This document shows, piece after piece, positions 1 to 64,000 of a stretch of 64,000 bases of DNA. The stretch lies in the IMG/VR virus record IMGVR_UViG_3300043416_000076, positions 915-64,914 of that record; one strand, 5' to 3'. Within the stretch, counting starts at the first letter, position 1. Each line of letters starts with the position of its first letter. Made by a program: the position numbers and the translations under genes. The DNA is from a virus (taxonomy: Duplodnaviria; Caudoviricetes). The notes under the pieces were generated by a model, which saw only the letters and a list, made by a program, of their open reading frames with translations, did not search any database and was not told where the DNA came from.

Positions 1-225
1 AACAGCTATCTTCCTCCTGTATCTTTGGGCGTTCCTCCTCCTAGTAAATCGCTGGGAGAAGACGTAGTGGGCTGGGTTGCTGCTTTGGTTTTGGTTGGGC
101 TGATGCTGCCACTGCTGGGTATGTTGTATCTGGACATACTAGAAGCCAAGCATGAGGTCAAAGCGCAGGTAGAGAAGGTAGAAAAACTCAGGCGTGAGCT
201 TGAACAGAAAGAACGGAATAAATAA
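1..225 (+). CDS. Membrane-anchored coiled-coil protein of the lysis region, 5'-truncated (frame is open from base 1)
   Basis: Frame 1 is open from position 1. A hydrophobic stretch (VVGWVAALVLVGLMLPLLGMLYL) is followed by a charged coiled coil. The stop overlaps the holin start. Confidence 0.6.
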   Translation, partial: NSYLPPVSLGVPPPSKSLGEDVVGWVAALVLVGLMLPLLGMLYLDILEAKHEVKAQVEKVEKLRRELEQKERNK

Positions 226-737
226 TGTTACCAATACTTGCATCCCTCCTAGGTAGCTTGGCCCAGAACGGGCTTGGTCTGCTGTCCTCTGCTATACAGG
301 CCAAAGGCAAGGAAGTCGTTGAGAACACGCTTGGCGTGAAGATTCCTGACAACCCAACCGCAGAAGACGTTTCCAAGCTGCGCCAGCTTCAGTTTGACCA
401 CGAAGAAAAGCTCCTTGAACTAGGCATTGAGAAGGCCAAGCTGGAGTTGGCTGAAATGGAAATGTTTGCCAAGGCCGCACAAAGTGATGCCGACAATGTC
501 ACGGATCGCTGGGAGGCAGACATGTCCAGTGACTCTTGGCTGTCAAAAAACATCCGGCCCATGTCCCTGATTGCCATTTTTCTGGGCTACTTTTTGTTTG
601 CCATGATGTCGGCCTTTGGTTTAAACGCCAATGAGTCCTACGTTTCCTTGCTTGGTCAATGGGGAATGTTGATAATGGGCGCATACTTTGGCGGCAGAAC
701 CATTGAGAAACTTGCAGAAATGAAAGGCAGAAAATGA
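225..737 (+). CDS. Holin, 3TM/GTA-holin-like
   Basis: Motifs DSWLSKNIRP and GAYFGGRTIEK with C-terminal TM helices; lies upstream of the endolysin. Confidence 0.75.
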   Translation: MLPILASLLGSLAQNGLGLLSSAIQAKGKEVVENTLGVKIPDNPTAEDVSKLRQLQFDHEEKLLELGIEKAKLELAEMEMFAKAAQSDADNVTDRWEADMSSDSWLSKNIRPMSLIAIFLGYFLFAMMSAFGLNANESYVSLLGQWGMLIMGAYFGGRTIEKLAEMKGRK

Positions 738-955
738 AAGCCAAGCTAACTTTCTTTGTGACCATGATGGTCAGCTTCACTTTGTGCGTTGTCATCATTA
801 GCATGGTTGGCGTTTTAATGACGGGTTTGTTTGACGAAAAAGTTGACAACGCTGAAATCTTTAAACTCATATCACCAGCATTTCAGACTATTGTCGGTGG
901 TTTTATTGGATTGCTGGCTGGTGTAAAACTGTCCCACGACGAGGAAGAAAAATGA
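734..955 (+). CDS. Small two-TM membrane protein (lysis accessory)
   Basis: Two hydrophobic segments; ATGA overlaps with both holin and endolysin. Confidence 0.6.
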   Translation: MKAKLTFFVTMMVSFTLCVVIISMVGVLMTGLFDEKVDNAEIFKLISPAFQTIVGGFIGLLAGVKLSHDEEEK

Positions 956-1293
956 GTTTATCTGACGAACAAGCCGCATTCCTGTTGGATGCCTGCAAAC
1001 TCATTACCTACGCCACGGAACAAGGCTTTAAGGTTACCGGTGGAGAACTTGCCCGCACCCCAGAGCAGCAAGCTATCTATGTCAAGACGGGTCGTTCCAA
1101 GACCATGAAGTCCATCCACCTCAAGCGGTGCGCCATAGACTTGAACTTCTTCAAGGATGGGAAGATAATCTGGGACAAGGCAACCATTGCTCCACTGGGC
1201 GCGTATTGGGAGTCATTGAATATCAAAAACCGCTGGGGCGGAAATTTCTCCAACCTTGTGGACTGTCCTCATTTTGAGCGTAACGTGGGTTAA
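952..1293 (+). CDS. Endolysin, peptidase M15 family
   Basis: SxH..(A)IDL zinc motif (SIHLKRCAIDL) and WGG...D.PHFE. Confidence 0.85.
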   Translation: MSLSDEQAAFLLDACKLITYATEQGFKVTGGELARTPEQQAIYVKTGRSKTMKSIHLKRCAIDLNFFKDGKIIWDKATIAPLGAYWESLNIKNRWGGNFSNLVDCPHFERNVG

Positions 1294-1295
1294 AA

Positions 1296-3674
1296 ATGCC
1301 ATTAACCAAAGTCGTATTCAAACCCGGTGTAAACAAAGAGAACACCCGATATACCGCCGAAGGTGGCTGGTATGACTGCGACAAAATTCGCTTTCGCCAA
1401 GGCACGCCTGAGAAGATCGGTGGATGGAGTCAAATCTCTGGGTATACCTATGACGGTACTTGCAGATCGCTGTGGTCATGGGCGTCCCTTTCCGGTATTG
1501 TTTATGTCGGGGTTGGTACTTACTTAAGGTTTTACATTGAAGAGGGCGGTCAGTACAACAACATTACGCCGATCAGGGCTTACGGTACGGGGCTGGTTGG
1601 CCCTTTTGCAGCTACCGCAAGCTCAACCACCGTCACGGTGACAGACGCATCACACGGCGCTACTGATGGCGATTACGTCACATTTCTTGGCGCTGTAGCT
1701 CTTAGCACGCAGACGTTTACACGCACAACTGCAACCAATTTTGTATTGTCCACGGCACTTGCAGCCAATACACCCGTTGTCCTCACAGTATCTACAGGCG
1801 GCGCTTTGCCGACCGGACTGCTGACTGGGGTTCAGTACTACATACAGGTAGTGTCCGGCACAACGATCCAGTTTGCCAACGTCCCCAGCGGTGCGGCGGT
1901 CAGCACATCAACGGCTGGCTCAGGCACATTCTCCCTGTATGTAAACAACGGCTTAACAGCAGATGTACTGAACCAGAGTTTCGCTGTTACTGTTGTGGAC
2001 GGCAACACATACACCATCACTACACCGGTAGCAGCAGGAGTCTATGACACAGGTAGCGGCGGGACAGTTAATGCCTACTATGAGATTCACATTGGCGCAG
2101 ATAATGCCCAGCCCATTACTGGCTGGGGTACAGGGTCATGGGGTTCAGGATCGTGGGGTACAGGGCAGTCTGGTACGTCTGCGGCTCGTCTCTGGTATCA
2201 AAACAACTTTGGTCAGGACTTAATCTACGGTTACCGTGGCGGAGCAATATATTACTGGAACGGCTCTATTGGCACGCAGCCATTGCCTTTTACTATTACT
2301 ATTGCCGTTCCCGGCGTTGTTACTCTGAGTTCCGGCTCCCTTATTGATGGCACGGCAGTTGTCTTAGAGTCCACCGGTACACTTCCAACAGGTTTGACGA
2401 TTGGCACAACTTACTACACAGGCGGAGCATCAGGTGCAACGGTAAAACTGGCTACATCTTTTGCCAATGCGCTGGCAGGCACATTCATTACAACCACGGG
2501 CACGCAGACTGGCACGCACTACATCCTGCCCAACGGTCTCCCGGTCACATCTTTGGGTGGGGCTTCAGATGTCCCTGCCCTTGCCAATTTTATAATGGTG
2601 TCGGATGCTAGCCGCTTCACAATAGCGTTTGGTTGTTCAGCCTATGCAGCCACAGACACAGTAATAGACCCCATGCTGATTCGCTGGTCTGACCAAGAGT
2701 CGGTAGTCAACTGGACTCCAGCGGTAACCAACCAAGCGGGCTTCCTGCGCTTATCCCACGGGTCGGAGATCGTAACCGCTGTTCAGACCCGACAAGAGAT
2801 TGTGGTCTTCACGGACACATCAATTTATTCTTTGCAGTATCTTGGCCCACCTTATGTCTGGGGTTCTCAGCTTCTGGGAGACAACATCTCCATAGCCGGG
2901 TACAACACCGCCATCGTTGCATCTGGGATTATTTACTGGATGGGTGTGGATAAGTTTTACAAATACGACGGTCGGGTTCAAACCCTGCGCTGTGACCTGC
3001 TTCGGTTTATTTACAGTGACATTAACCTTGACCAACAGGTTCAGTTCTTTGCTGGCACAAACGAAGGCTTTAATGAAGTCTGGTGGTTCTACTGCACATC
3101 GGGTTCTACGGTCATCAACCAATATGTAATTTACAACTACACCGAGGACATCTGGTATTACGGCTCATTGGGTCGGACAGCATGGCTGGACTCTGGCCTA
3201 GACAACTACCCGCTGGCGGCAACGTACAGCTACAACTTAGTCTTCCATGAGAACGGAATTGACGACAACACGACCAATACAACGCAAGCGATAGAGGCGT
3301 ACATCACCTCATCGCAATACGACATTGGGGACGGACACAATTTTGGTTTTGTCTGGCGTATCGTGCCTGACCTTACCTTCCGTGGCTCGTCTACTACAGG
3401 GTTAACTCCGCAAGTCACCATGTACTTACTGCCGCTTCAGAGTTCAGGCTCTGGGTACAACGACCCGGTGGAGTCTGGTAATCAGTCTGTGGGTGGAGTC
3501 AGCTACGCCAATGTGGATCGAATTGGTACGTACACCGTGGATCAGTTCACTGGACAGGTTTACACGCGAGTGCGCGGTCGCCAGATGGCTTTGAAGATTT
3601 CATCCAACCAGATTGGCACGATGTGGCAGCTTGGTGCGCCTCGTATCGACATTCGCCCTGACGGTAGGCGCTAA
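1296..3674 (+). CDS. Tail hub / DNA-stabilisation protein (P22 gp10 / tail tubular B-like)
   Basis: 792 aa, beta-rich; LIRWSDQES and related propeller-like segments; lies just before the ejection genes. Confidence 0.65.
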   Translation: MPLTKVVFKPGVNKENTRYTAEGGWYDCDKIRFRQGTPEKIGGWSQISGYTYDGTCRSLWSWASLSGIVYVGVGTYLRFYIEEGGQYNNITPIRAYGTGLVGPFAATASSTTVTVTDASHGATDGDYVTFLGAVALSTQTFTRTTATNFVLSTALAANTPVVLTVSTGGALPTGLLTGVQYYIQVVSGTTIQFANVPSGAAVSTSTAGSGTFSLYVNNGLTADVLNQSFAVTVVDGNTYTITTPVAAGVYDTGSGGTVNAYYEIHIGADNAQPITGWGTGSWGSGSWGTGQSGTSAARLWYQNNFGQDLIYGYRGGAIYYWNGSIGTQPLPFTITIAVPGVVTLSSGSLIDGTAVVLESTGTLPTGLTIGTTYYTGGASGATVKLATSFANALAGTFITTTGTQTGTHYILPNGLPVTSLGGASDVPALANFIMVSDASRFTIAFGCSAYAATDTVIDPMLIRWSDQESVVNWTPAVTNQAGFLRLSHGSEIVTAVQTRQEIVVFTDTSIYSLQYLGPPYVWGSQLLGDNISIAGYNTAIVASGIIYWMGVDKFYKYDGRVQTLRCDLLRFIYSDINLDQQVQFFAGTNEGFNEVWWFYCTSGSTVINQYVIYNYTEDIWYYGSLGRTAWLDSGLDNYPLAATYSYNLVFHENGIDDNTTNTTQAIEAYITSSQYDIGDGHNFGFVWRIVPDLTFRGSSTTGLTPQVTMYLLPLQSSGSGYNDPVESGNQSVGGVSYANVDRIGTYTVDQFTGQVYTRVRGRQMALKISSNQIGTMWQLGAPRIDIRPDGRR

Positions 3675-4330
3675 TGGCTACGTTTGATCCCAAGACGCTT
3701 GATTTCCGCAACCCGTTAGCTCCAAACCTACCGCTTGCTCCGATGGAGTATGAGCGTCAGTTTCAGGATCAGTTTGAAAACATTCTGCGTTTGTACTTTA
3801 ATCAACTTGATAATGCCTTTGGCTCTTTACTTGGCCCGACCGGCGGTAAGTATCTAAAGTTCCCTTACGGGGCATTCTCTAGCGATCAAGACCAAACCGC
3901 TGTTGCAAACACAGCTACGCTGATGACGTTAAACACTACAGATTTCTCCAATGATGTGTCAATCAGTTCGTCCAAGATTACTGTAGCAAACTCAGGTATA
4001 TACAACCTTCAGTTCAGCGTTCAATTAGAGAACGCAGACAACGCGCCGCAAGACACTTTTATTTGGCTTAAGCAAAACGGCGTAGACATTGTTGGCTCTA
4101 CTGGCAAAGTGGGTATGCCTGCTAGAAAAGGTGTTGGCGACCCATTTCATTCTATTTTTGGGTGGAATTACTTTGTAAGCATGACGGCAGGGCAGTACAT
4201 AGAAATTTACTGGTCAACAACCAACGCAAATGTCACCATCCAATTTTACCCAGCCTCTGGAACCCCAACCAAGCCGTCTACCCAGTCTGTCGTAGCCACA
4301 ATGTCATTTGTCTCAAGGCTTCCATCATGA
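3674..4330 (+). CDS. Virion structural protein
   Basis: Coupled to the tail hub gene; beta-rich C-terminal domain. Confidence 0.6.
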   Translation: MATFDPKTLDFRNPLAPNLPLAPMEYERQFQDQFENILRLYFNQLDNAFGSLLGPTGGKYLKFPYGAFSSDQDQTAVANTATLMTLNTTDFSNDVSISSSKITVANSGIYNLQFSVQLENADNAPQDTFIWLKQNGVDIVGSTGKVGMPARKGVGDPFHSIFGWNYFVSMTAGQYIEIYWSTTNANVTIQFYPASGTPTKPSTQSVVATMSFVSRLPS

Positions 4331-4336
4331 TACTAT
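4308..4336 (+). promoter_or_regulatory. sigma70-like promoter for the ejection-protein operon
   Basis: TTGTCT-17 bp-TACTAT with an extended -10 TG, 28 nt upstream of ATG 4365. Confidence 0.5.
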
Positions 4337-4364
4337 CAACCACCCCTGTTTAAATGAGGCAAAA

Positions 4365-5756
4365 ATGAGCCTACAGCACGCTGCAAAACACTTAGCTGCC
4401 CACGGCAGAGGCCCAGACACGGTTCTTGTTCACATGAGCAAGGGTGAAGTCAAGAGTTTAAACGACTTGGCTATGGCTCATGGCGGGCATCTCACCATCA
4501 ATCCTAAGACGGGTTTACCCGAAGCTGGCTTTCTTTCATCTATCCTACCAATGGCTCTTGGCTTTGGTTTAAACATGGCATTCCCCGGTCTTGGTCAGGT
4601 AGGCTCCGGCCTAATTACCGGCGCATTGGGCATGGCTCTAAACCCAAAAGGCGGTTTAATGGGTGGCCTGATGGCTGGCTTAGGCGGGTATGGCGGCGCG
4701 GGTTTGGGGCAGTCTTTGGCTGCGGCGGGTATGCAAGAAGCCACCGCCGCAGAGTTAGCCCAAAACCAAGCGTATCAGCAAGCACAAGCCACCGCGCAGG
4801 AACAAGCGTTGCAGCTTGGAGCAAATCCAACTACCGCAACGGGAATTGCAAATATACCGCTAACCCCCGATCAATACGCAGCCCAAGCTCAAAGCATAAC
4901 TGCACCATTAAATCAAATGAGTCAGGCTACAGCGGATAGGATTGCGGTTAATTCTGGTTTTGGTGATCCTAGTTTAACCACTAGCACAATGGGTAATCGC
5001 ATGGGAACCGCCTTTGAGGGGTTTAAAAGCTTAGGCGGAGAGTCTGGACGCGATGCATTTATGAACAATATTGGTGGACTCTCGGGTTTGGCTAAAACAG
5101 GCGCGATGGCTGCTGCCCCATTGCTTGCAGACGCAATGAAAGAAGATGCTCCTCCTGAAATAAAGACGGACAGTGACCCCGGTCAGCAATACAAATACGC
5201 AGCTAATCCAAGCAATCCAACGCCAGCATCCGACCGGTATGGGCGGGAACAAACATACTTTAATCCAACATACACAAACGCCGCTGCTGGCGGCATGATG
5301 GCTTCTGGCGGCATGGCTCTTGGGGGTTTAAGTAGTAATGCAGGGCCACTTTTAGAACGGCTTATGGGTAAAAGTTCTGGGGATCAACCCGGTGTCCCCG
5401 AAGGCTATTCATACGACCCTGACACCCAGCAGTACATAAAATTAGCATCTGGCGGCATCTCTGATGCCTACAACCTTGGCGGCTATTCAGATGGTGGTCG
5501 CTTGCTTCGTGGCCCCGGTGATGGTGTGTCTGACTCAATTCCTGCTGTGATAGGCAAGAAGCAGCCAGCCCGTCTGGCTGATGGTGAGTTTGTTGTACCT
5601 GCCCGGATTGTTTCTGAGCTTGGCAATGGATCAACAGAAGCTGGCGCACGCAAGCTGTACGCCATGATGGACAGAATTCAAAAAACCCGCAGCAAGACAG
5701 TTGGCAAAGGAAAAATTGCCAAAAACAGCAGGGCCGAACAGTATTTGCCAGCATGA
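4365..5756 (+). CDS. Internal virion / DNA ejection protein
   Basis: Start moved to ATG 4365 (GAGG upstream). G/A/M-rich membrane-interacting stretch, Q/A-rich helix, C-terminal GPGDGVSDSIPA...LADGEFVVPA block. Confidence 0.7.
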   Translation: MSLQHAAKHLAAHGRGPDTVLVHMSKGEVKSLNDLAMAHGGHLTINPKTGLPEAGFLSSILPMALGFGLNMAFPGLGQVGSGLITGALGMALNPKGGLMGGLMAGLGGYGGAGLGQSLAAAGMQEATAAELAQNQAYQQAQATAQEQALQLGANPTTATGIANIPLTPDQYAAQAQSITAPLNQMSQATADRIAVNSGFGDPSLTTSTMGNRMGTAFEGFKSLGGESGRDAFMNNIGGLSGLAKTGAMAAAPLLADAMKEDAPPEIKTDSDPGQQYKYAANPSNPTPASDRYGREQTYFNPTYTNAAAGGMMASGGMALGGLSSNAGPLLERLMGKSSGDQPGVPEGYSYDPDTQQYIKLASGGISDAYNLGGYSDGGRLLRGPGDGVSDSIPAVIGKKQPARLADGEFVVPARIVSELGNGSTEAGARKLYAMMDRIQKTRSKTVGKGKIAKNSRAEQYLPA

Positions 5757-6214
5757 GTTACGTCATCACCGCAGAGAAGTTTACCGACACGTACTTGGAG
5801 CTTGAACCCTTGTACAGGCAGCACTATTCTGAGATGATTGATCGTTTAAACAAAGAAGGTTTTGAGTACTCGCCATATAACCCAAGGCTGGATGAGTACG
5901 GCAAGTCCTGCGAGCGAGGGGATTTGTTGACTTTTGTGCTTCGGTTTGACGGTGTTGCCTGCGGCTACATCAATGTGTATGTTACGAGTGATATGCACAA
6001 CCAAGACCTGATAGCGCAAGAAGACACCATTTTTGTGGTCAAAGAGCATCGCAACGGAGTGGGCAAGAAACTTGTTCAGTTTGGATTGCAAGAGTTAAAA
6101 CGCCGTGGAGTTAAGCGGCTGCTTGTATCAGCAATGACTGATTTGCGGGTGGCAAAGCTTTGGGGCCGGATGGGCTTCAAGGAAGCTGCAACCCAAATGA
6201 TTTACAGATTTTGA
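5753..6214 (+). CDS. GNAT-family acetyltransferase
   Basis: Acetyl-CoA-binding-like motif (IFVVKEHRNGVGKKL) and LWGRMGF; ATGA overlap with the upstream gene. Confidence 0.75.
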   Translation: MSYVITAEKFTDTYLELEPLYRQHYSEMIDRLNKEGFEYSPYNPRLDEYGKSCERGDLLTFVLRFDGVACGYINVYVTSDMHNQDLIAQEDTIFVVKEHRNGVGKKLVQFGLQELKRRGVKRLLVSAMTDLRVAKLWGRMGFKEAATQMIYRF

Positions 6215-6223
6215 GGTTTAAAC

Positions 6224-8425
6224 ATGTGTAGTCCAGCACCATCAGCACCATCATCAACAACACAGACAACTGATCTGCCGGATTGGGCTAAGCCGTATGC
6301 CAAAGAAACATTGGCAAAGACTTCTGCGCTTACCGACATCAATCAAAACCCGTATCAGAAATACGGTGGCGAGCGGATTGCAGGCTTTCAGCCTATGCAG
6401 GAGCAAGCGTTTAAAACCATGAGTGGTATGGACGCAAGCCCAGAGGGCTTTGCTAAAGGCATTGGCTCTTACATGTCGCCGTACATGCAGAATGTGGTTG
6501 ATATTCAAAAGCGCGAAGCTGGTCGTCAATCTGATATTGCTGGTACTCAGCAACAGGCGCAGGCTACCCAAGCGGGCGCTTTTGGCGGTGGTAGAGATGC
6601 AATCATGCGGGCAGAACGTGAGCGCAATCTTGGTCAGCAGATGAATGACATTCAGGCCAGAGGCTCCCAAGCAGCCTTTGATCAAGCGTCAGGTCAATTC
6701 CGTCAGGGTATTACCCAACAATCAGGGCTTGCTCAAATGCAGGGGCAGATGGGTCAACAACAGCAGCAGCAAGAGCAACGCCCGCTGGATATGGCCTATC
6801 AGGACTTCCAGAACCAACAAAACTACCCGTATAAACAGTTGGGCTTTATGTCTGACATGGTCAATAGGCTCCCGCTTGGTCAGAAATCTACAGCGCAGGT
6901 ATACGACCAAGGCCCGGGCATGGTGCAGACTTTGGCGGGCTTGGGTGGCGCGGCCTACGGCTTCGGTAAATCGGGGATGTTTGGCGCAGAGGGCGGTTTG
7001 ATGGAGTCGTATGCTGACGGCGGGGTAACAAGCGACCAAAACGTAGAAAGTATTCTTGGCAGGCTCAGTGACCAGCAGTTGGCGCAAGCTAAAGAAACAG
7101 CGTTAAACCGCCGCGATATTGAACAAGCACAAATGATTGATGCAGAAATGGCTGAGCGTGCTTCGATCCGTGGTGGTCTGGGCGGCGCGTTTAACCAAAT
7201 CCCCATAGAGCAGCAAGAAGAAATGATGGCTGGCGGCGGTATTGTTGCGTTTGCTCCGGGCGGAGCTGCGAAAAGTAAAGACACCTATGGAAACAGGTTT
7301 GAACAAAGTTTGACCGACTTGAAAGCAATGTCTAATAAAGCCCCGGCAGAACAGACTCCAGAACAAAGAGATGAAGCTATTTCCGCCCGTATTCCAATGT
7401 TGGAAAAACGCTATGGCCCTGACATTACTCAACCATATTTAGAAGAAACTAAATCTAAACGGGCTGGGTTAACAGATCAAATGGAAAAAGACAAAGGTCT
7501 TGCTTTCGCTATGGCAAGTTTGGGAATGCTGAGCCGTAAAAGAACTCCGGGTGAAAGCCAGCGGAATCAACTTTTTTCTGGGCTGGGTGAAGCTGGGCAA
7601 ACATTTATCAGTGAAGTTGGCCGACTTAAGAAAGAAAACCGTGAGGTCGATGACAAGCTGCGTCAGTCTGAAATTTTGTTGGCTACCGCTCAACAATCTC
7701 GTAAGGAAGGCTTGATTAACAAAGCAGATGCTGAAGAAACCCGTGCACAAGATTTGAAGAGAGATGCGTTCAAAACTAATATTGATGTGCAAGGAAAAGT
7801 TGCCCAGCTTACAAGCGGTTTAGCGCAACAAGAAATGCAGGGTGCGAACGCGCTGAAAGTCGCGGGGATCACCGCCGCGGTTCAACGCGAAACAATGAAT
7901 AAGCCCGGCGAGTTGGAACGCATAATGGCCGACGTAGAAGCTATTCGCTCAGGCAAGAAATCATTTGCGGGTAAAACAGGCGAAGAAGGCGCTCAAGCTT
8001 ATAAAGAAACTCTTAGCCAAGTTGGTGAAGCACGGGGTGGCTATAGGTACTTGGGGCCAGATAAATCACCAGAACAAGCCGCAGCAATTAGAAAGCAGGC
8101 TTTGGATGACGACCGAGTGAAGGACGCTGGGCTTGCAATAATTGCGGCTGGTAGCGACCCCGTCAAAAAGCAAGCTGCACGAGAAAATTACGACCGTATT
8201 TTGCAGAGCGTTGAGCAGGGACTTAGAGATCAGATACAAGCTGGTAGGACGCAACGTGGCCCTGCTGATGCGACTACCGCACCGGCTAAATCTGCTGCGG
8301 CGGTGGGTAGAACTCCACCTCCAGCGGCTGTAGACATGCTGAAATCAGATCCTTCGGGCAAAAACAGGAAAGATTTTGACGAGATATTTGGGCCGGGAGC
8401 AGCAGCCAAAGCATTGGGGCAATAA
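6224..8425 (+). CDS. Internal virion / DNA ejection protein (Q/A-rich)
   Basis: 733 aa; AGAFGGGR motif, Q-rich helices; precedes the giant ejection protein. Confidence 0.7.
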   Translation: MCSPAPSAPSSTTQTTDLPDWAKPYAKETLAKTSALTDINQNPYQKYGGERIAGFQPMQEQAFKTMSGMDASPEGFAKGIGSYMSPYMQNVVDIQKREAGRQSDIAGTQQQAQATQAGAFGGGRDAIMRAERERNLGQQMNDIQARGSQAAFDQASGQFRQGITQQSGLAQMQGQMGQQQQQQEQRPLDMAYQDFQNQQNYPYKQLGFMSDMVNRLPLGQKSTAQVYDQGPGMVQTLAGLGGAAYGFGKSGMFGAEGGLMESYADGGVTSDQNVESILGRLSDQQLAQAKETALNRRDIEQAQMIDAEMAERASIRGGLGGAFNQIPIEQQEEMMAGGGIVAFAPGGAAKSKDTYGNRFEQSLTDLKAMSNKAPAEQTPEQRDEAISARIPMLEKRYGPDITQPYLEETKSKRAGLTDQMEKDKGLAFAMASLGMLSRKRTPGESQRNQLFSGLGEAGQTFISEVGRLKKENREVDDKLRQSEILLATAQQSRKEGLINKADAEETRAQDLKRDAFKTNIDVQGKVAQLTSGLAQQEMQGANALKVAGITAAVQRETMNKPGELERIMADVEAIRSGKKSFAGKTGEEGAQAYKETLSQVGEARGGYRYLGPDKSPEQAAAIRKQALDDDRVKDAGLAIIAAGSDPVKKQAARENYDRILQSVEQGLRDQIQAGRTQRGPADATTAPAKSAAAVGRTPPPAAVDMLKSDPSGKNRKDFDEIFGPGAAAKALGQ

Positions 8426-8427
8426 AC

Positions 8428-11400
8428 ATGGCAAACCCCTTTGCAAAATTTGCTCAGCCAGAGGTAGAGCAAAACCCATTTGCTCAGTTTGCCCGTCCGC
8501 AGGAAGAAACAGCCGCGCCTCAAAAACTAACACAACCACAAGAAACCACATCAAACCCACTCATTGGGTTGGTTGGCCGCACAGCTTCTTTAACCGGCGC
8601 TTTTGTAGATTCCGTGGCTGAGGTTGCCGAACGAGTCGGTGACAAATTGGAATTGGCTATGCCGTTGTCAGGCATACCCGCAGAAGACATCAAAAACAAA
8701 AAGCAGCTTCAGCCCCTGTTTGACTGGGCTAAATCGTTAAAAAATTATGATGAAAGCTTAGGCTACCAGCCAAGTACACAACTCAAAGAGTTAGGCAGCA
8801 ACCCACTTAATACTATTTTTTTTGTTGCCGAACGGGTAATAACGTCCGTGCCCGATATGGTTGGCGCAGTGAGAGCGCCTGTTGCTTACGTCATGGCGCG
8901 TACAAAAGAAATTTTGGACGAGCGCGTTAAGAACGACGAAAAAACGCTTGACGATGCTACTGTCGCAGACGTAACCGCTGCGGCTACCGCTGCTGTCATT
9001 GAGTCCACACTTGAACGCTTTGCCACCAAAGGTTTGTTCAAGCCCACTACCGCCAAAACAGCCACAGGCAGGATTGCCAAAGAAACAGGAATTCAGGCAG
9101 GTACTGAAGTTGTTGAAGAAGAAGCTGCGTATCTTGGTGAAGCCGCAGGAACTAAAAAAGGTCTCAGTGCAGAAGAAGCGTTAACTCGCGGTGCTGAAGC
9201 TGCAATCGTCGGTGGTGGTCTCGGTACTACTGTACAGGGCGCAAAGGAAATCTTTGCCCCTGAAAAGCCGCAGTCGGTTGAAAAGCAACGACAAACAATT
9301 CTTGACAGTTTGGCCTCTCAAGAAACAGGAGAACCCGCCGGTCTATTTGCAGATCAAGAAGGTGGTAAACCCGCTGGACAGCCCGGCCAAGAATCTCAAG
9401 TTGATCTTTATGCACAACGGGCTGCGGATGCGTTGGAATCCACAAACGCTATTGCGGGAAGAGGCGCTACTGTATCTGCAAAATACGGTGACGCAGATCA
9501 AACACTGCCGCCATCCAATGAACCTGCCGGATTGTTTGAAGACGTAGATACCGGCGCTGCTGCCACAACAACTCCCAACGCACCCGGTACTCCTGCCGCA
9601 CCTGCGTCGGCACAAACCCTTGAGGCCTACGGTGATTTTGTACGCCAGTACACCGACCTGAGAGACGAATACAACTCTCTACCTATGGGCCGGATAGATC
9701 AAGCGGGCATGAACCAGCGTGAGTTAATCCTAAAAGATTTGGCCGGAGTTATAGATGCCAACATGGGGCTTATCCGTAACAGGGGTGTTGCAGCGCAACT
9801 TAAAAACCCAATGTTTGACGGCTCGACGGTGTTGGCCAGACTTGAGCCAAATGCTGGCCAGCCTCGTGCAATGCAGGGTAACTTGTTTGGCGTGTTCCAA
9901 GCAGCTACCCGCCGCATGAAAAATGCTATGGCGTTGTCTGGGCAAAGTGTAGACGGGGCGATCACAGAGTTAGAAGATAACCGTGTCCGCATCCAAGAAA
10001 AGATTGACTCTGGTGGGTTTGATGATGCAACTATCATCAGTATGCGCCCCGCTGGTATGTCGTCTGGCCAAGCTCTCAAAAGTCGAGACTCAATCCTCCA
10101 AAACTTTTCACAGCGGTCAAACGCCGAGATTGATCAGGCGATTGATATGTTGCGTAGAGGTGTTGGCCAGCCCCGTGCGATGCAGAGTAATCTGTTTGGT
10201 TCGGAAGAACCGGAGGACAAACCCAAACCCAAACCACAAAAAGAACAAGTTGAAGAAGACTTATACGAAGACGAAGATAAAGAAGAAGTAAGGTACGACC
10301 AAAAAGGCAATCCTATCCGTGCGCCAAAAGTAGATACGGAACATGTTCCGCAAACAGAAGAAGGCGGCAAAATCAAAGGTTTCTTTGATTCCATCCAGTC
10401 TGTTTCTAATTCTCCGGCGGAACAAGAGCGTCACGGCAATTCTAGAAATACCGCTGCTGACACTATGCTGGAGTTTGATATTGCCCAGCCGGGCGAGACG
10501 ACCAGCGCTGGTGCACAGCAGATGCTCGACTATCTTGCCCGTCGTGTTGGTGGCCAAGAAAAATTAAACCAATTACTAGACGCGCTACAAAACGCAGACC
10601 CAGAGACGCAATCAGACTTACTAAAAAAAGCTGGGTTACCGGACATGACAGCACGTCGTGGCATGGATGAGTTCAGTTCACAGGTGCAGGAATATGTAGA
10701 CCAGATGATGGGTACAGGGGAAGGCCCGCTGTTTAATATAAGAACAAGTAAGATGCGCCCGTCAAAAGTTACTGGCACAAAAATACCGTACCAAGAAACA
10801 ATAACTACGGGTGCAATGGTAACCAGCGCCTACGCAACACCAAAAGGCGGCAAACCCCGCGAGCCAAGCCAAGCAATACGTGATGTAGTTCGTGACATAA
10901 ACGATAACAAACTGCGCCCAGCAGCTTTGATACTTAAGCAGATGATCGGCGGCAAGGTTTCTGCACAAGCCCAAGCTGCCATCACGTACTTGACCAATTT
11001 GAACCGGACTACATTTGGAGATGCCCTCAGAGATTTGGCGTTTGATCTTGCCTATTTTGAGGTAAACCGTAAACACTATGGCGCTGGTTCAACCTTTTAT
11101 AGAGAAGGTGGCGAGTACGCAAAAGACTTCCGTGCGTGGATTGCGGCTAACCTAGACCCATCTACATTGGAGTTGCTAGATGAGTTGGTTGCCGAGAACA
11201 AACAGAACGCTGGGGCAAAGAAAGAATATAGAAAAGCCAAGGCTGAGTACAACAAGCAGCTCAAAGCTCGAGTTGAAGAAGAAGGCGACAGAGCAGAGAA
11301 GAATGGGGCAAAGCTACCAAAAGCCCCAAAGAGAAAAAGAGAGCGCATCTCCAAGAAAATGTTGACGGAGATGGAAACGGAAGCGGGTGAAGGAGAAGAA

Positions 11401-14400
11401 GTTCTCAGTCCAACCAGAGAAATAAATCTGGAAAATATACCTTCTCTTGAGATGCTGTATGACGTGCATCCGGCTATTGTTAGGGAACTGGAAAAGGGCA
11501 ATACCCGTAAAGCGCTTGAGCTTCTTGCGCAAACAAAGAACAGCAAGTATTACGCCGAACTTGCGCAGCGCCTGCTAGATACTGGGTTCACAGCAAAAAC
11601 TCGTTTGATCGAGGCGGACAAGTTAGAGTCCCTATCAAACAACCCGCAGATTACAGAATCACTTAACGAGCGCTTGGATGCTCTGCGTGATTTGGTTGTT
11701 GCGCTGTACCCCCAAGAGCAGCAAGCAGCAATCATAAAAGACCTGAAGTCGGGTAAGTTACGCAATTTAATATTTGCTCTGGACACAATCCAAGACACAC
11801 TGAGTAGCAACAACGGCACTGAGTCCAATCAGCAGCTTCTTGACAGCGTTATGGACATAGTGGACAAGGAGTTTGCGTGGGATGGTAAGTACGATCCTGC
11901 AAGCGACACCATTGTCATGCGTCAAGGCAATAGCAAACTCACCAATCATTTGTTGTTGCATGAAACTGTTCACGCAGCTTCATCGTATTTGATCGACAAT
12001 GCTGACAAACTGGTTGGCATACAGCGTCAAGGTTATGAGCGCCTTGAAGAGTTGTTTAAGTACTCCAAAGATATGATGAATCAACAGGGGGTGACAGACA
12101 ACCCTTTCTACGGTTTACAGGACTTACATGAGTTTGTGGCCGAGGCGTTGACAAACCCCAAACTGCAAGCCGTGTTGCGCTCTTACCGGTACAAGGCTTC
12201 TTCGTTCTCTCTTTGGAATCGCTTTACTGATTCTATAAGCAAGATGTTTAAAGTGAAGCCCGGCGAGCCAAGCAACGTCATGGCCGAAGTCATGTTTGCT
12301 GCTGATGCAATGATGGCCGGTACGATGTCTTTGCAAGGTATGAATGAAGTGGGTGGGACTATCTCAGGGCCACCCGCGCCAAGAGCGATGGCCACTCAAA
12401 GGTCACCAAGAACTGTGCCCAAGGGCATGCCAAACCAACCGTCCACAATCAAACGTTGGATGATGGCCAGTACGTGGGCCAAAGGTAAGATGCGTGAGAT
12501 ACGCAGTATGGATTCGGCTGCACGCGGCGCGTATCTGGGTATGTTGACGTTACGCCAAATCAATGACTTGGTAGCTGGACGTATACCGCAGATAAACAAC
12601 TTTATTAACGTGGCGGAAAAGTTTCTGTCCCGCAAGTCACAGATACTTAAAGAGTCTGGTGACATATCTCGCAAGTGGGAACGCCTGCAAGCAGCTGATC
12701 CAGACATGTCACGACAACTTGGTGTTGTGATGCACAGCGCAACTATTTTAGAAGTTGATCCAGACAAAGCTACGTCTGCTCAACGGGCTAAAAATCCTGA
12801 GTTAATGAACAACTGGAAACAGTTAGACCCAGAAGCAAGAACTATCTACAGAGAAGTTCGTGATTTCTACGAGCGTCGGTACAGTAATTACAAGCGCCTC
12901 ATGAACCAACGCATCATATTTATGCGGAATATGGGCGTGTCTGAGGCATCAATCACAGAGATTCGTAACGAGTTTGAAAAGGGTAAACGGGCGGGGCCTT
13001 ACTTCCCACTGATGCGTTTTGGCCAATATTGGTATCAAATTGGTAAGGGGGCAAACCGTGAGTACTACATGTTTGAATCGCAGGGCGCAAGAGAAGCTCA
13101 CTTGCAAGCCCGTCTGGATCAAGAACCTAATAAAACTGCCCGCGATGCTTTAGAACAAACTATTGGCACAAACATAGGTGATGACTACCAGAAACAAATG
13201 GACTTGCACGCACGTCAATCTGAGTTTTTAAAGAATTCATTTGCTGCTGTAGACGGTATGAACATGGCGGGTCTTACACCAGCTGAAGCTGATAAACGTA
13301 AGACTGAATTAAAAGATAACTTGTACCAGACGTATCTGGCCAACCAGCCAGATCGCGGCATACGTAACGCCTTCATACACCGTAAAAGTGTTGCTGGTTA
13401 TTCTGAAGATGCGTTGCGCAGTTTTTCATCGTCGTCATTCAGCATGGCTTATCAGATGTCACGGTTGGAGTACTCCCCAGAGATGTTCTCCCAGCTTGAT
13501 GCCGCACGGTCGCAGATAAAAGGACGCTTTACCGCCGGTGCAAAATACGATGAAGCGCTTACCGCTGAGAATGATGAACTGCGTAGTTATGTCCGAGAGA
13601 TTGATAATCGTCTTGGTGCAATACTTAACCCGGAAGATACCGGCAAGTGGACATCGTACTTCTCAAACATAGGGTTTGTCTACTACCTAACTTCAATTGG
13701 CTCCGCGCTTGTCAACGTGATGGGCGGCGTAATGATTGGTGCACCAACGCTGATCGGTCAACAGGTTCGTGCAAATCCCGGTATGAGTTACGCGAGGGCC
13801 ACTGGCCGTGTTCTATACAACATGGGTAAAACAACCGCTGAAATCATGGCTACTGGTTTTGGTATTGAAGCTGGCGGGCGTGTAATAGACTCACGACTGT
13901 TATCTCCTTCGCTTGAAAGATCAAAAAGTCTGTCAACGATGGACAAGGCGGCATATAACCGTTTTGTTGCTGATGGCATTATTGATATAACCGCAGCTTA
14001 TGACCAGTCAGGTTTGGCAGCTAATCCAACCTCTGAGTACAACAGCATACCTAACCGGGCCATGCAGATCGTGGCCTACGCATTTCACCACGCTGAGCGG
14101 TTCAACCGTGAAATCATGGCCATGTCTGCTTTTAGATCGGCTATGGAGAAGAGGGCAAACTATCCCAACAAACAACAAGCGTTTGCGGAGTCAATTGCCG
14201 AAGCCAAAGACTTGACCCAACGGGCCATGTTTGATTACTCGTCAACCAACAAGCCACGTTTCTTGCAAAGTTCTCTGGCCAGAATTGTTCTCCAATTTAA
14301 ACAGTTCCCGCAGCAAATGACTTGGTTCTTGGCCCGAAACGCTTGGAACACATTTGGTAATTTACCCGAAGCAGAAAAACGTGAAGCCCGCGCCCGCTTT

Positions 14401-15312
14401 GTTGGCACGATGGGCATGGCGGCTATCTTCTCTGGAGTCACTGGTCTCTGGGGCTTTTCGACTGTGGCGGCTATTGTTGAAGCTTGTGCGGCTTTTGGCG
14501 ACGATGAGGACGAACCACCGTTTGATTTTGAGCTTGAGTTTGCAAATTGGGCGGTCAATACGTTTGGTGAAAACATGGGGACTATGGTGTCACGCGGTAT
14601 TGGCAACGCTGCCGGTGTTGATCTACATAGTCGCTTGAAACTTGACGGTATGTGGTTTAGAGACGGGCGAAATAATTTAGACGCGGAGGCTCAAGTAGAA
14701 GCTTTTCTGGTGGGCATACTGGGGCCAACAGTTGGCCTTCTACCAACCGCCGCTCGTGCCGTAGACCTATACAAAACAGGCCATGCTGATAGGGCGATTG
14801 AATCAATGTTGCCCGGGTTCGTTAAACAACCCGTAGTTGCCGCACGGTACGCGCAAGAAGGCGCTCGGACTATGCAGGGTGACATCATGAAGAAGGAGTT
14901 CTCTCCTTTTGAGTTGATGATGCAGGGATTGGGTATACGACCCGCTGACCTTGCGGAGATTCAGTTCCGAAACATCAAGGTAAAAGGACAGGAGCAGGAG
15001 ATACTTAAAAAACGCCAGAATGTGTTAAACATTTTTGGGTTGACTGTCATGACCAACGATGAAGAGGGAACACAGGCGGCGATCGAGAAAATAATAAAAT
15101 TCAACACCAAGTATCCTACGCTCGCAATAGACGTGGACACCATCTTCAAATCTATAGAGGGCAAGTTTGAAAAGTCAGCGCAAACTGACCACGGCCTGTA
15201 CATTGACCCCAAGCTGCGGTACTTATTTACGGATACTTACATTCAAAAAATAACGGAGAAAGAGAGTAAAAGCTCCGCTGAAGAAAATCCGTTCGCTAAG
15301 TTCGCACAATAA
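8428..15312 (+). CDS. Giant polyvalent / ejection protein with zincin metallopeptidase and PLxRFG domains
   Basis: 2294 aa; HETVH (11959-11973) plus downstream HEFVAE; PLMRFG (13006-13023); helical C-terminal region with a hydrophobic hairpin. Confidence 0.8.
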   Translation: MANPFAKFAQPEVEQNPFAQFARPQEETAAPQKLTQPQETTSNPLIGLVGRTASLTGAFVDSVAEVAERVGDKLELAMPLSGIPAEDIKNKKQLQPLFDWAKSLKNYDESLGYQPSTQLKELGSNPLNTIFFVAERVITSVPDMVGAVRAPVAYVMARTKEILDERVKNDEKTLDDATVADVTAAATAAVIESTLERFATKGLFKPTTAKTATGRIAKETGIQAGTEVVEEEAAYLGEAAGTKKGLSAEEALTRGAEAAIVGGGLGTTVQGAKEIFAPEKPQSVEKQRQTILDSLASQETGEPAGLFADQEGGKPAGQPGQESQVDLYAQRAADALESTNAIAGRGATVSAKYGDADQTLPPSNEPAGLFEDVDTGAAATTTPNAPGTPAAPASAQTLEAYGDFVRQYTDLRDEYNSLPMGRIDQAGMNQRELILKDLAGVIDANMGLIRNRGVAAQLKNPMFDGSTVLARLEPNAGQPRAMQGNLFGVFQAATRRMKNAMALSGQSVDGAITELEDNRVRIQEKIDSGGFDDATIISMRPAGMSSGQALKSRDSILQNFSQRSNAEIDQAIDMLRRGVGQPRAMQSNLFGSEEPEDKPKPKPQKEQVEEDLYEDEDKEEVRYDQKGNPIRAPKVDTEHVPQTEEGGKIKGFFDSIQSVSNSPAEQERHGNSRNTAADTMLEFDIAQPGETTSAGAQQMLDYLARRVGGQEKLNQLLDALQNADPETQSDLLKKAGLPDMTARRGMDEFSSQVQEYVDQMMGTGEGPLFNIRTSKMRPSKVTGTKIPYQETITTGAMVTSAYATPKGGKPREPSQAIRDVVRDINDNKLRPAALILKQMIGGKVSAQAQAAITYLTNLNRTTFGDALRDLAFDLAYFEVNRKHYGAGSTFYREGGEYAKDFRAWIAANLDPSTLELLDELVAENKQNAGAKKEYRKAKAEYNKQLKARVEEEGDRAEKNGAKLPKAPKRKRERISKKMLTEMETEAGEGEEVLSPTREINLENIPSLEMLYDVHPAIVRELEKGNTRKALELLAQTKNSKYYAELAQRLLDTGFTAKTRLIEADKLESLSNNPQITESLNERLDALRDLVVALYPQEQQAAIIKDLKSGKLRNLIFALDTIQDTLSSNNGTESNQQLLDSVMDIVDKEFAWDGKYDPASDTIVMRQGNSKLTNHLLLHETVHAASSYLIDNADKLVGIQRQGYERLEELFKYSKDMMNQQGVTDNPFYGLQDLHEFVAEALTNPKLQAVLRSYRYKASSFSLWNRFTDSISKMFKVKPGEPSNVMAEVMFAADAMMAGTMSLQGMNEVGGTISGPPAPRAMATQRSPRTVPKGMPNQPSTIKRWMMASTWAKGKMREIRSMDSAARGAYLGMLTLRQINDLVAGRIPQINNFINVAEKFLSRKSQILKESGDISRKWERLQAADPDMSRQLGVVMHSATILEVDPDKATSAQRAKNPELMNNWKQLDPEARTIYREVRDFYERRYSNYKRLMNQRIIFMRNMGVSEASITEIRNEFEKGKRAGPYFPLMRFGQYWYQIGKGANREYYMFESQGAREAHLQARLDQEPNKTARDALEQTIGTNIGDDYQKQMDLHARQSEFLKNSFAAVDGMNMAGLTPAEADKRKTELKDNLYQTYLANQPDRGIRNAFIHRKSVAGYSEDALRSFSSSSFSMAYQMSRLEYSPEMFSQLDAARSQIKGRFTAGAKYDEALTAENDELRSYVREIDNRLGAILNPEDTGKWTSYFSNIGFVYYLTSIGSALVNVMGGVMIGAPTLIGQQVRANPGMSYARATGRVLYNMGKTTAEIMATGFGIEAGGRVIDSRLLSPSLERSKSLSTMDKAAYNRFVADGIIDITAAYDQSGLAANPTSEYNSIPNRAMQIVAYAFHHAERFNREIMAMSAFRSAMEKRANYPNKQQAFAESIAEAKDLTQRAMFDYSSTNKPRFLQSSLARIVLQFKQFPQQMTWFLARNAWNTFGNLPEAEKREARARFVGTMGMAAIFSGVTGLWGFSTVAAIVEACAAFGDDEDEPPFDFELEFANWAVNTFGENMGTMVSRGIGNAAGVDLHSRLKLDGMWFRDGRNNLDAEAQVEAFLVGILGPTVGLLPTAARAVDLYKTGHADRAIESMLPGFVKQPVVAARYAQEGARTMQGDIMKKEFSPFELMMQGLGIRPADLAEIQFRNIKVKGQEQEILKKRQNVLNIFGLTVMTNDEEGTQAAIEKIIKFNTKYPTLAIDVDTIFKSIEGKFEKSAQTDHGLYIDPKLRYLFTDTYIQKITEKESKSSAEENPFAKFAQ

Positions 15313-15339
15313 AAAACGCCCCGCTTTTTACGGCGGGGC
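15311..15339 (-). terminator. Intrinsic terminator between convergent late and replication modules
   Basis: GCCCCGC (15318-15324) / GCGGGGC (15333-15339) stem; A-run at 15311-15316 gives a U-tract on the - strand. Confidence 0.7.
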
Positions 15340-15342
15340 AAA

Positions 15343-15579
15343 TTAAGGAGAGCGCAACTGCAAGTTGCCTTTAGATTGTACGCGCTTAACCCGCCAAACA
15401 CGCAAGCCCCTGACCCCATCTTCTATTACCAGCTTAATGATTGTTGCGTAGCCAAGACGCCGCAGCTTATGTTCTATGCGATCGCGTGCTGCTACGTCAT
15501 CAAGACACGGCACAAAGAAAGAGCTACCAACTGTAAATTCTCCCCAGTTAAGTTGGTACGTTACGCCCTCAATCCGCAT
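15343..15579 (-). CDS. Conserved phage hypothetical protein
   Basis: Start moved to ATG 15579 (MRIEGVTY...), overlapping the primase stop; SFFVPC...GLRVWR. Confidence 0.6.
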   Translation of the reverse strand: MRIEGVTYQLNWGEFTVGSSFFVPCLDDVAARDRIEHKLRRLGYATIIKLVIEDGVRGLRVWRVKRVQSKGNLQLRSP

Positions 15580-18406
15580 CGCCTTGCAGGTCAATACTGG
15601 GTGCAACCCCCAACAAATCAGAGTCAAACTCCAAGGCCACCACCGGTGGGGCGCTGATGTCTGTGCCAATGTCCAACCGGGTACGAACCTCGGCGATGAA
15701 CGCGCCCGTCTTGTTCAAAGCGGTCAGCAGGTCGGTGAACGTGATCTGCTTAAGTACACAGAAATCTTTGAGCGACTGGCGGATGATGTATATACGGCGT
15801 GTATCTGGCTCGTACCGGACAACCAGCGCCCCACGGGGTAAGAGCAGCGGGGCGGCGGCAATCCCTGACTTGGAACTGCTGTACTTGTTGACCACCAGAA
15901 TGTTCAGGTTGTGCTTCAGCAGGAACTCACCAACGATGGTGGCGTAGTCATTGAACGACAGTCGGGTGGTTGACTGCATGTCAGAAATCTCGGCTACCGC
16001 CCAGTCAAAAACTCGTTTGTGGTTGATGCTGTGCAGCCCTAGCTTGTGAGCAATCATCCCGCCCGTCAGATTTGCTGCCGCCATCCCTGACCAAAAGCGT
16101 TCTCGGGTGTCTATGTTTACGGCTTTGTCGAATCTGACCTGCACCTTCAGCGCAAGGTCAACAATCTCCTCTAGATTCTGCACAAGGTACTGAGCGTATG
16201 GCAGGCCAGCCAAACCGTAGTTACTGTGCAAGCGACCAAATACTTGCTTGGCCGAAGCCTTGTCGAGGTTGTTGGTTGGGTCAATCTTGTACTGCATCAA
16301 GCGCATCAGCTCGCCTTCTGAGGTTGACTTCAAGGACTCCAGCTTGTCGGTCATACTGGAGTTGGACGTGGCCACCATCATGGTCGCCCAGAATCCTTGA
16401 GACTCTCGCTCCTCATTGGAGGATGCTTTCATTCGGCGGCGCGGTGCGCCCTGCGTCACACTGTAGGCCAGATCAGAGAAATCATCGCCACTCATCTTTG
16501 TGATCTCATCCACACCCAAGGGTAGATTGCACATGACTGCCATACGGTGAAGCTTGACGTTCAGGGTATCTTTCCATTGCAGCATCAGTTCGTCGGGGTG
16601 ACCCCACACGCTGTTCATAACCTGAAGTATTGTTGACTTGCCTGTTCCAGATTTATTATTTATAAGGTTGATGATGCCGCCCTTGATACCCATAAATTTG
16701 ATAAGCGGTGCGCCAAATGCGGAGAATACTGCGAAGGCGTGTGGCTCAAAACCCGGCATATCGTAGACATTGATAATCTCTTTCCACTCGTCCAGCGATC
16801 CCGTAGGTCGTAGGGCGTGGGCAATATCCCGTGTCGCCTTGGAGGGTGGGCTGTACTTAACATAGCTCGCCCCGATCTCTCGGTTTCCAAGAATAAATTT
16901 CTCGTCATCATCAGCCCAACCAAATTGCAGCCTCATCATCTCCACCTCTTGTGTTATTTGTAGTTCTTTCGCACATTGCATCAGGTAATCTAGAATCAAA
17001 GCCATCTGGTTCACGCCAGCAATGACACCGTGGAAAGAAACGGTCTTCCTCAATTCGTCCTTACTCAGTGCATCTACCAACGGCACAGAAAATTCTTTGG
17101 CTCCATCCCTCGGGAGTACCCGCCGAATCAGGATCGTTTCGCCCAACGCGGGGTCGTACATCCGCTTGGTGACGAACAGGTCGTACTCATAAACAAGAGC
17201 AACTGAGGGGCCGTCACCATCATCGTTGTCTTCCTTCAAGTGTTTGTATATACCGCCGCTTTTACCGCGAAAATACCTATCTGGCAACTTAGGTACTACA
17301 AATTCAGCGGGCGCTACGTCCTTGCTTGTGGACTGGTACTCGATTACTTCCCCAACTTCGGATTTGGCGATCTCATGGCCAAGCACGATGGGCGATTTGA
17401 TCTTCCCCCGGTGATCGCACTTGTCGCAGATGCCCGGTGCGAAAGAATCAAATGTGTCGCAGGTGTAGGGGCCTTTGATCTGGCTGGCCTTGCGTTCCGT
17501 TGATGATGCGTCGTACTTCGGGTGGTTCTTGGATATCAGGTGAATCGCTTTGTCACGGTCTACGCAATGCTGGGCGATTGACAGCCCCGCCCGCCATAGA
17601 GGTTCCTCAATATTCTCCTGATCCTCAACTACCATACGCAACTGCTCGCAGCCAGACCCGTTTGCGGTCTTCTTCAGGATGGTGCGAAACCGCGATTGCT
17701 TATTACCAATAACGGCTTTTGTGAAGTCGTCTAATTCCTTGGGAGCATAAGGCTTCTTCACATCCACCAACGGCCCCATGCGTTCGGCAAAGTCTTCAAA
17801 CGTCATGGGCTGGGACAGATGCATCAAGACAACATCGTGCGGTGGGGTGTCCTTAAAGTTCTTTGTCCCCGGAATCCGCAACACCCGCGCCGCATCTGCT
17901 GGCACAGCGGGGTCAATAATGAACTTGTGTTCGAGGCACTTGGCCTTGAAAGTCTCAGCTACGGGTAACCACTTATCCTTGGCCACGGATTCGGTCAGCG
18001 GCCAGTAGACATGCCAGCCACGGCCAGAATTTACAACCGTTGGCCGGGGTAAGTTCATGATTTTGCACAGTTCTTTGAGTGCTTGCAGCCCTGTGGCCTG
18101 ATCCACATACCCTCTGATACGCCCACGTTTGTCGGGCTTGGCCTTATCCTCGCCGCAGTCAATGTCCAAGAAGAACGACTTCAGCGACCCGCAGTTGGAT
18201 GCGTCTCGGTTCTCATCAGTAATGAACTTCCCGCAGCCAAAGAATACATCTACGCCGTTGGCCACCAAATGGTCAGCTTCGGCTTCTACCTCTTGTATTG
18301 TTTTATGGTGGGTCTGTGAATGGTGTGTGCCATTCTTCAACCCCAGTACACAATAGAACCCTTCCTCTGAAGGGACTACTGCTTCAAGCAAACGAACATC
18401 CGCCAT
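15569..18406 (-). CDS. Primase-helicase: AEP/RepB-type primase N-terminus, Cys-rich linker, DUF927-like helicase
   Basis: FFLDID, NSGRGWHVYW, RVLRIPGT primase motifs; C..(x)..CDKC; Walker A SGTGKST. Start taken at ATG 18406. Confidence 0.85.
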   Translation of the reverse strand: MADVRLLEAVVPSEEGFYCVLGLKNGTHHSQTHHKTIQEVEAEADHLVANGVDVFFGCGKFITDENRDASNCGSLKSFFLDIDCGEDKAKPDKRGRIRGYVDQATGLQALKELCKIMNLPRPTVVNSGRGWHVYWPLTESVAKDKWLPVAETFKAKCLEHKFIIDPAVPADAARVLRIPGTKNFKDTPPHDVVLMHLSQPMTFEDFAERMGPLVDVKKPYAPKELDDFTKAVIGNKQSRFRTILKKTANGSGCEQLRMVVEDQENIEEPLWRAGLSIAQHCVDRDKAIHLISKNHPKYDASSTERKASQIKGPYTCDTFDSFAPGICDKCDHRGKIKSPIVLGHEIAKSEVGEVIEYQSTSKDVAPAEFVVPKLPDRYFRGKSGGIYKHLKEDNDDGDGPSVALVYEYDLFVTKRMYDPALGETILIRRVLPRDGAKEFSVPLVDALSKDELRKTVSFHGVIAGVNQMALILDYLMQCAKELQITQEVEMMRLQFGWADDDEKFILGNREIGASYVKYSPPSKATRDIAHALRPTGSLDEWKEIINVYDMPGFEPHAFAVFSAFGAPLIKFMGIKGGIINLINNKSGTGKSTILQVMNSVWGHPDELMLQWKDTLNVKLHRMAVMCNLPLGVDEITKMSGDDFSDLAYSVTQGAPRRRMKASSNEERESQGFWATMMVATSNSSMTDKLESLKSTSEGELMRLMQYKIDPTNNLDKASAKQVFGRLHSNYGLAGLPYAQYLVQNLEEIVDLALKVQVRFDKAVNIDTRERFWSGMAAANLTGGMIAHKLGLHSINHKRVFDWAVAEISDMQSTTRLSFNDYATIVGEFLLKHNLNILVVNKYSSSKSGIAAAPLLLPRGALVVRYEPDTRRIYIIRQSLKDFCVLKQITFTDLLTALNKTGAFIAEVRTRLDIGTDISAPPVVALEFDSDLLGVAPSIDLQGDAD

Positions 18407-18433
18407 ATTGTGTCCAAGCACGTCAAAGAGAAT

Positions 18434-18490
18434 GGGGGGCGACAGGGGCTGACGGTTACCCCGTTCGCTCCGTCGAGCTAGTCACCCCCC
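18434..18490 (-). ncRNA. Putative structured leader RNA upstream of the primase-helicase
   Basis: 10-bp closing stem (one G-U), two internal hairpins whose loops are complementary (GACG / CGUC); sits between the HTH stop and the primase ATG. Confidence 0.55.
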
Positions 18491-18497
18491 GGAAAAA

Positions 18498-18719
18498 CTA
18501 GCGACCCAAAAAAGTTGCAATGTCTTTCTGGTGATTTGCGCTGGGTACGTGGGTTCCGAAGAACCAGTTGTACACAGTCTGCTTAGTCACACCAAAAGAC
18601 TCCATGACATAGGCAACAGGGATGTCGTTGGAGATGCAAAACCTCCCCAGACGAACACCCAAGTTCTTTATGTCAGCCGCTTTATTGAGCCGCGCAACTT
18701 TCTGGCTGTATCCAATCAT
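18498..18719 (-). CDS. Small HTH DNA-binding protein (XRE/Cro-like)
   Basis: FGVTKQTVYNWFFG HTH signature; start ATG 18719 overlaps the upstream stop. Confidence 0.75.
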   Translation of the reverse strand: MIGYSQKVARLNKAADIKNLGVRLGRFCISNDIPVAYVMESFGVTKQTVYNWFFGTHVPSANHQKDIATFLGR

Positions 18720-19606
18720 TTGTCGTCGTCGCCCCACTCATCGACCAACGCAGAAAGGTTCTGCTTGGGCTTGACTTCAGGCGTAGCTTTCTTCTTCTCT
18801 GGCCGTACTGTGGGTTCCGGCACTTCTTCCTCTGCTTTAATTTCGGCGGCGGCAGACCCAGCCGGTGCAACCAACTTGGGAATCACAGGAGTTTCCTGCT
18901 TCTTAGTGAAGTTCATCTTGCCCGCATTGACAGCGACCTGCGTCTGCCCTTGGGCTACAGCGACTTGGTAGGTGTCCTTATCAAGGAACTCCGCGTTGCT
19001 AAACACCAGCTTGGGGAAATCGCTGTCGGTGTCAAACGTCAGGCGAGTGGCCAACATGTTTAAGTTGTAGCCTGAACTGGCAACGTACTTGGCGTATTGC
19101 AAGAACGGCATGTGGTCAACGTCGGCAGTACCGAAGATACTCTTTTGTGGCAGGATCAGTTGGAAGATGTCGCCGCCCACGTTGTTGCGCAAGGTAACAC
19201 CCAAACGCCATGAGTAACGGCAAGCCGCACGACCGGGGCCACCCGCACCTTTGATAGCTTGCGGGCAGTCCTTGCAGGTAGATGCTTGCGGGCCTTCAAC
19301 ATCCGCATCAGGGCGCTCACCATCGCTCGACCAGCAATCAGGGATTGAAGTCTCTTCGGCGTTGTACTCAGATGCGTAATACGACTTCTGCACAGTCTTG
19401 CTACCACTGACGATCACAACGTCCATGTGTGGCTCAACGTTCTTGGCAATCTCCTTGCCACCATCGACCAGACGGAAGACACGCCCGCGCAGTGTGATGC
19501 GCTTGACGCTACCACCGGATGAGGTGAAAGCTTTTGTAAAGTCATCCAGCGCCACGTTCTGCAAGTGGGCGGGAAGGTTCTCACGGTATGGGGTTACGTT
19601 GCTCAA
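18716..19606 (-). CDS. Putative ssDNA-binding / annealing protein
   Basis: Replication-module position; PDCWSSDG..PD, CKDCPQ..G....ACRY Cys cluster; acidic aromatic C-terminus (DEWGDDDK). Confidence 0.5.
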   Translation of the reverse strand: MSNVTPYRENLPAHLQNVALDDFTKAFTSSGGSVKRITLRGRVFRLVDGGKEIAKNVEPHMDVVIVSGSKTVQKSYYASEYNAEETSIPDCWSSDGERPDADVEGPQASTCKDCPQAIKGAGGPGRAACRYSWRLGVTLRNNVGGDIFQLILPQKSIFGTADVDHMPFLQYAKYVASSGYNLNMLATRLTFDTDSDFPKLVFSNAEFLDKDTYQVAVAQGQTQVAVNAGKMNFTKKQETPVIPKLVAPAGSAAAEIKAEEEVPEPTVRPEKKKATPEVKPKQNLSALVDEWGDDDK

Positions 19607-19616
19607 TTTTCTCTCC

Positions 19617-19817
19617 TTAAACTAAATTGGTGTTGTACAAGTGAATCAGCTCTTCTTTTGACATCTTGGAATACATATCACGCAGGTATGTATCTACCTC
19701 GTCTTCTGTGGTCAGGTGTTCACGCCCACATTCTTTTGTGTACGAAGCATCTTCGCGCATGTAGTCTTTCTCCAGTTCAACAAGTTTGTCGATTAGTTCT
19801 TGTTTATGTTCGTCCAT
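19617..19817 (-). CDS. Hypothetical protein
   Basis: ORF with RBS (AGGAGAG), fills the gap between neighbours. Confidence 0.55.
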   Translation of the reverse strand: MDEHKQELIDKLVELEKDYMREDASYTKECGREHLTTEDEVDTYLRDMYSKMSKEELIHLYNTNLV

Positions 19818-19827
19818 GTTTCTCTCC

Positions 19828-20247
19828 TTAGATTGATGCTGGTTTGCGTTTGACAGTGACAGCGTAACGGCTGTCGACGTTGAGACCCTCGGGGTACTCG
19901 TCTGGATGTTCGTCCAGAAAATCTTTCATGTTGGTATCGTGAATGCGTTTGTGCAGTAAACCAAACGCTTTGTGCTTGTCTACCAAACGGTACACTGCTT
20001 CCCAGTTGGTTGGGTTGTAGCGTTTCATCACTCGTTTAATGATGATGGTTCTTGCAGTTGACATGCTTGTGGTGTTATCAGCAAGCATGATCTGGACAAG
20101 TTTGTGCTCAATTTCAGCAAGCTGTTCGGCAAAGACTTTGTCTTCACCTTCAAACTTTTCCTTAAGTACTTCTCGCTCCGTTCGGATTCTGATGTACTCC
20201 GTAGACAGGTCGTCTACTGTTTCAGAGGTGGCTGCGCTCTCTTCCAT
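19828..20247 (-). CDS. Conserved phage replication-region protein (N-terminal coiled coil)
   Basis: ORF with RBS downstream of the promoter at 20303; LLHKRI motif. Confidence 0.65.
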   Translation of the reverse strand: MEESAATSETVDDLSTEYIRIRTEREVLKEKFEGEDKVFAEQLAEIEHKLVQIMLADNTTSMSTARTIIIKRVMKRYNPTNWEAVYRLVDKHKAFGLLHKRIHDTNMKDFLDEHPDEYPEGLNVDSRYAVTVKRKPASI

Positions 20248-20274
20248 GAAGTTCCTTTAGTTGTTGTGAGAGTT

Positions 20275-20305
20275 ATTATATGGCTTGTACTAGACTTTGT
20301 CAAGT
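20275..20305 (-). promoter_or_regulatory. Consensus sigma70 promoter with an operator-like palindrome over the -35
   Basis: TTGACA (20298-20303)-17 bp-TATAAT (20275-20280) on the - strand. Confidence 0.85.
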
Positions 20306-21679
20306 ATCTGCCAATTCTTTTTTGTAAAGATCAACCACTTTTTCGTGGTTTGTTATGTTGCTCTGCAACATGGCGTACAGCTTACGCTCGATGGGGCTTC
20401 CTTCGATGTGCACTATGGTCATGTTATTGCGCTGGCCCGGCCTGTTGATGCGGGCGTTGGCTTGCAGATACGTCTCTGTGGACGTAACCGGAGCGTACCA
20501 GATGACAACATTGGCAGCGGTCAGGGTTACCCCGTGTGCTGCTGCTTGGGGTTGTATCACCAGTACTTTTGGGTCTTTTGTTTCTTGAAAGTTTTTAAAT
20601 ATCCTTGTGCGTGCGTAAACAGGCACATCTCCATTGATGACTTCACAAGTAATACCTTCTTTAACGAGGTACTCACTGAGCATTGATATCGTGTGTTTGA
20701 ACGGTACGAAGATCAATACTTTATGGCTGGCCTCGTCAATCACTTCTTTGATGACGTTCAAACGATTAGACACATCAAACTCTATTACCGCTCCAGTGTC
20801 TGTGTACACCGAGCCGCAAGAAATCTGAAGCAACTTATTCATCTTTGCCGCCGCATTGACCGAGCTAACCTCCTCGCCCGCCGCCTCAATAAGCAGTTGG
20901 TCTTTGAGCATCTTGTAGTACTTGGACTGCGACGGAGTAAGCGCCGCAAACCTACTGATGTGCACCACTTCTGGTAGATCAAGGCATTCCTCCTTGGTAA
21001 ACCGAATCGCTGGCTGGAGCATATCAAACACAATCTGCTCTGCGTTGGGGCGTGGTATCCAACAATACATACTGAACTGCTGCATGACAGACTCGCGATA
21101 GTCGCCAAAGAAACGCGGTGCTTTATTAGGCGCACACAGACGGCCCAGTCCATACGCATCAAGCGGAGACTGCGAAGCAGGTGTTCCGGTCAGCAGCCAC
21201 AACCGTGTGCTTGGCGTGAGCATCCTGTTCATCAGCTTCCAGCGTTTGGTTTGGACGTTCTTGTAGGCGTTGGCCTCATCAATGACGATCAAATCAAATC
21301 TGCCGTAGTTCAGCAGCTCGTCCGCGATTGTGGCCAGACCGTCGTAGTTGATGATTACGAATTGAGCAGTGCCTGTGACAATCTTCGCCCGCTTCTTGGG
21401 GTCTCCGTACGCTACGTCTACAGACCGGTGCACCGCAAACTTAAACAGGTCAGCTTGCCACGCGGACTGCATGATGGACAACGGGCACACAACCAAGACG
21501 CGCTTGACTATGCCCGCATTTATGAGCTGGTCAGCAGCCCATATTACTGATGCAGTCTTCCCAGTACCTTGCTCGTTAAAGCAGAACGCCCGAGGGTTGG
21601 CCACAAGAAATGATGACGTTACTTTTTGATGATCAAAAGGCTCAAACCCCATAGGGCGCGGCCATGTGTAAGTCTGCAT
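20300..21679 (-). CDS. SNF2-family (SF2) helicase
   Basis: EQGTGKT Walker A, DEAN Walker B, LLTGTP, QANARINRPGQ. Confidence 0.9.
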   Translation of the reverse strand: MQTYTWPRPMGFEPFDHQKVTSSFLVANPRAFCFNEQGTGKTASVIWAADQLINAGIVKRVLVVCPLSIMQSAWQADLFKFAVHRSVDVAYGDPKKRAKIVTGTAQFVIINYDGLATIADELLNYGRFDLIVIDEANAYKNVQTKRWKLMNRMLTPSTRLWLLTGTPASQSPLDAYGLGRLCAPNKAPRFFGDYRESVMQQFSMYCWIPRPNAEQIVFDMLQPAIRFTKEECLDLPEVVHISRFAALTPSQSKYYKMLKDQLLIEAAGEEVSSVNAAAKMNKLLQISCGSVYTDTGAVIEFDVSNRLNVIKEVIDEASHKVLIFVPFKHTISMLSEYLVKEGITCEVINGDVPVYARTRIFKNFQETKDPKVLVIQPQAAAHGVTLTAANVVIWYAPVTSTETYLQANARINRPGQRNNMTIVHIEGSPIERKLYAMLQSNITNHEKVVDLYKKELADT

Positions 21680-21682
21680 GGG

Positions 21683-21937
21683 TTACTTCATTGATGAGTC
21701 GGGGTTACGTTTAAAGGATCGGTTTTTGCTGGGGGATTCAAGTTTGACCCCATCTTTGTTTGATCCACCTTTAGATAAAGCCTTGACGTGCGCAACATCT
21801 TTTCCGCTGCGATCAACACCTTTGGCATCAAGTTTTCGTCTGGCTCGTTGGCGTTCCATTCGGTCAGGCAACTCACTCCTGTCTTTTTGTTGTTCATATT
21901 CTTTCTTGTATGGTCTGGGTTTGTTTACGTACGGCAT
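21683..21937 (-). CDS. Small HNH-like protein
   Basis: DVAHVKALSKGGSN...LESPSKNRS beta-beta-alpha-like motif; basic. Confidence 0.55.
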   Translation of the reverse strand: MPYVNKPRPYKKEYEQQKDRSELPDRMERQRARRKLDAKGVDRSGKDVAHVKALSKGGSNKDGVKLESPSKNRSFKRNPDSSMK

Positions 21938-22103
21938 CTTGATTCTCCTTGTAAATGTTTATCATAGCCATTCTTTGGTTTTTTAGCACCCCTCTTAGCC
22001 ACTTTACGCCACCAATCTTTTTCCATTCTTGATACTCCCATTCAGTTAGCCGAACACCAATCGCTCTACCTGATTTAGTCAATTCAGATTTTGGTCTAGG
22101 CAT
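21894..22103 (-). CDS. Small DNA-binding protein (ribbon-helix-helix-like)
   Basis: MPRPK N-terminus, IGVRLTEWEY...GGVKWLR. Confidence 0.5.
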   Translation of the reverse strand: MPRPKSELTKSGRAIGVRLTEWEYQEWKKIGGVKWLRGVLKNQRMAMINIYKENQDAVRKQTQTIQERI

Positions 22104-22246
22104 TTGTGATCTTCTCCCGCAGATTTAGTTGTAAAAATTAAATGGCACTTGGTGCATTTGTAAAGCATTCCCTCTTGGACAACAGTCTTGCGCTCACCAC
22201 GCTCACCACGTAGCTTCCCAAAGAATGTTCTGATTACCTCAAGCAC
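22079..22246 (-). CDS. Small zinc-finger protein
   Basis: GTG start after AGGAGAAGAACA; CTKC...H.C. Confidence 0.5.
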   Translation of the reverse strand: MLEVIRTFFGKLRGERGERKTVVQEGMLYKCTKCHLIFTTKSAGEDHKCLDQNLN

Positions 22247-22511
22247 TGTTCTTCTCCTTGAGTTTGGCTGCTGCCCATGCAACCCCTTGGTCAAAGGTGT
22301 CGGGCATATCTTCAATTTCTTGCCAATCCTCATCCGTCAGCCCTACCCATTCACGTTTTTTATAAAACACTACTGAACCTTCACTTGGGTTTCTGCTAAA
22401 GATAGCGCCCATCCTGTGTCCATCTTCTATTTTCTCAACCGTTTCTTTGTCCAAGCAAACTACGTCAGACATATAGACCTTGTCTATTTCACGTTTCCAT
22501 ATTTCATTCAT
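22239..22511 (-). CDS. Hypothetical protein with WVGLT...KLKEKN C-terminal module
   Basis: ATG 22511 overlaps the upstream stop. Confidence 0.6.
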   Translation of the reverse strand: MNEIWKREIDKVYMSDVVCLDKETVEKIEDGHRMGAIFSRNPSEGSVVFYKKREWVGLTDEDWQEIEDMPDTFDQGVAWAAAKLKEKNSA

Positions 22512-22720
22512 ATCGACCACCCATCCTTGTTCCAATATGTCCCAAACCTTGGGGCTTTATCTTTGCTTCCAGCTAATTCAGACCATGCCGCCAACAATTG
22601 TTTATTGCCAAACCATTTGACGGTTTTAATTGCATCTGGGTGGGTAGAGTTCCTGCCTTCTTCATACAGTGCGTATGTCAGTCTAGCAATAATCCAATCT
22701 TTCTCATCTAGTTTGCGCAT
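22508..22720 (-). CDS. Hypothetical protein
   Basis: Part of the coupled small-ORF array. Confidence 0.55.
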   Translation of the reverse strand: MRKLDEKDWIIARLTYALYEEGRNSTHPDAIKTVKWFGNKQLLAAWSELAGSKDKAPRFGTYWNKDGWSI

Positions 22721-23084
22721 TGCGTCTCTCCTCTAAAGTAATTGCATGTGGAAAAAATGTGTAAGGAATAACCGCTTCTAATTTCTTTGTGTTGTGTAGT
22801 TTCTGTATGCGTGTCTGTAAAAACTCTGCCTTACAAACATCGCCCTTCAGCAAGTCTTCAACCCACATGGCGACAGACAGATCAACACACCACTTGCCGT
22901 AGGCGTATCCGTTCTTACCCTTGTCTACGCTTCCAACGCCACGGGATTCCCAGTCAAACAGTTCCCGCAAAGCGGCCTCGCTGAAGTCAAGTCCAGATAC
23001 TCCTTGGCCTTTAGCTGTTCTGCGATAGTGTGCTGCTCTCAGTGCATATTTCTTTGATATGCCGTTCAGCTTAAACAACTTCAT
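22704..23084 (-). CDS. Hypothetical protein
   Basis: ATG 23084 with RBS AAGGAG. Confidence 0.55.
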   Translation of the reverse strand: MKLFKLNGISKKYALRAAHYRRTAKGQGVSGLDFSEAALRELFDWESRGVGSVDKGKNGYAYGKWCVDLSVAMWVEDLLKGDVCKAEFLQTRIQKLHNTKKLEAVIPYTFFPHAITLEERRNAQTR

Positions 23085-23385
23085 TGTTTTTCTCCTTGGG
23101 CTTAATGTAGTCACTGTCTGTTATCCCTTTCTCCTTCAGATAAAACTCCATTGCAACAAGGTAAGGGTCAAAGCATGGCAACGGCGCATCGTCGTAGTAA
23201 TAGTATGTCGGCTTGTACTCATCCACTGACGTAACAGTCGTGCCGTCAACAACGTGGTGATACCTTGTTTGTTGCAGTTTGATTTTGTAACCCTCTGCTC
23301 TCGCTACTGCCAGCTTCAACTCAATACTGCCAATAGGCACGAAGTTCTTCCGTGTTTCATGTAGGGTAATTAACTTGTGCCTCAT
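23071..23385 (-). CDS. Hypothetical protein
   Basis: ATGA overlap; RBS AAGGAG. Confidence 0.55.
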   Translation of the reverse strand: MRHKLITLHETRKNFVPIGSIELKLAVARAEGYKIKLQQTRYHHVVDGTTVTSVDEYKPTYYYYDDAPLPCFDPYLVAMEFYLKEKGITDSDYIKPKEKNNEVV

Positions 23386-23681
23386 GTGTTCTTCTCCTTG
23401 AGTTTGGCTTCAACTGCGCTGATCAAATGCGAGAGTCCAAAGTTGTTGTCTCGCAAATAATCAGACTCCTCATTGGTCAGTTCTACCCATGTGCGCTGTG
23501 ATGGGTAGGTGTAGTTCTGCCCACAGTTGTGGCATTGCACAACGCCGTTAAGGGAATTCCATTTGACTGCACTTGCATCCGTGTAACCACAACAAGGCAA
23601 CGCCACAGGCTCTTGGCCTTCTAACTCTGCATATTGCTCAACTACCAACGCCTCAATTGCCTGTTTCAATACTTCAATCAT
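23382..23681 (-). CDS. Zinc-ribbon protein with WVELT...KLKEKNT C-terminal module
   Basis: PCCG...CHNCG; ATGA overlap. Confidence 0.6.
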   Translation of the reverse strand: MIEVLKQAIEALVVEQYAELEGQEPVALPCCGYTDASAVKWNSLNGVVQCHNCGQNYTYPSQRTWVELTNEESDYLRDNNFGLSHLISAVEAKLKEKNT

Positions 23682-23857
23682 GTGTTCTTCTCCTTGAGCT
23701 GTTGGTGTACTTCATTGTGAACATCAACGTACGTCCGTGCCCATTCTTGAGGAGATACGCCCGCCTTACGCCCAGCTTCACTCACTGCGATCATTGCCTC
23801 AAAAAACTTGTATCGCTCTTTTTCGGGCAATGCTTTGACCCATTCTTGGAATGTCAT
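23678..23857 (-). CDS. Hypothetical protein
   Basis: ATG 23857 after AGGAGAAGAACAC. Confidence 0.55.
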   Translation of the reverse strand: MTFQEWVKALPEKERYKFFEAMIAVSEAGRKAGVSPQEWARTYVDVHNEVHQQLKEKNT

Positions 23858-24249
23858 GTGTTCTTCTCCTGTCTTTGTTCGTAGCAATTCATTCCCATGA
23901 AGTCATCGGGGTGGAACAGCAGCTTGGGATTTGTGTGGCACGCCCCCTCCAACATGCCACTCTTCCTCGGCTCATGCTTTACACGGACAAGGTGCTTGCA
24001 GGTATTGCAGTTAGCCTCACTCTCGTCAAACAGGCGCTTGGACTTTTTAAAGAATGGCAGTGCAGTCGGGTGGCACACGTATGTACCGTTGACCTGTGGT
24101 ACGCATGGCCCCAAGAAGATGGCCTCTTCACGCAACACCTTTAGTCCCGTGTACTGGCAGGTGTAAAGCCCGTCTGCATCCGGCTCGTTGAGTATCGGCT
24201 TGCCGCTGGTGGGGTGGCGCTTCATCTGGGTTACTTCACGCCACGTCAT
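23854..24249 (-). CDS. Cys-rich hypothetical protein
   Basis: CNTCKH...C...C. Confidence 0.55.
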   Translation of the reverse strand: MTWREVTQMKRHPTSGKPILNEPDADGLYTCQYTGLKVLREEAIFLGPCVPQVNGTYVCHPTALPFFKKSKRLFDESEANCNTCKHLVRVKHEPRKSGMLEGACHTNPKLLFHPDDFMGMNCYEQRQEKNT

Positions 24250-24488
24250 GCTTTATCCTTTACCCACAAACAATCAAAAAAGATACGCATCATCAAGCGC
24301 ACAAACCAACTTGGTTCTTTGCCTTTTCTTGGGCGATACACAATACCCAGACTGTCGGGTCTGTTTCCAAATAAATAGCACTGCCATTCAGATTGTTCGG
24401 GCGTTGGTTCAAACTTGTAGTTTCCTTCCACACTAAGTTTGACCTGCTGCCCATCAGGTGTTTTGTACATAACCTCTGGGTTGTTCAT
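24246..24488 (-). CDS. Hypothetical protein
   Basis: ATG 24488, ATGA overlap. Confidence 0.55.
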   Translation of the reverse strand: MNNPEVMYKTPDGQQVKLSVEGNYKFEPTPEQSEWQCYLFGNRPDSLGIVYRPRKGKEPSWFVRLMMRIFFDCLWVKDKA

Positions 24489-24769
24489 TTTGCTTTCTCC
24501 CGCAGTCTTTTGATTTGATCGTCCCAGCGATTGCTGTTCATGTGCTTCCACCTCTCCAACTTGTCAGCTATGAATATCTCATTGCCTTTGAACAGGCGTG
24601 TGTTCAACGCCATGCTTGCCACTGTCTCCATGTCAACAGCGTGTTCACGCACTTCTTCTGCCCTGCGTTTCGCCCCGCCAATCGCAGACAAGATAATGCT
24701 CTGCATCATCATTGGGTCTTTTGAGCGATGCGCTACCTCGGATAAGAATTTTTGGTCTTCAATGTTCAT
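24485..24769 (-). CDS. Hypothetical protein
   Basis: ATGA overlaps on both sides. Confidence 0.55.
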   Translation of the reverse strand: MNIEDQKFLSEVAHRSKDPMMMQSIILSAIGGAKRRAEEVREHAVDMETVASMALNTRLFKGNEIFIADKLERWKHMNSNRWDDQIKRLREKAK

Positions 24770-25020
24770 TTCTTCATCTCCCTGATATAGATTGCCAGCG
24801 AATCCACAGTGTCTTTGCCGAAGCCTTGCAGCTTCTCAATGTGCTGTGCCACTTCTTCGATGGCTGCGTTGCGGGCTTCAAATTCAGCCATGACCTTATG
24901 CGCAGCGCGAACCACTGCGTCTTCAGTGGTTGCCTTCGTGGAACGCTTAATTGCCGCCAATCGCTTCTCAGCAAGCGCATCCCAGTCTTTTTTCTGCGTT
25001 GATTTGTTGAACTCAGTCAT
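24766..25020 (-). CDS. Hypothetical protein
   Basis: ATG 25020 with RBS GGAG; RNAAIEEVA motif. Confidence 0.55.
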   Translation of the reverse strand: MTEFNKSTQKKDWDALAEKRLAAIKRSTKATTEDAVVRAAHKVMAEFEARNAAIEEVAQHIEKLQGFGKDTVDSLAIYIREMKK

Positions 25021-25202
25021 AACTCTTTCTCCAATCGTTGCAAAACTTCTTGCTTTGTGAGTCGGTGTTCCCAGTTGCATCCGTTGGTTTCTTGACGCAA
25101 GCAACTCCACCAAACTTCGTAAGGATTCTCGGGGTATGGACAACGCCCTGCGTAAGACAGCTTGTATTTGTCACCAACTCTTTCAAGCCTGAACTCAGTC
25201 AT
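25017..25202 (-). CDS. Hypothetical protein
   Basis: ATGA overlaps. Confidence 0.5.
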   Translation of the reverse strand: MTEFRLERVGDKYKLSYAGRCPYPENPYEVWWSCLRQETNGCNWEHRLTKQEVLQRLEKEL

Positions 25203-25423
25203 GCTTGTCTCCTTTCCAAAATATGTGCAACGCTTTCATGGTTTGGGTAATGGTCAATCAACACTCGGCAACATCTGTCGCACAGACCATCGTGGTTGTG
25301 TAACCCCTCATGTGTGTAGTGCCAACACCGTGGACACTTAACGTAGTCGGGGTCATTCGCCAGCGACCGAACAACAACAGTTGGTTGTGGGGAACTTAAC
25401 TGCTCATACTGCTCGTCAGTCAT
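25199..25423 (-). CDS. Stand-alone zinc finger resembling the C-terminal Zn domain of isoleucyl-tRNA synthetase
   Basis: KCPRCWHYT...H.GLCDRC; ATG 25423 with RBS AGGAG. Confidence 0.6.
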   Translation of the reverse strand: MTDEQYEQLSSPQPTVVVRSLANDPDYVKCPRCWHYTHEGLHNHDGLCDRCCRVLIDHYPNHESVAHILERRQA

Positions 25424-25635
25424 GCCCTCTCCTTTAAAATCAATTCGACCAATCCTTCTGCAACTTTCTCGCTCAGTCCTTGCGCCACGACCTCGTATGG
25501 CTTGAGATGTTCTTCCCATGCTTCGCCATATCGGTCTTTGTGCATCTGCACCATCGTTCCCCATGTGCGCTCCCGCATAGCAAATGCCTCTATTGGTGTG
25601 TTTTTTCTTATATAGACCAAATACCTTTCAGTCAT
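25420..25635 (-). CDS. Hypothetical protein
   Basis: ATG 25635, RBS GGAGG. Confidence 0.55.
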   Translation of the reverse strand: MTERYLVYIRKNTPIEAFAMRERTWGTMVQMHKDRYGEAWEEHLKPYEVVAQGLSEKVAEGLVELILKERA

Positions 25636-25747
25636 CACGCCCTCCGTTTTGCATCCAGAAGATCGCCCATGAAAAGACTGCACCGATGACAATAACCATC
25701 AGTGCGCCAAAGCCCATCAATATCACCGTCACCAGTACGTCCCACAT
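25628..25747 (-). CDS. 39-aa single-pass membrane peptide (not in ORF track)
   Basis: Translated by hand: MWDVLVTVILMGFGALMVIVIGAVFSWAIFWMQNGGRDD; exactly fills the gap. Confidence 0.55.
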   Translation of the reverse strand: MWDVLVTVILMGFGALMVIVIGAVFSWAIFWMQNGGRDD

Positions 25748-25748
25748 A

Positions 25749-26312
25749 TCAGAGCTTTCCTATTTCACGGTTGAGATACCAAATAGCTTTCTCAAGGTCT
25801 TGCTTCTTGTCACCCTTGTGTTCAGCACGGCTGATGTACTTCACAGCGTTACCCATGTTGTAGTTGAGTTCCTTGGCTTCGATAAAGTCGATCGTCTCGA
25901 TTCCGCCCGTCTTGTAGTGCGCGGGGTGGTTCACAAGGTCAGGCGCTGGCCCAGTCGCTAACTGAGAAGCTAACGCGTCTTTAGCATCTTCACTCAACGC
26001 GTTGGTGTTTATCCAACTATAGATATACCCCTCCCCGTTTTCTGGCGTAGTTAAAGGCGATGGCGGTGTTTTTTTCTGCTTCAACAGTATGGCTTTTTGT
26101 TTGGCGTACTCTTTTGCATCGACACCCAATCTATTGGCTACCTCTACTTCTGCCGCAAGAAGCACAATATTTTTGGACATCTTTGTCTTTATCATGTACA
26201 CGATCTGATACGTCGTATCAAACTTTTTCGCAACCTCTGTCACTGATACGCTTGGGTGCGCTGTAATGTAACGACGAATCTTCTCTGCTCTGCTTAATTT
26301 TTTTAACATCAT
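25749..26312 (-). CDS. HTH fused to a DUF3310 (SaV / T7 gp1.7-like) domain
   Basis: N-terminal HTH (VTEVAKKFDTTYQIVY); VNHPAHY..GGIETID...GNAVKY..R...K.....DLEKAIWY. Confidence 0.8.
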   Translation of the reverse strand: MMLKKLSRAEKIRRYITAHPSVSVTEVAKKFDTTYQIVYMIKTKMSKNIVLLAAEVEVANRLGVDAKEYAKQKAILLKQKKTPPSPLTTPENGEGYIYSWINTNALSEDAKDALASQLATGPAPDLVNHPAHYKTGGIETIDFIEAKELNYNMGNAVKYISRAEHKGDKKQDLEKAIWYLNREIGKL

Positions 26313-26980
26313 TTCTCTCCTTGGTTGTGATCACAAGACGTGACTGGACACCAGCCACGACACGTAAAGTTGGGTTTCGGATTCCACATGTCGCTCTCTA
26401 CGGAAGCCTGAAGTTGTCCAACATCTGATACCCAGCTACCCCACAGTTCATCTTGTGAGTCAGCCAAGTAAGCAGTCTTTATAAAGTCGTCAGCGAACAG
26501 GAACATCAAGCCCGCTTTGACCTTCTTTACTTCTGGGAAGTGTTTAAATATTGCAAGGGACACAATCTCAAGCTGCTTGAGTTCGGCAAACTTGCTCGAC
26601 TTGCCCGTCTTGTAGTCCACAGTCAGGGCGGTATCCCCTTGCAAGATGATGATGTCTGCAACGCCACGCCACCACACGTTCTTGTCGAAGAACCCGCACG
26701 GCTTCAACTCAGCAGTCAGGCCGAGTTTGTTCTCGCAAAGTTTCTCCCCGGGCATATCTTTCAACACCTTCAGCGCTGGCTCTATGTGGCTGTATTTCTC
26801 AGGAATAGGACGACCCTTACCAACGTATTCTTCGGCTATCTTATGAATCTCGTTACCAAAAATAATAGCTTCGCCCAACGGCTCTTTGATATCCTTGGCC
26901 ACCTTGAGGTGGTAATACTTCTTCGGGCACTGCTGGTACAACGCTAAACTGCTGTACGACCAAGTAATAGGTTTTGTCAT
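26309..26980 (-). CDS. PD-(D/E)XK exonuclease (RecB/Cas4-like)
   Basis: WSYSSL...CP, GVADII, VDYKTGK, C-terminal C..C...C cluster. Confidence 0.85.
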   Translation of the reverse strand: MTKPITWSYSSLALYQQCPKKYYHLKVAKDIKEPLGEAIIFGNEIHKIAEEYVGKGRPIPEKYSHIEPALKVLKDMPGEKLCENKLGLTAELKPCGFFDKNVWWRGVADIIILQGDTALTVDYKTGKSSKFAELKQLEIVSLAIFKHFPEVKKVKAGLMFLFADDFIKTAYLADSQDELWGSWVSDVGQLQASVESDMWNPKPNFTCRGWCPVTSCDHNQGEK

Positions 26981-27255
26981 TTAGTTTCCTCTGTTAAAAA
27001 TTCAAGCCAATCTTTGATGTGCATAAGTTCTTTCGATTCTTCTTTCTTCATGTAACGAGAAAACTGATTCCTGCTGTACCTAAACTGCTCTACTGAAGTG
27101 ATAAAATCAAACTCCCGCAGTAGCATGTAAACCCACGAAGTAGTAATACCGTAACGCTTAGAAATTTCGTCAACTGATACGCCAGCTTTGCGCATGTTGC
27201 CAATCTCCATGAGGCGCTTTATCCTTCGCATGTGTGACTCTCTAGCAGTCGCCAT
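26977..27255 (-). CDS. Small HTH protein
   Basis: GVSVDEISKRYGITTSWVY. Confidence 0.6.
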   Translation of the reverse strand: MATARESHMRRIKRLMEIGNMRKAGVSVDEISKRYGITTSWVYMLLREFDFITSVEQFRYSRNQFSRYMKKEESKELMHIKDWLEFLTEETK

Positions 27256-29068
27256 AGTTCCTCGCCATTCCAGACTCGCAGTTAAGCGGCAGGTCTAAAG
27301 CCCAAGGGGGTGGTGTACGCATACATTCTTCGATGTAGGCCCGAGCTTCGTCTGCCTCGTCCTCTGGTACTACGCAAGCCACAGCGTCATGCACGGTCAG
27401 CACAACCCTGTAGCGTTTTTCAATCTGGATGATCTGCTCACCGATGACACAACGAGCAACGGCTTGGCACAAGTTCTCAGCAACCTTGCCCCCGTATATC
27501 TTGTTCAGCCCGCTACGTGTCTCGTATACAAATTGACCCGCAGAATCCTTAAGAAGTCCGGGGTAGTTTAGAAACAGACCGTTGGGTAGTTGTATTCCTG
27601 TGAATGGGGAACTTTCCAGCAAACCCACAGCGTCCACTTGGGCTGGCTTGTTGGCTAACATAAACTGAAGAATCATATTCAAATGATTCCACCAATTTGC
27701 AATCCGTCGGTTCACAGCGCGGTACTGCTTGATGATGTACTGGCAGTCATCAAAGGCCAAGTTCTTACCCATGTTGCCCAACTGAGTTTGAAACTTAATC
27801 GCCCCCATGCCGTATCCCGCACCAAGCACAGTAGTCTTACCAATGAACCGCTGATCTGCGGTGATATCGTCCTCCGGTGTACTGTATATAGACGATGCCA
27901 TGTGCTTGTACACATCAGCTTTCTGCCGGAACAACTCCAACAGATACGTCTCGCCCGCCAACCAAGCCAGCACCCTTGCTTCGATCTGCGATGAGTCACA
28001 GTCAATGATCACATGCCCACGAGGTGCAACGATGCACCGCTTGAGCTTGCCGCCCTCTGACCCACGACTTGGCAAGTTCTGTAAATTAATCTTGTCAGCC
28101 CCGCCCCACCGCCCAGTATGCGCGGCGTAGTATTTCAAAGGAATAGGTAGACGATTAAGCGAGCCACCAATGTGCCCCCTGCGTGAGATGTTGATAAACC
28201 GTTCTGTTCTTGTCTCCTCCAGCGTAGATTTCGCGCCAAGCCTAGCCGCAACAATAGCTTGCACAGCTTCGTTATGATGGCCAAGCAACGCCACAAAATG
28301 CTCATCGCTCTTCGCAAACGCATAGATAAACTTCTCTGGGTTTGCTGGACTGGGTTTCATGGGCGGTCGCACATACTGCCCTAACAATTCAGCGAACTTG
28401 GCTGAGCTGTTCAATATCTCTTTCGTTATCCCAGCATCAGTAAACAACTTGGCCTTACGCTCACGCACTGCACTCAGATGTTCTTCCAATTTTTGCGTAT
28501 CCAACTCCAACAGTGGATCGCTAAACATCCTGATCGTGATGTCGATAAGCCGCTTCTCCCGCACGGGGAATGTTGCGTTGAGTTCGTTGTAAAGCTTGTA
28601 CGTCAACTCCACATCGTTCTTGCAATACTCTCCGTATTTCGCCAACTGCTCCACGCCAAAGTCCTCTAAGCGCAATCCCTTGGCATCTACCACTTCAGTG
28701 CCTTTGACACCCAATCCAAAGTGTTCAACCAGCTTGGCCAAACTACCGCCCACCTGTGTACCCAGTATTGCTCTAGCCATAGACAACGTATCAAGCCATG
28801 CCTTGGGCTTCTGCCCAAACACCCATGTCAGGATGGCCGCGTCAAACATAGAGTTGTGGGCTAGAGCGAAGTGATTCTCCCAATCGAAGCCCGCCAGCCA
28901 TTCAGCGGTCTCCTCCATATCGCCCGTGAACCATTCAGCGGGGTTGTTGTTCACCTTGACCGATACCCCGATAACTTGGAAGCGTGAGTCACGTACATAC
29001 TCCTCAGTCGTCACCTTGGTGAGGCTGTAGTCTGAGGCGTAGTAAGTTTCGAAGTCGATAGTGATCAA
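27242..29068 (-). CDS. polA: DNA polymerase family A with 3'-5' exonuclease, no 5'-3' exonuclease
   Basis: IDFET (ExoI), HTGR, DSSQIEAR (motif A), K...LG.GYG (motif B), VHDA (motif C); TTG start at 29068 after GAGGA. Confidence 0.92.
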   Translation of the reverse strand: MITIDFETYYASDYSLTKVTTEEYVRDSRFQVIGVSVKVNNNPAEWFTGDMEETAEWLAGFDWENHFALAHNSMFDAAILTWVFGQKPKAWLDTLSMARAILGTQVGGSLAKLVEHFGLGVKGTEVVDAKGLRLEDFGVEQLAKYGEYCKNDVELTYKLYNELNATFPVREKRLIDITIRMFSDPLLELDTQKLEEHLSAVRERKAKLFTDAGITKEILNSSAKFAELLGQYVRPPMKPSPANPEKFIYAFAKSDEHFVALLGHHNEAVQAIVAARLGAKSTLEETRTERFINISRRGHIGGSLNRLPIPLKYYAAHTGRWGGADKINLQNLPSRGSEGGKLKRCIVAPRGHVIIDCDSSQIEARVLAWLAGETYLLELFRQKADVYKHMASSIYSTPEDDITADQRFIGKTTVLGAGYGMGAIKFQTQLGNMGKNLAFDDCQYIIKQYRAVNRRIANWWNHLNMILQFMLANKPAQVDAVGLLESSPFTGIQLPNGLFLNYPGLLKDSAGQFVYETRSGLNKIYGGKVAENLCQAVARCVIGEQIIQIEKRYRVVLTVHDAVACVVPEDEADEARAYIEECMRTPPPWALDLPLNCESGMARNYGDC

Positions 29069-29484
29069 GAGTGATTCCTCACGGCCTGCGCATATTGAGA
29101 CGCTTGAGCCGCGCTGTTGTTTGCTACGTTCTGCAAACCCATTGCCCCCACGCCCCAAGCCCCGTCCGAAACCGTCACCCCAGTTCCGCCAGTACTCACC
29201 ATCTTGTATCTCTGCGCGTCAAACATACTGTCTTCGCCTCTGTAACCCCTGTTCAACACAATCGACATAGCCGCATCTAAAGTCTCAGCGCGGTTAAGTT
29301 CCATTTGCGCTTTGTGGTGAGTGCGTTTGAGCATAAACCGTTCGTATCGCGTAAGGCTTGATTCGTCGGCCAAGTTACGCAACATTCTTAAGTGACTGGC
29401 ATCAAACTCAACATCAAACTTTTCAAGCAAAGCTTTTAGTTGATCGGGCAGTGGGGCGCGAAGTATCTTCTCGGTAAGTTTCAT
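29065..29484 (-). CDS. Hypothetical protein
   Basis: Overlaps with both neighbours. Confidence 0.55.
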   Translation of the reverse strand: MKLTEKILRAPLPDQLKALLEKFDVEFDASHLRMLRNLADESSLTRYERFMLKRTHHKAQMELNRAETLDAAMSIVLNRGYRGEDSMFDAQRYKMVSTGGTGVTVSDGAWGVGAMGLQNVANNSAAQASQYAQAVRNHS

Positions 29485-29822
29485 TTCTTTTCCTTTACAA
29501 GGTTTCTCAACAGATCACTTGTGTTATAGCTATCAACACCAATCAACACGTCTTTCAATTCGTCCATGTTGTTTTCGTTTATCACAAGGGCTACGCCTCC
29601 AGCGTTGCGGATGCGTTGCAGTTCGCGGTCTTGCAGGGCAGTAGTCTTTCCCTTGCCCGCTTTGCATTCGATGGCTAGGAAGTAACCATGCAAGCAGACT
29701 ATGATGTCGGGAATGCCCGCACGGCCTAAGCCGTTGGCTGCGGGAAAAAAGTAGTATGCTCCATGCTCTTTGAGCATATCGACACATTGGTTCTTTACTT
29801 TTCTTTCGGGGGTTACGGCCAC
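29481..29822 (-). CDS. VRR-NUC-family endonuclease / resolvase
   Basis: GIPDII...FLAIECKA...TALQ; GTG start at 29822 after AGGAG. Confidence 0.85.
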   Translation of the reverse strand: MAVTPERKVKNQCVDMLKEHGAYYFFPAANGLGRAGIPDIIVCLHGYFLAIECKAGKGKTTALQDRELQRIRNAGGVALVINENNMDELKDVLIGVDSYNTSDLLRNLVKEKK

Positions 29823-29844
29823 ACTTATCTCCTGTGAAGCCTCT

Positions 29845-29876
29845 AATATAGGGGTAACTTTAGACTTTGTCAAGTC
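29845..29876 (-). promoter_or_regulatory. sigma70 promoter of the replication module with a palindromic operator over the -35
   Basis: TTGACA (29868-29873)-17 bp-TATATT (29845-29850); AGACTT-N4-AAGTCT overlaps the -35. Confidence 0.8.
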
Positions 29877-29904
29877 TTTTTAATAGGGGTATCTACTATA
29901 CCCC

Positions 29905-29933
29905 GAACATACCAACGCGGTGTTGGTTTGTTC
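29905..29933. repeat. Early-region palindrome, copy 1
   Basis: GAACATACCAAC-GCGGT-GTTGGTTTGTTC. Confidence 0.85.
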
Positions 29934-29937
29934 AGGC

Positions 29938-29964
29938 AAAAAAAGACCCGCACATAGGCGGGTC
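29938..29964 (-). terminator. Intrinsic terminator ending the early region
   Basis: GACCCGC/GCGGGTC stem with a 7-nt U-tract on the - strand. Confidence 0.8.
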
Positions 29965-29982
29965 AAAGGGAGCAATCAAAGG

Positions 29983-30840
29983 TTACATAAGAATCATGAA
30001 GTGTTTATCATTGTACCTGTAACCTACGTCACGCACAAGTTCGTCGTCTTGCATTAGCTGTAGCACTGCGATACGCTCTTGCCACGACTGGGGTAGACTT
30101 GCGTACTCAAGCGCCATGATGACATCATGTTCATCCCTGAAGATGTACTGCCCGTCCTTCTCAGCGATGACGGTTGTTTTATCGTTGCCGCGCAACATCT
30201 CAAAGTCAGTCGCTAGTTCGTACTCACCCATAGCTTGCGCATACGCATCAGATTCAAAGATCTCCCTCATGTGGTTGTTGATCTCATCGGGGATGGGTAT
30301 GTCGCGGACAACACAGTACGCCCACTTCTGTAGGTACACGCTGTCTTTGATAAGCCTCCTGTCTGCAATAGGTCTTCGCAAGGCTTGCGTGCACTGAATC
30401 ACATTGGATGTGACTGTGTCAACGGCCTTCTTCAAGAACTCGCTGTGATCCATACGGATGAACGACTTCTTCACCTTACGTGCGGCAATGTCCAGCTTCT
30501 CTGTTCTGGTTATGTTCTGCCCGCCACGGACAGTCTCGATGCGCCACGACTTGATCTCGTACAACGGCTTGTATGAATTACGTCTGTACCCACTGTCAAC
30601 AGATATCTGCCCGAGCATCTCGCCCTCCTCTCGCACAATGATAGTGCGCGTGTAGGTAAACCCATCCGGTGCTTTACCTGCGGAGTCATCATACTTGTAG
30701 CCTATCGCTCTGGTTTGAGAATCCTTATTGGTTGTGAAAGCCCATTTCGGATTGTTGAGCGCGAGCTTATCCACCAGTACCTTGAGGTACGGGTCGATCA
30801 GCCTGTCTGCCGGTAGTCTTATGTTTGCAAAGTTACTCAT
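29983..30840 (-). CDS. Early hypothetical protein
   Basis: 285-aa ORF directly after the DUF3150-like gene. Confidence 0.7.
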   Translation of the reverse strand: MSNFANIRLPADRLIDPYLKVLVDKLALNNPKWAFTTNKDSQTRAIGYKYDDSAGKAPDGFTYTRTIIVREEGEMLGQISVDSGYRRNSYKPLYEIKSWRIETVRGGQNITRTEKLDIAARKVKKSFIRMDHSEFLKKAVDTVTSNVIQCTQALRRPIADRRLIKDSVYLQKWAYCVVRDIPIPDEINNHMREIFESDAYAQAMGEYELATDFEMLRGNDKTTVIAEKDGQYIFRDEHDVIMALEYASLPQSWQERIAVLQLMQDDELVRDVGYRYNDKHFMILM

Positions 30841-30844
30841 GCGT

Positions 30845-31717
30845 TCACCATTGGAATTTGTTGAGGATATCGTCTACGCTGTGCTTCAACTCAGCGCGTG
30901 CGCTAGGTATCTTGCGTAGGTCTTCCGCGTCGATGCCATTGATTGCTTTCTCTAGCATACGTCGAGCTTCTTCAAGCGCTGGGTCTTTCATCACGTTGAG
31001 TACGGACAACAGACCACATAACTCTAGAGCGTTGTTGACCAGACTATCGCGAAAGATATTGCGTTTGCCATCTTCCTTGTCAGTCAGGGTCTCACTCATC
31101 CGTGCCAACATCTTGTGCAGTCTGTCCCACGGATCACGCATAGCCTCGATCATCTTGTTGTTAAACATCTTGTCGTACTGCTCAGCCAAGTCCTGACGTA
31201 CACGTTCCTCGCATTGGATGCGGAAGTCACCCTTCTCTGGGACGGGGAGAAAGTTGAACTCAAACTTGAAGCGACGGGGCAAAGATGCGGCATCGGGAAA
31301 CTCTGACGCATCGAAGTACTTACCGAGCTTGAACGCCTGCGCACTAACCAACGTCGGGTAAGCTAGTATGAAGTCATTGACTAGCGAGTTGAAGTTGGAT
31401 TCCATAGTACCGAGCTGTTCACGATAGCTGAAGAAGTTCTCCATCGGGAGTAAGCCGATACCCTTCATCCACGGCAGGGTCTGCGTACCATTCCACGCAC
31501 GACACTTAGCCGCGTACTTCTCTATCTTGTTGAGATGATCACTGCCCGCCATGAGGTACTTGTACACAGAGCTTGCGTCTTGGTCAGCTTCCTTAGCTGT
31601 GTTCAGGTCAGCAGTGGTTTCCTTGTCACGCTTACGCGCAGTCCACGTACTGATACGGAGTTCGACAAGCATAGCCATAGAGGCCAGCGAGATTGAGGGA
31701 GATTCAAAAGTTTGCAT
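30845..31717 (-). CDS. DUF3150-like protein
   Basis: LVELRISTWTARKRD N-terminus; helical C-terminus (RDPW.RL...IFRDSL); ATG 31717. Confidence 0.65.
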   Translation of the reverse strand: MQTFESPSISLASMAMLVELRISTWTARKRDKETTADLNTAKEADQDASSVYKYLMAGSDHLNKIEKYAAKCRAWNGTQTLPWMKGIGLLPMENFFSYREQLGTMESNFNSLVNDFILAYPTLVSAQAFKLGKYFDASEFPDAASLPRRFKFEFNFLPVPEKGDFRIQCEERVRQDLAEQYDKMFNNKMIEAMRDPWDRLHKMLARMSETLTDKEDGKRNIFRDSLVNNALELCGLLSVLNVMKDPALEEARRMLEKAINGIDAEDLRKIPSARAELKHSVDDILNKFQW

Positions 31718-31745
31718 TTGGTTTCCAATATAGGTTGATTGACAC

Positions 31746-31774
31746 GAACATACCAACGGGATGTTGGTTTGTTC
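31746..31774. repeat. Early-region palindrome, copy 2
   Basis: GAACATACCAAC-GGGAT-GTTGGTTTGTTC. Confidence 0.85.
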
Positions 31775-32819
31775 AAAGTAACTCCGTGAATACGTTTACG
31801 TATTCCGAGTTCTGCTTGGTTGGGATTTCGCCCGCCCCAAGTGGCTCTTTCACAAAGCACTCGTCAAAGTGCAAGTGCAAAATGATTTCTTTGAGATACT
31901 CCATAGCGTCTGCACGGGTGAGCGTAATAGACCACATGAACTCATCAGCAACACGCACACGTCCTCGTTCGCCTTGCTGTCTAGTCATCACATAAAGCGC
32001 GGTTACCCAGTTGTCGCTGAGTGGGCCTGTGACCCAGTCCATAAACAACCTACAAGCTTCCGTGTGAAAGCCTTGTCTATTGCCACGCCATTGGCCTTTC
32101 CCGCCATGCGGTAAGTGCTCACGGTTACGCCCGATCTGCCATCGGTCAGGGGTGTTTGCATCTGCGGGTCTCATGACCCAGTCAGCCGACCACTTCTCAA
32201 ACCCTTTAATGGACATGAGACCAAGCTCTTTGTACAAAGCATCCATCGCGGCATCCATCTCGTCGACAGGATCTTTCGGGACGTTGTCGATCGACTGCAC
32301 CAACTCCATCCATTCGAGGAACGGCTCGCAGTCTCTGAGATACTTCTTCTCCACGCCACGCTTCTTTCTGATTGCGTACTCCATCGGAACGTCAATCAGT
32401 TCTATAGAATGCAGCGTGTCCTTGAACTTAAAGCTCTTGCCTTGGGGTAACAGGAACCTCTGTTCTTTGACAACCAAGCACATGCGCCCTCTGTCCCAGT
32501 CAAAACCTACGCTACTGGGTACGTAGTTCTGAATGTTCCCAACCACAAACGGTGAGTGGTAATGTGGAGAGAACACTTCGAATGTGTTGTCCGATTTCCA
32601 CACTACCAACGGCTTGCCGTAGTAGAGCAGTTGAACTGTGTCCTCGTCAGGCATAGCGATGCTCGCCATGTGGTGCTTCTTGCGCTCACCAAGTGGGACA
32701 GCGCCCTTCGCTTGCTTACTGCGAATAGGTGTAGTTGATTTGAATTTCTGTACCGCAGCCTCGAATGATTCAAGGCACGGCACGTTTGCTGTGTTGTATC
32801 CGCTGTATCCGTATCCCAT
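31773..32819 (-). CDS. Early hypothetical protein
   Basis: Long ORF with RBS AAGGAAG. Confidence 0.7.
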   Translation of the reverse strand: MGYGYSGYNTANVPCLESFEAAVQKFKSTTPIRSKQAKGAVPLGERKKHHMASIAMPDEDTVQLLYYGKPLVVWKSDNTFEVFSPHYHSPFVVGNIQNYVPSSVGFDWDRGRMCLVVKEQRFLLPQGKSFKFKDTLHSIELIDVPMEYAIRKKRGVEKKYLRDCEPFLEWMELVQSIDNVPKDPVDEMDAAMDALYKELGLMSIKGFEKWSADWVMRPADANTPDRWQIGRNREHLPHGGKGQWRGNRQGFHTEACRLFMDWVTGPLSDNWVTALYVMTRQQGERGRVRVADEFMWSITLTRADAMEYLKEIILHLHFDECFVKEPLGAGEIPTKQNSEYVNVFTELL

Positions 32820-32980
32820 CACATCTTCCTTTCAATAAAGAGGGAAATTAAGTGGCGAACCACCTGTCCGTTCGTAGGCTCAAAGCCCATCAGTCCTACC
32901 AGTTGTTCTCTTACGGTCTGCAAGAGATCAAAGGTTTCTTTGTTAAGGGCAACCGAGTACCCCGTTTTTGAATTGGTCAT
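32819..32980 (-). CDS. 53-aa putative DNA-binding protein (not in ORF track)
   Basis: Translated by hand: MTNSKTGYSVALNKETFDLLQTVREQLVGLMGFEPTNGQVVRHLISLLFERKM; RHH-like pattern. Confidence 0.55.
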   Translation of the reverse strand: MTNSKTGYSVALNKETFDLLQTVREQLVGLMGFEPTNGQVVRHLISLFIERKM

Positions 32981-33234
32981 CGTTTCTTCTCCGCAAGAAT
33001 CTTCATGTTGGTATCAATATCCAACTGCATAATCCCAGTCATTGGCGCAATGGTTGCCGCCTTCGGGTCAGGCTCGGCTATGACTGTGTTGTTTCTGTTT
33101 TCGTGCCCGTTACCAAGCCATGATGTAGTAATGCGTGACGCACCACACAAGACCCGCGAGATATCCATAGCCTCTTCCATGCCCAACAAAAACTTTTGAT
33201 CCCCAATAAAAAGAATCACTTGATTTTCATCCAT
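32977..33234 (-). CDS. Hypothetical protein
   Basis: ATG 33234 with RBS GGAGG. Confidence 0.55.
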   Translation of the reverse strand: MDENQVILFIGDQKFLLGMEEAMDISRVLCGASRITTSWLGNGHENRNNTVIAEPDPKAATIAPMTGIMQLDIDTNMKILAEKKR

Positions 33235-33664
33235 ACTGTTTTCCTCCAAGAACTACAAACCAACCCAATAAGGGGCTATCGTTTTTACATTTCACTGCGT
33301 ACGGGAAACCTTCTTCCAGTAATCGCAGCAGCTTGCTAGGGAATAGATACTTATTGGATGAGTCCTCACCCAAGTCATCTACTTCTCCCACCATCCAACG
33401 ATGAAGTTTCTCCAGACCATCAGGGTTCTTCAAGTCAAGCGGAGTAACTCCAGCGTTGTGCATCGCGCCCATCACCTCAACATGGTGGCCGAAACCTTCC
33501 GCGAATTCGACATCTGCGTCGACCCCTTGGATAAGTCTCATGCCCGCTGGGTTAAAGCGCGCCTCCAACCACGTGCAGTCTGTGTTCACCCCAATGGAGC
33601 GATACCACTTCTTGCATACGATCAGTGGATCAGCATCAGTTAGTAATGACGAGTTTTTGTCCAT
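33227..33664 (-). CDS. Hypothetical protein
   Basis: ATG 33664; overlaps both neighbours. Confidence 0.5.
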   Translation of the reverse strand: MDKNSSLLTDADPLIVCKKWYRSIGVNTDCTWLEARFNPAGMRLIQGVDADVEFAEGFGHHVEVMGAMHNAGVTPLDLKNPDGLEKLHRWMVGEVDDLGEDSSNKYLFPSKLLRLLEEGFPYAVKCKNDSPLLGWFVVLGGKQYG

Positions 33665-34934
33665 TCGGAACCTCGTAGTTATCGTTACCGATGATGCACC
33701 ACAGAGTAGGTTGCGTGATCGCAGACCACTTACCCTTGTTGGTGTGCATGTAACCATCACTCAGCATGATGATCGCGTCGGGCTTCAACTGCTTCTCAAG
33801 AATCAGATCAACCACAACGTCAGGGTTCGTACCACCACCGCCTTTGGGATTGGTGCGGTGCACAATGTCCTTGGTAGAACCTGTAAAGATTTCATGCGCC
33901 TGTACCTCTGCGTCCCAGTACACGATGTCGATGCGGTCGATGCCAACTGACTTGACCAAGCCATTCATCTCGGAGAGAAAGTCCGTGAGCAACTGCCCTT
34001 CTACAGAACCGGATGTGTCCATCGCCAGCAACAGATACTTCATGCGCTTGCCAAGGATGCTCGGCAGGATGATGTCTTGCCACAAGAAGTTCTTGTGCGC
34101 CCTGCGCCATGAGATAGAGTCCCTGTCCTTGATGTTGTTCCGGGTGAATCTTTTCAGCACCTCTCGCCAGTCAACCTTGGGGTTGAGAAGCTCGCCGATC
34201 TCGCGTGGTGTCTTGCCGCCAAACTTGCCCGCATAGATACCACCTTGGCGTATGGCCTGCTCGATCTCTTGGGTGAGTTGCTTCTTCTCTTCCTCGGACA
34301 TCTCTTGCGCACCATCCCAGTCATGGGCATCGAAGCCTTCCTTGTCACCGAACTTACCAACACTTGGTTGGTTTGTTCCGTCCTTGGCTTTGCCTTTGCC
34401 TGACCCGTCGATAGGATTGCCGTTGCCTTCCTCGCCTTCTTCACCTTTACCACCCTTGCACTTCTTCATGAGAATGTCGAAGACTTGCTTGGTGTCCATG
34501 CCACGATAAGCAGGGTCGAGTAAACCATCAAGCTCACCTGTTTCTTTAGAACGGGGAAACGCGATGAATTCCTCATCGGGATCCATGTCTACCAACTGGA
34601 TGTTGATCACGTAGTCGCACGCCGCGCCCGCTACCTTGGGGTTGATCTCTTTCAACGCTTTCCACGTTGTCATGTGGCGATAGCACTTGTGCATGTTCTC
34701 GTGCATGACAAGAAACGCCAACTCTTTGTCGGTCAATGAGTCAGCGAATGCTCTGCCGTACCCCGCGTCACGACCGTTCGTGTACGCTGTTACAGGTCGT
34801 TCATCTATCGTCGTAGACCCGACCATGAACAAGCCCGCGAAGAACGCAAACTTCTGGTTCCTCATCAAGCTCACATGTACCAACTCGATTCGTTTCTCGG
34901 CTGATAACTTACTCTTCACAATTACTGTACTCAT
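33636..34934 (-). CDS. Metallopeptidase-like + VWA domain protein (DUF2201-like)
   Basis: HENMH (HExxH), G/K-rich linker, MIDAS DTSGS, GGGGT..., LSDG. Confidence 0.85.
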   Translation of the reverse strand: MSTVIVKSKLSAEKRIELVHVSLMRNQKFAFFAGLFMVGSTTIDERPVTAYTNGRDAGYGRAFADSLTDKELAFLVMHENMHKCYRHMTTWKALKEINPKVAGAACDYVINIQLVDMDPDEEFIAFPRSKETGELDGLLDPAYRGMDTKQVFDILMKKCKGGKGEEGEEGNGNPIDGSGKGKAKDGTNQPSVGKFGDKEGFDAHDWDGAQEMSEEEKKQLTQEIEQAIRQGGIYAGKFGGKTPREIGELLNPKVDWREVLKRFTRNNIKDRDSISWRRAHKNFLWQDIILPSILGKRMKYLLLAMDTSGSVEGQLLTDFLSEMNGLVKSVGIDRIDIVYWDAEVQAHEIFTGSTKDIVHRTNPKGGGGTNPDVVVDLILEKQLKPDAIIMLSDGYMHTNKGKWSAITQPTLWCIIGNDNYEVPNGQKLVITN

Positions 34935-35119
34935 GATTGCTGTTCCTTTCTAAATTGTTCAAACTTTGCGACGACATCATCACGCACTTCTTTGTTCTCA
35001 AGAAGAACCTTGATGAATACATCCGCGCCTCTCGCCTCGCTCTTGTACTTGAGCGCATAGCCCGTAGCTATGATCGCCCACGCAAACAATACGATTTCTA
35101 TGGTCGATACTTCAATCAT
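34931..35119 (-). CDS. Small membrane protein
   Basis: N-terminal TM segment; RBS GGAGG. Confidence 0.55.
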   Translation of the reverse strand: MIEVSTIEIVLFAWAIIATGYALKYKSEARGADVFIKVLLENKEVRDDVVAKFEQFRKEQQS

Positions 35120-35276
35120 TTGGGTGTCCTCCTGTTTCTTTGACATCAAGAATCCACATCTCCAAGAGATGGGCTTCCTCGTTTAAGTCAAGCATGCGCA
35201 AGTGTTGAGCAAGCTGCATGCCGGTTTGATAGACCTTCTCGACGGTCTGTTCTCGGGTGGTCTCTGGTATCGTCAT
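35112..35276 (-). CDS. 54-aa hypothetical protein (not in ORF track)
   Basis: Translated by hand (MTIPETTREQ...GGHPND); RBS GGAGAG. Confidence 0.5.
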   Translation of the reverse strand: MTIPETTREQTVEKVYQTGMQLAQHLRMLDLNEEAHLLEMWILDVKETGGHPND

Positions 35277-35285
35277 GGTCTCTCC

Positions 35286-35540
35286 CTAGTTGGGTTTATC
35301 GGTGTCAAGCTCGACCATGTGCAACGCTTGCATGTCGTACACGTTAGAAACGGTATCCATCAAATCATCCTTGTCTATATCAAACTCAATGGTCATGCCG
35401 CAGAGCATATTGACAAGTACGTTCCAGACCATAGCTTTAGTCAACTCCGAGGCATTGAATAGTGCCCCAATGGCTTTCTGCACCGCACGTATACGCGCTT
35501 CTTCAATGTCATCAGCTCGTCTAACTTTTTCAATACTCAT
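35286..35540 (-). CDS. Hypothetical protein
   Basis: ATGA overlap, RBS AGGA. Confidence 0.55.
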   Translation of the reverse strand: MSIEKVRRADDIEEARIRAVQKAIGALFNASELTKAMVWNVLVNMLCGMTIEFDIDKDDLMDTVSNVYDMQALHMVELDTDKPN

Positions 35541-35722
35541 TTTGATTCCTTTAATAATTGTTTAAAGTCTTGCTCTATTCTTTCAAGTTTCCACTTAAAC
35601 TCTTCGAGCATCTCTCGTTTGTTTTCATACCCCATGTCTTTGTAAGACTCGCCTCTAAGTTGGTCGCACACATCAAAATAAATTTCTTGGATGTGCGTTA
35701 AGGTGTTTAACTCAATACTCAT
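35537..35722 (-). CDS. Hypothetical protein
   Basis: ATGA overlap, RBS AGGAG. Confidence 0.55.
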   Translation of the reverse strand: MSIELNTLTHIQEIYFDVCDQLRGESYKDMGYENKREMLEEFKWKLERIEQDFKQLLKESK

Positions 35723-35961
35723 TTTGCTCTCCTGATAAATTTACCTTCCAAGTCAAACTCGTAGGTAGGAAACTGCTGTTCCAACTGCTTGGCCATGCGA
35801 GTCATGGTTGAAGTGGCTTGCAATACCAGACCGCGAGCCTCGAGTACCTCGCCCGCTGTGGCTTTGTTGTTGTAGACCAGCTTGTGGACATGATCCTGCA
35901 TACGCTTGTACGTTGCAACCATGCCACGCCACGCCAATTTTGATTCTTCCAATGTCATCAT
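35719..35961 (-). CDS. Hypothetical protein
   Basis: ATG 35961 with RBS GGGGAG. Confidence 0.55.
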   Translation of the reverse strand: MMTLEESKLAWRGMVATYKRMQDHVHKLVYNNKATAGEVLEARGLVLQATSTMTRMAKQLEQQFPTYEFDLEGKFIRRAK

Positions 35962-36116
35962 GATTTCTCCCCTGTTGTTGGTGAACATTCCAACACCGTG
36001 TTGGTTTGTTCCTCGTCTACTACCACACTAATGATGCGAACGCCTTCAAAGATCTCGACAATCTCGTAGATCGCGCCCGCTCTGTCTAACGCATCGTAAA
36101 GTTCTGATGGTGTCAT
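35958..36116 (-). CDS. 52-aa hypothetical protein (not in ORF track)
   Basis: Translated by hand (MTPSELYDALD...GEKS); ATGA overlaps on both sides. Confidence 0.5.
   Translation of the reverse strand: MTPSELYDALDRAGAIYEIVEIFEGVRIISVVVDEEQTNTVLECSPTTGEKS
35983..36011. repeat. Early-region palindrome, copy 3
   Basis: GAACATTCCAAC-ACCGT-GTTGGTTTGTTC. Confidence 0.8.
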
Positions 36117-36286
36117 ACCTCATCCCCCTTGATTTCAACCATGCGCAACACACCCTCGGGTGCGGTTGCAACCACTGCGTCATACTGATCCCATGCCTGA
36201 CACCCATGACACTCGGCATCATGCGTGGGGCATCGCTCGCCCCAATAGAACAACATCGCTTCGTGTATTGCATTTCGTTCGTTCAT
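36113..36286 (-). CDS. 57-aa Cys-containing protein (not in ORF track)
   Basis: Translated by hand; WGERCP......C..C.AW; RBS AAGGA. Confidence 0.55.
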   Translation of the reverse strand: MNERNAIHEAMLFYWGERCPTHDAECHGCQAWDQYDAVVATAPEGVLRMVEIKGDEV

Positions 36287-36468
36287 TTCGTTTCCTTTCT
36301 GGATGACGCAAAAAACCCCAACACCATTTCGTATTCGTCGGGATACGCGTTTCTCATGTCAACCATCAACTTGACAAAAGCGTAATCGTTCTGCACCTCT
36401 TTCCTAAAAATGACAAGGCACTCGATTACATACATCCATGCAACTATTGCGTCTGTGTTCATGATCAA
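36283..36468 (-). CDS. Hypothetical protein
   Basis: Overlaps the AAA stop and the next start. Confidence 0.5.
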   Translation of the reverse strand: MIMNTDAIVAWMYVIECLVIFRKEVQNDYAFVKLMVDMRNAYPDEYEMVLGFFASSRKETK

Positions 36469-37544
36469 CCTTTCAATCCGGCAAACATGTACTGGTTCTC
36501 ACGCGCCCATGTAACGAACGAGGGGTGAGACATGACCCATGCTTTCTTGACAGGGATCTCGAGGATCTGGTTGATAAAGACAGCCTGTGTTTCTTTGGGC
36601 ATACGCTTGAGGTAGCGCATCCATGTTGCGAACGTCTCGCGGGTAGAGACAGCCACGGCCTTGAACGCCAAGATGCATTGAGCCGCTGGGCTTGTCGGTA
36701 TAGGGGTCGTATCAGGACTGGAGAGGATCGTTTCAGTCATGGGCAACTGATCGGACAGGGAGATGTACGCCTGCAAGTCCCGCGATGCAGGCCTACCGAT
36801 CGTGCCGTCGAGTGCCGCGATCAACGAATTCTCTGATATGTTGCGACGCACATTGATCCAATGCGATGCCTTGTACGCAGTACGGGGACAGAAGAACGCT
36901 TCCTGCGATGAGTCAGTCGGCTGATAGATGTACGTATTCTCTTTCTGCCCGCCATCCAAGTACGAAGCCATGCAATGCGGGTATTCCTTAACCCACGCTT
37001 GCATCTCAGGTGCTACGCCGTTGTTGCCCGCCCAGACCAACCACTCAGTCGCACTCGGTTTCATGTAGTTGATCCACGTCTCGCGGCTACGGGTATGAGC
37101 CTTGACATGATCACCCACATTGTCCGAACCCAAGTTGCCCGTCGTGAAGACAAGGGTCTCGGGGTGCAACTCATACTCGCCTTGTCTGCGCTCATGCAGT
37201 AGTGGGTGCAGGGTGTTGCGCACATAGTCATCAGTCTTTGTCCACTCGTCGATCATGATGACAAGGGGTTCGCCTGTGTGCAAACCATAACGCGCTGCGG
37301 GATAAAAATCCAAGGTACGAGTCGTGTGGTTGGGGATTGGCATACCGGACTGGCCGACATCGGTGTTGGGGCCGTCGATGTAGATGCCCTTGAATCCGGT
37401 GCGTTTGATGATCTCTTTGTGCATGGCAGTCTTACCAACTCCGGGTTCTCCAGTAAGGTGTACTGCATTCTCGCCCGCGTTGAGGATGAGGTCGACGGTC
37501 TCTGTGAAGTTGAGCCGACGGACAAATGATATTTCTCTTGACAT
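36465..37544 (-). CDS. AAA+ ATPase (MoxR/CobS-like)
   Basis: GEPGVGKT Walker A, VIMIDE Walker B, TTGN sensor 1. Confidence 0.88.
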   Translation of the reverse strand: MSREISFVRRLNFTETVDLILNAGENAVHLTGEPGVGKTAMHKEIIKRTGFKGIYIDGPNTDVGQSGMPIPNHTTRTLDFYPAARYGLHTGEPLVIMIDEWTKTDDYVRNTLHPLLHERRQGEYELHPETLVFTTGNLGSDNVGDHVKAHTRSRETWINYMKPSATEWLVWAGNNGVAPEMQAWVKEYPHCMASYLDGGQKENTYIYQPTDSSQEAFFCPRTAYKASHWINVRRNISENSLIAALDGTIGRPASRDLQAYISLSDQLPMTETILSSPDTTPIPTSPAAQCILAFKAVAVSTRETFATWMRYLKRMPKETQAVFINQILEIPVKKAWVMSHPSFVTWARENQYMFAGLKG

Positions 37545-37574
37545 TTTGATTTCCTTGATAAGAAAGAGTTATAA

Positions 37575-37604
37575 GAACATACCAACAGGGGTGTTGGTTA
37601 GTTC
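37575..37604. repeat. Early-region palindrome, copy 4
   Basis: GAACATACCAAC-AGGGGT-GTTGGTTAGTTC. Confidence 0.8.
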
Positions 37605-37879
37605 GATCGGGTGTTCTTCTGATTCGTATCCAACAGAACCTGCGGGGCAGCTTCGGGAGTTACGAGCATGTACGGCCCCTTGCCGTACGTCTGCACCACG
37701 CACCAAGATGCGCGATCAGCGACTGCGGCTTCTTGCCCGCAGTGTAGGCAGAGTGTGTAGCCAATGGCCCAACGCTCTGCATGGACGTCATCCCCGCATA
37801 GGGTGCATGACTTCCAGTCGAAACGATCATCGACGTGGCTGCCGTGATCGTCATTCAATTCTGTAGAATATGTAGTCAC
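37598..37879 (-). CDS. Zinc-finger protein
   Basis: CTLCG...R...GY.LCLHCG. Confidence 0.65.
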   Translation of the reverse strand: MTTYSTELNDDHGSHVDDRFDWKSCTLCGDDVHAERWAIGYTLCLHCGQEAAVADRASWCVVQTYGKGPYMLVTPEAAPQVLLDTNQKNTRSN

Positions 37880-38073
37880 AGGATGTTGTAGCCTTTGAGG
37901 TAGCGCATCTGCTCGAGGTCTTGGGCAAACTCGACGATGGTCAAACCGTAGTGTTCGTCGTCATGGTCGAAGAACTCATGAGACCCGTCGAGATCCATGT
38001 CTGGATCGACGGTGTTGGTTGCAAGGTAGTGTGAGTGCTGTAAGGCATCCCACTTGGTGTCTGTTGTACGCAT
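37876..38073 (-). CDS. Acidic hypothetical protein
   Basis: ATG 38073 with RBS GGAG. Confidence 0.55.
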   Translation of the reverse strand: MRTTDTKWDALQHSHYLATNTVDPDMDLDGSHEFFDHDDEHYGLTIVEFAQDLEQMRYLKGYNIL

Positions 38074-38105
38074 GAAGCATCTCCAATAAAGGACTGAAAG
38101 AACCC

Positions 38106-38135
38106 GAACAAACCAACAGGGTTGTTGGTATGTCC
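38106..38135. repeat. Early-region palindrome, copy 5 (flipped orientation)
   Basis: GAACAAACCAAC-AGGGTT-GTTGGTATGTCC. Confidence 0.8.
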
Positions 38136-38192
38136 GGACGGGCATTTAGAAGCGGTGCTGTTGTCATCACTCACCAATCTATCTAAAGATAT

Positions 38193-38221
38193 ATTGTAAC
38201 ACAAATTAAGTCATTTGTCAA
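38193..38221 (-). promoter_or_regulatory. Strong sigma70 early promoter
   Basis: TTGACA (38216-38221)-17 bp-TACAAT (38193-38198) with extended -10 TG. Confidence 0.85.
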
Positions 38222-38255
38222 TACCCAGTTCGTGTTTATAGACCCATAGTTCCTG

Positions 38256-38921
38256 TTATTCAGAATTCCGTTCCGACTTTACCTTGCGTTGCTGAGATAT
38301 GTGAGCAATCATCTTGTCGATACCAAATTCGATGTCCTCCCACGATTCGAGCGGGGTGTCGTCCTTGGGTTCTGGCTTTGGTTCCTCACGTAGCTTGATT
38401 GTCAGGACGGGCGGGCCGTCTTCGCTCGCCATGCGAATCTCTTTCCTCTTTGGAATGGCGAAACCTTTCTGTTTGAGGATTCCCTCGGTGTCATAGCCCG
38501 CCAACGATGCACTGTCCATGAGCATCTTGATGTGATAAGGGTTCTTCGGGCGCATCTCAATCAACTCCTCATCGGGCGGGGCGATCAGATGACGACTGGA
38601 TTCTTGCTCAGGGAGTAACGAATTGGGCTGGCCAGATGCAAACCGCTGAACACGGTACATCTTGGATTCGCAGTGATGGTATGGATTGACGCACCACTTT
38701 GTACCGCATAGGCTGAGCAAGCGGGGGCCAGCGGGCGGGAACCGGCAAATGGTGAACAGGATGCGCAAGACGGCGTTGGTGTTGAACTTGCCCGCCAAGG
38801 GGGAATTGGGTGAGAGTTGGGGTAAAGAGCATGAAGACTTGGGCCAAACGTAGCAGAGGTTCTTGACCTCGCAGTTGTCCAAAAGGTTGTCGGCGTTGTT
38901 GTACTTTGCGGTTCTAGTCAT
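38256..38921 (-). CDS. HNH / His-Me finger-like protein, possibly degenerate
   Basis: C...W at the N-terminus and LCGTKWCVNPYH. Confidence 0.5.
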   Translation of the reverse strand: MTRTAKYNNADNLLDNCEVKNLCYVWPKSSCSLPQLSPNSPLAGKFNTNAVLRILFTICRFPPAGPRLLSLCGTKWCVNPYHHCESKMYRVQRFASGQPNSLLPEQESSRHLIAPPDEELIEMRPKNPYHIKMLMDSASLAGYDTEGILKQKGFAIPKRKEIRMASEDGPPVLTIKLREEPKPEPKDDTPLESWEDIEFGIDKMIAHISQQRKVKSERNSE

Positions 38922-38970
38922 GATTTTTCCTTTCGCGGTGTTTTACACCATATATTAAATATCCGTCGCT

Positions 38971-38998
38971 ACTATATCATATCGGGCGTTGATGTCAA
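38971..38998 (-). promoter_or_regulatory. sigma70-like promoter
   Basis: TTGACA (38993-38998)-16 bp-TATAGT (38971-38976) with extended -10 TG. Confidence 0.6.
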
Positions 38999-39031
38999 TG
39001 AATTCGTGTGCTAGTTTTGTAAAGATAGAAA

Positions 39032-39182
39032 ATATATAACGTTGTTCCTGAAATTGACATAGTACAAACGGGAGAAAGGGCGAGGGGGGCCAAACACACC
39101 ATTCTCAACTTTTTCTATGTTGGGGGAGAGGATTCCTAGACCCGCTCTATACTATGTCAATTTCAGGAACAACGTTATATAT
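39032..39182. repeat. Perfect 33-bp inverted repeat (39032-39064 / 39150-39182) with 85-bp spacer
   Basis: ATATATAACGTTGTTCCTGAAATTGACATAGTA and its exact reverse complement. Confidence 0.9.
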
Positions 39183-39479
39183 ATTATATTATATTATTAT
39201 TATTATAGAGAGAGAGCTATACGATTCGGGCCTTTGCGCTCTTGCGGGCTGTGCGATAGGATAGAGTTATGAAGGATATATAATATAAGATGTAGTTATC
39301 TCGATAGGAAAACTAAGCCGATTCTACAAAACTTAAACCTATTTGGTGCATTTCGTGTGGTTTGGCTGTGCTTAGCCTGCGGCATCTATATAGTTGTGTG
39401 TGCAATGCAACATGAGCAATGCCCGCCTTACACTAGGCGAGCGGGTCAAGCGGGCGGCGTTAGACATAAAAGTAATAAA

Positions 39480-39508
39480 GAACAAACCAACAACGCGTTG
39501 GTATGTTC
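39480..39508. repeat. Early-region palindrome, copy 6
   Basis: GAACAAACCAAC-AACGC-GTTGGTATGTTC. Confidence 0.85.
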
Positions 39509-39538
39509 GCTTTGCCCGCAATGCAATGCACTTCGGGG

Positions 39539-39683
39539 CTACCGCGTTACTACCGGTGACTGGTATCTAACGATACGGGCGAGACGGGCACGAACACCAC
39601 GCCAGCATGGAGAACACCGCCCGCTTGGGACTACCGCGTTACTACAACATTCTGTTCCACAGAATGGGCTACCGCGTTACTAC
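39539..39683 (+). repeat. Three 15-bp direct repeats CTACCGCGTTACTAC
   Basis: Exact copies at 39539, 39631 and 39669. Confidence 0.85.
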
Positions 39684-39726
39684 CATAGTGACTGGCATCA
39701 CGGCGGGCCGCGCCATCGCGCAGGCC

Positions 39727-39751
39727 AAAAAAAATGGGGGCCGAAGCCCCC
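39727..39751 (-). terminator. Intrinsic terminator (UUCG hairpin)
   Basis: GGGGGC-TTCG-GCCCCC followed by an 8-nt U-tract on the - strand. Confidence 0.85.
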
Positions 39752-39756
39752 AAGGT

Positions 39757-39957
39757 TTACATCAAGCCCAATTTTTTCCGTCGGGCAATTTCATCATAAA
39801 CTTTGCCATACTCTCGCATGGTGCAACCCTTTATAGTTAAACTATAAAAATGAGAAACCAAGTACTCATTAGAAAACAAACGAACATTAAAAAACGGATT
39901 CATAAAAAACTCCCAAAAGTTAATCCATACATTCGTAGCTACGGATTTCCCAGTCAA
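39757..39957 (-). CDS. Possible small AT-rich ORF (start uncertain)
   Basis: Lies between the 2TM gene and the terminator; composition is atypical. Confidence 0.3.
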   Translation of the reverse strand: MTGKSVATNVWINFWEFFMNPFFNVRLFSNEYLVSHFYSLTIKGCTMREYGKVYDEIARRKKLGLM

Positions 39958-40108
39958 TCAGGAAAGCCAGCCCAATAAACGTGCCGGTAAAAACAAGGGT
40001 TTCCACCAACTCGATTTTGCCAAACCAACCCAAGGCCACAGACACGCCCGCCATCAGGAAAGAAAGAAACATAACAATGGTCATAAGTTTACGCATGAAA
40101 GACTCCAA
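39920..40108 (-). CDS. Small two-TM membrane protein (early)
   Basis: Two hydrophobic segments. Confidence 0.55.
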   Translation of the reverse strand: MESFMRKLMTIVMFLSFLMAGVSVALGWFGKIELVETLVFTGTFIGLAFLIDWEIRSYECMD

Positions 40109-40151
40109 AAGAAAGAATAGAAAAGATGGGCGCTGTCACCGCCCACCCAGA

Positions 40152-40931
40152 TTACTTCGCCTTCGACATGGCCACGATGCCAGCAGTCAGCATCTCGACC
40201 GACTCGACAGACCCAGCCTTCGCCCAGTCAGACGCGAGCTTTTTCAGCGCGTCGTGCAACTGTTTGATATCGCCCTGCAATTTAGCGACTTCAGGCTTAG
40301 CCCGCTCGGCCAACTGCTTTGTGATCGCAGTAGCTTCAGCCATCGACTTAAGGTCGCCCTTAGCAACCAATTCGGCTTTCAACTCGATCAATTCACCGTC
40401 ACCCTTGCCCGCGAACTTCGCCGCTTCCTTTGCCCGCTTCGCGGCCATACGCTCAGCATCAGCAGACTTTGCCTTCGGACTCTGCCAACCGAGAGCACGC
40501 AAACGGTTAGTCTGTCTTTCCCATTGACGCTCAGCCGCGTCGGTAGTAGGCGCACCCTCGTCGAAGTACTTAGCAATCGCCCATGTCCGGACTTGCAAGT
40601 ACTCAGGATAAGCAATCGGCACGAAGACCATAACGGGCTTGTTATCCTTCAACACGGGTTGACCCTCAATATCGAGTTTGGCCACGCGGGCTTTGATCGA
40701 TTTACCATCGACCACTTCCCACGCCGTCAACCAATCCAACAGCAGGGCATCCGCCTGTTGCACTTGCTCTTCGCCCTTCTTCATGAGCTTCTCGCCATGA
40801 GCAGTAGAGACAAAGATTTCTTCGAGAGAGGCTTGCGCCTCAACCAAGGAACGACCTGCGACCATCTCGACCGCAGAACCAATAGCGCTTTGAACAGGCG
40901 CAACGACTGTTTGTGTGGCTTTGTTTGCCAT
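40152..40931 (-). CDS. First early gene, A/K-rich helical protein
   Basis: ATG 40931 with RBS GGAG; strong codon periodicity. Confidence 0.75.
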   Translation of the reverse strand: MANKATQTVVAPVQSAIGSAVEMVAGRSLVEAQASLEEIFVSTAHGEKLMKKGEEQVQQADALLLDWLTAWEVVDGKSIKARVAKLDIEGQPVLKDNKPVMVFVPIAYPEYLQVRTWAIAKYFDEGAPTTDAAERQWERQTNRLRALGWQSPKAKSADAERMAAKRAKEAAKFAGKGDGELIELKAELVAKGDLKSMAEATAITKQLAERAKPEVAKLQGDIKQLHDALKKLASDWAKAGSVESVEMLTAGIVAMSKAK

Positions 40932-40968
40932 GATGTATTTCTCCAATAAAGAAACGAGCAAGACGCTC

Positions 40969-40998
40969 GAACAAACCAACGATTTTGTTGGTATGTTC
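40969..40998. repeat. Early-region palindrome, copy 7
   Basis: GAACAAACCAAC-GATTTT-GTTGGTATGTTC. Confidence 0.85.
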
Positions 40999-41361
40999 AA
41001 GCAGAAGGCATCACCCTTCCGCCATGATTTAATTATGACAGAATGGTTAGATTTAGGGGAAAACCGCACACCGATGTAATGCCAATGTATCCGGTCGACT
41101 CAGCCCGCAATGCTAAAGAACAGGCAGAAAAAAAAATCGCGAAAACTTCCGCCGACCATACCCCTTCGCAAGAACCAAAAGGAGAACTCGGAGACCCCCT
41201 CACCCCCAAATTGCGATAAGTGACTCCCCGCACACCATCACTGTGTTTTGCCCACCCGACGAGCAATTTTTTAAAGTGGGGGAGGGGGGTATAAAAAATT
41301 TTGGAGTTCTGCCGGTAGCACTCCACCAGAAACACCCCCCGGGTAGGATTCCTACCTCCTC

Positions 41362-41391
41362 TTGCACACGTATACATATTTCTGTTACAGT
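41362..41391 (+). promoter_or_regulatory. Putative late promoter upstream of terS
   Basis: TTGCAC-18 bp-TACAGT with extended -10 TG; preceded by palindrome GGTAGGA-T-TCCTACC (41342-41356). Confidence 0.45.
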
Positions 41392-41424
41392 CGCGCATCC
41401 TCTTCACGGAGTGCCCTTGATCAC

Positions 41425-42126
41425 ATGACCCTGCATATCACGCCTGACAAAACAATTCCGTTTCCGGACAACCTAGAACCGGAAGCGGGCGCGACGCTCT
41501 TCGAAAACATGCAGATCGCGTCGAACACGGCGGAAGTTCTCAAAGGGCTAGGCGCTCATGTCGATGACGACCCAGAGGCTCAACTCAAAGCGGACAACGT
41601 ATTCAACGACTTCTCCGAATTGGCCAAGCGCCAGTACGAAGAAGCGATGCTCCCCAAACGTGGCCCCGGTCGCCCACGCAAAGATCCCAACGCTCCACCA
41701 CCCCCGAGTAAGACACCGTCGTTGATGTACAGCTTGCCTGTAGCAGAACGAATCGGCACGATGCTCAGGGAGTACAACAACCCAATCGTTGCAGATGCCG
41801 CCGAACTTAGGTTAGTGGTCACCAACAAGCTGCTCGACCTAGCTTCATGCGGAGACCCCAAGATTGAGATCAAGGCGACCGAGATGCTGGGCAAGATAAG
41901 CGACGTGGGCCTCTTCTCCGAGAAGACGGAGATCACGGTTACGTACAAGTCGGTGTCTGATATAGACAACGCCATCAAAGATAAAATCAGGAAGATGCTT
42001 CTGGCCCACGGCGGGGAAATCACCACGGTGGACTTTGATCTGGACAGAGAGTTTGGAACACCCCCAGAGCTAGAAATGGTCGAGGTTGTGCAGGATCCGC
42101 CCAGAGAAGAACCCGATGCGCTCTAA
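41425..42126 (+). CDS. terS: Putative terminase small subunit
   Basis: Immediately upstream of and overlapping terL; AT-hook-like RGPGRPRK; helical C-terminus (IKATEMLGK). Confidence 0.6.
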   Translation: MTLHITPDKTIPFPDNLEPEAGATLFENMQIASNTAEVLKGLGAHVDDDPEAQLKADNVFNDFSELAKRQYEEAMLPKRGPGRPRKDPNAPPPPSKTPSLMYSLPVAERIGTMLREYNNPIVADAAELRLVVTNKLLDLASCGDPKIEIKATEMLGKISDVGLFSEKTEITVTYKSVSDIDNAIKDKIRKMLLAHGGEITTVDFDLDREFGTPPELEMVEVVQDPPREEPDAL

Positions 42127-43657
42127 CGTACAGTCAAGTACGCTTGACATGGAGCTGAATGCGTTGCTGGCGCAACTGGATAAGCTACCTGACCACCATA
42201 AAGCACAGATTCTGGAAGACCTAACCCGCCGCGAGGAGTTTTTAGAGAAAGATAAGGCCCGTAATACCTTCATGGGGTTTGTACATAAGGTCTGGCCAGA
42301 CTTCATAGGCGGGCGACACCACAAAATAATGGCCAAAGCGTTCGAGCGGGTGGTGAATGGGGAGTGCAAACGCCTGATTATCAACATGCCACCCCGCCAT
42401 ACGAAGTCGGAGTTCGCTTCCTATCTCCTTCCAGCATGGTTCTTGGGCAAATATCCGCACAAAAAGGTCATACAAAGCTCGAACACGTCCGAATTAGCGG
42501 TCGGCTTCGGTCGAAAAGTACGAAATCTTGTGGATTTGGACACTTACAGGGAGCTTTTCCCCGGTTTAGAGCTTCGGGCGGACTCAAAAGCGGCTGGCCG
42601 GTGGAATACAAGCAAAAACGGGGACTATTTTGCGATCGGTGTGGGTGGTACGGTCACCGGAAAAGGTGCTGACCTCTTAATTATCGACGATCCGCACTCT
42701 GAACAGGAGGCGGCGCTTGCCGCAAGCAACCCGGACGTGTTTGACAAGGTAACCGAGTGGTATACGTCCGGCCCACGGCAGCGTTTGCAGCCGGGCGGGG
42801 CGATCGTGATCGTTATGACACGTTGGGCGATGCGGGATTTGACTGGTCAGGTGCTCAAAGCGGCGGCGCAGCGGGGTGGGGAACAGTGGGAAGTTATTGA
42901 GTTCCCGGCCATTCTACCTTCGGGCAAACTTCTGTGGCCAGAATTCTGGAGTATGGAAGAGATGGAAGCGCTCCGCGAGGAATTGCCCAACAGTAAGTGG
43001 CAAGCGCAGTACCAGCAGAATCCAGTGGGTAACGAGTCAGCTATTGTGAAGCGGGATTGGTGGAAATGGTGGGAACCCGAGCGGCCACCGGTGTGTGAGT
43101 ACATTTTGCAGACGTGGGACACCGCGTTTGAGAAGAACAACCGGGCTGACTACTCCGCAGGAACGACTTGGGGGGTGTTCAAGAATGACGAGGACAACGG
43201 CCAGTCAAACATCATCTTGCTCAACACGTACAAGAAGCGGGTTGAGTACCCAGACTTAAAACGTGACGTGCTTGAGGAGTACAGAGAGTACGAACCGGAT
43301 GGGATTTTGATTGAGAAGAAGGCGTCTGGTGCGCCACTCATCTACGACCTGCGGGCGATGGGGATCCCGGTGCAGGAGTACACGCCAAGTAAGGGTCAGG
43401 ATAAAGTCGCCCGTTTGAACTCTGTCTCAGACATAATTGCGTCGGGTAAGGTATGGGTGCCCCGCACGCGCTGGGCAGAAGAGTTAGTAGATGAGATTGC
43501 AGAGTTCCCGTCGGGCGAGCATGATGACTTGGTTGACGCGACGACTCTTGCGCTCATGAGATTTAGACAAGGTGGGTTTCTCCGCTTACCAAGCGATGAA
43601 CCCGAAGAGACTCGGTATTTTAGAAGCCGCAGTAAAGAGCGGTTTTACACGGTGTAA
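42116..43657 (+). CDS. terL: Terminase large subunit
   Basis: INMPPRHTKS Walker A variant, IIDDP Walker B, YQQNP coupling motif, WDTA and DDLVD nuclease motifs. Confidence 0.95.
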   Translation: MRSNVQSSTLDMELNALLAQLDKLPDHHKAQILEDLTRREEFLEKDKARNTFMGFVHKVWPDFIGGRHHKIMAKAFERVVNGECKRLIINMPPRHTKSEFASYLLPAWFLGKYPHKKVIQSSNTSELAVGFGRKVRNLVDLDTYRELFPGLELRADSKAAGRWNTSKNGDYFAIGVGGTVTGKGADLLIIDDPHSEQEAALAASNPDVFDKVTEWYTSGPRQRLQPGGAIVIVMTRWAMRDLTGQVLKAAAQRGGEQWEVIEFPAILPSGKLLWPEFWSMEEMEALREELPNSKWQAQYQQNPVGNESAIVKRDWWKWWEPERPPVCEYILQTWDTAFEKNNRADYSAGTTWGVFKNDEDNGQSNIILLNTYKKRVEYPDLKRDVLEEYREYEPDGILIEKKASGAPLIYDLRAMGIPVQEYTPSKGQDKVARLNSVSDIIASGKVWVPRTRWAEELVDEIAEFPSGEHDDLVDATTLALMRFRQGGFLRLPSDEPEETRYFRSRSKERFYTV

Positions 43658-43666
43658 GGACACAAA

Positions 43667-46162
43667 ATGGCAACAAGTTCAATGGACAAAGCACTTTATC
43701 AAGCCCCTATGGGCCTTTCCGACTTGGCCGAACAGCCTGACTTGGAGATTGAGATTGAAGATCCGGAGTCAGTAAGCATCCACGCGGAAGGCTTAGATAT
43801 TGACCTGAAGCCGCAGAAAGAAACAGCGGATGACTTTGATGCCAACCTTGCTGACTATATGGAAGATAAGGAGTTGTCGCTTCTAAGTTCTGATCTTATT
43901 GACGACTTTGATAAAGACACAATGGATCGTAAAGATTGGATTAGAACGTACATTGAGGGTTTGAAATTGCTGGGTTTGAAGTACGAGGAGCGTACAGAGC
44001 CTTGGCAGGGAGCCTGCGGAGTGTTTCATCCTATGTTGACAGAGTCTGTGGTTAGGTTTCAGTCAGAAGGAATCACTGAAACATTCCCTGCTATGGGGCC
44101 AGTAAAGACTAAGATTGTTGGCAAAGATACCCCGGAGTCTGAAGAGGCGGCAGCCCGCGTGCAGGAGGACATGAATTATCAGTTGACAGAAGTCATGACT
44201 GAGTATCGTCCTGAGCATGAAAAGATGCTGTGGAACCTACCGTTGGCGGGTTCGGCGTTTAAGAAGGTGTACTTTGATCCAGCCAAAGGTCGCCAAGCGG
44301 CAGTTTTTATCCCCGCTGAAGACATAGTTGTACCTTATGGCGCGACTAGCTTGGAGACAGCCGAGCGCGTCACGCACGTCATGCGGAAGACAAAAAACGA
44401 GGTTCTTCGGCTGCAAGATGCTGGGTTTTATAGCGACGTGGACTTAGGTGACCCCGGCTATGAGTTAGATGATATTGAGAAGCAGAAGGCCGAAGAAGAC
44501 GGCATGTCCGCTACGCAAGATGAGCGGTTCCGTATTCTGGAGATGCACGTTGATTTAGACTTACCCGGGTTTGAACATAAGAAAAAAGGCAAGCCCACGG
44601 GCATTGCCCTACCTTACGTAGTTACCATAGAGAAATCTACCAACACTATATTAGCTATTCGGAGAAATTGGTATGAAGACGACAAGCTCCACCTCAAACG
44701 CCAGCATTTCGTCCACTACCAATACATCCCCGGTTTTGGTTTCTATGGTTACGGTCTTATCCACCTCATCGGTGGGTACGCGAAAAGCGCTACGATGCTC
44801 ATCCGACAGTTGGTCGATGCTGGGACGTTATCTAACTTACCCGGAGGTCTTAAATCTCGCGGCCTGCGCATTAAGGGAGACGACACCCCCATCCAGCCCG
44901 GAGAGTTCCGAGACGTAGATGTTCCAAGCGGCTCAATCAGAGACAACATCTTACCGTTACCGTATAAGGAGCCAAGTCAGGTTCTGTTTGCGTTGTTCCA
45001 AAACATAGTAGAAGAAGGCCGGGCGTTTGCCTCCAGTGGGGACATGAATGTGTCCGATATGTCAGCGCAAGCACCGGTCGGTACAACCTTGGCAATTTTG
45101 GAAAGAACTCTTAAAGTGATGGGCGCTATCCAAGCCCGTATGCACTTCACTATGAAGCAAGAGTTCAAGTTGCTCAAGGTAATCATTGCAGACTACGCCC
45201 CCGAGGACTATGACTATGAGCCAGAAGAAGGTAGCCGCGCTGCCCGTAAGTCTGACTACGACATGGTGGACGTAATTCCTGTAAGCGACCCCAACGCCGC
45301 GACTATGGCACAAAAGATTGTGCAATATCAGGCAGTTATGCAGTTGGCTCAACAAGCGCCGCAGCTATATGACATGGCTTTTTTACACCGCCAGATGATC
45401 GAAGTTTTGGGGGTTAAAAACGCCAGCAAGCTAGTCAAAACAGAAGATGATGCAATACCTGTTGACCCCACATCAGAAAACCAAGCGCTTCTGACTATGA
45501 AGCCCGTTAAAGCGTTTATGGAGCAGAACCACGAAGCCCATATTCAAGTTCATACCGCTGCTATACAGGATCCAAAGATTCAACAGTTAATGCAGGCTAA
45601 TCCAATGGCGCAGCAAATTATGGCGGCAGCAATGGCGCACATAAACGAGCACATTGCGTTTGAGTATCGCAAGCAGATAGAAATGGCAATTGGTACGCCG
45701 CTGCCTACAGAGGAACAGAACAAACAAGTTTCTCCGGAGTTAGCTGATCGGATTGCCATGATGACTGCGCAAGCAGCACAACAACTTCTACAGCAGAACC
45801 AGCAACAAGCTAAACAGCAACAAGCCCAGCAACAAATGCAAGATCCAATCGTTCAGATGCAGATGCAAGAACTTCAGATTAAGCAGGGCGAGTTGCAGTT
45901 GAAACAGCAGAAACAAGCCACGGACGCTGCGGCCAAGGCGGATCAAATCAGGATTGAAGAGTCCCGGATTGCGGTTCAAAAGGAAATTGCCGTTATGCAA
46001 GTTGCAGCAAACTCTGCCGCAAAACTTGATCAAATGAACAAGAAAGCTGAATCTGACGGGGCGCGTATGGGTATTGATATCGCAAAACACAAGGCACAAA
46101 TGCAGCAACAACGGTTTCAAACCATGCAGAACAGACAGCAACCAAAAAAGGACAGTAAATGA
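43667..46162 (+). CDS. Portal protein (P22-like, long Q-rich C-terminal barrel)
   Basis: Follows terL; GFYG.GL, Q-rich C-terminal helix. Confidence 0.85.
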   Translation: MATSSMDKALYQAPMGLSDLAEQPDLEIEIEDPESVSIHAEGLDIDLKPQKETADDFDANLADYMEDKELSLLSSDLIDDFDKDTMDRKDWIRTYIEGLKLLGLKYEERTEPWQGACGVFHPMLTESVVRFQSEGITETFPAMGPVKTKIVGKDTPESEEAAARVQEDMNYQLTEVMTEYRPEHEKMLWNLPLAGSAFKKVYFDPAKGRQAAVFIPAEDIVVPYGATSLETAERVTHVMRKTKNEVLRLQDAGFYSDVDLGDPGYELDDIEKQKAEEDGMSATQDERFRILEMHVDLDLPGFEHKKKGKPTGIALPYVVTIEKSTNTILAIRRNWYEDDKLHLKRQHFVHYQYIPGFGFYGYGLIHLIGGYAKSATMLIRQLVDAGTLSNLPGGLKSRGLRIKGDDTPIQPGEFRDVDVPSGSIRDNILPLPYKEPSQVLFALFQNIVEEGRAFASSGDMNVSDMSAQAPVGTTLAILERTLKVMGAIQARMHFTMKQEFKLLKVIIADYAPEDYDYEPEEGSRAARKSDYDMVDVIPVSDPNAATMAQKIVQYQAVMQLAQQAPQLYDMAFLHRQMIEVLGVKNASKLVKTEDDAIPVDPTSENQALLTMKPVKAFMEQNHEAHIQVHTAAIQDPKIQQLMQANPMAQQIMAAAMAHINEHIAFEYRKQIEMAIGTPLPTEEQNKQVSPELADRIAMMTAQAAQQLLQQNQQQAKQQQAQQQMQDPIVQMQMQELQIKQGELQLKQQKQATDAAAKADQIRIEESRIAVQKEIAVMQVAANSAAKLDQMNKKAESDGARMGIDIAKHKAQMQQQRFQTMQNRQQPKKDSK

Positions 46163-46353
46163 ACCAGCAAGCGCTTTCATACCTCCTCAAGGAAATTGAC
46201 AGGTTACGCGAGGATCAGTCCGTGTTTTTGAACGGCGGTGGCGCAAAGGATTTTGCCGAGTACCGGCATGTTTGCGGAGTTATTCGGGGTCTAACTCATG
46301 CAGATCAACTTGTCAGAGACCTTGCGCAAAAACTGGAGTATTCCGATGACTGA
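46159..46353 (+). CDS. Conserved small head-module protein
   Basis: EYRHVCGVIRGL motif; ATGA overlap with the portal gene. Confidence 0.65.
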   Translation: MNQQALSYLLKEIDRLREDQSVFLNGGGAKDFAEYRHVCGVIRGLTHADQLVRDLAQKLEYSDD

Positions 46354-46756
46354 ATTTGATGTCGCTGCTGTCGATTTGACAGGTATTCTTAACACGAGTG
46401 CCGAAGATAAAGCCAAGCAGTTGCCCGACCCTAAAACTTTCCGACTTCTGTGCGTTGTTCCTGAAGCGATGGAAGAGTTTGCGGATAGTGAAATTGGTAT
46501 TGTGAAGTCAAGTCAATCTATGTACTACGAAGAAGTACTGACCCCAGTCTTGTTCGTAATCAAAGTTGGCCCCGACGCTTACAAAGATACAACCCGGTTC
46601 CCCAGTGGGCCGTCGTGCAAGGAAGGTGACTTTGTCATCGTCCGCCCCAATTCAGGCACCCGCCTGAAGATTCATGGCCGTGAATTCCGCATCATCAACG
46701 ATGACTCGGTTGAAGCAGTTGTGGAAGACCCGCGCGGTATCACCCGTGCTGCATAA
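46346..46756 (+). CDS. groES: GroES-like co-chaperonin
   Basis: GIV mobile loop, VIKVGP, CKEGDFV, EFRIINDDSVEAVV. Confidence 0.75.
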   Translation: MTEFDVAAVDLTGILNTSAEDKAKQLPDPKTFRLLCVVPEAMEEFADSEIGIVKSSQSMYYEEVLTPVLFVIKVGPDAYKDTTRFPSGPSCKEGDFVIVRPNSGTRLKIHGREFRIINDDSVEAVVEDPRGITRAA

Positions 46757-46766
46757 GGAGTAACAC

Positions 46767-47753
46767 ATGGCAACAAAGTTTGACGATACCTACGAGTTCC
46801 CCGACGAGGTAGAAGCTAAGAAAGCTGCTGCTGAGGAGAAGTTTGAGATTGAAATTGAGGACGATACGCCTCCCGCTGATCGTGGGCGCAAGCCTATGAG
46901 AGAGCCAGTGGAAGACCCAACTGACGAAGAGTTGGCCACCTACGACGAGAAGGTTCAGGCGCGGATGAAGAAATTCACCCGTGGCTATCACGACGAACGA
47001 CGGGCAAAAGAACAGGCCGTACGGGAACGTGAGGCGACTGAAACCTATGCGAAACAGATCATTGAAGAAAATAAACGACTTCAACAACAGCTTTCTAGCG
47101 GAAGCAAGGTACTAATTGAGCAGTCGCAATCCAGCGCACAGCTTGAGCTTGACGCCGCCAAGAAAAAATACAAGGAAGCCTACGAGACCGCCGATGTGGA
47201 TGCGTTGGCCGACTCTCAAGCAGAAATTGCCAAAGCCACCCTACGTATGGACAGAGCTTCAGGGATGAAGCCCATTGAGGTAGATGAGCTGGGGTATGCA
47301 CCAGCGCAGCCACAAAAATCTAACGTCACCCCCCGAACCCAAAAGTGGCTAGACCGCAACGAATGGTTTGGCCCGGACGATGAGATGACTATGACTGCAA
47401 TGGGTATTGACAGACGTTTGCAGAAAGAGTATGGTGCGGACTATGTAGGTACTGAAGAGTACTTTCAAACCATTGATAAAACAATGCGCAAAAGATTTCC
47501 TGAGCACTTTGAGAGTGATCAGAGCTACGAGGAAGACGAATCGCCTCCTAAGAAAAGAACGTCAGAACCGGATGAGGATGATGAACCCCCACGCCGTGCA
47601 ACAAGAATTACTTCGCCTGTAGCCCCGGCTGCACGAAGTACACCGCCTAATCGCATTCGCTTAAAAGCATCTGAGGTTGAGACCGCGCGTCGCCTTCAGG
47701 TGCCCATTGAAGAATATGCTAAACAGGTTGCTTTACTTAGAAGAGGTGCTTAA
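46767..47753 (+). CDS. Capsid scaffolding protein
   Basis: Acidic coiled coil, N.WFG motif, C-terminal ARRLQVPIEEYAK; lies upstream of the capsid genes. Confidence 0.75.
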   Translation: MATKFDDTYEFPDEVEAKKAAAEEKFEIEIEDDTPPADRGRKPMREPVEDPTDEELATYDEKVQARMKKFTRGYHDERRAKEQAVREREATETYAKQIIEENKRLQQQLSSGSKVLIEQSQSSAQLELDAAKKKYKEAYETADVDALADSQAEIAKATLRMDRASGMKPIEVDELGYAPAQPQKSNVTPRTQKWLDRNEWFGPDDEMTMTAMGIDRRLQKEYGADYVGTEEYFQTIDKTMRKRFPEHFESDQSYEEDESPPKKRTSEPDEDDEPPRRATRITSPVAPAARSTPPNRIRLKASEVETARRLQVPIEEYAKQVALLRRGA

Positions 47754-47755
47754 TC

Positions 47756-48226
47756 ATGGAAAATATCGAGTCAAAAAAACCGCAAAATCGTATGGATCGC
47801 GCATTGGATACTAGGGCTACCGCTTACAGACCAACGTCTTGGCAAGCCCCTGAAACCCTGCCTCAACCAGATGATCGACCCGGTTGGAAACATCGTTATG
47901 TTCGTTTAAGCGCCAATGGTCAATCTGATCCATCAAATATTGCTTCTAAGTTACGTGAGGGGTATGAACCCTGCAAAGCAGAGGAATATCCTGAACTCAT
48001 GATGCACGCCGCCATTGAAGGTCGCTTTAAAGGTGGTATTGAAGTAGGTGGTTTGTTACTCTGCCGTATTCCAGCCGAGTTTATGCAGCAACGTGATGCT
48101 CACTTTGCAAAACTAAACAAGGCACAAATGGATTCTGTAGACAACACCTACATGAAAGACAACGATCCACGAATGCAAAAATTTGCGGAGCGTTCGTCAA
48201 AAGTAACATTCGGCCCCGGTTCTTAA
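47756..48226 (+). CDS. Conserved head-module protein
   Basis: HRYVR, KLREGYEP, GGLLLCRIP. Confidence 0.65.
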   Translation: MENIESKKPQNRMDRALDTRATAYRPTSWQAPETLPQPDDRPGWKHRYVRLSANGQSDPSNIASKLREGYEPCKAEEYPELMMHAAIEGRFKGGIEVGGLLLCRIPAEFMQQRDAHFAKLNKAQMDSVDNTYMKDNDPRMQKFAERSSKVTFGPGS

Positions 48227-48247
48227 ATTTTTTAAAAGGAGTCTTAA

Positions 48248-49072
48248 ATGGCTTATCCAGTGGTTAATGCCCCTTACGGGCTACGACCAGTCAACTTGAT
48301 TGGCGGTCAGGTATTTGCGGGGTCAACCCGTGAGCTACCTATCACCTACGGCTATGCTACAAACATCTTTTATGGTGACTTTGTAACATTAGTTCGCGGG
48401 AACTTGGAACGCATAAGCGTTTCAACAGGTGTTGTTGGTACATTGATGGGGGTTTTCCTCGGATGTTCGTACACCAACCCATTAACTAAACAAAAAACCT
48501 TCTCGCAATACTGGCCTGCGTCTACGCTTGCTGGTGATGCAGTGGCTATTGTTTGTGATGACCCTGATACAGTGTTTCAAGCTGTGATGGTTTCTGGTAC
48601 TACAGTGGTGGCTTCTGGTGCTCGCGCCATGATCGGTCAAAACTTAGCAGCAGTTAACAACACAGGCAGCACTACCACAGGTAATTCCGCTAATGCTGTT
48701 TTGGCAGATACCTCTTTAGCACTTACTGCGGCTCTGCCAATTCGTGTTATTGGGTTGGTTCCTGACTCTGTGGTGGCACAAGGTACAGGTGTTTACACTT
48801 CTATCTCTAGCGCTACTGTTACGCTTGCTTCGGCTCTTACGTTTACGCCAGTGGTTGGCTCTGACGTTGGCTCCATTGCTGCAAATGGTCAGTACATTGC
48901 CAGCGGTTCGTATGTTGCTTCTGTAACAAACTCTACAACAGTTGTGCTTAATCAAGCACCGCTAGTGGCGTTTGGCGCGGCTTCAACAATTGTCTTTAAC
49001 CAATACCCAGAAGTACTTGTGAAAATCAATTTCGGTTTGCACAAATACTATGCTGGTACAGCTGTTGCATAA
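48248..49072 (+). CDS. Capsid decoration / minor capsid protein
   Basis: Beta-rich; directly upstream of the major capsid gene. Confidence 0.6.
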   Translation: MAYPVVNAPYGLRPVNLIGGQVFAGSTRELPITYGYATNIFYGDFVTLVRGNLERISVSTGVVGTLMGVFLGCSYTNPLTKQKTFSQYWPASTLAGDAVAIVCDDPDTVFQAVMVSGTTVVASGARAMIGQNLAAVNNTGSTTTGNSANAVLADTSLALTAALPIRVIGLVPDSVVAQGTGVYTSISSATVTLASALTFTPVVGSDVGSIAANGQYIASGSYVASVTNSTTVVLNQAPLVAFGAASTIVFNQYPEVLVKINFGLHKYYAGTAVA

Positions 49073-49085
49073 GGAGTAACATAAA

Positions 49086-49997
49086 ATGGCTATTTCACGT
49101 GCACAACTACTGAAGGAACTTCTTCCCGGACTGAACGCTTTGTTCGGTATGGAATACGCTCGCTACGGTGAGCAACACAAAGAGATCTACGAAACAGAGA
49201 CCTCTGAGCGTTCCTTTGAAGAAGAAACCAAGCTGTCTGGCTTCTCTGCCGCACCTGTCAAAAACGAGGGTTCTGCCATCGCTTATGACAATGCTCAAGA
49301 GGCATGGACTACCCGCTACAACCACGAAACCATTGCTTTGGGTTTCTCAATCACTGAAGAAGCGATTGAAGATAACTTGTACGACAGCTTGTCTGCTCGC
49401 TACACCAAAGGTCTGGCTCGTGCTATGGCGTATACCAAGCAGGTTAAAGCAGCCGCTACTCTCAACAACGGTTTCTCCGCCGCTTATGTCGGTGGTGATG
49501 GTGTTGCTTTGTTTAGCACTGCTCACCCCTTGGTTAATGGTGGAACCAACTCCAACCGTCCTTCCACTGCTGCTGACTTGAATGAAACTTCGTTGGAAAA
49601 CGCTGTTATTCAGATCGCTGCATGGACAGACGAGCGTGGTTTGTTGATCGCCGCCAAGCCCAAGAAGCTGATTGTTCCCCCTGCATTGCAGTTCGTGGCT
49701 ACCCGCCTGTTGGAAACCAGCCTGCGTGTTGGCACTACCGACAACGACATCAATGCTCTGAAGAACAACGGTTCTATCCCTGAAGGCTACACCATTAACA
49801 ACTACTTGACCGACACAAACGGCTGGTATTTGACAACTGATGTGCCTAACGGTCTGAAGCACTTCGTTCGTTCACCCCTTGCTAACAGCATGGATGGTGA
49901 CTTTGATACCGGCAACGTCCGTTACAAAGCCCGCGAGCGTTACAGCTTCGGTTGGTCTGATCCGTTGGGAATGTTTGGTTCTCCCGGTACGTCCTAA
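49086..49997 (+). CDS. Major capsid protein
   Basis: MAISRAQLLKELLPGLNALFG...; optimised codons; strong RBS; followed by a terminator. Confidence 0.88.
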   Translation: MAISRAQLLKELLPGLNALFGMEYARYGEQHKEIYETETSERSFEEETKLSGFSAAPVKNEGSAIAYDNAQEAWTTRYNHETIALGFSITEEAIEDNLYDSLSARYTKGLARAMAYTKQVKAAATLNNGFSAAYVGGDGVALFSTAHPLVNGGTNSNRPSTAADLNETSLENAVIQIAAWTDERGLLIAAKPKKLIVPPALQFVATRLLETSLRVGTTDNDINALKNNGSIPEGYTINNYLTDTNGWYLTTDVPNGLKHFVRSPLANSMDGDFDTGNVRYKARERYSFGWSDPLGMFGSPGTS

Positions 49998-50007
49998 GAA
50001 GACTGAG

Positions 50008-50035
50008 AAGGGGGCCTTGTGCCCCCTTTTCTTTT
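50008..50035 (+). terminator. Intrinsic terminator after the capsid gene; its loop also reads as a -35 (TTGTGC-17 bp-TATATT at 50017-50045)
   Basis: AAGGGGGC-CTTGT-GCCCCCTT followed by TTCTTTT. Confidence 0.8.
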
Positions 50036-50054
50036 GATGTATATTGAACGCATT

Positions 50055-50125
50055 CCGGGAAACCCGGCGTATCAAACAGTCCCGGCTGACTGACATGCAA
50101 GATTGATACGCTATAACGCATGGAG
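50055..50125 (+). ncRNA. Putative multi-pseudoknot leader RNA
   Basis: Four complementary segment pairs (6, 9, 5 and 5 bp) within 70 nt; the last pair overlaps the RBS. Confidence 0.6.
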
Positions 50126-50133
50126 ATATTCTT

Positions 50134-50631
50134 ATGGGATTCGCAACTCACCTTGGCCCTTGGTTGTTGGGTACAGTTAAAAACACAACTGGCACTACCG
50201 CAGGCACTATCCGCAATATGGGCGCGACTATTGTTGCCCAGACTTACACGGCCCCCGCTTCTGTTATTTTGGCAAGCCCCGCAGCACAACAGATGTTTGT
50301 ACTCCCTGCTGGCGCTAAGATTGTTCGTTTTGGCCTCGAAGTTAATGTTGCCCTGACTGGCGCGTCTAACTGCGGCGTTACCATCGGTAGCAGCGGCACT
50401 GCCAACTTGTACATGGCTACGGTCAACACCGGCACTTCAGCGGTTCAGACTTCTCCAGCTACGATTGCAGCGGCTACTTCAGGTCTGTATGACAGCATTG
50501 GCACAACTGATGCAATCATTTACGGTACTTTTACCGCAGCTACTGCTGACGCTACTGCTGGTACGGTTACTGTCACTGTTGAGTACATTGTTCGTGACTC
50601 TGACGGTTCTGCCAATCCTTCACAGGCTTAA
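50134..50631 (+). CDS. Virion structural protein
   Basis: T/A/G-rich beta protein; RBS GGAG. Confidence 0.7.
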   Translation: MGFATHLGPWLLGTVKNTTGTTAGTIRNMGATIVAQTYTAPASVILASPAAQQMFVLPAGAKIVRFGLEVNVALTGASNCGVTIGSSGTANLYMATVNTGTSAVQTSPATIAAATSGLYDSIGTTDAIIYGTFTAATADATAGTVTVTVEYIVRDSDGSANPSQA

Positions 50632-50639
50632 TTGATCTT

Positions 50640-50659
50640 GGGGGCTTCGGCCCCCGTTT
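50640..50659 (+). terminator. UUCG hairpin (weak terminator or stabiliser)
   Basis: GGGGGC-TTCG-GCCCCC followed by only GTTT. Confidence 0.5.
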
Positions 50660-50668
50660 AAAAGGAGA

Positions 50669-50953
50669 TTGATTATGATGCAGACAGATGTAAAAAGCGG
50701 CGCGGCAGCAGCTAATGCAACCACCACCATTTTTGCTGGCCCAGCCCGTATTAAAGGTATATCCATCAGTTATTCAACAGGCGCAACGGTTGTTCTGAAT
50801 GATGGCACAGCCGGTACAGCTATGTTTTCTTTTACCGCGCCAGCGGCTGCGGGGGCTATCTATATGGTATTCCCCGGAGAGGGAATTAGATGTAGCACCA
50901 ATATTTCTGCTGTGGTATCTGCGACAACAACCGCAGTGGTGTTCTATGGCTAA
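50669..50953 (+). CDS. Small virion structural protein
   Basis: GPARIKG...PGEGIRC; RBS AGGAG. Confidence 0.7.
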   Translation: MIMMQTDVKSGAAAANATTTIFAGPARIKGISISYSTGATVVLNDGTAGTAMFSFTAPAAAGAIYMVFPGEGIRCSTNISAVVSATTTAVVFYG

Positions 50954-51200
50954 GAAGACTCCCTCCCTTGCAATTGGTCGTGGTGAAAAACTACCCGCTT
51001 CCAAGGGGGCGGGCTTGACTGCCAAAGGTCGTGCCAAGTACAACGCAGCAACAGGAAGCAACTTGAAGGCTCCACAGCCACAGGGTGGCAAGCGCAAGGA
51101 TTCGTTCTGCGCCCGTATGTCTGGTATGCCCGGCCCGATGAAAGATGAAAAAGGCAAGCCTACCCGCAAGGCAGCTTCTTTAGCAAGATGGAAGTGTTGA
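50946..51200 (+). CDS. Small basic protein (SFCARM family)
   Basis: ATG 50946; GLTAKGR..YN...GSNLK, SFCARM, LARWKC. Confidence 0.7.
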   Translation: MAKKTPSLAIGRGEKLPASKGAGLTAKGRAKYNAATGSNLKAPQPQGGKRKDSFCARMSGMPGPMKDEKGKPTRKAASLARWKC

Positions 51201-51207
51201 GGTAATC

Positions 51208-51510
51208 ATGGCTGATAACGAAAAATTCTTTACAGGCAAAGATGCCAATGGCGCTCCTCTTTACACATATCAAAATAACGCTATGTCAAAAGAAGATTTT
51301 GACAAGCAAAAAGCACAATCAGCAAATGAGATGGATGCTTTTAAAAATCAAAAAGATGATTTTGATTTACAGTTTGACGATATGAAAGCAAAACTCCTTA
51401 CGCTTAAAAAACCGCTTAAAAAAGCAAAAGGCGGAGCAATAAAAAGCTCGGCCTCTAGCCGCGCAGATGGCTGTGCTACCAAAGGCAAAACAAAAGGTAG
51501 GTTTGTTTAA
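51208..51510 (+). CDS. Small late protein with C-terminal RADGCATKGKTKG tag
   Basis: Ends ASSRADGCATKGKTKGRFV. Confidence 0.7.
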   Translation: MADNEKFFTGKDANGAPLYTYQNNAMSKEDFDKQKAQSANEMDAFKNQKDDFDLQFDDMKAKLLTLKKPLKKAKGGAIKSSASSRADGCATKGKTKGRFV

Positions 51511-52062
51511 ATGGCAAATTTTAAAACTCGTTCAGACGATGAGATTTTTTGGTCAAACAAGCCCGGAAACCGTGGAAAGACTTACCCCGGTGACGAGATA
51601 GCTCGTCAAGAATATGACCGAGATAAAGCGCGGGGGGAAAACAACCTCAGTACTGTGCGCAACTTCTTGTTTGGTAAGAGCGACGCAAGAAAGCGTGATG
51701 CTAATGATGCAATTGACAGGCGTATAGCAGAAAAAGGTCAGATTCCAATAGAGCCAGCAGGGCCTATGACAAAGAAAAGAACCCTGTCAGACAGAATTCT
51801 GGATAGTTTTCCTATGGCTACCATAAAAAATAACGCTGCTAAAGCCGGTTTTATTGAGCCACCTGTTTCTCTTAATGAAGACTCTGCAAGTAAAGAAAAT
51901 GAACGCAACAAAACAGACTTAATGCAAAAGCTGCTTGCTAGAAAGTCTGGGCTAAAAAAAGGTGGCGCGGTAAAAACCAAAAAAATGGCTTCTGGCGGCA
52001 CAGCCTCTAGCCGCGCAGACGGATGCGCAACAAAAGGCAAAACAAAAGGCAGGATTGTATGA
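51511..52062 (+). CDS. Late protein with C-terminal RADGCATKGKTKG tag
   Basis: Ends ASSRADGCATKGKTKGRIV. Confidence 0.7.
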   Translation: MANFKTRSDDEIFWSNKPGNRGKTYPGDEIARQEYDRDKARGENNLSTVRNFLFGKSDARKRDANDAIDRRIAEKGQIPIEPAGPMTKKRTLSDRILDSFPMATIKNNAAKAGFIEPPVSLNEDSASKENERNKTDLMQKLLARKSGLKKGGAVKTKKMASGGTASSRADGCATKGKTKGRIV

Positions 52063-52262
52063 ACGAACAAAATCAAGAAACTCTGAAGTATGCCCTTGAT
52101 GGTGCGTCCCTTCTCACTGTCATAGGAACACTTGTGGAATTCTTACCCGCCTTATCTGCAATTCTCAGTATTGTTTGGGTGGCAATCCGCATCTACGAAA
52201 CCGAGACTATGAAGAAATTGTTGAATCGCAAGAAAGACGACGATGCCAGCAACAAGCCCTAA
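52059..52262 (+). CDS. Small membrane protein (holin-like topology)
   Basis: ATG 52059; hydrophobic core, WVAIRIYET, basic/acidic tail. Confidence 0.65.
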   Translation: MNEQNQETLKYALDGASLLTVIGTLVEFLPALSAILSIVWVAIRIYETETMKKLLNRKKDDDASNKP

Positions 52263-52692
52263 ACAAAAAAAATTCATGGACGCTGCGGCGCACAACAAAG
52301 CGTTTGCCACACAAGCGGGCATCCCGCAGAAGGTGGCAAAGGACTTCAGTGGGGCCAGCAAAGGCATGAAGTTTGGGAAGGATCGTTCAGTCGCAACCCG
52401 TGCTGATCGTCAGACAATCAACAATCCTAAAACCAATCAAGGTAAACAGGAACTTTTTAAAGAAGGTGGAACTATGGCAACGAAAATGAACCCCGGTTTT
52501 ATGGCAATGATAGCTAAGAAAAAAGCTGGAGCCAAGTCAGAGATGCCTTCTAAGATGGGCAAACCTGTGATGAAAAAAGGCATGGACACTGCCAAAGACG
52601 GCATGAAGATGGCTAAAGGTGGTGGTGTCGAAGCCAAGGGTAAAACCAAAGGCAAGATGATCAAGATGAACAAGGGCGGCAAAGCCTGCTAA
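52243..52692 (+). CDS. Lys/Met-rich basic protein with a degenerate tag
   Basis: SPKQKKFM.AAAHN..FA...GIP; ends AKGKTKGKMIKMNKGGKAC. Confidence 0.7.
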   Translation: MPATSPKQKKFMDAAAHNKAFATQAGIPQKVAKDFSGASKGMKFGKDRSVATRADRQTINNPKTNQGKQELFKEGGTMATKMNPGFMAMIAKKKAGAKSEMPSKMGKPVMKKGMDTAKDGMKMAKGGGVEAKGKTKGKMIKMNKGGKAC

Positions 52693-52702
52693 GGAGTAAA
52701 TC

Positions 52703-53482
52703 ATGGCAAAAAGAAATAATTTAGCTGCTTTGGCCGCGCTAGCCGGGTTAGGCTACGTACTTACAAATCAATCTCGTAATAAAGTGGATTTGACCGAGAA
52801 GGATTCAAATCCTGATCGTAAAGCTCGACCAGACTCGACTGAAACCCGGGAAGCGCCTTTTAAGGCTACAAACGAGTCTGCGTACACCGGCACTACCAAA
52901 AACGACTCTAACACCGCTAAAAACATTGGTTTTGGGGGCGGGGATAACAGCGATAAAAATCTTAAACGTGTAGCCCCGGCTGAACCTATTCCAGTTAAAC
53001 CCCCTAAATTAGATGTGGTTACGAACAGTGCTTTGCCACCTGCCGAACCTAAACCTTCTGACAAGCCTCTGTATAAGCAAAACGTCACAATTGCTGGGGA
53101 TAAAAAGCGCACTGAAGGCAATCAACCAATGCCTTCTTTGAGAGCGGTTGAAGCAAAAGTGGCTTCAAATAAAACTGACGCATTGCGTAACGCCTCCCGC
53201 AAAACCGCTGCCTCAAACACCCCCAAAAGCAAAACCCCACCAGCATCGACCTCCACGGCTTTGAAAACACCTGATGCGCCTAAAAGTGAGACTACAAACG
53301 GTAAGTTTGAAATGCCAATTACTAAGTTCTTTAAAGGCATTCGTGAGCGCGGAGATGAAGATTTAGCCACACGAGGTCTGAAACGTGGCGGCACAGTCAA
53401 GATGGCTTCCGGTGGCATGGCTGCTTCTCGTCGTGGCGATGGTATTGCTCAGCGGGGTAAGACTCGCGGAAAGATGTGCTAA
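52703..53482 (+). CDS. Late protein with N-terminal hydrophobic anchor and tag variant
   Basis: LAALAALAGLGYVL; ends ASRRGDGIAQRGKTRGKMC. Confidence 0.7.
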   Translation: MAKRNNLAALAALAGLGYVLTNQSRNKVDLTEKDSNPDRKARPDSTETREAPFKATNESAYTGTTKNDSNTAKNIGFGGGDNSDKNLKRVAPAEPIPVKPPKLDVVTNSALPPAEPKPSDKPLYKQNVTIAGDKKRTEGNQPMPSLRAVEAKVASNKTDALRNASRKTAASNTPKSKTPPASTSTALKTPDAPKSETTNGKFEMPITKFFKGIRERGDEDLATRGLKRGGTVKMASGGMAASRRGDGIAQRGKTRGKMC

Positions 53483-53485
53483 ATC

Positions 53486-54040
53486 ATGGCAAAAATTGGT
53501 AGACGACCACTGGATGATGAGCAGCTTGAGGGCGGCGGCGCGGGCGCGGGTATCAGCGGAACCAAGTACAGCAAGATGCCTTCTTTGAGAGGTAGCGCCA
53601 GCACAATAGGCGACCTCAGAAAAATCAATCAGGACACCTCTAACTTACGCGGTAACGCCAAGAAGGTGACTGAAGATGCCCAAGATCGCGCAGCGGCCCG
53701 AACAGGCGTGCGTGCAGCAGGTGCTGGCGCTGCCGCAGCAGGTATAAAAACCGCCGTCAGTGATGACTCTGAGGATAAAAAAGACGATAAAACTCCTTCT
53801 CGTGCTGGCATGGGCGAGATTATTTCCGGTAAAGGTATGGCTGACGGCGGCAAGGTTCCAGTTCAGCAATTGCCGTACATGGGCGAAAAACCTGAGTCTC
53901 GCATTCCACCTCCTGCGCAACGCAGTAAGCCCAATTCAGAAGTGAAAATTCCTAGCAAGAACTACAGCGGCGGCGGTACTGCTTCCAGCCGTGCAGATGG
54001 CTGCGCAACCAAGGGCAAAACCAAGGGTCGATTTGTATGA
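53486..54040 (+). CDS. Late protein with C-terminal RADGCATKGKTKG tag
   Basis: Ends ASSRADGCATKGKTKGRFV. Confidence 0.7.
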   Translation: MAKIGRRPLDDEQLEGGGAGAGISGTKYSKMPSLRGSASTIGDLRKINQDTSNLRGNAKKVTEDAQDRAAARTGVRAAGAGAAAAGIKTAVSDDSEDKKDDKTPSRAGMGEIISGKGMADGGKVPVQQLPYMGEKPESRIPPPAQRSKPNSEVKIPSKNYSGGGTASSRADGCATKGKTKGRFV

Positions 54041-54327
54041 TGTCTTCTCGCGGCATGGGCAACATTAACCCGTCAAAGATGCCGGGGAAGAAGGTCGTTC
54101 GTCGTAAAGACAAGCCGCAGGATGTGGACATGTACGCTGAAGGCGGCAAAGCAAAATCCAAAGTAAATGAGGCGGGCAATTACACCAAGCCTGATTTGCG
54201 CAAACGTATTTTCAACAGCGTCAAAGCTGCGGCAATCGTAGGTACAGGCGCAGGGCAATGGAGCGCTAGAAAAGCGCAGGTCATGGCTAAACGCTACAAA
54301 GCCGCAGGCGGCGGGTATCGTGATTAA
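54037..54327 (+). CDS. Small basic protein
   Basis: NYTKP.LRKR...GQWSARKAQ...YK.AGGGY. Confidence 0.7.
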   Translation: MMSSRGMGNINPSKMPGKKVVRRKDKPQDVDMYAEGGKAKSKVNEAGNYTKPDLRKRIFNSVKAAAIVGTGAGQWSARKAQVMAKRYKAAGGGYRD

Positions 54328-54556
54328 AAAGCCCCAGCAATCCCTAAAAAACTGGGGCGAACAAGATTGGACAACTAAAAGTGGTAAAAAATCTTCTGAC
54401 ACTGGTGAGCGATACCTTCCAAAAGCTGCGATCAAAAGTCTCAGCCCTGCTGAGTACGCTGCGACAACACGTGCAAAACGTGCTGGCAAAGCTAAAGGGA
54501 AACAATTCGTGAAGCAACCCCCCAAGGTAGCAAAGAAAACGGCAGGATTTAGATAA
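54320..54556 (+). CDS. Small basic protein
   Basis: Q.SLK.W..Q.W.TKSGK...GERYLP. Confidence 0.7.
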   Translation: MIKKPQQSLKNWGEQDWTTKSGKKSSDTGERYLPKAAIKSLSPAEYAATTRAKRAGKAKGKQFVKQPPKVAKKTAGFR

Positions 54557-55482
54557 TGGCAAACACTTCCGGCGCAGTAAGTTTTAACCTAGACCTCACC
54601 GAACTGGTGGAGGAGGCGTTTGAACGCGCCGGGGGTGAGCTTCGCACGGGCTATGACCTCCGTACAGCCAGACGCAGTTTAAACATCATGTTTGCCGACT
54701 GGGCCAACCGAGGCATCAACCTGTGGACGATAGAGACAGGGATAATTGATCTGGTGCAGGGTCAAAATACTTATCCGTTGCCCAACGACACGATTGACCT
54801 GCTGGAACACGTCATCCGCACCGGCGGTAATTTAGCCTCAACACAGGCTGACTTGACCATTACGCGCATTAGCGTTTCTACCTACGCAACCATACCAAAC
54901 AAGATTCAGCAAGCCAGACCTATTCAGGTATGGATTCAGCGCTTTAATGGTCAAACATCACCGACAGATATAACCCTAGATGGGGCAATCACCAGCACCG
55001 ACACAACAATTACTTTGGACTCTGTGGTGGGGCTTCCCGCCGCTGGGTTCATCAAGATCGACAGCGAGATCATCAACTACGGATACATTGATGGCAATGT
55101 CCTGAACAACTGCTTCCGCGCCCAACAAAACACTACAGCAGCGAGCCACGCTGACAATGCCGCTGTTTATTGGGAGCAAGTCCCAGCAGTCACCGTTTGG
55201 CCCACCCCAGACAATGCGCAGACCTACCAACTTGTGTATTGGCGCTTACGTCGTACCCAAGACGCGGGCGGCGGTGTCAATATTATGGACGTGCCGTTCC
55301 GCTTCATTCCTTGCATGGCTGCTGGCCTGTCGTATTACATTGCGGGAAAGATTCCGACCGGTATGGAAAGAATCCCGATGCTAAAAGCGCAGTATGACGA
55401 GGCTTGGGAACTAGCAGCATACGAAGATCATGAGAAAGCTGCACTGCGTCTTGTCCCCCGTCAGACCTACATTGGGAGGTAA
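54556..55482 (+). CDS. Head-tail connector / neck protein (gp4-like)
   Basis: ARRSLN....WANRGINLW; VTVWPTPD; RFIPCMAAGLSYY. Confidence 0.65.
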   Translation: MANTSGAVSFNLDLTELVEEAFERAGGELRTGYDLRTARRSLNIMFADWANRGINLWTIETGIIDLVQGQNTYPLPNDTIDLLEHVIRTGGNLASTQADLTITRISVSTYATIPNKIQQARPIQVWIQRFNGQTSPTDITLDGAITSTDTTITLDSVVGLPAAGFIKIDSEIINYGYIDGNVLNNCFRAQQNTTAASHADNAAVYWEQVPAVTVWPTPDNAQTYQLVYWRLRRTQDAGGGVNIMDVPFRFIPCMAAGLSYYIAGKIPTGMERIPMLKAQYDEAWELAAYEDHEKAALRLVPRQTYIGR

Positions 55483-55484
55483 CG

Positions 55485-55874
55485 GTGGGTAATCGTTTTG
55501 CCGCAGGCAAACATGCAATATCGGAGTGCGACCGATGTGGGCAAAGGTTTAAACTGAAAGTCTTGAAGACGGAGATCATTAAGACAAAGAAGTATGACCT
55601 GTTGGTCTGCCCGGCTTGCTGGGATCCCGACCATCCACAGTTGCAGTTGGGTATGTACCCAGTGGACGATCCGCAGGCTTTGAGAAACCCTCGCCCTGAT
55701 CGCAGCTATGTTGTCTCTGGGCTGTTAGCCGATGGGGAGTCAGGCGGTGGTAGCCGAATCTTTCAGTGGGGCTGGAACCCAGTGGGTGGCTCTCAGGGAG
55801 TTGATGCAGTTCTAACGCCAAACAACTTGGCGATGGTGGTGGAACTTGGTACAGTTACGGTAGCAACGACATAA
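55485..55874 (+). CDS. Zn-binding late protein
   Basis: CDRCG...CPACWD.DHPQL. Confidence 0.7.
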   Translation: MGNRFAAGKHAISECDRCGQRFKLKVLKTEIIKTKKYDLLVCPACWDPDHPQLQLGMYPVDDPQALRNPRPDRSYVVSGLLADGESGGGSRIFQWGWNPVGGSQGVDAVLTPNNLAMVVELGTVTVATT

Positions 55875-55884
55875 GGAGTCAGTG

Positions 55885-56064
55885 ATGGACAAGAAAGATT
55901 TAAAACAAGACAAGAAAATGATCGCGGGTGCTGTGCATAAGCATGAGAAAAAGTTGCACCCCGGTAAGCCTATGACTAAATTAGCCAAGGGCGGTGTGAC
56001 CACTGACCAAATGAAAGCTGTTGGTCGTAACATGGCACGCGCAAACAATCAAAGGAGCGGTTAA
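55885..56064 (+). CDS. Small basic protein
   Basis: LAKGG motif; RBS AGGAG. Confidence 0.6.
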   Translation: MDKKDLKQDKKMIAGAVHKHEKKLHPGKPMTKLAKGGVTTDQMKAVGRNMARANNQRSG

Positions 56065-56330
56065 TGGCTAAATTCAGCGACAAACGAATGGGCAAAGAAG
56101 TGGGTAATGCCGCTGTCTATGCTGCACCACACACCATGACTGGCAAAGCTGTTGGCATTGAACCCAACCCCGGCAAAATGCCTAACCGCAGCAAACTTGA
56201 TACGCTTGATGTGAGTATTGGCGGCATCAGCAAATCTGCTGGCGACGAAAAGATTAAAACTGATGGCATCAAAATGCGCGGTACTGGCGCAGCCACCAAA
56301 GGCTTGATGTCTAGAGGCCCAATGGCATGA
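56064..56330 (+). CDS. Small basic protein
   Basis: Ends GIKMRGTGAATKG....GPMA. Confidence 0.65.
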   Translation: MAKFSDKRMGKEVGNAAVYAAPHTMTGKAVGIEPNPGKMPNRSKLDTLDVSIGGISKSAGDEKIKTDGIKMRGTGAATKGLMSRGPMA

Positions 56331-56995
56331 ACTACACCCAGCTTGTAATTGCAATTCAGGATTACACGGAGAATAGTTTTAACTATTCGACTGATCCTAC
56401 GCCTATCAATACCTTTATTGATCAGGCGGAGCAACGCATTTACAACTCGGTTCAGTTTCCTTCCATCCGCAAGAATGTTACGGGTACAACCACAAGCGGC
56501 AATAAGTACTTGTCTTGCCCAGATGATTTCTTGGCGGTGTTTTCAATGGCTGTGGAAACCACGGACGGGCAAGAGTTTCTCTTAAACAAGGATGTAAACT
56601 TCATTCGTCAGGCGTACCCCAAGGCAACTGACACAGCAACGCCGAAGTACTATGCTTTGTTTGGCCCGACGGTAGCGGCAAGTGTTGTCTCCAATGAACT
56701 GTCGTTCATTCTTGGCCCAACACCTGATAGTGGCTACACAGTCGAACTTCACTATTACTATTACCCTGAGTCAATTGTCACTGCATCTACAACATGGTTG
56801 GGCGACAACTTTGACTCTGTACTGTTATATGGCTCACTGGTTGAGGCGTATACCTACATGAAGGGCGAAGCTGACATAATGACGTTTTACAACACCAAGT
56901 ACCAAGAGGCACTTGCACTGGCTAAACGCTTGGGTGATGGTATGGAGCGTCAGGACGCTTACAGGTCTGGGCAGTATAGACAGGCGGTGACGTAA
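56327..56995 (+). CDS. Tail tubular / adaptor protein
   Basis: FIDQAEQRIY, P.YYA, GPTPD..Y.VELHY, LLYGSLVEAY. Confidence 0.65.
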   Translation: MNYTQLVIAIQDYTENSFNYSTDPTPINTFIDQAEQRIYNSVQFPSIRKNVTGTTTSGNKYLSCPDDFLAVFSMAVETTDGQEFLLNKDVNFIRQAYPKATDTATPKYYALFGPTVAASVVSNELSFILGPTPDSGYTVELHYYYYPESIVTASTTWLGDNFDSVLLYGSLVEAYTYMKGEADIMTFYNTKYQEALALAKRLGDGMERQDAYRSGQYRQAVT

Positions 56996-57420
56996 TGGCT
57001 TTCCAAGGAAACTTTGCGTGCAATACGTTCAAAACAGGGCTGATGGACGGGACGTTCAACTTTACGTCCGGCACGTTCTACATGGCTCTGTACACTAATG
57101 CAGCCACGCTTAATGCCTCTACCACGGCTTATACAGCTACGGGCGAAGTTGTGGATACAGGGTACACGGCTGGTGGTCTTGCTCTTACGATTGCACAGAC
57201 TCCAACGGTAGGCAACTCAGGCAATACGGCGTACATCTCCTTTGACAATGCAGTCTGGAGTGGCGCTATTACGGCTCGGGGGGCATTAATTTACCAGAGT
57301 GGGGGTGGCAACCCAGCGGTTTGCGTGCTAGACTTTGGCGCAGACAAGACTTCAACCACAACATTCACGGTACAGTTCCCCGCTGTATCAAACACATCAG
57401 CAATCATAAGGATAGCGTAA
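56995..57420 (+). CDS. Tail structural protein
   Basis: FYMALYT...TTAY...GEV...GY.AGG; paralogue of 57628..58119. Confidence 0.7.
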   Translation: MAFQGNFACNTFKTGLMDGTFNFTSGTFYMALYTNAATLNASTTAYTATGEVVDTGYTAGGLALTIAQTPTVGNSGNTAYISFDNAVWSGAITARGALIYQSGGGNPAVCVLDFGADKTSTTTFTVQFPAVSNTSAIIRIA

Positions 57421-57617
57421 TGGCACTTGTAACCACAACCAAAGGCGACATGGACGATTCTTTGCTTGAAAAGCGAGAGGGAACCGTGGATAATGATAAC
57501 GAGGCAACCACATGGGTGGAGTACTGGTTAGAGGGTGAACTTGTTCACCGTTCTGCACATGTGACTTTGAAGAAACCGCCCACTTTTGCCGGTGGCGAAA
57601 CCGCTTCTTTAACATAA
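57420..57617 (+). CDS. Small tail-associated protein
   Basis: ATG 57420 overlaps the upstream stop; WVEY...GELVHRS.HV. Confidence 0.6.
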   Translation: MALVTTTKGDMDDSLLEKREGTVDNDNEATTWVEYWLEGELVHRSAHVTLKKPPTFAGGETASLT

Positions 57618-57627
57618 AGGAAATATC

Positions 57628-58119
57628 ATGGCTAATACTCAATCAATGTGTACTTCTTTTATGAGCGAGCTTATGCTTGGTCAACATCAGCTTGGCACTT
57701 CAACTATTGTGTCTCGCGGCAGCTTGACCGCACCTACTACAGATACGCTCAAAGCGGCTTTGTACTTGGTATCAGCCACTTACAACGCATCAACCACGGC
57801 ATATTCTGCTACTGGTGAAGTGTCTGGTACAGGCTATACCGCTGGCGGAGTGACGGTAACAAATGCCACAACCCCAACCTCGACCAACAGTTCTGCAACT
57901 GCTGGCGTGGCGTATTGGACTCCTTCAGCTTCATTTGTTTATACAACGGTGACGTTGACTACCGCGTTTGATACGGTTCTTTTGTATAACTCCACTCAGA
58001 GCAACAAGGCTATCAGTGTCCACACGTTTGGCTCACAGACCATTACGGCAGGCACGTTCACTCTGACCATGCCGTCAAACACCACAACCACAGCACTTAT
58101 TCGCTTAGCAACAACTTAA
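57628..58119 (+). CDS. Tail structural protein (paralogue of 56995..57420)
   Basis: LKAALY...STTAY...GEV.GTGY.AGG. Confidence 0.7.
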   Translation: MANTQSMCTSFMSELMLGQHQLGTSTIVSRGSLTAPTTDTLKAALYLVSATYNASTTAYSATGEVSGTGYTAGGVTVTNATTPTSTNSSATAGVAYWTPSASFVYTTVTLTTAFDTVLLYNSTQSNKAISVHTFGSQTITAGTFTLTMPSNTTTTALIRLATT

Positions 58120-58145
58120 TGCGGAGGCGGCGTAGGCCGTAGACC

Positions 58146-60200
58146 ATGTTTGGTATCTCCGCATTTTCTCAGGCACCATTTTCTGCTCTTGGTGAAAGTG
58201 CGGCTGTTAGCGCTGCTCTAACAGGCGTATCGGCGACTGGGAATGTTGGTTCTGTAACAGCAACTACTACGGTTGCTCTGTCTGGTGTATCGGCCTCGGG
58301 TGCTGTTGGAACAGTTACAGAGACAAACACAGTCGCGCTTACCGGTGTTGCGGCTTCTGGTGCTGTTGGAACAGTTACAGAGACAAACACAGTCGCGCTT
58401 ACCGGTGTTTCAGCTTCAGGTTCGGTTGGCACAGTAACACCTTCCCGCTCTGTTGCTCTGTCTGGTGTATCGGCCTCGGGTGCTGTTGGCACAGTAACAC
58501 CTTCCCGCTCTGTTGCTCTGTCTGGTGTATCGGCCTCGGGTGCTGTTGGGGACGTTACAGAGACAAACAGCCCTGCCGAAAACGGCAACCAAGCCACAGG
58601 TAGCGTTGGCACAGTAACGCCCTCCCAATCTGTTGCTTTAACGGGGGTATCGGCCTCGGGTGCTGTTGGGGACGTCACAGAGACAAACAGCCCAACAGAA
58701 AATGGCAATGCTGCAACAGGTAACGTAGGCACGGTATTAAATAGTGCTGCTGTTACTCTAACTGGGGTTTCAGCTACAGGTAACGTAGGTACATTAGGCT
58801 TCAGTAAATCTTTTGCTTTAACGGGCGTTGCGGCTTCTGGGGCTGTTGGAAATGTTACAGCAACCAACACAGTTGCGCTTACCGGTGTTGCGGCTTCTGG
58901 TGCTGTTGGAAATGTTACAGCAACCAGCACAATTACCCTGTCTGGGGTCTCCGCTTCTGGCGCTGTTGGGTCTGTAACAGAGACAAACACAGTCGCGCTT
59001 ACCGGTGTTTCAGCCATAGGTTCGGTTGGCACGGTAACAACTTCCCGTTCCGTCGCTTTGACTGGAGTTCTAGCTACCGGTAGTGTTGGGTCTGTAACAC
59101 CTTCCTACTCCGCCGCGCTGACAGGTGTTCAGGCTTCTGGGGCGGTTGGCACAGTAACCCCATCTCTCACCGTTGCCCTGACTGGTGTTCAAGCATCAGG
59201 TGCTGTTGGTACATTAGGCTTCAGTAAATCTTTTGCTATTACAGGGGTTCTAGCTACAGGCAGTGTCGGGTCTGTAGCGGAAACTACTTCGGTTGCCTTG
59301 ACCGGTGTTGCGGCTTCTGGAGCCGTTGGCGCAGTTACAGAAACTAATACAGTTGCCCTGACTGGGGTTGCGGCTTCTGGTGTTGTAGGTACTGTAATCC
59401 AAAGCAAATCAGTTGCCCTGACGGGCGTGGCGGCTTCGGGCTTTGTTGGGACGATGATCTACAACGAGTCGGATGCAACAACTGGCGATGTAGCCACAGG
59501 TTCGGTTGGCACAGTAACACCTTCCCGCTCTGTTGCTCTAACAGGGGTCTCAGCGTCTGGGGCTGTTGGCACGGTAAGTAATGGAGCCAGCACAGTTGCC
59601 TTGACTGGTGTTTCTGCGACAGGGGCTGTTGGAACAGTTACAGAGACAAATACTGTTGCTATTTCTGGTGTATCAGCTACTGGTTCTGTTGGTACTGTAG
59701 TTCAAAGCAAAACATTTGCGTTAGCAGGTGTTCAGGCTACCGGTAGCGTTGGGACAGTGGTCTACACTCAGTCAGATGTGACATCCGGCGATGTGGCTGT
59801 AGGATCAGTTGGCACGGTAACACCAGCAATTTTGGTTGCTTTAACGGGCAATGAAGCAAGCGGCTCGGTTGGTACAGTAGTATTTGAGCAAATAGCTGAG
59901 TTAACTGGGGCTGAGGCTGTTGGAAGCGTTGACTCAGTTGGCCCAAATATTACGGTTGCCCTGTCTGGGGTTCAGGCGGCAGGCTCAGTTGGAACTGTAA
60001 TTGCTATTTATTGGAAGCTGATTGATGACAGTCAGACAGCAAACTGGCAAAATATCACGGATTCACAAACACCGGGCTGGGCGGCTATAAACAGTAGTCA
60101 AACAACAAGTTGGCAGAATGTGGGAACATCCCAAACTCCCGGCTGGACAGACATTCAAAATGCAGAGAATGCTGACTGGGAAGTGATTGAAACGGTTTAA
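58146..60200 (+). CDS. Repetitive fibre protein, about 30 x 20-aa G/S/T/V/A repeats
   Basis: Consensus LTGV(A/S)A(S/T)G(A/S)VGTVTxxxxVA; C-terminal 11-aa Trp repeats. Confidence 0.8.
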   Translation: MFGISAFSQAPFSALGESAAVSAALTGVSATGNVGSVTATTTVALSGVSASGAVGTVTETNTVALTGVAASGAVGTVTETNTVALTGVSASGSVGTVTPSRSVALSGVSASGAVGTVTPSRSVALSGVSASGAVGDVTETNSPAENGNQATGSVGTVTPSQSVALTGVSASGAVGDVTETNSPTENGNAATGNVGTVLNSAAVTLTGVSATGNVGTLGFSKSFALTGVAASGAVGNVTATNTVALTGVAASGAVGNVTATSTITLSGVSASGAVGSVTETNTVALTGVSAIGSVGTVTTSRSVALTGVLATGSVGSVTPSYSAALTGVQASGAVGTVTPSLTVALTGVQASGAVGTLGFSKSFAITGVLATGSVGSVAETTSVALTGVAASGAVGAVTETNTVALTGVAASGVVGTVIQSKSVALTGVAASGFVGTMIYNESDATTGDVATGSVGTVTPSRSVALTGVSASGAVGTVSNGASTVALTGVSATGAVGTVTETNTVAISGVSATGSVGTVVQSKTFALAGVQATGSVGTVVYTQSDVTSGDVAVGSVGTVTPAILVALTGNEASGSVGTVVFEQIAELTGAEAVGSVDSVGPNITVALSGVQAAGSVGTVIAIYWKLIDDSQTANWQNITDSQTPGWAAINSSQTTSWQNVGTSQTPGWTDIQNAENADWEVIETV

Positions 60201-60208
60201 GGGAAAAA

Positions 60209-60667
60209 ATGGCACTGGTACTTGCAGATCGGGTAAAAGAAACTACCACTACGACTGGTACTGGAACAGTGACGCTGCTTGGGGCATCAACTGGCTACCA
60301 ATCATTTTCTGTTGTTGGAAACGCCAACACCACCTACTACACCATTGCTGGACAGACTGGATCAGAGTGGGAAGTTGGCATTGGCACATACACCTTGGTG
60401 GGTACGCTTTTGGCTCGGACAACTGTTTTAGCCTCTAGCAACGCTGGATCGGCTGTAAATTTCAGCGCAGGAACAAAAGATGTGTTTGTCACCTACCCAG
60501 CCGGTAGATCGGTATCTGGCGGCGAAGGTTACACAGAGAACGATGCCACGATTGACGTAAGTTCGACCATCAACACGGGCAGGAATGCTATCAGCGCAGG
60601 CCCAGTCACGTTAGCTTCAGGTATCACGGTGACGGTTCCGTCTGGCTCCGTCTGGACTGTTGTCTGA
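60209..60667 (+). CDS. Tail fibre anchor protein
   Basis: MALVLADRVKETTTTTGTG; WEVGIGT; FSAGTKDVF.TYPA. Confidence 0.7.
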   Translation: MALVLADRVKETTTTTGTGTVTLLGASTGYQSFSVVGNANTTYYTIAGQTGSEWEVGIGTYTLVGTLLARTTVLASSNAGSAVNFSAGTKDVFVTYPAGRSVSGGEGYTENDATIDVSSTINTGRNAISAGPVTLASGITVTVPSGSVWTVV

Positions 60668-60699
60668 TAAACCAATAGAATGCAAAAAGGAGTTTAAAC

Positions 60700-61308
60700 G
60701 TGGCATCCTCATACACAACACTGCTAGGGCTTGTACTGCCTGTAACCGGGGAACTCACGAATACGTGGGGTTCAGCGGTGAACTCATCCCTGACGCAACT
60801 GATTGAAGATTCTATTGCTGGCTCTGTGAGCCAGTCAGTCACATCAGCAGATTGGACTCTGACAACCACCGCAGGCGGCGTTGCTAACCAAGCTCGTTTG
60901 GCTATCCTTATTGCTACTGGTGCGCCCGGAACAACAAGATATATCTATGCCCCGCAGTTGAGCAAGATGTACGTTGTGGTCAACAACTGTACGGATCAAA
61001 GCTCTGTTTACATCCGTGGCGGCACATCGGCCTCGTTTACTACCGGTGTTGAGATTGAAGCAGGGAGTTCTGCGCTTGTTGCATGGGATTCAACAATAAG
61101 CCCTAGCGGGGATTTCATTAAGGTAGCAGGCGGAGGTGGCGGCGCGTCTGGTACAGGTGGTGACCAGATATTTTTTGAGAATGATCTGACAGTCACTGGA
61201 AGCTATACCATTCCCACAGGCAAGAATGCCGGTACGTTCGGGCCAGTTTCGATAAATTCCGGTGTAACCGTGACTGTTCCGTCCGGTTCTGTGTGGTCGG
61301 TTGTTTAA
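60700..61308 (+). CDS. Tail fibre / structural protein
   Basis: ELTNTWG..VN; shares the C-terminal VTVPSGSVWxVV with the upstream gene. Confidence 0.7.
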   Translation: MASSYTTLLGLVLPVTGELTNTWGSAVNSSLTQLIEDSIAGSVSQSVTSADWTLTTTAGGVANQARLAILIATGAPGTTRYIYAPQLSKMYVVVNNCTDQSSVYIRGGTSASFTTGVEIEAGSSALVAWDSTISPSGDFIKVAGGGGGASGTGGDQIFFENDLTVTGSYTIPTGKNAGTFGPVSINSGVTVTVPSGSVWSVV

Positions 61309-61318
61309 AGGATAAAAC

Positions 61319-62194
61319 ATGAGTTCAGTAGCCATTTCAGGAAACGCAAGCGGGGCAGGTGTATTTACCATTGCCGCCCCAAACTCAGCAAGCAGTCGCA
61401 CATTAACGCTTCCAGATGCAACAGGGACTTTAAGTCTTGGGTCACAAATACAATCAATTTCCGCTTCTGTTGCAGCAAATGCAATGACAATTTCAGCTTC
61501 TGGATTAACATTAGATTTTCGTAATACTACATTAGGTAGCGGTACTGTTACGACTGTGTCTGGAACTCCTGCAAACTTGGTCATTTCCAGCGGATCAACG
61601 CTAGGCACAGTAAGTGCTGTTGCTTCACGGATTGTGGTCATTGCCCTTAACAATGCTGGAACAATCGAATTAGCTGCGGTGAACATCAGTGGTGGAACTC
61701 AACTTGATGAGACAAACCTTATTAGCACAACGGCTGAAGGCGGGGCTGGCGCAGCAGATAGTGCATCAGTAGTTTATTCAACAACAGCCAGAACATCTGT
61801 TGCATACCGTGTAATTGGTTATATTGACTCTACCCAAGCCACAGCAGGAACTTGGGCTACTGCACCCAGCACTATTCAGGGTGTGGGTGGTCAGGCTCTG
61901 GCTGCTATGAGTAGCTTGGGGTATGGGCAGACTTGGCAAGCACCATCTAGGGCAATTGGAACTACTTACTACAACACCACAGGAAAACCAATAATGGTAA
62001 CGGCGGTATATGCAAATACCTCAACAAATCAAACAGTTGGGTTTACTGTTGCCGGGGTTAATATTAGTTTTGACCAAAACTCAACTGCAAACACAGGTGC
62101 TGGCGGAACTTTAATTATTCCGCCGGGGGCTTCTTATGTAACGTACACAAGTGCTGGGACTCTAACACTTACAGCATGGTCTGAACTTCGTTAA
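61319..62194 (+). CDS. Tail fibre protein
   Basis: T/S/G-rich; C-terminal TYYNTTGKPIMV...IPPGASY tip module. Confidence 0.7.
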   Translation: MSSVAISGNASGAGVFTIAAPNSASSRTLTLPDATGTLSLGSQIQSISASVAANAMTISASGLTLDFRNTTLGSGTVTTVSGTPANLVISSGSTLGTVSAVASRIVVIALNNAGTIELAAVNISGGTQLDETNLISTTAEGGAGAADSASVVYSTTARTSVAYRVIGYIDSTQATAGTWATAPSTIQGVGGQALAAMSSLGYGQTWQAPSRAIGTTYYNTTGKPIMVTAVYANTSTNQTVGFTVAGVNISFDQNSTANTGAGGTLIIPPGASYVTYTSAGTLTLTAWSELR

Positions 62195-62203
62195 GGATAA
62201 AAA

Positions 62204-62473
62204 ATGCCACATTACAAAGATGCTCAAAACAAATTGCATTTTCTTGATGACAATTCATTTGTTCATCTACTCCCTACTGGATCAGTTCAAATCACTGATA
62301 CAGAAGCAGAAACATTGCGCCCTGTGTATACACCAACATATGCACAAAAACGTGCGGCTGAATATCCCCCAATGACTGACTACCTTGATGGCGTAGTTAA
62401 AAGCGACCAAGCGCAGATTGATAAATACATAGCCGACTGCTTGGCAGTCAAAGCTAAATATCCAAAGGTGTAA
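62204..62473 (+). CDS. Tail fibre assembly chaperone-like protein
   Basis: YAQKR..EYPP..DYLD...VKAKYPK. Confidence 0.65.
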   Translation: MPHYKDAQNKLHFLDDNSFVHLLPTGSVQITDTEAETLRPVYTPTYAQKRAAEYPPMTDYLDGVVKSDQAQIDKYIADCLAVKAKYPKV

Positions 62474-62476
62474 ACC

Positions 62477-63295
62477 ATGACAGCAAAACTTGACGGAACA
62501 AACGGGCTGCTCCAGCAGTACGACTACCAAGTCTTAACGACTGCGTTCTCCTACACATTTGCAGCAGGAACAACTGTTCTGGTAATAAACCCTGCCGGTA
62601 CGTTGGCAACAGGCACGATCACAATGCCTGCGGCCCCTGCTGACGGGATGACGATTACAGTGGAGTCCACGCAACAAGTGACTGCGCTCACCATGTCCGG
62701 TAATGGCGGTACGGTTGTTGGCCCTGCTATACAACTGATCCCCAACCAACCTCTTTCATGGGTCTATCGCCTAACAAACACCTCTTGGTATCCGCTGTTT
62801 GGTGGTGCTGGTCGGGCATCTGCTTTGGTCAGTGGCACTGCGGTTGCGTCTACCAGTGGTACGAGTATTGACTTTACAGGTTTGCCGAGTTGGGTAAAGC
62901 GTTTGACGGTCATGTTTACTGGTGTGAGTGTGAGTGGCACAAGTCAAATTCAAGTTCAATTGGGGACTTCTGGTGGTGTTGTTGCAACAGGCTATTTAGG
63001 CTCTGTTGATTCTTCAGCAACTACGGTAGGCGCAAGCACTTTTACTACAGGGTTGGCATTAGAAAGAGCGGGTGGTGCTACTGCGGCTGGTTTACGAAAT
63101 GGTTTAGTAACTTTTGCAAATTTAACGTCAAATACTTGGGCTGGTTCTGCGCTTATTGGCTATAGCAGTTCTGGGTTAATATCTTACAGCGCAACATCTA
63201 TTCCTCTCGGCGGCACACTAGACCGAGTTCGCATAACCACCGTCAACGGCACAGACACCTTTGACGCTGGTTCAATCAACATTCTTTACGAGTAA
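62477..63295 (+). CDS. Tail fibre / receptor-binding-associated protein
   Basis: SGT..ASTSGTSIDFT.LPSWVKR; LDRVRITT.NGTDTFDAGSINILYE. Confidence 0.7.
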   Translation: MTAKLDGTNGLLQQYDYQVLTTAFSYTFAAGTTVLVINPAGTLATGTITMPAAPADGMTITVESTQQVTALTMSGNGGTVVGPAIQLIPNQPLSWVYRLTNTSWYPLFGGAGRASALVSGTAVASTSGTSIDFTGLPSWVKRLTVMFTGVSVSGTSQIQVQLGTSGGVVATGYLGSVDSSATTVGASTFTTGLALERAGGATAAGLRNGLVTFANLTSNTWAGSALIGYSSSGLISYSATSIPLGGTLDRVRITTVNGTDTFDAGSINILYE

Positions 63296-63301
63296 ACAAT
63301 C

Positions 63302-63517
63302 ATGACACACAGAACAGTAGTTAATTGCGAAACAGGCGTAGTCACTCAAGTGGAGTACACCGCTGAAGAACAAGCCGTACATGATGCGGCAGTAGCTGCA
63401 CAAGCACTTGCAGAAGCCCAAGCACTTGCAGAAGCCCAAGCACTTGCAGAGGCACAAGCCGCAGCAGAAGCATTGGCTGCTCAACAAGCAGTACAGCCCC
63501 CAGCACAAGGAGCGTAA
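63302..63517 (+). CDS. Small tail accessory protein with AQALAE repeats
   Basis: VVNCETG.V...T.EE motif; 18-bp tandem repeat. Confidence 0.65.
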   Translation: MTHRTVVNCETGVVTQVEYTAEEQAVHDAAVAAQALAEAQALAEAQALAEAQAAAEALAAQQAVQPPAQGA

Positions 63518-63519
63518 AC

Positions 63520-64000
63520 ATGGCAACCACAATTAGCGGAACAGCCGGTGTAACGTTTCCCGCAGGTGGCGTAGGCAATCCAGCAAGCGCTGTCGTTGGG
63601 CTAACCGACACTCAGACGTTGACGAATAAAACGCTTGGCTCTGGCCTTGTTGCCGGGGCGAGTCTTATTACCTCTGGCACTGCGGTTGCAACAACTAGCG
63701 GTACAAGTTTTGATTTTACTTCTATTCCATCATGGGTGAAGCGCATTACTGTCCAATTTGTTGGTGTAAGTACAAACGGCGCTGGCAATATTAGAACGCA
63801 AATAGGTTCTGGATCGTTTACGATTTCGGGATATTTGGGGTCAAACGGATTTTTTACTACTACGCCTGTTACTGAGGCGGCTACAACAGGATTTACAATT
63901 CAAAACGTAGCGGGTGCAGGGCAAATTTTGCACGCTACAACAACAATAACTTTGGTTGATGCGTCTACATATACATGGGTTGCAACATCTGTAGGGGCAG
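63520..64000 (+). CDS. Tail fibre-associated protein, 3'-truncated (paralogue of 62477..63295)
   Basis: ATG 63520 with RBS AAGGAG; open to the window end; SGTAVATTSGTSFDFTSIPSWVKR. Confidence 0.7.
   Translation, partial: MATTISGTAGVTFPAGGVGNPASAVVGLTDTQTLTNKTLGSGLVAGASLITSGTAVATTSGTSFDFTSIPSWVKRITVQFVGVSTNGAGNIRTQIGSGSFTISGYLGSNGFFTTTPVTEAATTGFTIQNVAGAGQILHATTTITLVDASTYTWVATSVGA

Follow-up and report, generated by a model that had tools for sequence, protein, structure and literature searches.

To our knowledge, no part of the tailed-phage virion is understood less well than its internal and ejected head proteins, and a defined targeting signal for internal head proteins is known to us in T4 only. 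Encapsulins, with their HK97-fold shell, load cargo proteins that are unrelated apart from a conserved C-terminal peptide; these peptides are hydrophobic (GSL-type) and carry enzymes. T7 gp6.7 and gp7.3 and the adenovirus core proteins pVII and mu are small basic proteins of the virion, rich in Lys, Gly and Ala, which accompany the genome, and the pVII and mu precursors are cut at (M/I/L)xGG; we know of no terminal tag shared among these proteins and would expect no sequence similarity to the proteins described here. For the T4 internal proteins IPI-III, a short portable terminal peptide, the capsid targeting sequence, is reported to suffice for encapsidation (PMC7697877; Mullaney and Black 1996, cited there). 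This signal is N-terminal and about 10 residues long; it attaches to the scaffolding core, and the gp21 protease cleaves it off (PMC7697877). In T5, the tape measure protein pb2 is cut after R1127 (PMC10038345), where the record reads FVPR before and AEGGMM after the cut, that is, directly before AEGG.

The window analysed here (the whole stretch of phage DNA, 64,000 nucleotides) contains five adjacent late genes (51208-54040) whose ORF translations share one C-terminal peptide module, [MYFL]xxGG-x(2-6)-[AS]SxR[AG]DG[CIV]Ax[KR]GKT[KR]Gx-hydrophobic, extended in some copies by ..KMxxGGxxC. ORFs 51208-51510 (100 aa), 51511-52062 (183 aa) and 53486-54040 (184 aa) end in ASSRADGCATKGKTKGR[F/I]V, ORF 52703-53482 (259 aa) in ASRRGDGIAQRGKTRGKMC and ORF 52243-52692 (149 aa) in AKGKTKGKMIKMNKGGKAC, exactly as a first-pass annotation of this DNA had read them, and its placement of the array between capsid and neck genes, among small basic proteins, also holds:

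49086..49997, plus strand: major capsid protein, HK97 fold, Mu gpT-like (PF25209, 3.8e-15; PF10124; phrog_371); upstream boundary of the array
50005..50031, plus strand: strong intrinsic terminator directly after the capsid gene (11-bp GC-rich stem and T-run), the array lying downstream
50946..51200, plus strand: DUF6321 protein (84 aa, net +16; PF19846, 6.9e-23), ending ..ARWKC and untagged in the window
51208..51510, plus strand: tagged protein 1 (100 aa, net +6; tag DNA 51451-51507)
51511..52062, plus strand: tagged protein 2 (183 aa, net +15; tag DNA 52003-52059), with LKKGG and MASGG upstream of the tag
52059..52262, plus strand: small untagged protein with one hydrophobic helix, within the array (ORF listed from 52023; likely start 52059)
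52243..52692, plus strand: tagged protein 3, orf149 (149 aa, net +24), with a DUF3008-like N-terminus and a long tag variant, ..MAKGGGVEAKGKTKGKMIKMNKGGKAC
52703..53482, plus strand: tagged protein 4 (259 aa, net +21), with an N-terminal hydrophobic Ala/Leu/Gly helix and tag variant RRGDGIAQRGKTRGKMC (53423-53479)
53486..54040, plus strand: tagged protein 5, orf184 (184 aa, net +11; tag DNA 53981-54037), predicted disordered
54037..54327, plus strand: basic protein (96 aa, net +15; phrog_17747, 8.3e-26)
54320..54556, plus strand: basic untagged protein (78 aa, net +15; phrog_14910, 2.1e-35), specific to the tag-bearing clade
54556..55482, plus strand: head-tail adaptor, SU10 type (PF24175); downstream boundary of the main array
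55882..56064, plus strand: basic 'HKHE...LAKGG' protein (60 aa), untagged in the window
56064..56330, plus strand: basic protein (88 aa) with a paralogous C-terminal variant, ..IKMRGTGAATKGLMSRGPMA (about 56277-56327)

The array thus sits behind the capsid terminator in the head-neck operon with the cement (50134-50631) and adaptor genes, and no second plus-strand terminator-like site was found between 50005..50031 and position 56500. About 10 basic proteins form a set, with a charge sum of +143 per set, and the whole suite is specific to the tag-bearing clade. Some untagged members are related to the module in other ways: the family of 54037..54327 begins M.ASRGMGAI.PSKMPKGKK, an N-terminal half-motif of the tag, followed by YAEGG, and the C-terminal tail of the 56064..56330 family is nearly invariant across 114 distinct homologues. 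Homologues of the small protein at 52059..52262 are present in 26 tag-bearing loci.

Copies 1 and 3 of the common ending encode the same peptide with 10 of 19 codons different, all synonymously, as had been noticed at first reading, and 8 and 12 codons separate copy 2 from copies 1 and 3, one amino acid being changed. An identical peptide over such diverged codons indicates that purifying selection acts on the tag. Because the tag DNA has diverged synonymously, with no identical run between any two tags longer than 17 nt, this genome lacks the 60-bp homology that had been invoked for cargo swapping. The upstream parts had been described as unrelated; this stands insofar as the five N-terminal parts give no BLAST match at E<1e-4, but they are alike in kind, all being basic and hydrophilic.

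No model in Pfam, PHROG or NCBIfam covers the tag, the matches being to the orf149 N-terminus (phrog_16759, 1.9e-13) and to the DUF6321 neighbour; the tag profile has 0 matches among PDB sequences, a protein atlas search returned viral hypothetical clusters only, and a literature search on the motif strings gave nothing relevant. The tag peptide is undescribed so far. Two known identities were considered and rejected. The spacing fits a P-loop (Walker A) NTPase, but the protein ends 4-6 residues past the T, the region is predicted disordered and no PDB profile matches; a GlyGly-CTERM or PEP-CTERM sorting signal is ruled out, as the motif has no hydrophobic helix after it. The DUF3008-like N-terminus of orf149 also has stand-alone counterparts, genes of 56-58 aa in phiKZ-like jumbo phages, which bear no functional note.

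The tag profile and catalogue of N-termini that the first-pass annotation had called for gave 8,041 protein clusters (at 50% identity) with the module at E<=1e-3 and 204 at E<=1e-10, and at least 69 unrelated N-terminal clusters among 271. The tail lies at the extreme C-terminus in all 120 best matches of a region-restricted search and occurs in about 230 IMG/VR loci, and the module, 22-30 residues long (roughly 25), falls within 20 residues of the protein end in 146 of 149 representatives. Tandem doubling is common, with up to 5 profile stretches in one protein, and short sequence blocks are shuffled among tagged family members. The same N-terminal domains exist with and without the module, joined at a fixed point: DUF6321 homologues are tagged in 35 cases and untagged in 64, with the join exactly after ..RAWNC, and among relatives of the 55882..56064 protein (4 tagged and 15 untagged, one a chance regex match) the tag follows the same AKGG joint. 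These tagged and untagged homologues, together with the N-terminal clusters, uphold the proposal of a constant, terminal module on unrelated N-termini, and the module is a discrete portable unit.

What the module is attached to is not diverse. Tagged proteins have a median length of 126 aa, pI 10.2, net charge +15 and GRAVY -0.85, all of them short polycations, and AlphaFold2 gives orf184 a mean pLDDT of 51 and a pTM of 0.13, tag included. A word search with the orf184 tail found no tagged proteins of 323-2000 aa; the longest carriers in the profile search reach 490 aa and are of the same low-complexity type, none enzyme-like. The carriers are one compositional class of short, predicted disordered polycations, and the notion of interchangeable functional cargo has to be given up.

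The locus resembles each of the described systems only in part. As in encapsulins, a conserved C-terminal peptide is found on unrelated proteins in a genome that encodes an HK97-fold shell; however, the tag is basic and Gly-rich, its carriers are disordered polycations, and binding to the shell is putative. The T4 internal proteins are likewise small, with a variable carrier set, and are packed with DNA (PMC7697877), as the carriers may be by analogy. In contrast to the T4 signal, an N-terminal stretch of about 10 residues cut by the prohead protease, the module is unrelated in sequence, C-terminal, 22-30 residues long and often repeated, and no protease was recognised in the head module.

The tag is restricted to a single podovirus clade: short-tailed aquatic phages, uncultured as a group and abundant, whose capsid protein is 77-99% identical to that of the window. 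Among loci of this clade selected by capsid protein, 31 of 34 have 1-5 tagged genes, and conversely the structural genes of the window are present in 228 of 230 loci selected by the tag. The HTVC023P-type pelagiphages and relatives share the head-neck gene order, the GroES-like gene and the DUF6321 gene (PMC9599517; MN698239, OQ401623, OR003939), and their capsid protein is 55-65% identical; they differ in that tagged genes occur in 0 of 32 capsid-selected loci of this sister clade, DSL-LC04 having degenerate variants only. Searches of cultured phages with the array (megablast and tblastn) gave no match or noise only, and it was the capsid-protein search that found a cultured carrier (tagged protein UMO75986.1). 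Only three cultured carriers were found, Planktothrix phage Pag-Yong1, Synechococcus phage MinM2 and Pra-JY27, and one cultured phage has a single tagged gene. Described members of the tag clade come from fresh water, and the marine sisters are without the tag.

There is reason to consider whether the joint in front of the tag is a processing site. The xxGG that had been reported before each tag does precede every tag in the window, is present in 267 of 274 tails of relatives (200 of the 267 with M, Y, F or L three residues before GG), and also lies between tandem module units. It is over-represented both in the tagged ORFs and in two presumptive ejection proteins of the window (6 observed vs 2.0 expected in 4308-5756; 4 vs 1.3 in 6224-8425). 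The form [bulky]AxGG found at module borders and in these proteins is also that of the T5 pb2 site, where the cut falls just ahead of the AEGG (PMC10038345), although T5 has just one such site, in a tail protein of 1,219 aa, and cleavage in the carriers is putative; in the adenovirus site the hydrophobic residue is spaced one position differently. The tag could then be cut off in assembly as a disposable targeting peptide, or a cationic peptide of about 25 residues could be the real product of many precursors. However, no prohead protease was recognised in the head module, a 156-aa head protein (47756-48226) considered as a hidden protease is confidently folded in the prediction (pLDDT 79) but has no fold match to a solved one, and the capsid protein is without a delta domain, so that we regard processing as quite unlikely. 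The reading that we prefer, if only tentatively, is that the tag serves polycationic proteins inside the virion as a terminal peptide for docking or anchoring. On this view the genes specify a set of late proteins peculiar to the clade, all small, strongly basic and intrinsically disordered; they would most likely be part of the DNA-filled head and exit together with the DNA, as do the T4 internal proteins or T7 gp6.7 and gp7.3. The terminal module (joint, SxR[AG]DG[CIV]Ax[KR]GKT[KR]G, hydrophobic end and usually one Cys) may be a short linear motif that stays unfolded until it is bound, a common handle of all carriers onto one conserved partner, whether the carriers serve as protein counter-ions or as ejected proteins. 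With the same handle, polycationic bodies could be gained, lost and swapped without re-evolving incorporation. The capsid interior would be the partner of first choice because the capsid protein alone is comparably conserved (median identity 85-88%, vs 38% for scaffold and 65% for portal). Head packaging, co-ejection and GG cleavage, which the first-pass annotation had put forward, are all putative.

A place in the virion is favoured by the orf149 N-terminus, whose further matches phrog_22033 and phrog_25121 carry the annotation 'virion structural protein', and by the joint that tagged ORFs share with ejection-type proteins, but late operons also contain non-structural genes. Small basic phage proteins with host targets exist, the function of the carriers is unassigned and member 52703-53482 has its hydrophobic N-terminal helix, so the proteins might act in the infected cell (on host nucleoid, ribosomes or unpackaged phage DNA) or outside the capsid as a cationic adhesive brush. 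We consider this improbable given the ejection-type joint, the position of the genes between capsid/cement and adaptor across hundreds of genomes, and the occurrence of the tag in just 3 contigs, all from metagenome-assembled genomes (one of 61.7 kb, about the length of a phage genome), among 185,579 bacterial genomes. It is also conceivable that the module itself is a DNA or phosphate anchor, its Gly-rich G-x4-G-K-T loop and flanking Lys/Arg clamping the backbone, with the proteins as histone-like counter-ions, no protein receptor, and tandem copies raising avidity. All bodies are net basic, the G, K, T and G are invariant in the spacing GxxxxGKT, the basic suite is clade-specific, and the frequent tandem copies and the N-terminal half-motifs fit a multivalent nucleic-acid binder equally well as a docking signal. 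It counts against the docking reading that one tightly co-evolving receptor site is not obvious, several tag variants coexisting in one genome. Against a direct anchor, non-basic positions are kept far beyond charge needs (D 93%, A 90%, T 100%, Cys about 86-95%), docking peptides typically occupy just such a strictly terminal position, the paralogous 88-aa family retains RGTG[AC]ATKG and loses GKT, and the loop cannot be a P-loop fold because the protein ends so soon after it that no helix can follow; on balance we find it doubtful. The boldest form of the docking reading makes the module a universal signal for entry into an HK97-fold phage capsid, equivalent to the cargo-loading peptides of encapsulins; it would give one aquatic clade exchangeable protein counter-ions for packed DNA, possibly cross-linked through the single conserved Cys, and we think it unlikely.

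With ~8,000 clusters and one near-invariant terminal peptide, this unannotated family is very large, and the podovirus lineage that carries it ranks among the most abundant aquatic ones. If the peptide proves to signal encapsidation or to anchor DNA, the recruitment and exchange of internal proteins by phages would be explained and a portable loading tag gained; in the case of a signal for the HK97-fold capsid, the 25-mer could serve ready-made to load foreign proteins into phage heads. Should these prove to be ordinary non-structural basic proteins, a family model of the motif would still be worthwhile in grouping thousands of proteins annotated only as hypothetical. The 25-residue peptide is open to fusion, deletion and synthesis, and together with the cultured phage that has a single tagged gene it offers a directly testable handle.

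Mimicry of the scaffold (46767-47753) by the tag is ruled out, the motif being absent from the scaffold C-terminus and from all other proteins of the window. Twenty capsid positions discriminate the tagged from the untagged clade with no clear pattern. The net charge of the capsid protein does not shift between the two clades (-11.8 vs -12.7), which was counted against docking. An acidic [LF]EIEIED motif in portal and scaffold had been thought of as a tag receptor, and similar motifs are present in the untagged relatives.

Of the five late genes in the array at 51208-54040, three have the C-terminal sequence ASSRADGCATKGKTKGR[F/I]V; ASRRGDGIAQRGKTRGKMC closes a fourth and AKGKTKGKMIKMNKGGKAC the fifth. 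The first-pass annotation had reported these endings together with the codon differences among them, and both were borne out exactly: the 19-residue endings of ORFs 51208-51510 and 53486-54040 are the same in protein despite differing at 10 of 19 codons, every difference being synonymous, and selection therefore acts on the peptide and not on the DNA. The 60-bp tag homology that had been put forward as a route to cargo swapping is not present in the window, where the longest identical run in pairwise comparison of the tag DNA is 17 nt, and recent gene conversion among the tags is excluded. The array lies in the following late region.

42086-43657, terminase
43667-46162, portal
46298-46756, GroES-like co-chaperonin gene, part of the head module and flanked by portal and scaffold
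after the GroES-like gene, coiled-coil scaffold-like protein
between scaffold-like protein and capsid gene, two head proteins without assigned function
49086-49997, + strand, major capsid protein (HK97/Mu-gpT-type, 303 aa)
50005-50031, + strand, strong terminator directly 3' of the capsid gene
between capsid gene and array, cement-like gene
54556-55482, + strand, adaptor (SU10-type), then more neck and tail genes
downstream of the neck and tail genes, ejection-type proteins, then a polyvalent protein of 2,294 aa

Given this gene content, the window phage is a podovirus; its source record in IMG/VR is 64,914 bp long with direct terminal repeats, and the window covers nearly all of it. No further terminator-like site was found on the + strand past 50005-50031 through 56500, and the array is thus predicted to be co-transcribed with the cement and neck genes. 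The GroES-like gene is kept in all relatives examined (Pag-Yong1, HTVC023P, DSL-LC04, CRP-901, Caulobacter RW and Alcaligenes QDWS535). In six frames of the window, the motif [LF]EIEIED[PD] occurs just twice, at the N-termini of the portal (43745-43762) and the scaffold-like protein (46845-46862); similar alternating acidic motifs are found in the HTVC023P portal and the CRP-901 scaffold of untagged relatives, and the motif may help both proteins dock during head assembly, as an element common to the two.

A consensus from 274 tagged ORFs of related loci, aligned on the GKT[KR]G core, reads D (93%), G (100%), C, I or V (62, 29 and 9%), A (90%), x, K/R (100%), G, K and T (100% each), K/R (100%), G (100%) and then x-[M/F/I]-[V/I/C/L], with an extension ..KMxxGGxxC in one third of cases and frequent tandem doubling or tripling of the unit at the C-terminus. 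A GG lies upstream in 267 of the 274, preceded three residues earlier by M, Y, F or L in 200 of those 267. Two paralogous forms occur in the same operon, both near-invariant terminal peptides of small basic proteins: the C-terminus ..RGTG[AC]ATKG[VL]M[AS]RGPMA of an 88-aa family (56064-56330; 114 distinct homologues) and the N-terminus M.ASRGMGAI.PSKMPKGKK of a 96-aa family (54037-54327).

The first-pass annotation had also asked for a profile of the tag and a catalogue of its N-termini. The profile, built from 100 tails and run against representatives of 50%-identity clusters, retrieved 8,041 representatives at E<=1e-3, of which 204 reach E<=1e-10; the 150 best are 44 to 490 aa long. A region-restricted search returned 1,139 proteins of 101-322 aa, with the tail at the extreme C-terminus in all of the 120 best matches; the same orf184-tail words (from the ORF at 53486-54040) found no tag on proteins of 323-2000 aa. 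No model in Pfam, PHROG or NCBIfam covers the tag, its profile has no match in the PDB, and no published mention of the motif was found; it would constitute a protein motif family not described before.

The carriers show that the tag is portable, a module of its own. Of the DUF6321 proteins, 64 lack the tag, as the one at 50946-51200 does, and 35 have it, the junction falling exactly behind the domain's own ..RAWNC end, and the "HKHE..AKGG" family (untagged at 55882-56064) bears either the tag or another tail behind the same AKGG. The bodies of 271 tagged ORFs form at least 69 BLAST clusters of N-terminal parts, within one of which short blocks are shuffled like beads. The earlier picture of a constant tag on unrelated N-termini stands; that of interchangeable, diverse cargo does not, as all carriers are short polycations (median 126 aa, pI 10.2, net charge +15, GRAVY -0.85; K, A, G, S, M and P abundant), with 99.7% of bodies net basic. 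An AlphaFold2 model of orf184 (29-row alignment) has a mean pLDDT of 51 and a pTM of 0.13, tag included. The family of 52703-53482 has an N-terminal hydrophobic helix of Ala, Leu and Gly, as is common in ejection proteins. Over its first 40 residues, orf149 (52243-52692) matches two PHROGs at their N-termini, both of which carry the annotation virion structural protein. A DUF3008-like stretch (MP..S.KQ..FM) makes up the initial ~40-50 residues of this protein (52243-52401); in phiKZ-like jumbo phages of Pseudomonas and Serratia it is encoded separately, as a free-standing gene of 56-58 aa.

Comparison of related loci shows that the tag belongs to one phage clade. The window's structural genes are present in 228 of 230 IMG/VR loci retrieved with two degenerate tag patterns (capsid protein 77-99% identical), and in a second sample, picked via the capsid protein independently of the tag, the interval from capsid to adaptor gene contains 1-5 tagged ORFs in 31 of 34 loci, while in the other three the tag is degenerate (for example GKTKC or GHTKG). 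In the sister clade of Pelagibacter phage HTVC023P, whose capsid protein is 60-69% identical, none of the 32 loci that extend at least 3 kb downstream has the tag, nor was it found within the 19-kb region around the HTVC023P capsid gene or in its counterparts in Roseobacter phage CRP-901, Caulobacter phage RW and Alcaligenes phage QDWS535; DSL-LC04 has tag variants only. Among 185,579 bacterial genomes the tag occurs in only three contigs, all from metagenome-assembled genomes, one of which (61.7 kb) is about the length of a phage genome. GenBank source fields place the described carriers in fresh water and the relatives without the tag in sea water. About ten small basic proteins (+143 summed over the window's set) form a suite nearly exclusive to the tagged clade, the remaining head and neck genes all being common to both.

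On the best-supported, though tentative, reading, the tag may be a terminal short linear motif through which disordered polycationic proteins, in a set that varies, would share one attachment inside the DNA-filled head. As candidate partner stands the capsid protein; its median identity is 85-88%, compared with 38% (scaffold) and 65% (portal), and it alone is comparable to the tag in conservation. The main rival partner, DNA itself, is less likely: a phosphate-binding loop would suit the tandem tag copies and the G-x4-G-K-T spacing, but simple charge binding is hard to square with the strongly conserved non-basic tag residues and with the 88-aa paralogue, which has lost GKT.

The joint raises the separate question of processing. 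[MYFL]xxGG is enriched in tagged ORFs (2-3 observed versus 0.2-0.3 expected in each) and, relative to shuffled sequence, in the presumptive ejection protein 4308-5756 (6 versus 2.0) and the ejection-type protein 6224-8425 (4 versus 1.3), and the same [MYFL]AxGG precedes every tag. Clustered in these two proteins are the forms MAHGG, MASGG, MALGG, LASGG; YADGG, MAGGG, FAPGG. T5 pb2 is cut after R1127 (PMC10038345), where the T5 record reads FVPR/AEGGMM (slash at the cut). Cleavage at the joint of tagged proteins is possible but improbable; no protease was recognised in the head module, in which the conserved 156-aa protein 47756-48226 has a confident predicted fold (pLDDT 79; beta sheet and one long helix) without a match among solved structures.

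Each of the five array proteins has a single Cys, located in the tag; 86% of locus ORFs have a Cys in the tail, and in 142 of 150 database representatives one lies among the final 30 residues, although Cys makes up only 0.4% of the bodies. A disulfide to the capsid protein is excluded because that protein has no Cys. The conserved tag Cys may serve in cross-links among the small proteins or in metal bridging.

The attachment proposed here invites comparison with the T4 capsid targeting sequence (PMC7697877) and the encapsulin loading peptide, although the tag differs from the former in position, sequence and protease and from the latter in peptide chemistry and cargo type, the defining features of each system. 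By analogy it is best filed with terminal peptides that recruit internal virion proteins.

In relatives, the slot between capsid and adaptor genes is an insertion hot spot (L255:10023-10730, L255:12787-15786, L291:4570-7656 and L291:8817-9011, in the coordinates of each locus), containing a GIY-YIG-like homing endonuclease, ~1,000-aa proteins and a 64-aa protein that is mostly His. Planktothrix phage Pag-Yong1 carries one tagged protein, of 309 aa, ending ..GRDGCAKRGRTKGRFI; Pag-Yong1, MinM2 and Pra-JY27 share the same capsid-protein match and are all 65,014 bp long. These "cyanophages" (GenBank OL906435, OQ594354 and PP438419), reported from three different cyanobacterial hosts, are probably one phage, whose host is perhaps a heterotroph in non-axenic cultures.
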